Assembly (NCBI GenBank): GCA_965153455.1
Contig: OZ234494.1
Location: forward strand, 4,774,001 to 4,838,000
Length of the DNA: 64,000 nt
Reading direction: 5' to 3'
From: Sphagnum compactum
Lineage: Eukaryota
Below the pieces are notes generated by a model. That model worked only from the letters and a program-made list of their open reading frames with translations, ran no database searches and had not been told where the DNA came from. Made by a program: the position numbers and the translations under genes. This document shows positions 1-64,000 of this stretch, piece by piece (the first letter of the stretch is position 1; the number at the start of each line of letters is the position of its first letter).

Positions 1-2421
1 GGCCACTTTAGATGAGGATTGAAGGTCAAGGGTCTAATAAAATAGAGCAACCTTATTGGATGACAGCCATAAATTGGACCCACAACTTTCAGATGAGGGC
101 CCAAGACCAAAAAGTGGCAAATCAAGGCTAAATCTACATGGCACCATTTTGGAATGAAAATTTATTGGTTCAAACCCCCCCAAAAAAAAAGCTTAAAAAG
201 GCGAGCTCATGATTTGAAGAGCCAAGATGCAAGCTAGGGTCCAAGGGAGGGTCCAACCCAAGGATGCAAAATTTGCTTCAAGTGAGTCCAAATTGGTTCC
301 TACAAATTTGGACCATGGACCCCTATCTAGAGTGGGCCTTAGTATCTGGGCTTATTACTTCCAGAAAAAACATTACCTAGCCTAGTTGGATCCAAATCCC
401 TATGTTCAGAGTCAAGAACAAAATAGAGGATAATGTTGGCCAGAATTCCAAGTATCCTCAATTCCCAAGGACCCAATTCCCAAGGAGGTGAGCTCATTGG
501 GAATTGGGGATAGTTGAAATTATGGACCAACACTAATCTCTACTTCAAAGTTCATATATAACATAATTTAGATATTTATATATTCTTCAAGTATCCCCAA
601 TTCCCAAGGAGCCAAGGGACCACGTATGTGTAACTTATAAAATAAATAAATAAATAAATAAATAAATATGTAAATAAATAAATAGTTATAGAAGTAATAA
701 AGCCATGGGTGACGAGGTTTCAACTTCCCACACTTGTGTTGACTCAGCAGTGAGCACTACTACTACGTGTAACTTAACCACAAGTTAGGTGGAGAAGCTT
801 AAATGCGAAGAGGGGGGGGTTGAAAGAGAAGAAATGGCATAATTAAACAAATAAGTAAATAAAATAAAGAGGGGTGGGGAGCAATAAGGGCTAGTCTAGA
901 GGGGAGGGGGGGGAAGCATTGATGATACTAGACCTGTGGCTGCTTGCTGTCTTCATTATACACTCTTTCTCCTTCCCAGCTCCTCACTCCTCCCTCTTGC
1001 TTGTGTGTCTCCCTCTCACTCGCTCTTCTCTCTACCCAGTTGTTGTGTGTTTGTTTGTTGGCTGATTCATTCAGTAGCCTAGGCTAGTAGTGATGGTGGG
1101 TAAAAAACACAGGGTTGGTTGTTGGGTTTCCTCTTCTTCTTCTTCCTCCTCCTCCTCTACTTCCTTCCTTCCTTCCTTCCTTCCTCATTTAGGGTGGAGG
1201 GTTGCATGCATGTAATCTCTTTTTATTTCAATGTTTGGTGTGTGATAAAAGTCATCCTCTCTTGTAGTGGTACTAGCTGACTGACTGACTGACTGACTGC
1301 CTGACTGACTCCTGAAGAAGAAGTGATTTTGTTGTTGTGTTTTTTTTTCCTTCCATCACACAAAAAAGAATTTTTTGCCATCAGTTTTACACAAACAACC
1401 ACTAGCCTACAACTCTCTCTGTGTCTGACAAAAAGTGTGTGCAGTTAGAAAAAGTCTCTGCATTATTTCTGCACTTTCCTCACTGTTCTGCTGCTGCTGC
1501 TGCTAGTTGCAACATTCATAGCCGGGAGTGTATGTTTTTAAAATTTTATTTTTGGTTGAAGAGATTGGCGTGTGAACATCATCTCGTCCCTTACACGTCC
1601 TGCAGCGATCCCGTTCCCCGCCCCCCCCGGCAATGCTGCTTTCCAACGGGTTCTATAAGTGCCGTCCCCTGTGAACCGAACTGCTCAGTTGTTGTTGCAG
1701 CAGTAGCAGCAGTCTCTTCTTCTTTCCCCCCTCCAACGCACGCTGTCTGTCTGTCTGTCCGTCTTCTGTGTCTGTTGTTGTGCCTCTCACAGTCTCCTGT
1801 AGCTATTCCTCCTCCTCCTCCTCCTCTTCTTCTTCTTCTTCCTGCATAGATATATCGATAGATCTAACTTAACCCTCTTACAAGTCTTCTGTGAAACCTG
1901 CCTCACTAGTATTTGCTCATTCAATGACAATAATATTCGTACAAGCTCAAGAGGTGCTTGTAGACTAACTAGCTTCTGAACTCTGCCTCTGAACTCTAGA
2001 TCAGGTGGCTAGACTCCCCTGGGTTGTGGCAAAATCCTGCTCCGGTGGGCAGGCGGCTGCACTTGGACCCTGTATCTCTCTTTTCCCTTCTGCACTCTTC
2101 TCGGTCCGCATTCTTACTTCTGTTGTCTGTGATCTCGTGCTGCGTGCATTGGGTTTTGCAGTATTGTACTGTTGTTGCTGTTGTTTTTGTGGGTTTTTAC
2201 GTGTTGGAGTTTATGCACAGCAGCTCTTTATTTGTGGCTGCTGCTTTGAGCTGAGATTTTTCTTACAATGTAGCTGCAACCAACTACTACATTCTCTTCT
2301 TCAAAGTGATATGGTCATGCTGCAGAGTCTTGGATCTGTTCGACTCTTCTCCGCCGGCCTGACAGTCGCAGTACTAGAAATCAGGAGGAGCTGAATAAGG
2401 CTTCCACAAAAAAACGTGACA

Positions 2422-5400
2422 ATGACAACAGCAGCAAGTACTAGTTCTTCAGCTTTCAGTGGAGGAGGAGGAGGAGGAGGACCTCGTCTGAATATGGGCG
2501 GGTGGGGGGAGCTGCTGCAAGGAGGAGGAGGAGCGCCTGCTCTGCATGTGTCGACGTTTGCGATATTACTGTCCACGGCGGTATTAGCAACGGCGTGGTG
2601 GGTACTCCTGCACAGGTTGAAGCAACGACACTACAAGGGACCCAAGAGCTGGCCCTTACTGGGTTGCCTCCTGGAGCAGGCGGCCCATTTCGACGACATG
2701 CACGACTGGCTGCTGGATTACTTCAAGGATCTCCTTACCTACTCCGTGCCCATGGTGAACTTCAACAATACCTTCACCGTCGACCCTGCTAACGTCGAAT
2801 GGATCCTCAAAACCAACTTCAACAACTACCCCAAGGTTCCGGCACCTCATCCTGCAACACATTCATGCCCTACCTAGCATACCCATTCCATTCTCTCTCT
2901 TCACCGGTGCTCAGTATGTGACCCTGCAAATTAAATTTGGATGAACAAAAGTCAAAACATGCCGGTTTGGCTCCATCAGCAGAATATTGGTTTTGGCCCA
3001 GCATTTTTGCACAGTTGCCTGCTTTAGGCTGTTAAAAGGCACAGCAAAGCTTAACACCATCCCCTGCTGTTCATTGGCTACATAGTTTGATTGGTCCTCC
3101 AGGTGGGTTGTTATTAGTAGTCTCCCACCTATTGGCCCAGCATTTTTGCATAGTTTGCTGAGGCTGGTAAAAACGCACAGCAAAACCCAACACCTCCTGC
3201 TGCTGCTGTTCATTGAGGTGGGTTGCTATTAGTAGTCTGGACCCACCTATTTATTTGCAGTTCCAGTTTTAGTTTTATGGATGGGGCAGTTGGAAAAACG
3301 CAGGTAACTAAAACTTGGATGTGAGAATTATTTTTGCAGGGTCACTCACATGCTGAGCACCGCTGGAGATGCTCTAATCAAACCTCGAAACTAATAGAAT
3401 TCACGAAGTTTTCCAAGGGGGCAATCATGAGTTGCAACCCAAAATTCATTTTTCTGGTCTATGCTGCATATATATATGTGTGTGTGTATGTCTTGTCTAG
3501 AGTGCTTGCATGAGGCAGTCTAACTATCATGGGTGGTGGTAGATTTCTACAGTGGATTTGGTCTGAGAGGACTCATGGTGGCCAGTAGGGGGAATTTACA
3601 CTGTTGCATGGATATGAGGAGAACAGTACTCATGACATGTCTACCAAATCACATAACCTACTTTGACACTCCCTAATAATGTAATGTAAGCAATAAGGTC
3701 AGTGTGCAGCTATGTGTCTACACATGCACTTGGTTGCAGCTGTGAGCACTAGCTACAATTGGATTGGATGGTCAAGTTTAAGGAACTTATGATTCTGGTT
3801 GAAGAAGTTTAGGGCCAGTTGTAGCTACTCAGAGACTGAATGCTAACTGTTTACATGGCAACAGCAGCACCAGTCTAGCTCTCTCCTCTTAGATGTATCT
3901 CTGTTTAGTTGTGATGTTGCTGCCAGTAGATTTGCAAAAGCTTACGTGATTTGGGTTCAGAACATGCCTGGTGAATTACACCCGATATCTAAAGCCCTGG
4001 ACAAAACTGAGGAGGATATGAGCTATATGGCAATGACGAATGATGTCATTAATCCATCCCCTGTGACTCTAATTGTTGCAGTCACATCTGTTCTCCTATC
4101 AAATGCTTCACCTGAAGCTGATTTGTTGAGGCACAAATGATTAGCTAGGGTACCCATCCAAGCCCACACCTTTTTAAGGTTGGCATCTTCTGGAGAATAT
4201 CTGTGGACCCCACCATCAAAAAAGAGCATTGGTGGTCCTTGAAGAGGTTTTTCCAAGAAAATGTGAGAAATTCCGGTTGCAAATTTCATGTCCTGTTCGA
4301 TCTCTTTATGACATGAATATTGAATCTTCTTGCTGTCTGGATATTGTCAATTCAGGGGGAGTTGATCAAAGAGCGGTTTGAGGATGTGATGGGGCATGGG
4401 ATCTTCATTGTGGATGGTGAGCAATGGAAACATCAAAGGAAAGTTGCCACTGTTGAGTTTTCCTCATCAAAGTTGAGAGACTTCAGTGTGCATGCCTACC
4501 GAAGTGGAGCCTTGAAGCTTGTCCAAGTCCTTGCCATAGCTGCCAAGAACCATGAAATTGTAGACCTCCAGGTATGTCACTTATTATGCATGGTCACCAA
4601 GTGCACCTCTCTAAGACATCAAAATTGTTCTTGAACCGTACCCACACTGATGTAATCGAATTGCCCTGATGCAGGATCTGTTTATGAGATTAACACTTGA
4701 CTCCATTTGCAAAATCGGATTTGGTGTTGAGATTGGGTGCCTATCACCATCGCTACCAGAGGTGCCATTTGCAAAGGCCTTTGATGAGTGCAATCGACTT
4801 GTCATTCGCCGCTACATTGACATATTCTGGAAGATCAAGAGGGCGCTAAACATTGGTACTGAGGCTCAGTTGCGGAAAAACATTCAGGTCATGGACTCTT
4901 TCCTGTACAAGGTTATTGAAACCCGGCGCGCAGATGTAGATGCTGCTAAGGCCCTTCATCAAAGCGAGGTAATCAAATCTTCCACTGCATCACCTAATCT
5001 TAACTGCTGAAGAAGTGAGACGACAGTCTCTTCAGTCATCCCAAGCCTTGTTTAAGGGTATATGAGGGTTGTTGGTCTCATTCCCATCTGCCATGCAGGT
5101 GAGAAATGACATACTGTCAAGATTCATGGCAAAAGATTTGGCATGTGATGGGGAGGTATATGATGACAAGAAACTCCGGGATGTGTGCATCAACTTTATT
5201 GTAGCAGGACGTGACACCACTGCAGTCACTCTCTCATGGTTCTTCTCTGAGCTTTGCAAGCACCCTGAGGTTGTGAACAACATTCTTGCTGAAGTTTCTG
5301 AAGTTTTTCACAAGGAGCAGGAGTCAGTCCAAAATGGCAAACAAAACAAAACAAATTGCAACGGAATCAGCTTTCAAGGGTTAGGGGACCAGATCCTTGA

Positions 5401-6142
5401 GTTTGCACAAAGGTTGAACTATCAAAACCTTGCTAAACTGCATTATTTGCATGCTGCCCTGACGGAGGCCCTCAGGCTCTATCCAGCTGTTCCGTTGGTA
5501 AACACTTCTCCATCCCCCCATCTATCTATTGTGCCAATCTGCACTCAAAGATGAGATAGTTTCCCATCTCATTGTAGATCACAAGATGTTAGGTCTTGAG
5601 TAGTGACAGGCATGCATGGGTTGCATTTACAGGAGACCAAAGCAGCAGTGAATGATGATGTGTTCCCAGATGGCACAGTTATCAAAGGGGGCAATTTTGT
5701 GAGCTTTGCACCGTATGCAATGGGTCGGTTGGAATGTCTGTGGGGGCCTGATGCATTGGAATTCAAGCCTGAGCGATGGTTGAAGGATGGTGTATTTCAG
5801 CCAGAATCTCCATATAAACTCACTGCTTTTCAGGTGGGCTACTAATCTATAAGGTTTGTTCTGGATTTATGTGTACCCCATGTTAAGGGAATTATCACGG
5901 AATCACTCATGGACAAATGATCTCATGATGATCTTTGCTTGGATGCATGAATCCAACAGGCTGGTCCAAGGATGTGTTTGGGGAAGGATTCGGCTTACCT
6001 CCAAATGAAGATGACCACACTACTACTCCTTCAGTTCTTCAATTTTGAGCTAGTCAAAGGCCAAAACCTTAACTACTCCATGATGGTTATTTTGTCCATT
6101 GCAGGCGGCATGAAAGCACACATAACCCAGAAAACGATTTAA
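2422..6142 (+). CDS. CYP704B: Cytochrome P450, CYP86 clan, CYP704B-like fatty-acid omega-hydroxylase (about 568 aa, 6 exons)
   Basis: Exons 2422-2835, 4356-4571, 4675-4968, 5099-5497, 5633-5833 and 5960-6142 join through phase-0 GT-AG introns into one open frame (alternative ATG at 2494). Motifs: N-terminal TM helix, I-helix NFIVAGRDTT, ExxR (EALRLYP), FKPERW, and heme motif FQAGPRMCLGKDSAYLQMKM. QDLFMRLTLDSICKIGFGVEIG is also CYP704B-like. Confidence 0.93.
2898..3374. mobile_element. PIF/Harbinger (Tourist-like) MITE in CYP704B intron 1; left TIR eroded
   Basis: Right end ...GCTGGAGATGCTC is followed by TAA (3375-3377). Subterminal inverted repeat GGTGCTCAGTATGTGACCCTGCAAA / TTTGCAGGGTCACTCACATGCTGAGCACC. 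Same family as 12444-13041. Confidence 0.7.
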
Positions 6143-7190
6143 ACTGATTTTCTTTCCGATCACCTGACACACAAAGGTGGAGTTGCGCAGAAAGTGAAGG
6201 TGATCGCAAAGAAAATTGGTTTAGGTCGTTCTTTTCATTTGTTCTGAAAGTGGAATTCAATTGCTTTCACTTTCCTACTTTTTCTCTGGTGAAGCTTTGT
6301 ATTTCACCACTTAAAAAGTGGTGAAGTCCAATATGCTGCATGGCATTCCAGATATTAGCCAAACTCAATATTTCAATCGTTAAATAAGCTAGAACGAGTT
6401 CTCAAAAATTGGATCCACACTTAGTATTGCGGTGTACAAAGAAAGCGAGAGGGAGAGAGAGACAGGAGCGAAGCACATGGATCGAGTGCAGTGGGACCAT
6501 AAGACCGTAAGTGTTTTATAAGGTGTTATCAGCAGTTGTGAAGTTATTATTTCTAGCGCAAAAGCAACAATGATGTCACTGGGTTTACCTGGGCATGTAC
6601 AAATAAAAGACTGATTATCATAACACAAATGCTAGTGGCCTAAATGGCCTTGTTGCATCAAAGTTCTTCATTACAGAACATCTGCAATAAAACATCTTAA
6701 GTTTCTGGTTTTGGACGCACACATTGTTCACAAATTCATGCTACAAGGAAGATAATTGGTGTCGGGGTCAAAAGGTTCTGCACAAATTTGAATGAGTTCC
6801 CTTTTGCAAAACTAGCACTCATTATTTGGAGGCATATATCTTGATAACTAGTCCAAGTTTGTCCAATTAGTCCAATTTGAGAAAAGGTTAAGTGGTCCAA
6901 TTACCGTTGGAGGCAAGAAGGGTGGATACTCTAAGAAGCTACAATGCAAAACTCTTGTATAAGGAAAAAGGATTGAGGAGTACAACTTTTTGGCAATTTT
7001 GGGAGGGTTTAGTGTTCACACAATGGTACTTCTCGTTCGCAACACTTTTAAATTCGTAAAACAATTTTTTCTTGTTCATGCAATTCTTTGGTTTTGGGGC
7101 AAAACTTTTTATTAGTGTACAAATTAGTCCACCTCAATTCTTGCACATAACCCACATCCGTAACGAGATACTCAACAACCTGATTGGCTG

Positions 7191-7258
7191 TCAGGTCACA
7201 ATTATGAGCCATAACCGTCTACCTCAGGTCACAATTATGAGCCATAACCGTCTACCTC
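7191..7258. repeat. Perfect 33-bp tandem duplication
   Basis: TCAGGTCACAATTATGAGCCATAACCGTCTACC occurs twice in a row. Confidence 0.9.
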
Positions 7259-8579
7259 TCTGTTATTAGTGACCTGCCAGCTAGCATGAGGCTGGCCACT
7301 CATTGGCCCAAAGATGAAATTACCCTCTGCTGTGTGGATGAATGCTTTCACAACCTCTCCCTGCATGGATGCAAAAAGGGTACATCTTGTATCTCAGGAC
7401 AGATGGTTATGTCCGGTAACCAACTTGAAGTTACTGGTTACCCCTAGTACATAGCAAAGGTTTTACATGTGTGTATGTAAAGGTTTTTTTTTTGGTCGAC
7501 ATAACGTTGTTCTAGTGCACTTTCATCATTGACAACATCTCATAAGCTTCCTCGACCTAATCATGTATTTCATTATTGTAGTTTGTTGATCATGGATGAA
7601 ATTAATTTGCAAATACCCATTTGTCATCTATATTGAATGCGATTCATTAGTTATAATGAACTTTTTTGTCCATAATAGGTGTTTAGAAGCATGCTTAAAA
7701 AGGTTCCTTGAATGGTGGACTATATGGAATCTTCTATGGAAACTGCCTTGAACTAAGTTTCCTATGTTCCACATAGGTATAGATAGAGGTAAACCCTAGT
7801 TACTTTCAATTTCAATCATTTCGTGTTTTGACTAAGATGTTATTTAAACATTGTAATACCTTTTCAAAGGCACACATTTAAAAGAAATTACATGTTCAAA
7901 ACATTATAAATCAAGGAAGTTACATACTTATTTGTCAATGCCAAATTTTTTGGATGTTGAGATAGTTATGCATAAGTGTTTAAAGGGCTTATCATTTAAA
8001 TTTTTTTTGTTACTTAGTATCCAATAGGTACCTTATTTACTCGTCACTTACCTATAACAACTCCAATGTCCACTACAACTCATTTAAGTTGTTGAATAAA
8101 GTGAAATCCTTGCTATTCAACAACTTGTAATGTGGAAAGAAAATTATGGAGTATTTTGTTTTATTCAACACTTGAATGTTAAACTAATAAGGTATTACAC
8201 TTTTTTTGTGGCATACTTCACGGTGTTTTTTGTTAGCATATTTTGTGGTTCAATTTAGATAAAGGCCTAGTTCTAGTGATGATGATAATGTGAGGATGAT
8301 AATCAAAACCGGTCTAGGTGAAGCAAATATATGCTCCAATAATAATCATTGTTAGGACAATTCCAACATGGTTTTTTGGTTGACAATTACACCTTCATTT
8401 TCAAGTCAAACGACCTCATTTTTTCATATTAATTTTCCTAATAACTACCTCCAATCTTAATAAATATTTCGCTCCTTTCCCCTACCCACCAACATGATAC
8501 AAAAAGGCAAATTAACATGTTCATGTTCATGATATTTAATTCAAATTATATTAGATTTAAGATTGACATAAATAATGCT

Positions 8580-9300
8580 GAACTATTGGAAACCATATGG
8601 GAACATAAGAAGAAAGAAAAAATAATTGATCATCATTGGTAATGCAAAAGAGCACGAAGCCGTTTTAGTTCTTGTGCATGTTGAGAATTCTTTGTTTATG
8701 ACAATTTTCATGACCATGACATACTTCAATAAGTTTAGACTTGATTCACAATATTGACTACGTTTTGAAAAATCATCCAAGTTCACCACATTCAAAGTGT
8801 GCTTGTGGATTGCTTTAATTAGTGTCTAGTACTTATTCTTATGGTATGTAATAAACAATCAAAGAATATGGTTGTGTAGAGTTTTATTCTTCTTGTGTAT
8901 CAATTTTCAATAGTCATACAATGTATTATTTTTCATCCCCATCAACTTATAAATTCTTGACATGAAATGAAACATAAATTGTTTGTTTTGCGTGAAATGT
9001 TTCATTGCTTCATAATACTCCCAATTGAATTGTTTTGACAAATGATATGTGTTGTGTTCATCAATGATTAATTTCCGAAATGAAATGTTGTGGTTGGTCC
9101 ATTTGTGACAATTTGATATCTTTTTTAGAATAAAAGTTAAAACTATTCCATGTGTCCTTGCATATTCAGCCAATCCTTGACATTTATGGAGGTCATTCAT
9201 AATTTTGGTCCAATCTTGTGCACCAAGAAGCATGTGAGTTGTAGGATCCATGATGCCATTTGAACAACATATTCATCATGTTTGCATTTGATGAGTGTGG
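8580..9300 (-). mobile_element. Highly decayed transposon-derived coding remnant, possibly a Myb/SANT-like ORF of a DNA transposon
   Basis: Interrupted protein-like fragments (CHKWTNHN..FRKL, HLSKQFNWEYYEAM) lie in a CpG-depleted AT-rich block (about 7500-11900). The family call is a guess. Confidence 0.3.
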
Positions 9301-12300
9301 TTAAGGTGTTCTCAATTTACTTGTCATTGACAAGTTTTATTGGTGGTGATATCACAATGTGATGAAATAATTTTAGATAGATGTGGAGTCCAAAATAAAG
9401 ATAAATTAACATTGTGAAAGTAGGATTCAATATGATATTTTGAATCACATGAACCATGTGGCAAGGTGTCAATAGAAATTTAAGATTTGTACTTTGAAAC
9501 ACTAGTTTAATTCATGAAGATCTTATGTTTTGAAAGATGAATATTTGATCAATTTATCTTATTGAATCAAAGACTTCATTTAAAAATCAATATTTTGATA
9601 TATGTTTTTCAAATATACATGACCTTTTGAAAAATAAAAAATAGTAACATTGTCACCACACCATATTCAATGTCAAAATATTCACTAAAATTAGAATTTT
9701 GTTTAAACAAATTGAGTCCATATTCATGTATTATGAACCATATTACTTGGTTTTCGGTAATCCTTTGAAAGTTCAATATGTTATGGCAATTTAAAATCTA
9801 TTCATGAAATTCACAATTGATGTGATTATAACATATAGAGTATTGTAAAGTTGATTCGTTTATATTTTAATCATTTATATTTTGTTCCATGGCCAAATAG
9901 AAAGTCCAAAAATTTACAAAAATTGTCCTATCATGTGGTTTTATGCATAATGTAGTGTGCTTTCACTTGGCACTGCTAGATTTCCTCCTTTTAATTGGTT
10001 CCTTTTCTTTTTGAATTCATTGCTTTCATTTTAAACAAAATGTGTGTGCATGTGTGTTATGATTATAAAAATGTTATGTGTTGTAAAAGGTCAGTTGCAA
10101 GAATAGGCAATTGGGAGGCAAAAAACAATGACATTGTAAAATGCTCATTGTAAGAGGAGGGAACTAAAATGCACAATAGGATGACAAATTTGTTAGAAAG
10201 GTATTAAGAAACAAATGAAAATAATGTTGGAGATTATTATTTTACATGTTGTATTTCTTGAAGTGGCTAATTTATTATTTGTGATAATCATGGGAATACA
10301 TGAACAATGAAAATTTGGAATAACTTTTTGGTAGTTTACCACTTACATTGCCACAAACACTAGTGCTTGAAAAAGTGTGCCACATAGTCTAATTGGTGGA
10401 TACATGAGTATTGTAAATAATTTTAATTTATAGTCATAATACCAACACCATTTACCTTATGCGTGAACAATATTAAATGTTACAACTAATAGTTGTAAGA
10501 TTCATTTAGAAGGCCAATCATTAGAGAACCTTGATTTATAATTGAAGAGTTAAACATATATGATAGATTCACAAAAATAATTCAAACCAAATTGAACACA
10601 TGATTTCACATTTGATTTCAAACATATAAATGCATGAAACTAGCTGAAAGTCACATCCAAGTCCAAAATTGCATTTAATTTTTTCATTCATTTTTCATCA
10701 TTGAATTTACTACTAAATGAGCAAACGCATCCTTGGGTGATATCATTAGGAACCACCTCAAGAAAATCTAAACAAAGGTGGACCCAATTTAATCAAATTT
10801 AAAAAAAATGAATCTTTTTGAAATGTCCTTTTAATTGTTGACTTCCACCACATGAGCTTTGTGTCCCCACCTATGTACACAATATGAAAAAATTGTAGAC
10901 ACCTACATAAACTAAACAAGTAGTCAAGAAATTTTTGTTTTCAAAATGTTCTTGACATGTGTTCCTTAATTTTTTTATCCCTTATCATTAAATGTCAAGT
11001 TGCACCATTGTAAAAAAATGTTCTATTTGATTTATCAACTATAGTTGGTAGGATATGGTCATAATTTTTTATTGAAATAAAAAGATGAAAATTATTACAA
11101 ATTTGTAAACATGAATGCAATGACCCTTCAAGGCCTCCTAATCTTGACCTTCAAAAATTGCTCAAAAGTTTTTGATTGCTTCAATTCATTATCTATTAAT
11201 CAAATAAAAAGAAAACCATCTTAGGCCCTCCTAGAAATTAAAGCATTAATTTCTTTGAAAAACATGTTCATTTTGTGTCCCTAAACAAATGAATTCGAAA
11301 TGTTACTTTCCTTAAAAAATTTCTTGCAATTTTTTCTTTGACCATTCATTTGGAATATTAAAAATCAATTAAAAAAAATCAATTAAAGTTTCAAATTTTA
11401 CATGACTTGGGTAAATTTTTGACATAAAATTCAAATTGAAAAGTCTTCTTTAAATGAGTCCTATGTTATTTTGAAATTAAATGAGTTAAGAAACCTTAGG
11501 GTTAATGTTCCTAAAGATACCACCCAAGGATGGGTTTGCCCAAAGGACCAAATTACATTACAAAATTTGAACAAGAAGTGTTGAAAATTGACAATGGAAC
11601 AACGAGAAAACAACAATGCTAATAACAAGAGTTGATGCAAACTCTCCATCCAATCTCTATCCAACCTTAGGATCACACATGTTATTGCAACCTTTATGAA
11701 AGAAACATGAAGCTTTGCCCTATTGTAATAGATTACATTTCAAGGCCAACATTTCATGCCATGACTATTTCATGTTATGCCTAGAATGTGTCATAATTGA
11801 ACGCATAGAAACATGAACAAATATCAATATTGTATTGAAAAATGTAACTGATTTTAGGGTTTTATTCCGACAATTTTCTAAGTTCTTTTTTTCTGGGTGG
11901 GACATGCAAACATCTACAAAGCTTCACTTTTTGTGTTGTCAATATATGTTTCTAATGTGAATCAACAATCGAGAGTGAGATTGAATGAATGTGAATAAGG
12001 TCCATTCCATAGTACGTAACTTGGTGGGACATTGATTCACCAATAGTAGTAGTACATTGGCAACTTTGACAAAGGTTTGTCAAATAATTAATTACTTTTG
12101 GAAATTTCATTTTTGAGAAATAGAATATTGCTGAAAATTCAAATTTTCCCTTAAAAAAATTGTAACTTGAAAAAAATAATTCAACATTTGTGAAAATAAT
12201 ATAATCGAAAGCTGTCAAGGAAGTAGGGTAGCTAACAAGGACGCCCTTGAAGAAGCTGTGCAGTTATAATTAGCTTAACTATTGTGGGTGAAAAACAATA

Positions 12301-12443
12301 AAGAGATTCTATCCCATTCCATAAGACAAATTCAGAACCAGCAATCAAATCCAACAACCTCATTGGCCTGGAAAAATAATCTTCAGGCCTATACACAGCC
12401 CTATTCTGCTTGCTGGACGTTGAAAATAGTGATCCCATTCTAA

Positions 12444-13041
12444 GAGCATCCCCAGAGCTGCATTCAGTATGTGACCCTGCACGTTACAATCGGATGAAGA
12501 AAAGTCAAAATGTGCCGGTTTAGTTCAGGAAAATAGTTTTGCTCCCCTACATGTTCTCAGTTTGCTGAGCCTGGTAAAAGCTGTGCACCTGCTAGTGAAG
12601 AGTGTAATAAATATGATTGGCAAAACATAATGATTGGTCTAGGCGGTTTACTAATTAGTATTTCCCACATACCTGCTAGTGAAGAGTGTAATAAATATGA
12701 TTGGCAAAACACAATGATTGGTCCAGGTGGTTTACTAATTAGTATTTCCCACATACCTGCTAGTGACGAGTGTAACTAATATGATTGGCAAAACATAATG
12801 ATTGGTCCAGGTGGTTTACTAATTAGTATTTCCCACATACCTGCTAGTGAAGAGTGTAACTAATATGATTGGCAAAACATAATGATTGGTCCAGGTGGTT
12901 TACTAATTAGTATTTCCCACATATTTGCAGTCCCGGTTTCAGTTTCATGGGTGGTGTTGCAAAAGAAAAAAGTGGATGACTAAACTTGGTTCTGAGAAAT
13001 ACTTTTGCAGAGTCACATACTGAGTACTGGTGGGGATGCTC
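12444..13041. mobile_element. PIF/Harbinger (Tourist-like) MITE about 445 bp upstream of the BtaB ATG
   Basis: TIRs GAGCATCCCCA ... TGGGGATGCTC are flanked by a TAA duplication (12441-12443, 13042-13044). Subterminal IR TCAGTATGTGACCCTGCA / TGCAGAGTCACATACTGA. Confidence 0.85.
12587..12922. repeat. 4 x 84-bp tandem array inside the MITE
   Basis: Units start ACCTGCTAGTGA at 12587, 12671, 12755 and 12839; each carries two ATTGG (reverse CCAAT) motifs. Confidence 0.92.
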
Positions 13042-13485
13042 TAACATTTCCATAGGTCCTCTAAAATTCTCACAAACCCACCAAACCCTATTAGGTACAC
13101 ATTTAACTCTTAGTTCACTCAAAATAGCAAAGGAAAAAAAAATTCAGACCACCAAATCCAGCAATTTCATTGGCCATAACAATTTTTCTGCACACCTAAA
13201 CACAAGCCTATTCAACACCCTCCGTATAGTATAGTAGTACCCTCGTATTATAACGCTTGGCTGTCTGTACACATACAGGGTTGAAAACTGGACTAGGGTT
13301 TTTTTTAGGGTTTCTGGAATTAGAGAGAGAGAGAGAGCTAGTATCTATCACTCTTCGTCTTTCTCTAGCTTTGGTTTTAGCTGTTGTTGCTGCTGCTCCC
13401 ACGCAGGGGTGACCGCCGTTTTTCCCTTGTCTCTTAGAAGACGCAGGTTTCTAGGGGCAGAGAACTTGGTATCTAGTTGGTGGAG

Positions 13486-15999
13486 ATGGAGTATGTACGC
13501 AATGTGTGCAGTGATATACAGGTGCTGCGTACCATGTGGTTCTCAAAGATAGCCGGTGACACTCACAAGGAGCGCCTGGAATGCTTCTATGGTCCTCAAG
13601 CTCATGCATGTAAGCTTTGTTTCTTGTTATGCTTCTATGTCCTCAAGCTCATGCATGTAATCTGTACATTTCTCTCTCGTTTTTTTGGGGTTTAGGGTTT
13701 AGAACTGCCACCATTGCACTAGTGGAGATATTATGTAGCTATGCGGTCCAGAATTTTTTTTCATTTATTTATTTATTCTTTTGATGGTCGGGCAGGGATT
13801 CCAGGTTTTGTCAGTGATGATTGATAGAGACAATCTTAACCAAATCCAGCAAGCACTTGCATGCTAGATCTTTACATGCGATGGTCATAGCAGCTCCAAT
13901 TAGTTCATTAGGCCAATTGGTTACGTATCTAGAAGTGTGTGGATGAAATGTCTCTCTTTAGACTTGAGCCAACCATGTTGCAGCATGTAAGAGCTTGGAA
14001 GCACATGAAGATGGAAGTCATATGCAAAAAGTTGTGCATGTCACTGACATGTGCTTTGTCATTGTGGCAGTTAGATCAAGATCCTAGAGCTTTTTGATAT
14101 ATGTATAGCAAAAGTAAAATTTATTTTTTCTTTCAATTGATTGGGATGCTCTATTAAGAATAAGTGGAGATGTATACAGATGACCACTTTCGAGCCAGAT
14201 TCTTACATGGGAGAGAGGGAATGCTTAAAGTGTGTGCACAAGAGATGAAAAGGTTGCAAAATCAAGATGGTCTTGTGTGGGTTGACCTTGGAGGGGGAAC
14301 TGGACAAAATGTGGAGACCATGGCTAGGTTTTTTGATATCTCTCAGTTTGAGAAAATATATGTAGTCGACATCTGTGGTCCCCTCTGTGAGATGGCAAGA
14401 AAGAATGTCAAGCAACGTGGGTGGACCAATGTTGAGGTCTTTGAGGCAGATGTTTGTGAATTCAAACCTGAAACGGCACCTGCTACTCTCATTACATTTT
14501 CCTATTCACTTTCCAGTAAGTATACCTCTAGCCATTGCATGACACTAAACCAGTTTATTATATATCTAGGGTTAGGTGTGCTCACCCCTGTGATCAGGCT
14601 GCATGCAGGTGAGGGATGCTGCAAGTCCTTAAGAAAGATGGACTCAATTGGTGTCTACAGGAAACAAAATGGGCTTGGAATCTTTCATTGAGGTCTTAAT
14701 GTGAACCGATGTCAGGAGGATTCTTTGAAACCTTCAATGTATCCATAATAGCATCAACATCGACTAGGAATTTAGCCTGTCTCTGTATGCCTTCGACTTG
14801 GATGCGTGCTTCTACAGGGACAAGCTAGAATGAAATGAAGCTTACCCGCAGAAGCTAGTTGCTGCTTGACTGATGATAATATTGACTTTTTGATTGGCTA
14901 CACATCTTGAGTGCTAGCCAACATCATGACTGAATCTTCCCATTCCTTCTGGAAATGCTACAGATACTCAGGGGACAGATGTTTACCCTAGGTTTTTGAG
15001 CAGATGTATTACTAATCTGTCGATCAAATTAGTATCTACATATCTACACCCACTATTGGGAGCCTTATGACATCAGTAGGGAGTAACTTCAGCCAGTCAC
15101 TGCCATTCATGATGAAGGTGATGGTCTGATACTTGGTGACTGATGCAAGGTTATGACTTACTGTGTTCATTCTTGTTGTGTTTTGGTTGGGTCTGAAATG
15201 ACACAACACTTATTTGGTTACATCACATGTTTTTGTGGAGTTTGTCTCTGCAATCCCTGTGATATTTGAGTGAAACTTGTGATGCTATATAAACAGCTGC
15301 AGCATGGAAAAGTGAACCATCTTAGCAGTTCCCCTTTGGCTTGCAGCATCTTTTGTTCCAGAAATTGCTTTTGGGCTAGACCCTGCTGTGAAATAAAAAC
15401 CCTCTTGTTGCATTGAGTGTCATGAAGAGATCTTCTCCTCAGTAGTAGATAGTAGTGATTGCCCTCCCTGACAGATTCTACTTTTGCATGGACTAGTGAT
15501 TCCTCCATTTTTGGACGCTGTGGACAAAGCTGTGTCCTATCTGGATCCTGCTGTTGGCATTATTGGTGTAGCTGATTTCTTCACTTCATCAAAGTATGAC
15601 TCCCCTGCCCGACAACATAGCTACTTGACTCGCTGGTTTTGGAGATGCATATTTGATCTTGACAATGTTGACCTGGGACCTGAACGGAGGCAATACCTTG
15701 ACCGTGTGTTCAAAAAAGGTAGGTCTTTTTCACCTTAAGAAGGGTAAAAACCTCAGATCTTGTTGATGTAGCACCTTGATTCTTCCTGTTCTTTGGCTTC
15801 TGTGTTTGTCATACCAAGGCATCTAGATATCTTCTTAGATCATTTGGACTGTTGCCAGAAGATATCTGGATTCATTGGATTTTCTGACACTGCCTTGTGG
15901 ATGATGTGTGTAGTATATGAGGAAAACAGGACTGGATACATTCCATATGTGCCACTGCTGAAGGTCCCTTATTACATATGGTTAGGGAGGCTAAATTAA
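13486..15999 (+). CDS. btaB: SAM-dependent N-methyltransferase, BtaB-type domain of betaine lipid (DGTS) synthase BTA1, encoded alone (255 aa, 4 exons)
   Basis: Exons 13486-13609, 14180-14515, 15497-15718 and 15914-15999 are GT-AG and phase-consistent (768 nt). Motifs RLECFYGPQAHAYDHFRARFL, WVDLGGGTG (SAM motif I), ATLITFSYSLSMIPPF, GVADFF, IFDLDNVDLGPERRQYL and IPYVPLLKVPYYIWLGRL match the N-terminal half of Chlamydomonas BTA1 as I recall it. Confidence 0.9.
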
Positions 16000-18900
16000 C
16001 CTGTCAGCATGGACATGATGGGTTCTGCTGAGGAGCAGTGACTGGAGCAGCATGGACAAAAGTCTTCCAAGTGAGTTTTAGGCCTCCTGAGTGCTAAATT
16101 CTTGTGGTGTCAAACAGTCCACTTCAAGCCTTGATAAACTTGAAGATGTTTGGTGGTGTGGATCTCCATCATGAATCAAGACAGTAGCGGAACAGAGTAC
16201 AGTATCAGGTTGTTTCGGCTGTATCATGAGAGTGGTCATTCTTTAGACATTAGTGTTTGCAAGTTGAAACCCTTGTTGGTCACATTGCATTGGCACATGA
16301 AGGTAGTCATGTGCTTGAAGTCAAATGGTGCATTCTCAATTGTGCACAATTATCTAAATTGCAGAATTTTTCTTGTGATTGTGTTGTGTTGGAATTCAGC
16401 CTTTTGCACTACCTTGACCTGAATGCCCTTGTTTTGGTCCCAATTATTTTGTACCCCAGATGTTTGAATAATGATTTGCCTGAAATTTGGGCAGATTATT
16501 ATATACTTACCGTAGGGAGTCATGGCAGCTTGTTGCTGTTATTCATGACAAAGTTGATATGGTGTGATACTTTGTGAGTGGAACTCACTTAGTGTGGGGA
16601 GAGGATTATTTCCTAAAGAGTCAAAGATGGTTTCCCACCAGTTCATTGATTGGAGCCTTCCATGAAAGGACCCAACATCTTTGGTTAATCTCATAAAGAG
16701 ACATGCCAGCCAAATTTTCCAGAATGATGCACATTAGGAAATTGGAACTTAATGTGGAAATGTTGTCAATCTGAAATGAGTTGAATTTTTTTCTTTCTTT
16801 TCTGATAAGTTTACCTCAGTATACATTAGAGGCTTTCACTCCACAACAGGAATGGTGATTGTTTGCTTTAATTGCGGTACATCAATAACTTTAAATTTAT
16901 TTTTTTTTGCTGGGAACAACAATTTTGTTGACACAAGTAACTTCAAAAAACCCATGAGTTTTGCAACATTACGAAGGTGCACACATTATTACAAATGCCA
17001 ACCTTGTTAGGATGTGGTGAATTGTCTATGCTGGACTAAGAATGCAGGCTGCTGTTGAGAATTGAAGCATTTGGAATCTGAAAATGATATGTGACACCTT
17101 TGCTTGCTATGGATATTCCTTGGCTAGGCCATTTATCTGATAAGTGAGTTGCAGGCTTCACTAACACTTGCAGTTGTCCTGGCCACTTTCACTTGAACAA
17201 CACAATTCTCATGCCTTGACATGAAAGAGTCTAATTTTTGACAATGCAGCTTGTTATTTTTCTTGTGATGCAAACTCCAACGGTTCTGTTTGAACTGCAC
17301 AAGTGATCCTGCCACATGGCCACATTTCTAGCTCTTGTTGCGAAGTACTTTTTCAACACCCAAGTATGATCTTTGACCATCATTTTGTGCTTTTGTAAAA
17401 CTTCACTGAGGTTGGTAGCAAAAAAATTCCTCCATTTTCTATGCCACAACCAATCCATGATTTTCTGCTGCAGTTTTCTTGCATGTAAAATAATGGCTGG
17501 ATCAGCTCTACAGGATGCAGTTTACATCATTCACCAGGGTTTTACTCCTAGGAGATGTTATTGTAGCACTACCACATACTTATTCTGTTAAAACACATTC
17601 AGCTCTGAGTTTCTTCTCATAAAAATCTGGGCTTCAGTGGACATTTCTCTCCTGCTTCCTCCCTTTTCACCCATGCATGATTGTCAAGAGAAAGCAAATA
17701 AGGTTCAATGCTAGTTGTTCAGTTCTTAATAAAAGGAAAGAATCAGCTGATACGGAAGTGCAATGTACACCAATATTCTAGTGGGAGAGATATTTGCACA
17801 AGATAAAAGTAGACCAAAACAGAAAGAGACAAGACTTCACAACAGCATAGCAATGTCAAAGAAGGGAAACGGATGTCATGATAGAGAACTTGTAACATTC
17901 CAGCACAAACTCTTGGCATGGTGGCAACATTACAGGGTTACTAGAGATACCACTGAATGTGTTGCTACAAGATTAAATGTAATTCTTCCCAAGGTTGAGG
18001 TTACTAGCCTGATCAGATGAATTCTGGTTTTTTCTTCTATATCATGCACTACTAGATTGGTGCCCAACATTCTTGAACCGAACAAAAGTCACACACTTAA
18101 AACATGCATACAAATATTTCATGTCAAAAAACCATTCGCCTGTAAACCGCAGGATTCCAAGTTCAAAAAGCGAAAAATGAATCTAAAATCAAGCATGGCA
18201 TCAAATTGACAGCCTCCTTTCTTTGGTGTGCAGCTTTGAAATTTTAAAACACAAAAGATGAGACTCTACTAGAGCCATGCTGTGGGATAAACCCCAAAAC
18301 ATGAAAAAGTTAAAACACTTGTTCACATTGAACTGGGTTCAAACAACAAATGAATACTCACTGATAACTAATGCTATGCAGTGAATACTTGACATCTACA
18401 CTAACTTAACCTGGAGGTGTTTATGAGAATGTTTGTGGCTGCAATGTAGACTGGAAATGTATTTCTTTGTGGCTACAAACAGAGTACAATGAGAAGGGTT
18501 AAAAGCCACATCTCTACTGATTGCCATATACATTTTCCCTATCCACCTAACGTGAATTACATGCTAACAAAAGATTAGCTGACTCCATAACTTTTCTCTT
18601 AAATTATAAAACTTTTGTCCTAAAAGCATTAATGATTACCCTTCTAGAGATCTGGTAATCGTCTTTGATGCCACCACTATCCTTCTACAAATGAGGTAGC
18701 GACTTAAGCAATATCAGTGTCGACAGAAACATCACGTGCTTGTTTTTCTACATGAGACAGATGTTCTTCCATCTGAATTTCTCAATGTGCAACTACACAA
18801 TACCTGGTCATAGAAACCTGGTAAAAACCTTCCTTTTGTTGTTGTACCTTCATGAAGCAATCGGAGAGAGCATGATCAACAGTAGGGATGAACAGAATTA

Positions 18901-21277
18901 ACAGTCTCTCTGAGGAACTGTGTAGTCTTTCCGGGTATTCTAGCAAAACCCAAGTCTTAAAGGTTCACAAGTCCTGCGCTTAGAAATAAAATCCTGTCAC
19001 AGGTGAGTTGGGTAATGTGCAGAGGAACACCCATAACAGCAGCATCACTGGGGATCACATGCATATTTGCACACTAGGTAACTCTCAATAATGCATATCC
19101 GAGCTGGAGCTGTCCCCTCTCATCACTTTTTGCCTTGCTCATCCTCCTCGGCATTTCAGCTCCCCTGACTCCTTCACAATGTAACAAAATACATGTAGCT
19201 GATATAGATGTTGTTAAGAGAGATGTCTCAAGATTGTAACAACATGTTTATCAGCTACAGAACACCCATTGTGGGGACACCTGAAGCTTAGATCAGCCCA
19301 TCACCCAAAAGAAATTCATACTTTTGATAGTCAAAAAATAGAATAATTGTAATCTTTCCTTTCAGCTTACTTATATAGGTTATAAAGTAAGCTTTGGCAG
19401 AGTGTACTATCGGGAACAACGTGAGGAACATGTGAGAGCTTGATGAGAAAACATTGTGAACCACCAAAATCCAAAAAATTCCAAAAATCTCACCCCTCCC
19501 CGCCTCCACCCTTTCCTTCTTGAATTTCTACTCTGCCTGCGTTCCTCACCATTCTTGGCCCAGGCTAATGGCAGGGCTGTGGAAGGGTGATGACTATGTT
19601 GTGAGAAGCTAGTCCTACCATGGTTGCTATTCATGATGAGCTTCTAATCTGACCCTTTGTGAGTGCCAATCATAAGTTAATGACAGCACTCATTCTTCAT
19701 GTTCTCATCTGACATGTTCAGCCCCTAACACAAACATTTTATCGATTTTCCCACCACTCTTTTATAGTCTATACACTCCTAATTGATCAATATATATATG
19801 AAATAAACAAAATCTTAAGTCAATTTCACCTATTTCCATGCTTGCTTGACCTTCCATTCATATTTTTTCATTTTTAATGTTAATCGCAACATTTCAAATC
19901 CTTGATATTCACTAAGTGAACTATCAATTTGACTTCCATGAGTGTCGTACCTATATTGATGTCTATGTTTATCCCAATAACACGCCGAATCACAAGGCAT
20001 TCACTTTACTAAAAGTTTATTAATGCTTAATTCAAAAAACCTATATTCATCCTGAGGGAACATAATGGTTTGATATATGATGCCAATGTTGATGATTTTA
20101 ATGAACATTAATAAATACACATGAGTTGGTAACCATCTTTTATATTTTGTTAATCCTTTAGTATAAATAGTTACAATGTCCTTCTCTAACATCCATACCT
20201 TAGTTCCCTGATGAAGTTTAATAAAAATCAATTCTTTCACAACTTTCAATAATTCGTGGAATCGATCTGCAAAGTGATTTCACTTATCTTGTTTTGGCTT
20301 ATTCCTCAAGGTATGTATGAAATCATTGGATGCTCAACCATAGTGGCAATGTTGTCTTAACACTTCCTTTGCTTGTTCCACTATTATAATAATAATTATT
20401 ATTATTTTTACATTTTAAGAATACCATTATAGTGTCAAATTATCTATGTTGTTTCAAATCATTCATCATAAGTGAATAGATTTGTGAAAGTTAACAACCA
20501 ATATGCTCCGTAAACTCAATGGTTCTATTATCAAACTATCCTTTTCTAATATGTATGCTCTCATATTGAACCCTTTTTCCCAATTCCTTTTAGCTAGCAT
20601 TCTATTGATTAATAAATTTAACCAACAAAATTTTAAATCACACTTATACGATTTCGCCCATTCTTGAGTAGAGTTTGAAAATATTGATTTTTTTCATTAT
20701 AATTTCAATGTTGAAAAACCTCTTCAATAGAATGTCAATAGGTTGATATATCTCATTTCCATAATTGCAATGCTAATAAATCTTTTAATTATAATCACAT
20801 TCTACTTGAAGAAGATATTTTGGCATCCATATTTTAACAAGTCTATTAATATCTTGATATTCACACATTCAACCCAATCATTGATATATACAAAATGATA
20901 AGTTGCTAATATTCAAGTTGTTAATATTTGGTCAATTCTAATGAGAATCAACAAGCATACAAGTATTAGAAGCCATTTCATGGCATTTGTCAATTGGGAT
21001 ACATCAATAGCTAAAGTGCAAGCTTTCAAAATTCACACCATTGTATTATTATGAAGCTTTGTAAAAATAATATCCTAAATATTTATCAAAAGTGCTTTAA
21101 ATTGATCAACAAAACAATTTCAATCAGCATTTTTAGGTTGATTTCTTGGTGTTGGTAAGAATTCTTTCTATGTCCAACCATACATACAATGACTTTTAAT
21201 TAATTTGTTAGCATCATATTTGTACACATTCTCAACAATTATTTAATCCCAAGCATTTTGATACTCCTTTTACCTAA

Positions 21278-21544
21278 TGTTATGGACCGACTAGAAACAA
21301 GTGGAGAATTACAAGACAAGACAAGCTTTATTGATCCATCAACTGGTGTTGATCTGCTAAAGGGTTGTTCCCCAGACTATCTTCTTTTATAACCCTGAGC
21401 CATACTAGTCCCAAAATATCCTAGGCCATGATATTGCCAAAAGTATCCCAAAATATCCTAGGCCATGATATTGCCAAAAGTATCCCAAAATATCCTAGGA
21501 CATGACATTGCCAAAAGTATCCCAAAATATCCTAGGCCATGACA
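21278..21544 (-). repeat. 3' LTR (267 bp) containing about 3.6 x 37-bp tandem units (21410-21544)
   Basis: Matches 27082-27348 except at one base (G21499 vs A27303). On the - strand, TATAAAA starts at 21391 and AATAAA is at 21332-21327. Confidence 0.97.
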
Positions 21545-24500
21545 TTATCCTCTCCTCAAGCGACATCTTCTAGATGGAGCCGGTTTGTTAGGATATCGTT
21601 GGTGAAACCGATTAACTAAGTCTTGGGCATGAACTAGGTTTCCAGCAGGCTCCCAAGTAGCTTCAGAAGGAGGATAACCTCGCCAAAAGACAAGGTACAG
21701 GAGCTTTCCACGAATCTTCTTGGAGACCAAGACCTCCTGAACTTCAAACTCTTCTTGGCTTTCAATTTCGACTGGAGCTGGGGGTTCTTGATGACGTTCT
21801 GGGATCGGGTTTTCATGATAGGGCTCAAGTAGAGAGACATGGAAAACATTGTGGATTTTGAACTGGGGTGGAAGCTCCAACTGGCAAGCCACTAGACCAA
21901 CCAATTTGGCGATTTTGAAAGGTCCGAGGCGCTTGTAATCCAACTTGGCACATGGGCGAGTGGTAGCAATGTTCTTTCTGAGAAGCCAGACCTTGTCTCC
22001 AACCTTGAAGTTTGGATGGTCCTTGCGTTGGCGGTCTGCTTGCTTCTTTTGCCACTCCTGTGTTAGCTTGAGTTCTGCCATAAGGTTCTGTTGAACCTGT
22101 CCAAGCCTCGTGGCCCTTTCTTTAGCCGAGGGGTTTACGGAGTCTCCAGGAATTTCAAGGCTGAACCTGGGATGAAAACCGTAATTGGCAAAGAATGGAC
22201 TGATCCCGGTCGATGCATGTGTTGTGTTATTATAAGCAAACTCTGCTTGAGATAGTAGGTCCAGCCAGTCGTCCTGTTGGTAGTTCACAGCGCAGCGAAG
22301 GTATTGCTCGAATGTCTGGTTTGTCCGTTCGGTTTGTCCATCTGTCTTAGGGTGGAAAGCTGAAGATAGCCGAATGTCAACTCCAAGAAGCTCGAATAGA
22401 CGATGCCAGAACTTGGATGCAAACTGAGGACCTCTGTCGGACACAATTTCCTCGGGGAGTCCATGTAGTCGGACGATCCCGTCCAGAATTAACTGAGCTG
22501 TCTCTTCTGCCGTGATTGACTTGGAACAAGGGGTGAAATGGGCCATTTTGGTGAGTCGATCGACCACAACCAGTATTGAATTCTTGGTTCTGACAGTAGG
22601 GAGGTCCGTGATGAAGTCCATTGCAATAGATCCCCAAGGTCGGCTAGGAATCGATAGAGGCTGTAGGAGTCCAAACGGGCGATGCCTGGGAGCCTTGGAT
22701 CGAGCACATGTATCACAAGACTTGACATACTCACGTAGCATCTTGTTCATTTTGGGCCACCAGTAAGTCCTTGACACTAGTTCGTGAGTCCGTGCCATTC
22801 CAAACTGACCTGCCAGGGTGTTGTTGTGGCATTCCCTCAGGATTTTTAGGCGTATAGGTCCTTCGAGTACATAAATTAGGTTATTTCGAAGGAGAAGTCC
22901 GTCTTGCTGCTCAAATTGATCCAAGTCATCACGATTTGGGTTCCTTGGTCGTTCCTGGAGTTCCTTCTTGATGTTGGTAGCCCAGGTGTCTTCCTCAGTT
23001 GCTATCTTGATGTCCCTGACAAGGTATGAGTCTGGGAGGGTGCTGATTGTTGCTGCAACTCGAAATTGCTTGGGGTTGAGTAAAGTCTGGTTCTGCTGAC
23101 CGTAGGCCTCATCCCCCGCTCGAAGTTCATATTCTGAACGACGAGATAGCGCGTCAGCTTTCCCTTGTTGGGTGCCGGGTTGATACTGAATCTCAAAGTC
23201 GAAATCAGCTAGGAAGATAGACCAGCGTGCCTGGCGACGATTTAAGGTACGAGTAGTTGTGAAATAAAGGAGATTTTTGTGATCTGTCAGAACTTGGACT
23301 CGATGTTGAGCTCCGGCAAGATACGGTCTCCACTGCTCGAATGCCGTGATGATTGCCAGGAGTTCCTTATCGTAGACCTGGTAGTTGATTTCGGCACTGG
23401 TTAACTTCCGTGAATAGAAAGCAACTGGATGCAGCAACCCATCTATTCCAAATTAAGATAGAATAGCTCTCAAGGCAAAATCTGAAGCGTCCGTTTCCAC
23501 AATGATGGCTTGGTAGGATTGGGATGTATCAGGATGGGTGCAGAGGTGAATGCCATCTTGAGAGTATCAAAAGCAACCTGGGCCGTTGGATTCCACGAGA
23601 AAGGCTTGTCTTTGCAAGTCAGGGTTATTAACAGTGTTGTGATCTTGGAATAGCCTTTGATAAACCGACGATAGAAGTTGGCAAACCCTAGGAAGCGTTG
23701 AACGTCCTTGACCGAGGATGGAGTAGCCCAACACTGGATGGTCTCGACCTTTGACTTGTCCATGAAAATGCCATCTGGAGAGATCACGTAGCCGAGGAAC
23801 GCCACTGAAGATTTGTCGAATTCACATTTTTCCAACTTGGCGTATAAGCCATGCTCCCGCAGCGTCGCAAGCACCAATCGTACATGTTTGTCGTGGGTTT
23901 CCTGGTCCTTGGAAAAGATTAAAATGTCATTTAAATAGACCACGACAAATTCGTCCATGTAATCCCGGAAGATATCATTCATCAGATGCTGAAAGACTGC
24001 GGGTGCATTGGTGAGGCCGAAGGGCATGACCGTGTATTCGAAGTGGCCATAGCGTGTGCGGAAAGCTGTCTTCCATTCATCACCAGGGCGAATCCTGAGT
24101 AAGTTGTAGGCTCCACGGAGGTCAAGCTTGGTGAAGATCTTCCCGGTACGTAGTCGATCTAGGAGACCTGAAATCAAGGGCAAAGGATATCGATTCTTTT
24201 TGGTTATCTTGTTGAGTCCACGATAATCCACACAAAGTCGAAGGGAGCCATCCTTCTTCTTGACAAACAAAATTGGGGCGCCGGCTGGAGACTTGGAATG
24301 CTGAATGAACCCCTTGGCAAGATTTTCAGTAAGGTAATCACGCAGGGCTTGGAGTTCCGGTTCCGATAGGCCATAGATAGGATCAAAGGGTGGTGACTGT
24401 CCTTCTTCTAGATCAATCGGGCAGTCATATGGACTATGGGCGGGGAGCTGATCAGCATTAATCTTTTAAAAAACATCAACAAAGTCCTTGTACTTCTTGG

Positions 24501-25302
24501 GAAGTTTGACAGGTGTTGGTTCCGATTGGGGGTTTGTGGTGTTGGCTGGGTTGACATGGATGGCGAAGACTTGAAGATTCTTAGCAGCCCGATAGAAAGG
24601 GACAGCTCTATCAACGAAGATCTGGACACGGTTGGTTTTTTGGGCAGAATTCTTGACAAGATTCTTGACAGGACAAGGTTTCGTTCTGACCAATCGGGGG
24701 TTCTTGACTGCAGGATTTGACATAATAGACTTGATAAAACTGGAATTGGTTCCGACCCTCTTTGGGTTCTCGACCACAGGGTTCTTGGCAGGACTGGACA
24801 AAGTGTTTTTCTGAGCGTGGGGTTCTTGAGAGGTGCATCGTTGTGCGCTGAAGGTGAGGGTTCTAGATCGCCAATCAATGATAGGGTTGTGTGCTTCTAG
24901 CCAAGGCAGACCAAGGATGATGGGATGGTGAGGGGTGGAAATGATGTTGAGAACAATCTTCTCCGTGTGCTTACCGATACAGAGTTCTAGAGGGGTTGTC
25001 TCGTGTGTGATTGCACCAGAAGCAATGGTTCTCCCATCAATAACCTCTACCGGAACAGGGGTTGACTTCTTGACCACAGGGATGTTGTGTTGGACGACAA
25101 ATGTTTGGTCGATGAAAGAAGAGGTGGCGCCGAAGTCCACCAAAGCTGACACTTGTGGTATGTCTTCTGGAATACGAATGATGTCCACATACTGAGTGAA
25201 ACTGGGACTGGGACCAACAGCGGAACAGGATCCTTTGCAAAGGTGGTGTTGGGTGAGATCCAGTCGCACGGCTCTAACTGTGACTGGATGTTCTTGTTTT
25301 CC
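21545..25302 (-). pseudogene. pol: Retrotransposon pol (PR-RT-RNase H-integrase-chromodomain), disrupted
   Basis: PR ALVD[F][36 protein letters not shown][N][11 protein letters not shown] and YDKELLAI; IN MDFIT / SDRGPQF / DGQTERTN; chromodomain EEFEVQEVL..YLVFWRGYPPSEATWEP. In-frame stops at 24466-24468 and 23453-23455, and a 1-bp deletion near 23505. Confidence 0.95.
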
Positions 25303-25331
25303 AACTCCTGGGGAGTTTCCAGAGCTTGTAC

Positions 25332-26249
25332 CTAAAGTTTGACAAGCTTTTGAGGGCATTGACGAGCTATATGCCCTGGGTTGCCACAGTAAAGACATAG
25401 ATTGTTTGTCCTTCGACGAAGTTTCTCGGCTTCCGTCAAAGATTTAAACTTAGCTGTGTCGATCTGCATCGGAGCAGGTCCAAAAGAGGCAGGTCGGGCA
25501 ACTAGTGTTGTTTGGGGAACTAAGGGGAGCGTAATAGGCCGACTGTTCCAAAGCTGGGCGTTGGAGGTGACTTTCTTTTTCTGGCGACGTTCGAACAGAC
25601 GATTATCGCACTGAATTGCCTGGGTGATGGCTTCACTGAAGGAAGAAGGGTCTGCAAGTGTCAACAAAAGATCTTGAACATCATCACGAAGCCCACAGCG
25701 AAACTGATCAATCAAGGCAGCTTCTCCCCAATTGACGTCACAGGCAAGCTGCCTGAATTCTGAAGCGTAGACGATGGCCGAACGTGTCCCTTGCTGGAGG
25801 CGACGCAGCTTGTTGGCTGAAGTCCTGGCCTTATCACTGTCCCCAAATACTGCTTCAAATTCCGCCATAAAGGCGTTGAAATCTTGTAGAAGAGGGGATG
25901 ATGTTTCCAGGATGGGAGCAAACCATGCTGCAGCTGTCCCAGTGAGTAGGGTTCCAACGAATCCTACACGAGTGGTGTCATCAAAATAACGACGGGGGTG
26001 TAGTTGCATGATCAGGCGTACCTGGCTAACAAAGCCTCGAAATTTGAGGCGCGTTCCATCAAACTTTTCTGGCAGACTTATCTTGGGTTCTTGGGCGGCC
26101 ATTGCAAGAGCAGGAAGTACTGGGGCAGGAGGTGGTGGCTGATTCTGTAGGCGGGTCACCGAGTCTCTAAGCATGGCATTTTCTTGTTGAAGGTGTTGAA
26201 GGGCGGCGAGGATTTGAGTGAGATTGATGTTGGATTCTGAGTTGTCCAT
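25332..26249 (-). CDS. gag: Retrotransposon Gag (PEG10/Tf1-like capsid plus CCHC zinc knuckle)
   Basis: ATG at 26249 in ACCACCATGG context; EPKISLPEKFDG, LRRLQQG..YASEFRQLA, GPAPMQID and CLYCGNPGHIARQC. The TAG at 25332 may be a premature stop. Confidence 0.92.
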   Translation of the reverse strand: MDNSESNINLTQILAALQHLQQENAMLRDSVTRLQNQPPPPAPVLPALAMAAQEPKISLPEKFDGTRLKFRGFVSQVRLIMQLHPRRYFDDTTRVGFVGTLLTGTAAAWFAPILETSSPLLQDFNAFMAEFEAVFGDSDKARTSANKLRRLQQGTRSAIVYASEFRQLACDVNWGEAALIDQFRCGLRDDVQDLLLTLADPSSFSEAITQAIQCDNRLFERRQKKKVTSNAQLWNSRPITLPLVPQTTLVARPASFGPAPMQIDTAKFKSLTEAEKLRRRTNNLCLYCGNPGHIARQCPQKLVKL

Positions 26250-26287
26250 GGTGGTAGTTCTCACACTTTTGCGCTTTCAATCTTCAA

Positions 26288-26940
26288 ACTTGAAACTTCA
26301 GATGCTTGGATCTCTCTCAATACAAGTCCAAATGACATGAAATTTCTCTCACACATATATTCTTATATGATCTATAAGATCACAAAGTTACAGACCGAAA
26401 GAAACTTAAACAAAGGAGATATGACCAAAAAACCAGATCTGCACTTGAAACTTCAGATGCTTGGATCTCTCTCAATACAAGTCCAAATGACATGAAATTT
26501 CTCTCACATATATATTCCTATATGATCTATAAGATCACAAAGTTACAGACCCAGAAAAGCTTACACAAAGGAGATATGACCAAAAAACCAGATCTGCACT
26601 TGAAACTTCAGATGCTTGGATCTCTCTCAATACAAGTCCAAATGACATGAAATTTCTTTCACACGTATATTCCTATATGATCTATAAGATCACAAAGTTA
26701 CAGACCCAAAAAAGCTTACACAAAGGAGATATGACCAAAAAACCAGATCTGCACTTGAAACTTCAGATGCTTGAATCTCTCTCAATACAAGTCCAAATGA
26801 CATGAAATTTCTCTCACACATATATTCCTATATGATCTATAAGATCACAAAGTTACAAACCCAGAAAAGCTTACACAAAGGAGATATGACCAAAAAACCA
26901 GATCTGCACTTGAAACTTCAGATGCTTGGATCTCTCTCAA
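26288..26940. repeat. 4.2 x 155-bp tandem array in the retrotransposon 5' leader
   Basis: Units start ACTTGAAACTTCAGATGCTTG at 26288, 26443, 26598, 26753 and 26908. Confidence 0.95.
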
Positions 26941-27069
26941 AACATATCCTTTTCTTTTGAAACTTTGAGAGTAGAAGCGTCCTATAGTCTTCTATAACCT
27001 TTCCAAGTTTCACTCCAATATACCTCTAGCTACTTACTGAAACAACAAAACAAACAAACAAGAAGAAGG

Positions 27070-27079
27070 AGCAGATCAA
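27070..27079 (-). promoter_or_regulatory. Non-tRNA primer-binding site (TTGATCTGCT), complementary to the predicted 5' end of the element RNA
   Basis: Lies 2 nt inside the 5' LTR boundary and lacks TGG. It is the exact reverse complement of AGCAGATCAA (27162-27153, - strand), which starts 33 nt after the LTR TATA box. Confidence 0.75.
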
Positions 27080-27081
27080 AC

Positions 27082-27348
27082 TGTTATGGACCGACTAGAA
27101 ACAAGTGGAGAATTACAAGACAAGACAAGCTTTATTGATCCATCAACTGGTGTTGATCTGCTAAAGGGTTGTTCCCCAGACTATCTTCTTTTATAACCCT
27201 GAGCCATACTAGTCCCAAAATATCCTAGGCCATGATATTGCCAAAAGTATCCCAAAATATCCTAGGCCATGATATTGCCAAAAGTATCCCAAAATATCCT
27301 AGAACATGACATTGCCAAAAGTATCCCAAAATATCCTAGGCCATGACA
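27082..27348 (-). repeat. 5' LTR (267 bp)
   Basis: Direct repeat of 21278-21544, followed by the CCTAA TSD. Confidence 0.97.
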
Positions 27349-30300
27349 CCTAAACCATTTTGTGACAAATTGTTTCCCATGAGAGAACAGTTGTGGAAAA
27401 TCGCATAAAAGTTTTGTGCCTATAAAAAATCTTTTATTATATATGTTACTAGTTTCTTAACACAAATAACCCCAATAAAATTATATTTTCTTATTTTTTC
27501 ATCCCATTTGTTAAAAGTAACCAAATAACATAAACCCAATTTTTACACATTCACCTTAGCTTCTCCCATAAGTTGATTATTTGAAGAAAATTATTCCTAC
27601 CATGGTTGCCAAATGTTAATAATTTTTAAAAAAAATTATAATTAAATTTTTATCATCACTAGGTTCTTGTCCATCACATTACCCTAAACACCAAGTGCTA
27701 GAATAACCAAGGTAGTCTTCAATATTGGAAATGTTTTTTATACCTTTGCATTGTACTACAACTACTCATTAAACTAAGTACCAATTCTTCTCCCACAAGC
27801 ATGTCACTATCATTGCCACTAACCATCTTAGGTCATGTTAATATTTTGTAGATATGAAATACAAGACAATGGACCATATTCATTGTGATCAAAACACTCA
27901 AACACACACACAACCATTTTGAGAAATCATGTCCATGGCAATCAAACTATTATACAACTATAGCTCCAAAATAATTAACTTTGCTACAATTGTCCCATGG
28001 AAATATCAGGAATTAATAAATAAAATGCCATATCACAAAATTAGGTAGTTGTATTGTGATTGTAAGTTAGTTGCAAAATGAACATCTATACCTTAGAATG
28101 TACACATTGTAAATATAGTTGTAACTAACCATCTTTGACATTGTTGACAAGTTACATTTTAGTAACTTGTGACAATTACATTACAACTAAGGTAAATGTA
28201 GCACCCAATCAACAATTACTTTGCAACTAGTGTACGGCCTTGACACATATGATCAAGCCACATGTATACATTTTCACTGCCCATTAGATATAACATTATC
28301 AACTTGTTTGCAATTAGTTGTGAACTACAATTCCCATTGATATAACTAGTTGTGCCACTAGGTTGTCACTATTTAAGTATTATACTTTCATTATTTTATG
28401 ACTATTTTTCAACTATTTTATTATTAGTTTTCCACTACATTGCAACTCATAACCTCATGTTACCCTACAAACCTACCATACCATAAAATTCATTAAAATG
28501 AAAATCTACTTTTGAAATGAAAATTTTAAAATGTGTATATTACAAATTCAATTAAGGTGTAATATGGATATGCCTTTACATACCTTGATATCGTATAGGT
28601 TGAAGGTTCTTATTCTTGTTATTGAAGGTTGAAAGTTTATGATTTATGTTTTGCGAGATGTTTATTTGCATATATATTAAAGAAAAATGGTACAAGAAAA
28701 TCTTTTATTCTCTTAAAAATAGTGTAATTTACAATGATGAAGGATTTATGTGGGGTGAATTTTTTTTATGGGAATCATGTTGTGGCTTTTGTTTGAGTAT
28801 TGGAATTTTTAATTTAGAAGGTTGAATGGAAATGAAATTAATTTGATTAAACACACATTTTTTTGGGTGCATTTATGATATTTTTGTTGTTCTTGTGTTA
28901 TAAGGTCGAACCTTGATCATGTTTGAATCCATCAGAATTAAAGTTGTGCATACAATGCAAGGTTTTTTCAAAAATGAAAGGGTGGTCTTATTTGAAAAAT
29001 ATAGTTTTGAATAGAAGAACATGCACATGTGATGTTGTATAATTTGGTTAGGTTGTTAATAATTATGTAATTGAATGTGTTGTTGTTTGTTGTGTAGTAA
29101 TCCAAACCGATACATGTAAGAAAGCAAATTTCAAAACAACAATGGTGAAGTAAGAGATCAAATATGGCAAATTCTAACCTCAATACTCCAAGAGTGTAAT
29201 GCATTTTATTTTAATAACCACCATTGTATGCAAATGTAGTTGATTGTAATTTAATTTCTATCAATGTTATGTGTGTTTCCATTTTAGTGATAAATATGTT
29301 TTGTTAGTGGCACTATAGTTGTAAACTAATTTTATTTAAGTTGAAAGGATGGACATTTAGATATCTTTTTGCATTGCAATGTTATGTATATGTTATTGAT
29401 CTCATTTCACATGTGACATTGAATGTCATAATATGGTAGATTTCAAACAAACAAGGTTAAATGAAGAAATTAAGGTTCAAGTTCCATTTCAACAAAAATA
29501 AATAAATAAAAAATTTATAGAACATAATGTTTTAGATGACAATATGTGGTTGTTTAGGTAGAAATTTTTTTTTGCTATAAATAGCTTTGGCAATAAATCT
29601 AGATTTATAGTCAAATTATATTTCAATAAAAAATCTTTAAAAAAATGCTTTTGTAATTCATTTTCCAACCTTGAATGTTAATGAATACAATTTTAGATCC
29701 ATATTATGTTTATAAATAGTGATGGAATGTAGTTTTGCACTTGTTATCATAATTTGGACAATGATAATGTGTGTGCAAGGTCTACACAATGACGTTGTAA
29801 GTTGTAATTTAGTTGTCCAATTCCACTAAAATCAATTGCCATACAATTACATTGGAACCCATAACTAAACATTTAGTTGCAAAGGACATCAATAGACTTT
29901 ATTTGTCAATGGATGAATGAAAAGTCAAGTAAACATTAAGTTTGATGATGGATGAACGAAAGGTCATGCAACTTAGGTTTGTTGATGGATGAATAAAAAA
30001 TCGCACAAAAATTAGGGTTGTCAATGGATGAACCTACCTAGTAAAAATTCCATAGTAGTTACCTAATTGCCATTTGCAAATTGGGTACATTGCAATTACA
30101 CACAAAAACAACCTTGTGTTGATGTGAGTTGTCACATAGTTGCCCATTAGTTGTAACCATTAATAGCTTTCCACTGCACTTGTAAGTTGCAAATAAGTTA
30201 CAATAGAAATCAAAGTTCATCATTGGTGAATGGATGAAAATCAACATTGGCATGACATTATAATGGTAGTTGCAAACTAGTTGCATTAAAGTTGCACAAT

Positions 30301-33300
30301 AGTTATTTTTGCATAGTTGCAATTGAGTTGCATGGATTTCATACATATATGGTTCCACATACGGTGAGTTACATCTGTTGCAACTCATGTTGTAAAAATA
30401 CATTGAGTTGCAATAAAGTTATAAGAAGTCATTGCAACTCAAAACCCAATTGGAAGGCTAATAGCAAATCACTTTATTTTTCATAATGAACACACACCCA
30501 CATACACACTTCCAATCAATCATTCATATAAGGAACCATAATACATTATTGAAGAAAAAACCCCTCTTCCATCAATTCCACCCTTTTTTTATTCTTTGAA
30601 ATTATGCTAAGGCAATTATCTTCCAAGCTCGGTAAGGATCCTTTGGTCCTATCCTTTTTTTGGTAGTCTATCTCGAGATATTTCTATTTAATATCCTTAA
30701 TTCAGTTTTTTTCTAGCCATTATGTCGATTATTTCAATTGGCCTTTTTTTCCTAGTAATTATGTTTCTTTAGAAAAGAACATAAGGTCATGTGTTAGTTT
30801 CTACCCATTTCATCACTAGAATATTGTAGCAAAAGTGAAGTAAAAAAATACTTGCATTAAAAGATTGAAGCTTGAGCAAGTTTTTTATTTTGCCATTTGA
30901 GGCCTTCAAAGGTAGTTGCAGAATACTATAGACCATATCGATTAGTAATTTGGCAACTTTCAATCATTAATGTATATAATTTTAAACTTGTATTGGATAT
31001 CACAAATATGGATTCATTTAAGTGAAGTTAACACAATCGTTTTTTCAAGAATGAAGAAAACACAACAAAATGAGGAATGGTCAATCCTAAATTTATTGTG
31101 CTAATCCTTCTTAATTGAATATGTACTTTATTTCATAATGTGTTTATAATTTTTTTTGAAACTTTAGAGCATTACACATTGAAGCTTAGTAACATTTTAA
31201 TAGGTCAAAAAATCAAGTGTAATAATATTTTATTTGTGAATATATGGAATCATAATTTGTTCAAAAAAATTCACAATGGCACAATCCATTTTGATATTTA
31301 AAATGATGTTTTTCAAGACCAATCTTTAATAAAAAGTATTTAAAAGGGACTTAAAAAATCATGGCCCAAATTCAAATTTTAAAAAACTGTTAACTTTAAC
31401 ATCATTTGAATCAATTTAAGAATCAAACCAATTTATCAAACTTAAAATATGTTCCAAATATTTTGGTTATATGGACTTTTGAAATGAACTCTCAACTATC
31501 TTTTTTGGCCCACCCTAGTGTTCTAACACCCCTAATTGCAAACACCCCAACAAAAGACAATAATTCTAAAATACTTGCATAAAAACCAAAATGCTAAACA
31601 AAACCACATGTGTATGTGATGAAAGAGGAAACCAAAACCTTTTGAGGTTTGAAATCTCCACCACATTCACATGAGCTAAAAGATTCTTTTTTTGCATAAA
31701 TGATGGTCCTTAATCAAATTTTTGTGCTTTTCAATCATATTTGCCTCACATGTTGGAAAATTGATTATGGCTTTAGACTTCAAAGGTCCATCACACCCAA
31801 CACGAGCATCATATATAGGAACAATTTAGTCACAATATATTGTCAAAATGGAAATTGCAAATGCCCACACTATCACACAACCAAACATTTTAATTATTGA
31901 TTTTCTACAAAAGATAGGTAACATTAATTCATGACATATAACATTAGGTCTTCTAGAAATGCACGGTGTGCAAGATATGTTTTTGTTTGTCACCTCCATT
32001 TTCTATCACCTTTTGTATAAAAAAGAATCCTTGGATATTTTGTATTGCCTTGAATGTTTATGAAAAACATGGTTTTTCGAAGCCTTTGTAATGTGTTTTT
32101 TCTTATATCTCACAAACCCCTTATTGTTCCCCTAGGTTAGAAATTTGGCATCATGTTTTAATGGAGTAGGGTGACACACAACACGTTACATCATTTGTGG
32201 GTTGTTGAATTTATTGTTGCTCCATCATTGACAAAAATAAATGCCTAATGACTTGACATATAACAAGAAGGAGATTATATATTTTGGTTGGCCAAGATTT
32301 GTGGAGTGAAAGCCCCAAGCTACATCTACTTCAATGTTAATGCCTTTTGTAATCCAAATTCAGCTTTAGTTGGAAATACTAAAATTTAAATCATCTTCTT
32401 GACCATAAATTGTTGTTGTAGGTTGAATGGCACTTGTGGATGTCATCAAAAGCCTGTGAATATAAAAGGTTTTTTCTTTTAACAAATGCATCCAAAGAAA
32501 ATTGATTAAAAAGAAAGAGGGGGGGGGGGGGGGGGGGTGGGGGGGCGGGGGCAAGCACATTAGGCTAGAAAAAAAATGGTCTTTTGTGGAAGTCCATTTG
32601 AAGTGTAAAGTACATTATCTAAGCCGCCAAATACGTTGATTGATATGGCCCATGTGGCAAGTTGTCATGACATATTTATCATAAAGATTGGCATAATAGA
32701 TTAACTTAACATATCATAATCTTATATTCGAAAGATGAACGTCTAAACTAAATTAATTTTAATGAATAAAAAACTTCTTAATTAAACCAAAACTTGATTT
32801 ACATATCATATTTGACCATGAACATTGTTGCAAATTGTCTTCTTTAATAATGTCATCACACCATGTTATTATTGAATCCTTTACTCATTAAAATGACATT
32901 ATATGAAGGTGTACTGAATCTTCATTTATTGTTGACTAGGACAAAGTTTTTCAAGTACTACTTTAAAAGTCAATAAGAAATTGGATACCAAAGATTTTTC
33001 CATGAGATCCCATTCCATCATTTGCACATATAAATTGGTATATTATAATAAGAAAATTTTGACAAAAAAAAATACAAAACCAATTAGAAATTGTCTATTT
33101 TTCTCATTGTCTTTTGGGCCCAAATTAGTGTTGGGCAAGTATATGGATGTGACTTTGGTATATAGATTAGTCGCATACATCAAAGTACGATGACTAATCT
33201 ATATTTGATCAAATCAAAAAACAAATGTCAAACTATATTGTTATGTAGAATTATGAGTAATTATTGTACATGATTATGTCATTTTGAATGCATTTCAAGT

Positions 33301-33871
33301 CCCTTACAAGTTAAACAAAACAATGAAAACATATATTTTAGAAATGCTTTTGATTAGTTATTCTATACTCATTAGATTCATATACAATTAATCCATATTT
33401 TTCCATAGTATATTAAAATTATTGTAATGTAAACATATTAGCAACTTGCAACATTAATGTAATCTTTTACACTAAAATGTGAAAAACCAAACACTAATTA
33501 CACTTACTATGCTTCCTTTTAATGTGACTACACACAAGTTTAGTTTAGTAACATCAAGAATCATCAAACATGTGATTAACTATTGTTGGTGAAAAGAAAA
33601 TGAACTTAAAAATAAAATTTTAATGCTTTTTAGACTATCTCAGTTTTTTTTTATATGTAAGTAAAATAATTACACATAATTAATTATTCTTTGAAAATTT
33701 AAAATACCACCCAATACTAATAAATGTTAGTGCTGGTAGGGTATAAGTAAAGTATATGCTAATCTAGTGTTGGTGTATGGGTGTCTGCAAAATTGAAATA
33801 TTAGATGTGGAAACTCCTACCAAATCTATCAATTAATTGCTTGGACAAGGACAAGAGGAATTTAACCTAAT

Positions 33872-34190
33872 TTTGTTGGCCTTGCCTACCAAGGCAATTA
33901 GAGTATAGGTAGTAGCTTAAGGGGTTTTGGCCCCTAGGTAATAATAGTAGGTCTATTTTTATACAAGGATTGTAGAAAGATGATATTTTGGCTATTGTGT
34001 TGAAACTTGAGATTAGTTATTATAGAGTTATAATAATATCTTGAAGGCATTTTGGTTTCGTTTACATGATTTTTTTGAAGATTAATATATTTTTGCATGG
34101 TGAAATATTTGAGTTTTTCCATAATTCTTCTTCTTTTTGCCTTAAGATACTTTTTAATGTAAGTGGCAAGTCCACAAGTGTACCCATCTC
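33872..34190 (-). repeat. Dispersed repeat of about 320 bp with a terminal palindrome (copy 1)
   Basis: Reverse-complement match to 46097-46444; palindrome GCCTTG-CCTAC-CAAGGC at the outer end. Confidence 0.85.
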
Positions 34191-36156
34191 TTATTGCTTT
34201 TGTTGTCTCCTTAGTTTTGTCTCTTTCCAAATAGTTTTAGGGAAAAATGATGCGTTTTCTATCTCTTTTTGGACTTTCTTAGCTCCTCTCATTTATCCCT
34301 TTTTCTTTGTCTTTTTTTTTTTTTTTTTTTGGTTTGTTGTTGTTGTGCACATGTCACCTTAAATCTTCAAAATCTCATTTTTGCAATTCAGGTGTCTTTT
34401 GAAAACACCATGTCACATATTTCACTTCGATATAACATTGGCTAATTTTTCTTATTAAATTCCTAATTTCCCAACTATACTAACTTCATTTTAACATTGA
34501 CACACAAGCAGAGGGGTGGGTTTGTTAATCACCCCAAAACATAAGAAGGAGTTCATTGCAACAAGAAAAAAGCTCTCAAAAAACAAACTTTTGCACAACT
34601 ATATATTAATATGGATCCCTTAATAGAAAGCTTCACTAAAGATCTCACATGAGAGAGGGAAATATTTAAAAAATAAAAATAAAAATAAATAAATATATAG
34701 AAGGAAAAAAAAAGAAAAAAAAAAAAAAGAAAAGAGGAAGAAAGAAGGAAGCAAAAACGAAAAGGAGGGGAATTTTATTTTATTTTAAAAAATTGAGTTC
34801 TTAAATTAGAACTTAAAAATTTCTCTTTTCTCTCTCTCTCTCTCTCAACCACCATAATTTGATCCCAACAAAGGCTAGATTGACCCAGCACCCACCAGTG
34901 CACCATCCAGGATGGATGAATGAATGAATGAAGGTAAATAGTGACCAAAATGTGTTTGTTGAACATGAATAATTTTGGATGGATGGAAATAAATAAAGAA
35001 TCTTGGATGGATGTGAGATGAATTGTTGTTGAAGGGCCTTGAAATGCCTGAGTATGGATGAAGCTGCTCTTAGACTACTTGAGGGATGGATGGATGGATG
35101 GATGGATGGATGGATGAATGGATTTTACATTGTAGTTTAGAAGACAAAATTTGTGAAAGATGATGTGTGAAGAGTGTTGACAAGATTCAGTCACCAACTA
35201 ACTTCTGTTTGCAACTTTCTTTGCATTTGTATTTGAGACACTTGGACATCAAAGGTAACACTCCTAATTGGATCTCAAAACTCAGCAGACTAACTTACCA
35301 TGCTTTTGGTTCTTTTGTAGTTGTACATGATGAAGAAGAAGAAGAAGATGATGATGATGATGATGATGATGTTCGCCCACCCAAACCTCAGCTGCTGGCC
35401 ACTGGCCCCACCCCAAGTCTTGTCAGAAGGATGAACCAGTTGAATCCAAATTTAAGATTGCAACAACAACAACTTCAGCTAGTAGGTGGAATTCCAAAAA
35501 GCTTCCAACTTCAGCAGGCTTTTGGTACCACCCACCTAATCATTCTTATGTAGTACGTCACAAATTCTGGTCCATCATGCATTTAGCAGGAGCAGCAGCA
35601 GTCACGATAGCAGCCAGTAGACTCAATTTGAGTGGCAGCAGCTCCATTAGAGATCTGCAAACACCAACAACAGCAAAAATAAATCCAGGTGCTACTAGCT
35701 AGAAGAGGTGGGTGGTTTTTGCCTTTCTCCATTCCTGCAGAATTCATGTAGATATCGAAACAAGTAAATCTGTGCACAAATCAACTTGCACAATGTACAA
35801 ACATTGTGTTCATGTACGTGATTGGATTGGAATTGGATCCATTTTAGAGGGCAGTTTGGCAATGGCTCCATGTCTCGTCAAAGTTCTAAAGCATGTTTGT
35901 GTCATGTTTTGGAGTAGAACTCTTCAGAGAAAGAGACTACAAGGCCATGACCAGTGTCTCTTGTTGAAAATTGGGGTGATTTTTAATTAGTTTGAGACTT
36001 CTTGTGGTCTGATCTTTCTTGATGACAATTTTAGCTGTGGGACTGGGCCTGTGAATGAACAAAGGATCTTCAAGAGATATTTTTAGTTCTCAAATGTTCC
36101 ATGTTCAACTTCACTGATTGATGCTCTGCTTGTTGTTTTATCACCAGCACCAGGGG

Positions 36157-39100
36157 ATGATGAAGTGGGAGGAGCCATCAGTAATGATATTAGCTGGCTT
36201 GCTACTCATGCAAGTGATTGCAGGAGTTGTGGGAAATGGGACTCCCCGGACCCACCCATATTCAATTCTGAATGACCCACAGGCAGACCGTAGTAGGCCT
36301 TTGAATGCTGACTTTGACAACATGGAAGTTTCCATCAATGAATCTGTTCATATTTGGCCAATGCCTGCCAGTGTGACCAAAGGCAAGGCCATTGTCACAT
36401 TGGCAAGGGACTTTGCATTTGGCCAGGCAGATGGGAACCAGATTGTATCTGCAACACTTGCTCAAGCATTTTCCCGATATATCGATTTCATTTATAGACC
36501 ACATGCTCAGTCTCAGGTTGCATTCTCCTCGTTTCAGGATAGTAATATCCCTGTACTGGAGCAGCTTCTAGTGGGTCTGGATCCATCAACTGAAGAGGTA
36601 ATTTACATTTTCATATACTTTCTTATGAAACATGCATCAGATTGAGGAATTGCACAGGACCTGCTGATGATGCACTTTTGCAGCAATTGGAGTGGAGCTG
36701 CAGTTTTGACCTATGTGAAGTGTTGGCAGAATTAATGAATGCTCTGATTCAAAATTATTTCCACAAGCTCCTTGAAATTAGTCTTAGTTGACAAACACCC
36801 AAATGTGTGCAATCCCGTTCTATCAGCTTTGATTTCATGTGTCCCCTAATTGACTGTTTCTGGACATTGGGCTGCAGCTAGAGTTTGAGGTTGATGAGTC
36901 ATACACTTTGAAAGTACCCGATCCTTCCAACCCCAGCATTGCATCACTGCAGGTAAGATGCAATTTGAGCACTCTCTTGAGAATTACTTAAAACCCTGAC
37001 CTGATTTTTCCTTTGTATTTGGAGGTTCCTTACCAAGCAGAATCTTCGTCGTACATAAACAAGGCCCACCTTACCAAGCATAACCTTTGTCATCAATAAC
37101 GAGGCACGCATTACCAAGCATAACCTTCTTGCACAATTTCAGATTAGATCAGATTTTAAAGTAGGTGAATGGCAGGTCACATTGGATATTTTCTGTTGTT
37201 TTTGGGCTTGGAACTCAGGCTAACCGCCCTCATTTCCATGCCCTCAAACAACAGAACATCCTCTGGACCTGCCATTCACCTATACATTATTGTACACTTT
37301 TAACTTTAGTGAAGTTCCATTTATTCTGACATGATGTGGATGGGAGTGTGGTTCAATTTAGGCTGCCAATGTTTACGGAGCACTGCGTGGTCTTGAGGTG
37401 ATGATCTCTCTTCCAATCCTTTCTCCTGGAATACCAAGAAGGCATATATGTAGTCTACATAAATTTCTCATTTGGGATGACAAAAGCAGAGAACAGGCTC
37501 ATTGTTCTACTGTGGACATCCAAGTGTCAGACTCTTTCCTTACAATGACATATATATGCTTCATGTGTGTACAATGAAGGACACATGAAGTCTGTTGTGA
37601 ATGTTTCCAACATCCCTGTGATTTCCAGGGAAGACATGTTGTTGGGCATGCTGTCTCATGAATTCCCTGTAACCTGGTTATGGTCGGTCTGCATTTTGAG
37701 TGTCAGGTATCATATGGCTCTGAGAAGGCCTCTTAGCTGATCGATTGTGAACATGATGTATTGTTATCTTTGTGTTCTAGACATTCAGCCAGCTGGTGAG
37801 CTACCATTACTCTTCACGATCACTGCAGATAACAAGAACACCTTGGATCATCACTGACTATCCTCGCTTCCCATATCGTGGACTTCTGATTGGTACTCTA
37901 CTCTCTGTCTCTCTGCTCAGCTAGAGCCTGGATGTGAACATTACTGTAGTTGAATCCTTAGTGTCCTTCTTATTTCTGTATTCTGCTGAGTGAGAGAGAG
38001 AGACATTGTGTGTTCAGTGTTTGTAAGCTTTCTATCTAAATTTTCTGTCTCTTTCTTTCTCTCTCCCTTTGCTTGGAAAGTAGTCTCTTCTGCCAATTCA
38101 AAACATGCCTATGAAAATCTTATATGTGTACATGTACTTTTTCTCTGTCTTTCCTCCTCTTACAGAAAGTACAAATGTATTCAACATGCTACACATGGAG
38201 TTCAAAATACTCTAAACTCTGAAAGTTAAGCGGAACTTCTCAAATGGGGTGTTGGGTTCAACGCCAAAGCCTGGCAAGAGTGAGCAAAAACATGTAGTGA
38301 TGAGTTTCTCCTCCCCTTCCTCCCCTCTCTAATAAACTTGTACACACCATTGTCTGTCACCTGCATGATGATTGATGCAGACACATCACGGCATTACCAA
38401 CCTTTGGAATCAATCAAACGTGTGATCGACTCCATGTCCTTTGCTAAGCTTGTAAGCTCCCTTCCACATTGCCAGGACACCTGTTCTGAGAATAGAGTAT
38501 CATACATATATACTTGGGCTCTGCATTGTTGCACACTACCAATGACAATCAACTCCTCAACAAAGTGCTAAACTTGGATGCATGATGGCATAAGTTGACA
38601 AGTTCATCTTGCATTCAAGCCTTTCTACTTGCTGTTCATGATGCTTGGATGTACTTTTAGAGTTAGACTGGGTGTTGTCTTTGTTATCTTCTGCAGAATG
38701 TACTACACTGGCACATTGTTGATGAAGAAGCTTTTCCAATTGAGGTCCCTTCATATCCACGTCTATGGAACGGTGCCTACAGCTATAAGGAGCGCTACAC
38801 CACAGAAGATGCTGCTGAAATTGTGGAGTACATCCTTAACATCTAACCCTATGACCATACAATTACTAGTTTCTTCTGAATTATATCATGTCTCAAGAGG
38901 GTATGTAGTTCTTTAGACGATTGCTCATGTGCATTTGCTGATGCAGACAGACACGGAGTGTCTAGTATAATTCACTTTCACATTCCAGTTTTAGTCTGAT
39001 TGTCTTCAGAAATGTGATATCTGAAATGATTGTTTTCAGATATGCTCGGGCAAGAGGCATCCATGTCATGCCTGAACTTGATGTTCCTGGTCATGGTGCA

Positions 39101-42100
39101 TCCTGGTACATAACTTTCTCTTCAACTTCAAGACTGTTTGAGGTTTGTATTCATCATCACTTTGGCAATGATCTTGCACAGAGAATGTAAATTTGTGAAC
39201 TCTTTCCATAGTGAACACGACCTATTGACACAAGGCTTGTTTGTGATCACAATTCAGGCTTATGGAGATTGTGTCATAAGCTTAAATTATGGTCACAACC
39301 AAACCTCTTTCCATATTGACATGACGTATTGACATGAGGTTTGTTTGTGATTGTAATTCAGGCTTATTTGTTCTTTGAGTGCTTTTTGAAGGGGCATAGG
39401 ATATCCACAACTCTGGCCATCACCGCAGTGCAATGAACCCCTAGATGTGAGCAAAGAATTCACATTCGAAGTCATTGATGGGATACTTCAAGGTGAATTG
39501 GTTGTACTCCATGCCATGCTCTCTTGTGTTGGTTCCATATCCAACTTATTACATTAAATCCATCAGTATAATTGTTCTGGCTCCCCCCTAGTTCTCTTCA
39601 ACCTGCCATGGAAACAAGAAGAGATCCCATTTGTACTTCTGTGCAGCCCGATTTGCTTGAAATTTGAGAATAAGTCAAACTCAAATAGATAGCCATATAT
39701 TTATGATGTCTTCATCAATTTCAACTCAAGCTGGTTTCTTGTAAGGGTTTAGGGTTTAGGGTTTTAACCCAATATCAGACAGACTGCCTGATGATCAATG
39801 AACTGACTACATCTCTCAACCTTTGCATGCAGATTTCAGGGCGCTTTTTCCATTCAAGTTTGCTCATTTGGGTGGGGATGAAGTCAATACTAGTAAGATT
39901 CCATATCAATCATATAAATTGCAACTTTTCAGTACTACTTCTGAGTGAAAGTTCTCCATAACTTTCTTGCCTTGATGTGTTTTGATGCTGTGACCGACAA
40001 GTTTTTTTCAATGAGCATGGCAATCCATCTGCACTTGTTGGAAAAAGTTTCACTCTACTCCTTCAAATTATATTAGAGTTTCTGTACCTCAACTTCCACA
40101 CACTTGTACACATTTCATGATTGATGCCTTTGATGTGAGAAGAAGAATCTCGTCTCATGCGGGTTACTTCCAGTGTTGGGCGGGTATTTGGTTTTGTAAT
40201 GACTCTTGACTTGGGTTATTAGAAAACTTTATAGAATCCAAGAGCTTCCGGGTCTAGGTGTTTCGGGAAAATTTTCAGAATCAAAGAGCCTCTGGTTCTG
40301 TTTATCTCGAAACCTTCAAGAACTGGCAAAGAATAGCAGTTTTATGAATGATAATGTGATTAGTTTTCATTTTTTTGAGAATCACGATGAATAATATCAG
40401 AACTGGATTTTTGAATTTTTGAGAACTGTGGGTATGAAATTTGCAAGAACCACCACCCTGAGAACTAGTCCAGGAGCTTGGGTGCCATTTTCTCATACCC
40501 ATCCAACACGGGTTCCTTCTGACAATGTGTTGGTAGAAGTTCAGGTAGATCTGAATCGCACCCAAATGAAGGGCAATTGATTGAATTCACTAACTTTCAA
40601 TGTGTTTACCATGTATTGTAGGTTGCTGGGAAGATTCCCCGTCAATCAAGAGATGGTACACTTCGTTTTTAACTTGAGGAATTTAGATTCCTGGATCTAT
40701 TTGTTCCATTGTAGAATTATGTCAAGGTTGGAAGAAGCAAATGAGATACTAGTATTGACGTCTTGCATATTCAAGAGCATGGGACAAAAGGAACAATGGG
40801 TGTGGGCACTACAATGGGTGCTTTTGCAGGCTTATTTCTCAGAATCTGACAGGCCAGGGTGCATATGCTAGCTTTGTCATCCGTGCTCAGCAAATAGCAA
40901 TCAAACATGGCTACGAGCCTGTGAATTGGTCTGCTTTTTTCCACTTATTTGATTGCAATTAGTCGATCCGACTTAGAATAATTATAACAGCATTTGCACT
41001 TCCATGATAGCTAATTGTTAGTTGCCCGACTATGAGTTTGGTGAAGCAGTGAAGGAGTTTTTGCAAGATCCATTCCAGCTTGGGAGCTTCAGCACATTGT
41101 ATATTGCAAGAAGAATGTAGGATCTTATGATAATTCGTTGTGTCATGTAACAGGGAGGAAACCTTCAACACTTTTCCATCACGACTAAGCAAAGAGACCG
41201 TTGTACATAACTGGTACATCATTGTCTTCTCCCCCATCAATGAGCCTTGGGGGGCTCTAGAACATAATATGTTCCTTTGCCCCTTTGTGACCCACTCTTG
41301 GGTCAACCAAGTCCTCTCTCTTTGTTCTTCCTTTCGCCCCTTGGTTGGTTGGGTGCTTTTCGTTGGGTGCTTTTGTTTGATAAAGCTTGCACAGGGTTTC
41401 ATCAAAGTGAGGTTGAACCCAAAGGAAGTAACTTCATAGCCCTTCGTAAGAAGAACACCCTTACCTACTTTGATCTACATTGGAATGGAAAGAGCAGGCT
41501 GGACAGTGGAACATGTCCAAGGGCAGTCAAGGCTGGGCTGAGATGTATAGTGAGCAACCAAGGAACTTGGTACCTCGACCATTTGGATGTGACATGGGAC
41601 CAATTTTACATGACCGAACCGCTTGTCAACATCACTGATCCTGATGAACAAAAGCTTCTCATTGGCGGCGAGGTTTGTATGTGGGGTGAAACTGTGGATG
41701 CTTCCGATATCTTGCAAACCATCTGGCCCAGAGCTGCAGCTGCTGCTGGTATGTACAACACATTTTCTCAGCTCTACTACTTAGGCACACTTGCCACCCG
41801 CTTGCACTTGAATTTAAAGGTTCTTTGATGGATTTGAACCCACCCATCTGTATACACAAAAACTACACACAACTGCACAAAAACTACACACAACTGTATA
41901 CACAAAAACTACACACAACTGCACAAAAACTACACACAACTATATACACAAAAACTACACACAACTGCACACATATGACACAACTTTCTTTCTTTCTTTC
42001 TTTCTTTCTTTCTCACTAATAACATTATATATTCGTTACATGTATATATATACACACACGAGAATGTGGTTTTATAATATTTCAATGTGTGCCATTACAT

Positions 42101-42837
42101 TACCTGATGTCAAATTCGTTGTTTTTTAATGTAATAATATGCGTCACAATGAACAACATCACATACATATTGTACATTGTAATGGATGAAATCACCAAAG
42201 TTTTACCTCACCACACAAGTCACACATGAGCTGCGACTTTTTTGTTTTCTAAAATTTTCATTGCCAGTTACAAGTTTGATGCCCTATTATGCCAAAACTG
42301 GCCGAGTAAAACCACATTCTTTTTGTAGTGATGTCGAAAACTTTAAGAGTTCAAAAAAAACTTGCCAACATTTTTGTCGACTAACTTCATGAATTTTTTG
42401 AACTTTACAGTTTTCGACATTGCTACAAAAGAAAGAAAGTGGGTTTTTTCCTTGCCCACCTTCTTATGATTTGCTTCACAAAACTCATGTCATATATTCA
42501 AAAGAAAATAAATGTAATTATGTACATTATTGAATATTTTAAAAAAATAAACTCGAATCATTTCATTTGAACAAAATCTCAATAAGATATTTCATTCATT
42601 CATTCATTACTTTTACTACCGTTTTACTTCTTCTTGGGTGGTGGTGCAGAGCGGTTATGGAGTCCACTCTCGAGCACACGACAAGGGAGCTCCGATAATG
42701 TACTCCGAAGGCTTCAAAATTTCCGTTGTTTGCTAAATGAACGAGGGATTGCAGCTGCGCCCCTTTTAAATTTTTCGGGTGCTGATGCATTTGGGAGAGT
42801 TGCACCGAGTGAGCCCGGCTCTTGCTTTAGGCAATGA
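36157..42837 (+). CDS. HEXO: Beta-N-acetylhexosaminidase, GH20, plant HEXO1/HEXO3 type (about 574 aa, 14 coding exons)
   Basis: Exons 36157-36597, 36878-36952, 37362-37397, 37781-37892, 38381-38451, 38697-38827, 39040-39105, 39392-39492, 39833-39892, 40622-40655, 40830-40928, 41154-41213, 41498-41748 and 42650-42837 join in frame (1725 nt, all GT-AG). N-terminal signal/TM segment, PRFPYRGLLIDTSRHY, NVLHWHIVD, ELDVPGH, catalytic HLGGDE, GGEVCMWGE and IWPRAAAAAERLWS. Confidence 0.95.
37162..37282. mobile_element. Fold-back MITE-like element of about 120 bp in HEXO intron 2
   Basis: Perfect 17-bp IR TAGGTGAATGGCAGGTC / GACCTGCCATTCACCTA with pairing continuing inward; the outer TA dinucleotides may be the TSD. 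Confidence 0.65.
40171..40511. mobile_element. hAT-type MITE in HEXO intron 9
   Basis: TIRs CAGTGTTGGGCGGGTAT / ATACCCATCCAACACGG. The 8-bp flanks GTTACTTC (40163-40170) and GTTCCTTC (40512-40519) fit a TSD with one mismatch. Confidence 0.7.
41851..41971. repeat. Minisatellite (CACAAAAACTACACACAACTG core, 5 copies) in the last HEXO intron
   Basis: Alternating units of about 25 and 21 bp are directly visible. Confidence 0.85.
42300..42456. repeat. Imperfect inverted repeat (MITE-like hairpin) in the last HEXO intron
   Basis: TTTTGTAGTGATGTCGAAAACT..AGTTCAAAAAA pairs with TTTTTTGAACT..AGTTTTCGACATTGCTACAAAA. Confidence 0.7.
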
Positions 42838-45800
42838 AAACAAACAAAGAACAAATAAATTTGTATATGGCTCAAAAGGTGAGTAAACGAATAAAATCCT
42901 TGACTAACCGACCCACCCACCGACCGACCCCACTTGAATCATGGTTTTGATATTGGGGTTAGTAGGGTAGGGCTCGGCCTCGGGTGCTCGAATTAAAACA
43001 TGGGTCAATTCTTCATTTTTAAAAAATTGCCATATAAAATCCTTTTATTTTTTTTCCTCTACCCTTTTATTGAGTGGGGCTTCATGGCAATTAAAAATGA
43101 AGAGTTTGTGTGTATTTCATTCACTCGGAATGAATTTTTGAAAGTTGAAATAAAAAACAACAACTCCCGAGTTTGGATGGGATCTAATGTGTCCGTGTTG
43201 ATTGATTAGGTCCCCCACGATGACGTTGGCTCGAGTGCGAATTGTTGTTCACAATTACTTATATTTAGCCAAATTTGATGGTATTCAAAATATGAAAATA
43301 AAAATCTTTAAGCACCCTCCTTTTACATTGTAAGCAATTGTGACAATTTTTTTTGGCAATTTTTTTGGGGATTTTTTTTTTCTTTCATTTTCTGACGATT
43401 TTTTACCCAAAAAAGAAGGGAATTTGTGACAACATATTTTTTCCCCAATTTTTTTTTTCGGGGTTCAAAATGTCGAAAATTTGCCACCAAACAAAACCCC
43501 GCAGCACATACCAAAAAAAAAACCCCAATGGTGTGTTTTTTTCCCCTCAATTTCGTCATGTAGCTACATTGGCAATCATCTACAAGAGGGATTAGCCAAA
43601 TTTGGCTACAGGTCAAAGAGGAAAGTAGAAAACAATAAGAATTGTGCTATATTTCGGTGACTTACTAGAACCTAGAATTTTTTTTTCCCTTTAAATCTTG
43701 CAACTTTGGTGCATTTTTTTTTTCACACATATCCTTGATATGAGTCACATTGGATTTTGTTTTGTCATCTAGTGGGTAAATTCACCCAAAAAAACAAAAG
43801 TTGGTTAAGAACCCAACCAAAATCTATCCAAAATTGATAATTGTGAGGAAATTAAAATTTGTTGGTAATCATAGCTTGGAAATATAGTCTTCCAATATTT
43901 TTGAATAATTGTGAATGGGAGAAAGCTGTGTGAATATTGAACAAAGATAAGAGAAAGACATTTAAAAATTTTACCAACAATTAGAAAAATATAAACCTTT
44001 AATGATGTTCAAAACCTAGATAAAATATGAACTTATTCAAAAAAAATTGAAGTTGTTCAACCTTCAATGTTGTTTTACCTTAATTTGAAATTTGATTTCC
44101 TTCTCGCTAATTTTAGAATAGTAAAAATTAATATATTTTAGTAAAAATAATAATGCAATAATACATCAACTTATTGCATGTTGAAACATGCCATATATTG
44201 GACTTTAGCTTGTTGCATAAATGGAGTCTTTCCAATTAGGTACATTCAAATAGAATAATTAACAACCACTTGAAATGATAAAAAGTATTTTTATTATTTA
44301 GGAATGCACATTTTAACCTATACATTTGAAATTATTGGTATTAAAAGGATTAATATTAGAATCCAAAGATATTTGAATTTCACATATTATGCAATCATTC
44401 GACATGGTGAAGATATGGTTTTTTGGTTTTTCAAATTTCTCAAGTAGGTCCACTAGTGAGAATCCCTAGCATTAATTAACATTAAATGGTGATTGTCCTA
44501 GGTGGGTTGTAACATTTTACAAAAGTGCTATTACAAGTGGCAACCTCGGAAGTGCTTAAGTTTAGACGTGGCTAATTTGAGTATTTTTAATTCAAAAAAT
44601 GGCGAGAAAATCCCTCAAAAATCATAAAATTTCATTTTTTGAAAAACATTTGCCAAATTGCAAAATTCCCCCAAAAAACAAATACATTGGTGAACATAAA
44701 ACTAATGTCTTAAATGACGGCTTCATTACTAATCAAATTCCAACATCAAAAGATAATATTATGATTAAATGTTTTTTCAACGCCAAAGTACATTCAAAAT
44801 GAAAGACATCTTTTTAATTTTCATATTTGGTAACAAATAGTTGGACAAATGGATCGACTTACTTTTCATTTTTTGAACATTTGTTCATTTTGATCTTTGT
44901 AACAATGTTTTTAAAAGAAAATTTGACAAATGTGAAATTTTTGGCAATCTTTTGTGCCAAAATTCACAAAAGAGAGCTCCTTTGTGTGTCATTCATTTGG
45001 TTGAATTGGATAACTACTTTCAAAATTTTAATCTCTATTGTTATGTGAAATGCTTCTTTGATTTTCAAATGGAATCAACAAATGCCAAAATCTCAATTTG
45101 TCAAACAAGTAGTGATTTGCTAGGAACTCAACCTTAAAAAACTTAGCAACTTGATTGACCTTCAAGTTAAAAATTCTAGTGAAAGTCTCAAGTGGGGGAA
45201 TTAATGCCCTACCCATTGCAACACATGGGTGACCTCCACAAGCAATGGAGGTTAGTTAGTGTTCTTAGGAGAAAGCAACAATTGACATTTGTGGGTTGAT
45301 TGTTGCGAATTGAATAAACCAAAATTATGGAAAACAAAGGCCAACAAAGAGTAACAACTTTGTGGTCTAGCTTCTCACCATTAATCAACATCAACTTAGC
45401 ACCTATGCTAGTTTTTTAGTCAAAATAGAGAAACCACATCAACGAACAATTTTAGTTTTAAATTAATTTAGACGAGTCACATTAAATTATTAATTATTAA
45501 TTATTAATTAAAAAAATGCCACTTGAACATTATTATATTGGTTGGGACCTCATCTCATTATGGATCAATAATAATTTTGAAATAGAAACCCAACAAATGA
45601 GAAAGACAAGTTTCTAGCTAGGAGTAAACAAATAATGGTAGAGCTAACTAACTACTTGAAGTGGTAAAGTTATGAACTATAGTAGCACAAGATGGATGTC
45701 GACATGAAAAGAAACTCTCTTGGGAAAATGGGCCCCCTTTAGAGACGGAAGGAAGGGTTGCAAGGAGACCCCATGACATGCCTTTCAAGGCAAGGCAATG

Positions 45801-45944
45801 TGGGCACAACATGGAGGCGATGTGAAGGGTTAGGTGAGGCCAAGGAGGTTTCACCCTCGATGCCAAAAGGGTTAGCTCAAAACAAACTTAAACAATGTGG
45901 GTCGGTGCTAAAAGGGGCCTAGTGGATTGTAAGTCCTAAATAAG

Positions 45945-46000
45945 ACCCTAAACCCTAAACCCTAAGACCCGACCGTTTAGGGTTTTAGGGTTTAGGGTTT
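45945..46000. repeat. Interstitial plant telomeric repeats, (CCCTAAA)3 then (TTTAGGG)3
   Basis: ACCCTAAACCCTAAACCCTAAGACCCGACCGTTTAGGGTTTTAGGGTTTAGGGTTT. Another (AGGGTTT)3 tract is at 39744-39764. Confidence 0.8.
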
Positions 46001-46096
46001 GTGCCGTTTCTAATACCCACCCCCACTCTGGGTACTACATGAAGACTTATGACCTCAATGCAATGAGTTAGTTTACCTAGACACCCAAAACCCAAC

Positions 46097-46444
46097 GAGA
46101 GGGGTGTCACATTGTGGCCTTGTTTGTTTACATTCAAAAGTATCCATAAAGGCAAAAGAAGAGTTACGGAAACTCAAATATTTCACCATGAAAAAATATA
46201 TTAATCTTCAAAAAAATTGTCTGAAAGAAACCAAAATCCCTTCAAGATATTATTATAACTCTATAATAACTAATCTCAAGTTTCAACACAATAGCCAAAA
46301 TATCATCTTTCAAAAATCCTCATATAAAAATAAATAGACCTATTATTATTATTACCTAGGGGCCTATAAAAATCCCTTAAGATACTATAACTCTATAATG
46401 AATCTAATCCTTCCTTAAGGGCCTTGGTAGGCAAGGCCAACAAA
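46097..46444 (+). repeat. Dispersed repeat with terminal palindrome (copy 2, inverted relative to 33872-34190)
   Basis: Shares long near-identical blocks such as TCAAGATATTATTATAACTCTATAATAACTAATCTCAAGTTTCAACACAATAGCCAAAATATCATCTTTC; ends GGCCTTGGTAGGCAAGGCCAACAAA. Confidence 0.85.
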
Positions 46445-47940
46445 CACACCATTAACAATACATGTAGTTTGTTTTCTTTTAGTTGTTGTTGCATTCATAT
46501 TTTCTATGTAACACTTTTCATGGTTCTTATCCAAGAGAATCAAGTTCAAAAATAAACATGTTTGGGAGTTTGGAGATTTGGACCCCACCTCAACTCCAAG
46601 AAGCAAAGCAAAATGAGTGCCTAATTAATTATACACCTACCATACCTAAAACTCACAATTGGCACTTACTTCTTTGTCAAATATTTATTTATTTATTTTA
46701 AGATATTAATTTTTTTTTGACAAATTCAAATTTAAGTTCTTAGAATTTCAACAGTTAAAAGAAATAAGTATAATGGCAAAATACACCTTGTGTTGTGTAT
46801 TTGCAAATAATAATAAAACCCAATGGGTGGGACGAGACTTCAATTCTAAACAATTTCAACAAATAAATAAATAAATATGGCTAAACCTTTTGCAAATGAT
46901 TTTGTGCCAAACATGAGTTGTAGGTATGGTTTTTGGAGATACTCTCTACTTCTCACATCCAAGTCTTTTTTGTAGTATTGTGATTACATCATATTCATAT
47001 CTATAATATTTTTTTTCTGTACAAAAATCTCATTTTGTTGTTGTTGTTGTTGTTGTTGGTTCTTTTTGTTTTTTTGTGAAGTGTAGTTTTTTTGAGATGC
47101 ACAAAGGAGGAGCTAGAAAGCTTAGATGAGTTGGTTTGGTAGGTGGGTTCAGATTTGTGGGACCTTGCACCACTCTCTGAACTCTTCTTCTTCTTCTTCT
47201 TCTTCAGAGCTCATTTCAGGCTCATTATCTGTGCCTTTCAGAGAAGTTTGATTTGGTGCCATGAGGAGATGGATTTGGCTCTCAGGATATTGTGGACTCA
47301 GGATTCTTTGTCCATGATCTCTTTGATTAGAAAATGGGGAAAGATTTAGTTAGGGTTTGTGTCTTTTGAAACATCATCCATCAGGTAGGGAAACCATTGA
47401 GGGGCAGTCTTGATCACAACTGTAGGCATCGAGGAGACTGGGGAACTCACAACCCCAAATGCTGACAAAAATGTTGGAATGTAATGAAGATCAAGCTCTC
47501 CAGATCTTCAAGACTCAGTGGGCCAAGAAAGACAATTTTGGGTTAATGCAGTTTGCATCTTTCAGGTTGGATTGGAATACCTAGTATGCACCAGTTGTTC
47601 TTTTCAGTCTGTGGGTGGTGCCATAGCTCACAGAGTAGCTGTCTAAGGTATTGGATGCTGGAAATCTGAAGTTCTCTCATCAGAAGAGCTGATTGGGTTG
47701 CAAGGTTGCATTGCTAAAGTATTATAACTTGTGGATATATTGTTTTGGGGGACATGAACATGCTGTGGGCCTGAGTTGCTACTTTGTGAGTTAAAAGCTA
47801 TTTGAGGCATTTGAGAAGTTGGAGTTTATGGAGATAATAAGAAGTCCACAGTGTTCGTGTTCTTGAGGAGGATTTGAGGATCCAAGGGGTTGTTACAAAT
47901 TTTTGAGGATTCTGCCGCAAGGAATTAATTTGTTGCAAAC

Positions 47941-50136
47941 ATGCCTATTTCTGTGGGACCGTTGCCATCAACTTCAGATCGGGATCGCACATCTGAATTT
48001 CATGCAATTGCAGATTTTTTGAGAAAGAGTCAGGTGTTAGGTGAACCCACAATAGATTCTGTGAATAGAGGAGCAGCAGAATTACTTGGGCACCCTGGAA
48101 CAGCAACGCATGAACCTTCCAGGGCTACATGTCAATTGGATTTCAGTAAAAGGGCATCACAGATCAGTTTTAGCATTCATCAAACATCCCAATTGCTTGC
48201 AAACCTCAAAAAATGTAAGTTTCTCTCAGCATCAGAAATTGTCATGGCATAAAGCATGGTCTTGGGGATCTGATGATGAAATTACATGTGTTGAGATTGT
48301 TTGATTGATTTAGGAGCTTGGGTGAATACTCATCAGTCTAAGTTTTTGAAAGTAGTAAGCTCTGAAGAATTGTACACTGGTGGTTGAAGATCAAGGTATT
48401 TTGTTCATATTATGATGATAGTATGGTTTTGATAAACCCTATCTAGATCGTCTGGAATGGTTGAACACTTGCAGTGGCAAAGCGAACATCAATGTTTGAG
48501 AACCCTGTAGTTGAAATTCAGCAGCTTACGTCTGTCATCAAACAAGACATCACTGCACTCAGTGCAGCCATTTCAGACTTACAGGTATTGGGTGCTACAC
48601 AGAATGAGAGGGTTAAGAGTTCAAAGCACAGTGCTGAACACTTGACCATGATTGTGGACACTCTCAAAAACCGCCTCATGACCATGACAAAAGATTTCAA
48701 GGACATTCTCACTTTTCATACTGAGGTACACATCATCTGACCCATTTCTACAATGAGATGGAAAGCAAATAAGAAGGACATCAAAGATGGATCTAATCAA
48801 TTTATGTTCCAGTGCTTGTGGGTCTTGGGATTTGGGCTCTTGGGCAGTATGGTTCTCAATAAAATCTGGTATCATGAAAATGTGGCTACTTCATTTCAAG
48901 TACTATGAGTTTTTGAGGCTCCTGATCAACAAATTCCAGAAGCTCTGATGTTGTTTAGAGACTACTTGTTTTATGCTCTGCACAGAATTTGAAGGTTCAT
49001 GAGAATCGAAGACAGATATTTTCGGCATCATCTTTGAAAGACAAAGCAAATCCATTTGCACTGCAGCAGCCTCTTTCTACTTCTGATCCTGGTGCAAGTG
49101 CCAACCCAATCCCCAGCAGCTCACCTGCCCCATGGGCCAGTCACTTGATGCCTGCAAGCTCACAGCTATTTCACTCAAGGTACATGTCTAAAGCTCATGG
49201 TAATTAATTCCTCAACCTGCACAGAACTGAAGCTGATCAGGGAATCAATTTGTAATCTAATCACAAGTTTCAGGCCATAGTCATTTGGATGGTGTGTTAT
49301 TGAGGTTCACTAAATTGGGGGGGGTGTGCAATATTCGTACTTGAAAAATGGGGGTGTTGATTCAATGCAACATTTTTGTTTGTTAAAGTTTGACACACAG
49401 ACGACGGCCCATACCAGATGAGGCATCAATGTCAGGGCAAATGCAACAACAAACAGTACAAGACACCTTTGTGCAAAACAGGGTGGCAACACTTCAAAAT
49501 GTCGAGTCCACTATTTTGGAGCTTAGCAATCTTTTTGTGCAATTGGCTACCATGGTTGCCCAGCAGAGCGATGTAGCAATTAGGTAATTCTTCTTACCAC
49601 TAGCTCTCTTTATGCTTTTAGAAACACTACTTTTTCTTTTTATTTGCCCTTCCCCTGTAGACAGTATGTGAATTGGATGAAGAAAAGTAAATTTGTAGAG
49701 TTTTAGGTGCATCATTTGCTTGAGCGCTCATTTGGTGCTTTACACCATATGCAGCATGCAGAACATGCTGCCAGGTAATTGGACCCCAAGAGGTCGAAAG
49801 TGCGTCTGATTATGGGCCCAAGTGCAGAGGAAATGGACTTTCCATCTGTAATTTTCCCAGCAAGCAGAAGCTAATAGTATTATGTTAAGGTGCATGCTAT
49901 GGACATTCCAACCGCTAACCCGAAAATCCATTTATGTGAACCCTGTTTTGAAACTGATAACTAGAATTCTTGACAGGATTGATGAAAACATGGATGACAC
50001 ATTGTCGAATGTGGAGGGTGCTCAAGGACAATTGCATAAGTTCTTGACCAGCGTATCATCCAATCGCTGGCTCATCATCAAGATATTTTTTGTCTTGCTT
50101 GTGCTCTTGCTTATTTTCATTGTGTTTGTGGCATAG
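47941..50136 (+). CDS. SYP3: Golgi Qa-SNARE, SYP3 family (SYP31/32; syntaxin-5/Sed5 homologue), about 353 aa, 5 exons
   Basis: Exons 47941-48214, 48475-48725, 48986-49179, 49401-49583 and 49977-50136 are in frame (1062 nt). RDRTSEF N-peptide, LAKRTSMFENPVVEIQQLTSVIKQDI, NLKVHENRRQIFS, SNARE motif QNVESTILELSNLFVQLATMVAQQ..IRIDENMDD, and SNRWLIIKIFFVLLVLLLIFIVFVA tail anchor. Confidence 0.95.
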
Positions 50137-50861
50137 ACGCACAACATAATATTTGTAATATATTTGAACTTTGTGATACTGGTGTGCCCCAGATTGGGTT
50201 TTTTCTCTGGAGCAATAAATGAAAATTGCCTGAAAGCAGGAATGTGTCTATCTGATTTCGTGAATCAAAATTCTGATAATTGGGTCCATGACTGGCATGC
50301 TTAATTTTGTATTTAGTTCCAGTCACCAAGAATCTGACTGCTCTTTCTCCTGGAAAATTATACACTGAGCATGAAGCCTGAATCAGGATACTATATTGAA
50401 GTTTCTTGATTGACTATGCATTCACTTGGGTTATAACAGTTTATAATACTAGAAGTAGCTTAGCCTTATGGACAGAAGTGGGTGATCTTCAAGCACACAA
50501 GAATATCAAATACTTAGTGGGTAAGAAGTAGCTAAAAAGACTATTAAGTACTTATAGAAGTAGGTACAGGGAGGAGAAGGATTAATATTCCACTTTTTTC
50601 AAAGATCTAGATTCTACTCTATGCATTTCATTTTGTTTTGTTCCTGTGCAATTTTAGTTTAGTTGCATTACTATTTCATGTTAAAACAATTTACAAAGTG
50701 ATTTGTGTATGAAGTAAATGAAGTAATCTCAAGCACAGTTGGGTTTAAAACTAAGTAAAACTAATGTCAATACCCAATCATGGCATGGACCTTGTTGTAA
50801 TTCACACCTTTGTTAGCTTTATATATGTATATATTTTGAGTGCTAGCCAACATCATGACTC

Positions 50862-51002
50862 AGCCTTTGGGGTTCATCTGCAAATGCCACAATAAGATCA
50901 GGATTGAGAGCCTTTTGGGTTTGTCTGGAAATGCCACAGAAGATCAGGATTAAGCCTCTTGGGTTCATCTAGAAATGTCATTTGAAGATCAGGATTGAGC
51001 CT
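50862..51002. repeat. About 3 degenerate tandem units of 45-48 bp
   Basis: AGCCT(T)TGGGTTCATCTGGAAATGCCACA..AAGATCAGGATT is repeated three times. Confidence 0.75.
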
Positions 51003-51379
51003 TAGTTTAAAAATACAAATTAATTATGGATATGTACAAAGGTTGTCCATATTCAAAGTTTATATGATCACAATTTTTTTCTCACTTCCAACAAAAACAC
51101 ATTCCTAAAAGTGTAGTAACTCGAGGGGGATTGAACCCCATTTCTCGAAATTGCATTCCTAAGCTGCTTGCCCCACCACAACCCCAAACCCCACCCGAGT
51201 TACCCCTTACAAAAACCCAATAGTTTGCCATCCCATATCTATAGCTCTTGTAAATCAATTCCTTCCAAGCTTCACTTGAGAAAACATGTTACAAAAACTT
51301 CCAAATGTTAATGACCAAAAAGAAAACAACAAAAGATTCATTTGTTGAAAATAAAATAAGATGGGAAAGTTGAATACCT

Positions 51380-52950
51380 ATGCAATGTTAATTATTGTCC
51401 ACATTCAAATCTTCAAAATATTTTATTTCTTCAATTAATTCATAATTGTCATCAACTAAAGACCTTTCAACTTTCAGGTAATGTTTCATATTCTTACTTG
51501 ACATACAATTCATGCACAAATCACTATGTTGGTGTTTAACAATTTGATGATTTTGTTCAAGTTTTCTACTTGTTAGCAACATCGTTGCAAAACTGTCAAT
51601 ACTCCAACAAAATTAAACACCCTTTTTCTTTCAATTTGTGACCCTAGAATGCGAATAATCTATTTGGCTGGAAATGACACATTTGGAAATGTGTCTTTCG
51701 TGTTTGTGCCGCCAAATAAAAGTATCTTCACATGTAGTAAGGGATATGGATAACCTCTTGAACAAAAATAAATTCCAATGACAAGTGTAAAAGAAAACTA
51801 TTCAAAAGATGCTTCAACCCCAAACCTGTTACTTTTATTTTCAAGTTCATCACCATGACTAGTAGATGTGCATGCTTCAACACTAAGGTTCATGGTTTTA
51901 AAATATGTCATGAGAAGGGGAATCACAACTTTCAAATCCTATTTAAAAACAAATCGAATTGCATTCCCACATCCCCACAATTTTTTCACAACTCATAATG
52001 ATTTGAATAAGAGATCCAACATGATGGCAAACAAATTATGAATTTGGTCTAAATAATTTTTAAAAAAAAACTAGAGAAAATGTTTCAAAACCTTGACATT
52101 TTTGTCTTGCATGTTTATTTGGAAAAGGAGAAGTTTTGAATTAACTTGGTCTAGAGTTTTTATCCCATCTAAAACCTACAATATTTTAGCCATTTCAAAT
52201 TATAGCTTGATAGTTAAGGTAATCATGGTAGTCAAAACATTAGACAATAACCAATGATCATGGAATCGATTCACAACACAATTTGTGACCATAGGGTTTA
52301 AACATGATGTGAATACCTTTACAATAGTCCACACTTGGGCCTTCATAACTCTTTGTTACAAATTGATAGTCTTTTTCCTTTTGTAAGAAGTGATAATGGC
52401 TTTGCTTAAATTCCAAGGTTTCTTCAAACAAGATGACTTTCAATGCAAATTTGGTTTTGATAAAGGTTTTATGTTTTCAAGGTGGCAAGAATGGGAGAAG
52501 GTTTGTATTGATTGTGAGATGCGAAGAATTAACACGAGCTTTCATGGAATTAATCCCATTAAATTTATTATGTTTTATCAAGCCCTTTTTCAAAACAAAA
52601 AATTACTTGACACTTTTTTTAATGTATAAATAATACATCACAACATTTGCAAAATTTCAAAATCCATATGCAAATCATCATTCATAACATAAAAATCCCA
52701 GCAAATGGAATTTTGGTGGTGTGGTTTCAAAAATACAACTTGAACTTTTATAGCTATAAGTTGTAATATTTCATTTTCCAATGAATTTTTTAATTTCTAG
52801 GTGCATTATTTATGGTTGAATTGTTTGTGGTTACATTTTTACATGTAGGTTGTCCATCAACCTCACCAACCTTTGAACAACACAAGTGTCTTTTGTAGCC
52901 ATGGTGCACATGATCTCACATTGCACATTGTTCATTACACACTACAAATT
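51380..52950 (-). mobile_element. Decayed hAT-superfamily transposase relic
   Basis: The - strand at about 51530-51830 translates, with stops and frameshifts, to FPNVSFPAK*IIRILGSQIE..VFNFVGVLTVLQRCC*QVENLNKII, resembling the hAT C-terminal dimerisation domain. Boundaries are approximate. Confidence 0.6.
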
Positions 52951-55012
52951 GTTGAATTAAAAAACTTTCAAGTTTGATTTATAAGGAATTGACTTATGAC
53001 TTGAAATAACAAGTGCAACTTTGAAAAGTTGCAAGTATTACATGCACTAGACATGAAATTTTTTGTAATAAATCTAAAGAAGTTTAAATTTTTTTTTACT
53101 TGTCACAAAAGCTTCAACATTTCAATGACATGTGGAGGTGTAACAAATCACAACAAAATTTCAATGAGTTGTTGTAACAAGGTTTTGAATTCAGATGAAC
53201 TACAACAAAATGACAAAACTTTGACAATGTGCAATGTTTAATAAATTGCAATGACGAGCTATGAGTTCTAATAAGTTGTGACTTCAAACAAGTTACAACT
53301 TCCAACAAGCTACAACTTCTTACGAGTTATGTTTAGGGTTTTGAATTCCAACACTCCAAGTTCCAACTTTTGATGAACTACAATGAAACCACAACTTTCA
53401 CAAATTCTTAAACAAAGAAACAAAGGACTAACAAACCTTGCAGATCATCATTGCCTATTTTTCTTTTTTCTTTTCTTCCATATCTTGAATGTTTTGTGTC
53501 ATCTTTTAGATGTGACCAAAAATAAAGCTTTTGATAAAGGGTGAAAGCATGGTAAAGTAGAATTTTTTTGATTTTTGTCACCGAAAAAAACAAATAGCTA
53601 GAAATAAGTTTTAATGTATTGAACATATAAATGTTTTTTTATTTAATGATCAACATGAGGATAATTGTTAATTCTATCACAATGATGTTCATTAATGCAT
53701 TCAAGTAGATTTTTAAAAAATAATTGTATTTGTTTCTACTTTGTTTGGTTGTCCAAATTTGCACAAGTAAATGAAAGTAGATGAATTATTGAATATTTTT
53801 TATTTTCAACATGATGTAGCTTTAAAATGTACTTGTAAAATCTCAATGTTTAAATATTATAATAAAATACATCAAACTTCAAATGAAAAAGTAGGTTTAA
53901 ACTCAATTTGTCTAGTCATTTTCAAACATATTTGTTATTTACTTTTATTGTGCCAAAATTTCGTAAAGTTTGTAATAACCTCACTATAAACTCAAAAAAA
54001 AACACCATGCTTTTATTTTGTTATTTTAAATTATTTTCAATCTACTTTCTTTTACTTGTGTCCAAAACAGAACCCTTTTTTGATTGCTTTGAAGATAACT
54101 ACTTTTTCTATATATTTTATTATGCTTTCACCCTAATCGACGAAAACCAACAAACCTCCAAACTCCAAACTTTGTCAAATAAACCTTAAACACTTAAACT
54201 TCAAACGCTTAACATTTGCCCTTAAACACCCCCAATCCAGACACCCCAATCCACTTTTGCAAAGCTTTGGTATCACAAACAGAAAGGAAAAAAAAAAGGA
54301 CAACAAAAGGGACAAGGAAGCTTGAAAAGCTTAAATCCTAATCAAGCATATGCATATCTAAATCCCTAAACATGTGCATATGCCGGCCCTAAACATCATA
54401 TGAAGGATATGCATAACATAGCTATACATATTCGGGATCACATAAAAAAAAGTAACAACAAACAAATATGCATATAATGAAACAAACATACATGTGCAAA
54501 TATGTACAAACATAAGGATATCATCTGGACCTACAAGTGCAATCCATTCAGGAGCCTAACAAATGCAGCCTACATAATCTCAACAAAGCTAGACCTAATT
54601 TTTTGGTGGGTGTGGGCTCCCAGTTGATCAATTAGAGAGAGAGGGAAGATCAATTAGAGAGGGAGCTAATAATGTGGTTCCCTCATTAAAGGGGTTGCAC
54701 TCACAACATATTAATGAAGGGACCACATTATTAGCTCACTAATTTTCTTGCTAATTTTGGGGTTTTTTTTGGTGGGCTGCAAGGAATTGTCACTGGGCCT
54801 TGAAGATTCTGTTTTTTTTGCATTAAGAAAAACATCCTTTTTATAATAATAAAAACCATAGAACCAGCAAAAAGAGTGGGTGTGGAGGAGGAGAAGAGGA
54901 GAGGAGAGGAGAGAAGAGAAGGCCTGGAGCACAGGATCTGGCAATTGGGTCTCTCCCCAATGAATCACATTGCAATGTAGGTTGGTGGAGGGTGGTGGTG
55001 GTGCATTATGCA

Positions 55013-55200
55013 CTGGAATCTGCAAGTGGGTATTTTGGAAAAGTGAGCTGCTTGCTGGAATCCACAGGTGGGTATTTTGGGAAAAGTGAGCTGCTTGCTG
55101 GAATCCGCAAGCGGGTATTTTGGAAAATTGAGCTGCTTGCTGGAATCCGCAAGCGGGTATTTTGGAAAAGTGAGCTGCTTGCTGGAATCCGCAAGCGATA
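55013..55200. repeat. About 4.4 x 42-bp tandem array
   Basis: GGGTATTTTGGAAAAGTGAGCTGCTTGCTGGAATCCGCAAGC units start at 55028, 55070, 55113 and 55155. Confidence 0.92.
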
Positions 55201-55706
55201 TTTCATGGAAAAAATGACCCAAACTCGCCAGTTTTCCAAGAATTTTTTTTTCCAAATAGCTAGTTTTTATGATAAGTTCCAGTAGGTAGCCAAAAAAAAA
55301 AAAAGGATTCTGGTTTTTTAAAACTTTCATAACTAGTATATAGCCAAATCTGGCTAAATCATCTTATGGATGCTCACCACTTAAACTACATCACAAAATT
55401 GGAAAAAAAAAAACTTTGTAGGTAAGTGGACAAGCCTGTTCACCCCTAAAGAAATACAAGCTTTCAATAGAGCCAAGTTATTCATTCATTACAAGACTAG
55501 TGTTTCTTTTAAGGATTTTTGTGATGTAGCCAAAGTGATGATCATCCAGAAAATTATTTAGCTAAATTTGGCTACATACAATACATGAAAGTAGAAAAAA
55601 CCCAGAATCTTTCTATATTCTTGGCTATCTACTGGAACTTATCATAAAGATCTGGCGATTTTGGTTTTTGGAAATTTGGCAAATTTGGGTCATTTTTCCA
55701 TGAAAA
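55201..55706. repeat. Inverted pair of a dispersed repeat of about 200 bp (arms 55201-55400 and 55515-55706)
   Basis: TTTCATGGAAAAAATGACCCAAA / TTTGGGTCATTTTTCCATGAAA, GATAAGTTCCAGTAG / CTACTGGAACTTATC and CTACATCACAAAA / TTTTGTGATGTAG. A related single copy is at about 43550-43790. Confidence 0.8.
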
Positions 55707-58101
55707 ATCACTTAGATCAGAATCCTACAAAGGCATGTCTATCTAGTGTGATTTATCTTCACAATTGGAGGGTATCTATAGTTCATTTCAAGGAGGGCTA
55801 CACTATCTCTACTAGTGTTTCACCTTGAATCTACCCCTTGAAATTATTTTAACAATGTTTTTGAAGGGGGATGGTTAGGGTTAATGATAAGTCATTGTCA
55901 CCTACTACAATGCCTTTCCTAGTATGTCATCTCTCTCCTATGATCGATTTTGCCATGTACATCTTTTTTTTTTTGTAGAGCAAATTGAATTCATCTTGAG
56001 TTCGTCTTGAGTGTTTTCTTTCATCTCCTTTGGATTGTTCTTGTTCTCTTTCGCAATGGAATTATGGTGGAGAATAGAGGGCCACTCACAAGGAGAAAGT
56101 ATGAGCATGACGACCAAGTGTCAAATGTTGGTGTTCAATTTCATTAAGAATTATTTTTTGTAATGTTTCGACAAGGCATTGAAACCATGAAGAATTCAAA
56201 CTCGCATTTAGACTTTGCAATGAGTTAATTGAACATTTGTGTCAATTGAGAGGTAATCTGTGAAAATAAATGCACACATTTTTCAATTTTGTGGTGTATT
56301 TGTGTTTTGTTTCAAAAGTTCAATTACACAAGGCTTCTTGTTTTTTTTGATGTTTTAACAACCGCATTTCACAACTTAAGGAGTGAGATTTGGGTCCTTT
56401 GGACTTATCTCCTGGTTTCCGTGGCAATCAAACCATCCATAATAGTCGAGGCATTTGTGAAAGTCAAAAGCTTGGGTGGCTAGCTATTGTGTGTAGACTC
56501 CCCCTTCAAAGGCGATCCCTTAAATTCTTCCCCTTCTTGGATCGATGTGCTTGTGATGATGAGGTCTCTCAAATGTTTATTTCAACTTCATTTCTTACAC
56601 ATGAAATCATAGATTCCAATTGCGACATCAAAAATTTAGGTTTTAACATCACAAAATTTGATGTAATGATGTGCAAAGGACTCTTTTTATCTTGCTATTC
56701 AACTATGTGTACATGAGAAATTTTGGATGGGGGCATGCTAGTCTTTTGTAGTTTAGAGATGTTGATGGGCTAATATTATTAATTAGGCTAATATTAATGA
56801 TACTCTTATGATTATTTACAATAAGTTACTATTGGTGGAGTATTTATGGTATCCTATTGGAGATACTCTTTTGGAACATTAGAACTAGTGTTGTTGGGTG
56901 GCTAAAAGTTGGTGGTTCCAATTCCAATTAGTCAAAAACCAAATCAAAATTGGGTCTGATTTTTGGGATCAATTTTGGAACTGAAATCAAAGCCTTTTAA
57001 GAATCGGACTTCAAATGATGTGTGAAAAATTGAAACTGAGATTTGTTGAAAAAAAAGATGCTTTGAGAGAAAAAAAAAAAAACACAATTAACCAAAATTG
57101 AAATTTTATTTTTTGGAAAACCAAACTAGGAACTAAAATCCTTAGTAAAATCCATTTACGTGTGGAATCATGGTTCTATTTATCAGTGCATTCTCCTTAC
57201 CAGACTAGTCATTAGGGCAAGACTGATAAGTAGGATGCATAATGCACCCAAAGGGTAACATTCCATTCCTTAGTGTTAAAGGGTACATTCCATTCCTTAG
57301 TGTTAAAGTGCATAATCAGCACTTAGGACACAAAAAAGTGGAATACTTTGTGTACAATAAAATACTCTACCTTTGTATAATATATGCACAAAAGGACAAC
57401 TAAAATCCATAAACTACATTAATGGGTGTCATGTCAACTATTGGAATACATAAATTAATGGGATTAATGTCCACTATGGTAAAAAATTTGGTAAATATAT
57501 TCTCCAATCACTAATAATTTACATTATCCTTCCCAAAAACACACAAACTTTTTTTACACCTAAAAATATTTATATATTTTTCCTTCCTAAAATACTAAAT
57601 TAAAGACCTAAAATTAAATCTATCCTTCCCAAAACCAAAACTTTTAAAAAAAAATTGCCTTTCTTTAATTGCATTAATTATCCATTGCAAAAAAATAAAC
57701 ACAAAAAAATAAACCTGCCTAAAATTAATTACATTTGTCCTTCCCAAAATTATCACATAGGTATATTATTAGGTTCACATCCATCCACCCCAAAAAAAAA
57801 GAAAAAAAGGGGGGGCCAAAAAAGAAATAAAAAATTTATTAACGAGAGCGTGGTGGGTTGCGGCCGTCATGAGAGTCGGCGCCAACTTCGTCGCCTCCGT
57901 TTGCGGGGGCGCCCCCGAAGCCGCAAATTTGGTTCGTTGTTGCTTCAGAGCGCTGCTGCTTGCCAGCCAAACGCAGCAGCCAGCCAACCAGCCAGCCAGC
58001 CAGCGAGTGTAGGTAGGTACGCATCGCTCCAGCAGGATGGCGTTGAAGCAGGCGAAGGAGCAAATGTCGCGACGAGTCGCACAGCTGCGAGTGTCCGCAG
58101 A

Positions 58102-58272
58102 CACGTGCAGCGGATGATGTAAGTACTTACCACCACCGCATTGTGTGAAGGGAAACAACATTTGGTTTTGGTTTTGCATCAGGTTGCATGCCTTCCTAAT
58201 TTGTTTCTGAATTTCCCTCTTTCTTCTTCTTCTTCTTTCTTCTTCTTCTTCCTCACTATTACTGCCCACGTG
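58102..58272 (+). promoter_or_regulatory. Two G-boxes (CACGTG) in the GC-rich region upstream of the NPH3-like gene
   Basis: CACGTG at 58102-58107 and 58267-58272, either side of a CTT-rich pyrimidine patch. Function is untested. Confidence 0.35.
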
Positions 58273-59046
58273 CACTCCCAGCTGCTGCAGTTCCCCAGTT
58301 CGTTCTCCCTTCCCTTCTTGCGCCTTCCAGAGGGTGGCACTGGCGCCCGCCTGTTCTGGCGCCTTTTGCTTCTCCACCCCCCCCAGCTGCCTATCCAAGT
58401 TTCCCGTGAGCCCGAAACTAGCATCGAACTCTACAATTAATTATTAGTAGTAGCGATGCTTCTAGCGTTAAAACCATGGTTTTGTTGAACTAAATATTTC
58501 TAGACACTACACTTGCTGCTGCGTGCTTGCTACTACAGTAGGTAAAAGGAACTCACTTTCTTGCAAATTCGAACGTTTTGCTGTTGGCAAAATCCGTAAG
58601 AACACAGTCGAGTCGACCCCTAGTTGTTTTGTTGCGCTCTCCAAGTGAATTGCTGTCTGGTGAATACTACACTGAGGCGCCATTCCTGCACTGTGAAGAG
58701 AGTCCGCAAGCCGCGATCTGCCTACTAGCATGAAATTGCAAGTTGCAGGCCGCGATTAGCTTAGATCCAATTGATGGATTCGGTCTAATCGATCGCTGAG
58801 CTGGGATCGCGGAGATTTGGGATTTCTTCGACTAGTGATCCAGAGGCGCAATGATCGAGCAGGTTTCTTAAGGTTAGCCTGTTCTTAGATTTTTTGCAAT
58901 CTGATTACCTGGAGCATAATAATCAGTAGTGTCCGTGTAACTGGCTGCTGTACTTACAGTTTATACCTATTCTCGTGCTCACGGCGCGGGCGTGGAGAAT
59001 TCTCTAGAGCTGGTGGTGGTGGGGCGATCAAGCTGTAACAGCATTC

Positions 59047-62000
59047 ATGTCGGCGGTAATGACGTCGAGCTTGCAGCATGGCCACGGCGGGGGCCAGACT
59101 GTGGTGCCCATGCAGTTCCAAGCTGCAGCACAATGTGCCGTGCAGGGAGCCGCGAGGTCGATGCAGCAGTCGTCCTGGGTACCCGCGAACTCGTCGCTAT
59201 TGCAGCTGGAGGCGTCGAGCTGGACCAAAGATCAAATCATCCAGCTCCACGACCGTACTAGTCCGACCAACCACAAGAATAATATGCACAGCACTAGACA
59301 TCACGTTGAGCAGCAGAGCAGCAGCTACAAGCCGAAATCAGCATGCAGCAGCACCAGCAGCAGCGATGATCTTCATCAGCTCGCGGATCATGCACTAGTT
59401 CAAGGTTTTCGCCAGTTTGCACCATCGCTGGAGAATCAGCAGAGTGATCTCCTGGTAGAAGTTGCAGACATCAACTTCCATCTCCACAAGGTAAAAAATA
59501 CCAGCTCTCATGAAATCCTCATGATCAGTACTACGCAACTAGATCCAGAACTAGAGAATATTGTCGCTGATCATCTAGACTTTCATCTGTACAAGATCAT
59601 GTGTGATGGACTAGTGCAGCAGCTAGTCCTGACGGTATTGCAGTGGGATTTGATTTGCATCTCATGTGTGGCCGTGTGATTGTAGTGGCGTTTGTCGTCA
59701 AGGAGTGCGCTCATCAGACGTCTGCTCGCGAGTTCTCACGACTTGGATCACATCAAGCTAGAAGCCATGCCGGGGGGAGCTCAGGCTTTTGAGCTAGCAG
59801 CCAACTTCTGCTACGGCATCACAGTGGAGTTCAACTCCGCCAACATCGCAGCCCTGCGCTGTGCTGCGCACTACCTTGAGATGAGCGAGGAGCTTGAGCC
59901 AGGAAACCTTGCTTCCAAAGCGGAAGCCTTCCTCAGCTCCGTCGTTTTGTGCTCCTGGCAGGACTCCATCACCGCACTTCAGTGCTGTGAGACTTTGCAT
60001 CCATGGGCAGACAAGATCCATCTCACCACAAGGCTTGTGGAAACTATTGCTTCCAAAGCAGCTTGCACTGCTGCTGATCCTCAAGCTTGGTCCTATTCAG
60101 AGCCGCGACCCATCATGTCGTCCATGAACTCATGCAGCAGCACTCCTTGCACCCCAAGGACAAGCTTCAGGAACGATCAGCAGCTAGTGTCAAAGCACAC
60201 AGTTTCTGCTTCTGCAGCTACCAAGCAGCAGCACATCTGCACCCAGCAGTTGGTGCAGGACTCTGCATGGTGGTTTGAAGATGTTGCCAGTTTGAGTATT
60301 GGGTACTTTACCAAAGTTCTTGCAGCAATGGAATCGAAGGGGAATCTGAAACCTCAACTGCTTGGAGCAGCTCTTGAAGTTTATGCCCACATATGGCTTC
60401 CAGGATTCACGATCAAAGTGCAGGCAGCTGCTGCAACAGATTTTTCATCAAGCAAGGATCACATAAGTGCTGCTACAAGTAACAGTTTCTTGAATAGATC
60501 CAAAGATTCATCACCCACCAAGTTCTGGCCGATCAATACAAAGGGTGCAGGATCAGATCAGTCGCAGCAGCAGCTGCTACATGCAGGAGCAGAAGAAGAT
60601 TCACAAGTACAAGCTGCAACAAAATTGCATGAGTTTGTAGCGGAGCAGGATAAGAACAGAGAGACTTTACAAGCTCTGGTGAGTTTGCTGCCGCCTCATG
60701 AGAAGGATGATCATGCGGTATCATGTAGTTTTGTGCTTGGCTTGTTACGTGCAGCGAGTATGTTGAATGTGGGAGCTGAATACAAGCGGGAGCTGGAGAA
60801 GAGAGCTGCCATGCACCTGGAACAAGGAGTTACATTGAGTGAGCTTCTCATTCCTTCCTTCTCCCACACCAGTGAACATCTCTACGATGTCGACCTTGTT
60901 CGTCGCATCCTTGAGCACTACTTGGCACAACTGCAGCAACAGGTGAGGACTATATATCATGTGTCTTAACTGCACTGTTTATTTTTTTGGGTAAAGGAAT
61001 AAAAAAGAATGCATGGACCTTCATATTCCATCTATTGCAAACTGGATCACAAAAAGGACATTCTTGCAACATCATTTCTACCACGTGACTCCTTATGATC
61101 ATGATCTTCATTGAGTCTCTGGATTTTGTTGGCACGTGGTGGTTCTTGCAGCACGACCAGACGAGACCAGGCACCCCAAGGAACAACTCTGAGAAGTCTA
61201 GTAGCTGCGCCAGAACTACAACTGGTTTAGTTAATATGTTTGAAGGTGCTGCTACTTTGTCAGCTGCTGCTCATCAGATGGCAGTAGTGTCAAAGCTGCA
61301 GTCTTGTTCTCCAGCTCAGGCTGCTGCAGCACCCAAACTGATGAAAGTGGCAAAGCTGGTGGAAAGCTATCTTGCAGAGGTAGCAAGAGATAAGAAGCTA
61401 CCTGTTAGCAAATTCCAGGCGCTTGCTGAAGCTCTGCCAGAGTTTATGCGCATCTCTGATGATGGACTATATCGAGCAATTGACACTTATCTTAAGGTGA
61501 GAAGCTGAGAAACACTCATCTCTACAGGTCTTGTCACCCCATGATCCCCTTCATTACTGAATACTTGTTTTAGGGTATGAACTTCAGCTCAAGGCTAATT
61601 TCTCTACAATGAGCTTGTTCTTCTTATTGGAAGCTCAGGTGCAGAGGAATTGCAGGAGGGAAAAATGTAGAGTAAATCAAGGATTCCCAAACATCTTTAT
61701 CTGATGCAATGCCAAGTTCACGGTCATGGAAAATTTTGTTGCAATGTGCTGGGTGATAATTTCAGGCACATCCCTGGAGGGTTAAGAGAGCCTAAGCTTT
61801 GTATCTGATGCAATGCCAGCTTCATGGGCATGAAATATTTTTGTTGCAATGCATTCATGGGCTTCATGTGGAAATCTTTTTGTTTGCAATGTGCTGGGTG
61901 ATTGATTTCAGGCACATCCAGGGTTAACAGAGCATGAGAGGAAGAAGCTTTGTCGAGCATTGGACTGCCAAAGACTCTCAATGGATGCATGCATGCATGC

Positions 62001-62864
62001 TGCTCAAAATGACCGCCTCCCGCTCCGTACTGTTGTCCAAGTACAAATCTTTGCCAAATAACCAAGCTCACGAAACTGGTTTCTGCAGAATGTGAATCCT
62101 AGGCAGTCGCATGATCTGAACCTTGCATAACAATCAAGTTCCTTCAAGCATTTGGTATATACTGAAACCTGAGACATTACCAAACTGCAGGTACTATTTA
62201 GTGAGCAACTGAAGCTCAGGGATGCTATCACAGGAATTACCAACCAGGTTGTGAAAGAAACAGAATTGCATACCTCATCAAGGCTGGAAGCTCAAGGCAA
62301 CAACTCCACAGCCACTGCACTACACACAGGGACTCGGCAAGTGGAGGCTTCAGCAGCACAGGAGCAGGTCAATCAGAAGGACATCAAAGCATTGCAACGA
62401 GACCTTGATGCAATGACAGTCAAGTGCACACAACTTGAGAAAGAATATACTGGCATACATGAACAAGTACTCATCCTGAACCCTAAACCATAAACCAGCT
62501 ATACGTGAAAATCATTCTCCGTAATGATGTCTGAAATTGGTGTTTTCTTTCTAAGCAAGTCCTGAAGTTGGTGTTCTGAAATTGGTTGTTTCTTTGATCT
62601 AAGGAAGTCCTGAAATTGATCCAGGTGTTTTGTGGGTTCTGCTGGTTGTGGAAATACTACTATTCTGGTTCTGAAACTGGTGGACTGTGGCAGGTTGAGA
62701 GGCTTTTGAAACCACCCAAACCACATTCATCATCACCATGGTCATCTGGGTGGAAAAAGCTGAGTAGAATGCAAATTTTTCATCACCACAACAAGGAAGA
62801 GACTGTGATGGTCCCACCGCCTCAACGTGCCACACCTCGAAAATGGAGGAATTCGATATCATAA
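59047..62864 (+). CDS. NPH3: NPH3/RPT2-like (NRL) BTB/POZ protein, NPH3 clade (about 873 aa, 6 exons)
   Basis: Exons 59047-59490, 59686-60942, 61152-61496, 61912-62040, 62191-62466 and 62694-62864 are in frame (2622 nt). [39 protein letters not shown]3 domain: [55 protein letters not shown] coiled coil, WSSGWKKLS and terminal WRNSIS follow. Confidence 0.95.
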
Positions 62865-64000
62865 GAGTGAGGAAACTGGTTTCAATGGCTTCTGGAAAAT
62901 TTATGTGACTACAAAAACAGAGTTATAAGTGCACAGAAAAAGATTTCCCCATGAAGAACTCCACTCAAGGCATTTGCTCCAAATCCATGGTTGGTATTAA
63001 CCATTTAATGGGGGACAAAATCCATAGTTCAGTTTTTCCAACAGATTGGAATTGTAGCATCTGTGGTTGCATGCTAAATCTGCAAGGACCAGCTGCAAAG
63101 TTGTGCCCAAAATGCTAGTTTTCATGGGCAGAAACATTTACTATTTGGGCAAAATTTGAATTTAGGAGAGTGAGAAGGAAGAAAACAAATAATGAAATTG
63201 GGTCTGCACATACTGCTGCAAAGCTACAGTTGAACATCCAGAGCTTGAATTAGGAGAAACCTCATGTAGATAGGCTACGAGGCAACACTTCTATGTCATG
63301 GGTGATCTCGACCAATTTGAGCATGTAGAGACATGAGACACCAAAAGGGTTTAGCGCGTAAGCTTGGTTAAGGTTCACTGCCACATTCCATACTGAATTT
63401 TTCTGAAGCATGCATGATTGATTAATTAGGTGAGGGATAGAAAGTGAGAACTGTTTTGGTACAATTCTCACTACTTGTCAGAGTTGTTGTACTGAGGTTG
63501 TACATAACCTTTTGTTTAAAGCTTTCAGTTTGTGTGAGTAGTATTGGGGGAAGAAGTCAGGACATACATGGACTGAGAATGTTGTGCTTACACCGCCAAT
63601 TAAGTCAATTCATATGCTAGCATAACACTCTGATGATATGTACATTTCTGTCTTGCAATCTACTTCCATGATGTCCCAACAATTGTCCTGCCAAGAATGT
63701 CAGGCTGTAGTCATATACTCTCTCCCTCTTGCTCTCTCTCTCATATGTATTTGTTGTGCTCCAAACATCTGCATGGGAGTTCATTGTGGGTTCTCAGCAA
63801 AGTTTGGAATTCTAAATTTCTTGGGTTGGTTTTGATCTTTATCTAACGGTCTCTACGTTTCATGCAACGACATATACTTGTGCAATAATGTTTCTTGTTG
63901 TTGGATATCCACCTCAATAGTAGGTAATACAGCATAAGTTCAGACTTTTTAATTGTTGGTTGGTTCTTGTAAATGAGAAGCTAGTCTTTGGGAATTTGGA

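Follow-up and report, generated by a model that had tools for sequence, protein, structure and literature searches.

How does an LTR retrotransposon begin reverse transcription when the bases behind its 5′ LTR lack the TGG with which a tRNA 3′ end would pair? The question is raised by a Ty3/gypsy chromovirus that lies on the − strand of a 64-kb stretch of moss DNA (the window, which denotes the whole stretch that was analysed). One precedent is Tf1, in which the transcript's first 11 bases pair with the primer-binding site and RNase H cleaves between bases 11 and 12 (PMC7175516). Self-priming has also been proposed, from complementarity between LTR and primer site, for Tcn1 of Cryptococcus neoformans (PMC7175516) and for Tj1 of S. 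japonicus (PMC4600332). Neumann et al. (2019) distinguish six clades of plant chromoviruses, and according to their main text most plant Tcn1-clade elements, which are those of mosses and club-mosses, have no tRNA sites and are predicted to self-prime (PMC6317226). Tcn1-like elements have been described in Physcomitrella and Selaginella (Novikova et al., 2010, PMC2864245); in the sections of that paper on SM-Tcn1 a primer site of neither kind is reported.

An earlier note on this DNA had proposed that the element self-primes through a 10-bp duplex. Our analysis supports that proposal, since the two arms are placed as a Tf1-type mechanism would need and the arrangement recurs, with compensated changes, in relatives. 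The locus very probably holds a recent, coding-defective chromovirus copy of the Tcn1/Tf1-sushi kind that would start reverse transcription in the manner of Tf1.

Structure of the element

The element spans 6,071 bp (27348..21278, − strand) and is flanked by the same five bases, TTAGG, on both sides (upstream copy 27349..27353, downstream copy 21273..21277). Its LTRs are direct repeats of 267 bp that begin with TG and end with CA (5′ LTR 27082..27348, with the terminal CA at 27083-27082; 3′ LTR 21278..21544). They are identical at 266 of 267 positions, the single mismatch being at LTR position 46. A polypurine tract, GAGGAGAGGATAA (21545..21557), was read directly from the sequence and adjoins the 3′ LTR; together, the TG..CA repeats, the target duplication and this tract mark the locus as an LTR element. 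The 5′ LTR carries a putative TATA box, TATAAAAG (27188..27195), and further along a putative polyadenylation signal, AATAAA (27136..27131), which the earlier note had also read within the LTR.

The gag gene (25332..26249, first ATG at 26249, stop codon included) encodes a capsid-like region and a CCHC zinc knuckle (Pfam Retrotrans_gag, 7.6e-17; Ty3_capsid; zf-CCHC). Pol lies in the −1 frame with respect to gag, opens with the part for an aspartic protease (24469..25443; RVP_2, 1e-7) and continues with reverse transcriptase (23473..24465; RVT_1, 6e-36) and with a segment that holds RNase H, integrase (H2C2, core and SH3 parts) and a chromodomain (21548..23452; RT_RNaseH, Integrase_H2C2, rve, SH3_Tf2-1 and Chromo, 4.5e-13, the last at residues 569-619 of the last ORF). 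The order gag-PR-RT-RH-INT with a C-terminal chromodomain on the integrase is that of a chromovirus, in agreement with the first reading of this DNA. The best solved relative is the Ty3 polyprotein, for the reverse transcriptase (4.1e-69) as well as for RNase H-integrase (1.7e-64); among PDB entries Ty3 is present and Tf1 is not.

Translation in three frames revealed that pol is broken at three places. An in-frame stop (24468..24466) separates protease from reverse transcriptase, and the junction of reverse transcriptase and RNase H (23453..23510) contains a frameshift near 23500 and a second in-frame stop (23455..23453). With these lesions the copy cannot itself make reverse transcriptase, RNase H or integrase, and it could move only with proteins supplied by intact family members. 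The near-identity of the LTRs nevertheless points to a recent insertion. Two stops and a frameshift beside LTRs that match at 266 of 267 positions mean either that an already-defective copy was inserted a short time ago or that the damage followed soon after insertion. The window holds no second copy of the element (blastn and tblastn).

Two sets of repeats lie outside the coding region. Between primer site and gag, repeat detection located a tandem array of ∼ 5 units of 155 bp (26288..27052), of which the units are 95-97% alike and the last one 77%. The U3 region of each LTR (27213-27348 and 21409-21544) contains short tandem repeats based on the motif GGCCTAGGATATTTTGGGATACTTTTGGCAAT, which lie ∼ 74 bp from one another and are 95% alike; these may be promoter or enhancer repeats.

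The site behind the 5′ LTR is complementary to the predicted start of the transcript

The terminal CA of the 5′ LTR is followed by a two-base spacer, GT (27080..27081), and then by TTGATCTGCT (27079..27070); TGG is absent. All 10 bases of this putative primer-binding site are complementary to AGCAGATCAA (27162..27153, hereafter the 5′ arm), which lies within the LTR, so that a self-complementary site begins 2 nt from the LTR end. The first base of the arm, A27162, is located 33 nt past the first T of TATAAAAG (27195) and is preceded by pyrimidines, which makes the arm the predicted first 10 nt of the transcript and the predicted self-primer. The 3′ LTR has its own copy of the arm (21358..21349). 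The sequence behind the LTR (27081-27070), the complement inside the LTR and its distance from the TATA box had all been pointed out before our analysis, and every position proved exact.

A match of this length and position is unlikely to have arisen by chance. The 10-mer of the arm occurs three times on the two strands of the window (in the two LTR copies and, as complement, in the primer site) versus 0.29 expected occurrences. Only two of 5,528 internal 10-mers have their reverse complement in the LTR, the primer site being one and the other lying at internal offset 3453. When the LTR was shuffled, 15 of 20,000 shuffles gave a complement of at least 10 bases to the first post-LTR bases, counted at offsets 0-4 after the LTR (p ∼ 7.5e-4). 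The predicted leader (27162..27060) folds with −23.7 kcal/mol (z = −2.6), which 3 of 200 shuffled sequences equalled. All 10 arm pairs close this minimum-energy fold, which also draws on the two spacer bases and on an inner stem.

The duplex co-varies in related elements

We aligned the integrase with 19 relatives and took 80 related loci (37-60% identity) from metagenome contigs. The layout of TATA motif, 31-34 nt, arm, LTR end, 0-2 nt and complementary arm recurs in these relatives with other arm sequences. Self-BLAST yielded 11 loci with bounded LTR pairs clear of contig ends, and TGG follows the LTR in none of the 11, as in the window element. Five of them (L036, L056, L063, L073 and L074) have an exact post-LTR complement of 9-12 nt that lies 63-77 nt before the LTR end. 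L054 has 10 pairs, one of them G:U, and L048, an older copy, has 7. Three further loci (L006, L010 and L019) have only 8 contiguous pairs and a bulge, between the LTR end and a stretch about 90 nt upstream, and may thus prime in a modified form of this design; a TATA motif at the usual distance was not found in these three. They form a separate clade with LTRs of 570-680 bp, and their 8 complementary bases extend to 13 via the one-base bulge. The remaining locus, L014, showed nothing convincing: its best match, of 8 nt at a distance of 167 nt from the LTR end, resembles a chance match and was set aside.

The closest relative that retains its 5′ region is L002 (59% integrase identity; the clade of the window element, L001 and L002 has a support of 99). 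Its LTR starts with TGTCATGG, a TATA motif stands 31 nt before the arm AAGGTGAACAA, and the LTR end, ..TAACA, is followed by GT and the site TTGTTCACCTT. The flanks are identical in both elements (CACCAGTT behind the arm, TAACA|GT in front of the site and CCT behind it) and allowed the arms to be compared by anchored position; a MAFFT alignment of the leaders had put the L002 arm in a gap. Three of the 10 base pairs of the duplex differ between the window element and L002, each changed on both sides, and L002 has one extra pair. On this comparison the differences are compensatory changes between sister families. A further compensated pair distinguishes L036 from L063. Co-variation of the two 10-mers, which the earlier note had named as a check, is thus seen between related elements.

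There are 8 distinct arm cores in all. Among the 14 elements that we tabulated the arm begins with A in 12 and is preceded by a pyrimidine in every one, and the distance from TATA motif to arm is 31-35 nt in those elements where the TATA pattern matched.

A strict scan required CA, 0-4 nt and an arm of at least 9 nt, with its complement 45-160 nt upstream at a distance of 28-38 nt past a TATA motif. Across 552,959 nt (80 loci, both strands) it returned 13 sense matches versus 0 antisense matches; L004 is counted twice among the 13, once for each LTR copy. A match at 891 of L006 is probably unrelated, as it lies outside the LTR pair of that locus, and a match in L025 lies downstream of its pol with an arm of the L075 type and so belongs to a neighbouring element. 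A looser scan, which tolerated one mismatch or G:U pair, recovered the signature in 10 of the 38 loci whose expected 5′ region is represented by 500 nt or more, with an antisense control of 0. By these looser criteria 28 of the 38 testable loci are without the signature, although in some the junction may fall outside the scanned part, and we therefore make no claim of universality. Dropping the TATA filter makes the scan too noisy to serve by itself, with 25 matches in 5′ regions versus 7 in coding sequence and 16 antisense.

Folding of 13 relatives from their predicted start placed the arms in pairing in the minimum-energy fold, fully in 12 and at 10 of 11 positions in L073; since these relatives were chosen for their arms, the pairing is partly by construction. 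In a FastTree integrase tree of 84 rows, many of them without a signature score because their contigs lack the 5′ end, elements with the signature fall on both sides of the midpoint root.

In some relatives the primer site recurs directly upstream of the point where transcription is predicted to begin. This copy measures 9 nt in L002 (1968-1976; 0 of 367 control windows were as good) and 8 nt in L056 (about 1388-1396; 1 of 883), and in both it forms an inverted repeat with the 5′ arm. L046, L073 and L074 have a 6-nt version, and the window element has no such copy. At positions 404-5765 the L002 contig runs from the end of one pol through a single LTR, a primer site and gag to another pol, 79% like the earlier one, which reflects either two related elements that share one LTR or an assembly join.

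Relationship to known elements

In the integrase search the 8,000 best candidates were scored and 6,916 proteins had E ≤ 1e-20. Three of the 120 listed relatives carry an organism name, Absidia glauca (49%), Ustilago sp. (40%) and the amoebozoan Planoprotostelium fungivorum; there is no seed plant among these three, and the nearest organism-named relatives among the matches listed are fungal. The Absidia protein falls in the sister group of the window element's clade in the FastTree integrase tree. Matches in the ESM Atlas are taxonomically mixed (Chordata, Streptophyta, Basidiomycota, Mucoromycota) and do not place the element. An F, a W and a Y of the chromodomain align with aromatic residues of CDY-like and SUV39H1 chromodomains, at positions that we take to form the methyl-lysine cage. 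In the 2019 survey an aromatic cage is given for 95% of Tcn1 chromodomains (PMC6317226).

These features indirectly suggest that the element belongs to the fungal-like Tcn1/Tf1-sushi kind, and its host is probably a moss. As far as the plant Tcn1 clade is characterized in the main text of the survey, the element resembles it in the retained cage aromatics, the moss host (the clade being one of mosses and club-mosses), the fungal nearest named relatives, the apparent lack of a tRNA primer site, the self-priming signature and the short length of ∼ 6 kb (PMC6317226). It differs from that clade in the 155-bp tandem array of this copy's leader.

With Ty3 of Saccharomyces cerevisiae the element shares the domain order; Ty3 itself lacks a chromodomain and is primed by a tRNA. 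Tf1 and Tf2 of Schizosaccharomyces pombe, the founding self-primers, are likewise elements of the Ty3/gypsy kind with a chromodomain integrase. They too have a site by the 5′ LTR that is complementary to the start of their own RNA, a start that is predicted in our case, and a leader predicted to fold with the arms closing the structure. Tf1 has a single ORF, whereas gag and pol of the moss element lie in different frames. The start site, the RNase H cut and priming have been proven by experiment for Tf1, whereas here they are predicted from the sequence. The duplex is 11 bp long in Tf1 and 10 bp here (PMC7175516).

Tcn1 of C. neoformans and Tj1, which we liken to the moss element by description only, are Ty3/gypsy elements proposed to self-prime on the same kind of evidence; they have fungal hosts, and Tj1 has been shown to transpose. 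SM-Tcn1 has separate gag and pol frames, as does the moss element, but in the passages of the 2010 paper on SM-Tcn1 self-priming was not found, whereas the signature is clear here (PMC2864245).

The implied novelty of self-priming in this element does not stand. The main text of Neumann et al. already expects it of the majority of plant Tcn1-clade elements, in mosses and club-mosses (PMC6317226), so the kind of element is one already described. Our literature search for Sphagnum together with chromovirus, Tcn1 or LTR retrotransposon found no joint description among the papers listed. The main text of Neumann et al. does not mention Sphagnum, and the per-element primer-site lists (Additional files 1 and 5) may include Sphagnum or this family (PMC6317226). 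What the locus adds is a well-bounded self-priming example of the Sphagnum type with covariation support.

Sequencing runs over the LTR and primer site

The public runs listed for the element number 24. Part of its sequence is present in 20 of them, and six are on record as RNA, labelled moss or plant metagenome. Contigs (Logan) of two DNA and two RNA-library runs were placed on 27000-27420 at a likeness of at least 80%. The LTR bins reach a summed word depth of about 1e4-2.5e5 versus 19-124 in the unique flank, a measure that is not a copy number but suggests that the LTR is much repeated and the family repetitive.

No variants at or above 5% are listed within 27070-27079 in the two DNA runs that cover the site. 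The sole listed variant within the arm is a minor form at 27160 (C to U on the − strand), with which G:U pairing would still be possible; a variant at 27163, one base ahead of the arm, is common in one run.

Contigs of the RNA libraries cover U3 and continue into the polypurine tract from a loose end at 27348, and they therefore derive from 3′ LTR contexts. One such contig, from a single study, ends without a loose end at 27109, 22 nt after AATAAA, which is no proof of polyadenylation; nor do RNA-library contigs of this sort prove transcription. None of the contigs of the two RNA-library runs begins near 27162 and runs into the primer site, which neither supports nor refutes the predicted start site.

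A model for self-priming and its alternatives

The complementarity, its position, the missing TGG and the compensated change in relatives support self-priming of the Tf1 type, and we propose the following sequence of events. Transcription would start ∼ 33 nt after the LTR TATA box, at or beside A27162, as the TATA spacing and the pyrimidine/A context suggest. In the cell the first 10 nt of the RNA would fold back on the site two bases past the 5′ LTR. By analogy with Tf1, the RNase H of the element would cut behind the paired stretch, and the freed 3′ end would serve as primer for minus-strand DNA across U5 and R, which would then be transferred to the 3′ R. R itself is predicted at about 27162..27110. 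A host tRNA would not be required.

Minus-strand synthesis must start exactly at the LTR end if the LTR is to be rebuilt, and this is where the duplex sits, separated from the LTR by a spacer of 0-2 nt; no other candidate primer site is visible. The geometry is also that of Tf1, for which priming is proven by experiment (PMC7175516). Both points argue against the most durable of the alternatives, namely that the 5′ end and the post-LTR site pair for packaging, dimerisation or translation control while priming is done otherwise. We consider this improbable, even though covariation proves pairing and not priming. The primer-site copy upstream of the arm in L002 and L056 hints at further structures, and SM-Tcn1 of Selaginella is presented without a tRNA site or self-priming, its mechanism being left open in the text on that element (Novikova et al., 2010, PMC2864245).

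It is less probable still that the post-LTR site pairs with a tRNA of the host, with a tRNA half or with some other small host RNA, the match in the LTR being incidental. Half-tRNA primers do occur in plants, but in the main text of the 2019 survey such sites are limited to Ty1/copia lineages (PMC6317226). A loose TYGAT-like core is common to the primer sites of different families and could hint at a common primer; yet at 3 of its 10 positions the site of the window element departs from that of its closest relative, each difference being matched in the LTR, which would be unexpected with a shared host primer. The relatives moreover keep the LTR complement 31-34 nt past the TATA motif, and the TGG with which the 3′ end of a tRNA would pair is missing. 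A search of the window and of 30 of the 80 related loci gave no tRNA genes with which the site could be compared.

That the complementarity is a functionless chance match is the least credible reading: the second internal 10-mer with an LTR complement (offset 3453) and the many chance matches in scans without the TATA filter give it some footing, but few shuffles reach 10 bases, the match sits where it is expected, at the LTR end and 33 nt past the TATA box, and the layout recurs in relatives with compensated changes and 0 antisense matches.

Self-priming in this element would be in line with the published opinion that replication starts alike in the Tcn1 clade of mosses and club-mosses and in the Tf1/sushi elements of fungi and vertebrates, a likeness that has been used in the argument for ancient horizontal transfer. 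The result opens no new question and its practical value lies in annotation, as tools that seek only tRNA primer sites will call such elements 'no PBS'.

The observations can be combined into a broader reading, which we offer tentatively and regard as rather doubtful. The duplex would co-vary across moss and fungal-like families while keeping its distance of 31-34 nt from the TATA box, and would so amount to comparative proof that the ancestor of the entire Tcn1/Tf1-sushi radiation already self-primed. The family in Sphagnum would be present in great abundance, with recent activity and possibly with transcription in wild peat moss. The upstream primer-site copy of some relatives could, by folding into a hairpin in the 3′ U3/R copy, hide the primer's downstream copy. 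We know of no description of a primer-masking hairpin layer of this sort. If this reading were true, ancestral self-priming would rest on more than pattern matching in single elements.

Genomic surroundings

An NPH3-like exon at 59686..60966 has its best named matches in Sphagnum troendelagicum (77%) and S. compactum (75%) and matches JGI proteins at 91-95%. Together with the moss and plant metagenome labels of the RNA libraries, this exon suggests that the host is a moss, most likely Sphagnum or close kin. Host exons around the element lie at 2395-5554, 14164-14691 and 59008-61508 and are cytochrome P450-like, methyltransferase-like and NPH3/RPT3-like. A tandem array of ∼ 6 units of 84 bp at 12503-13006 is unrelated to the element.
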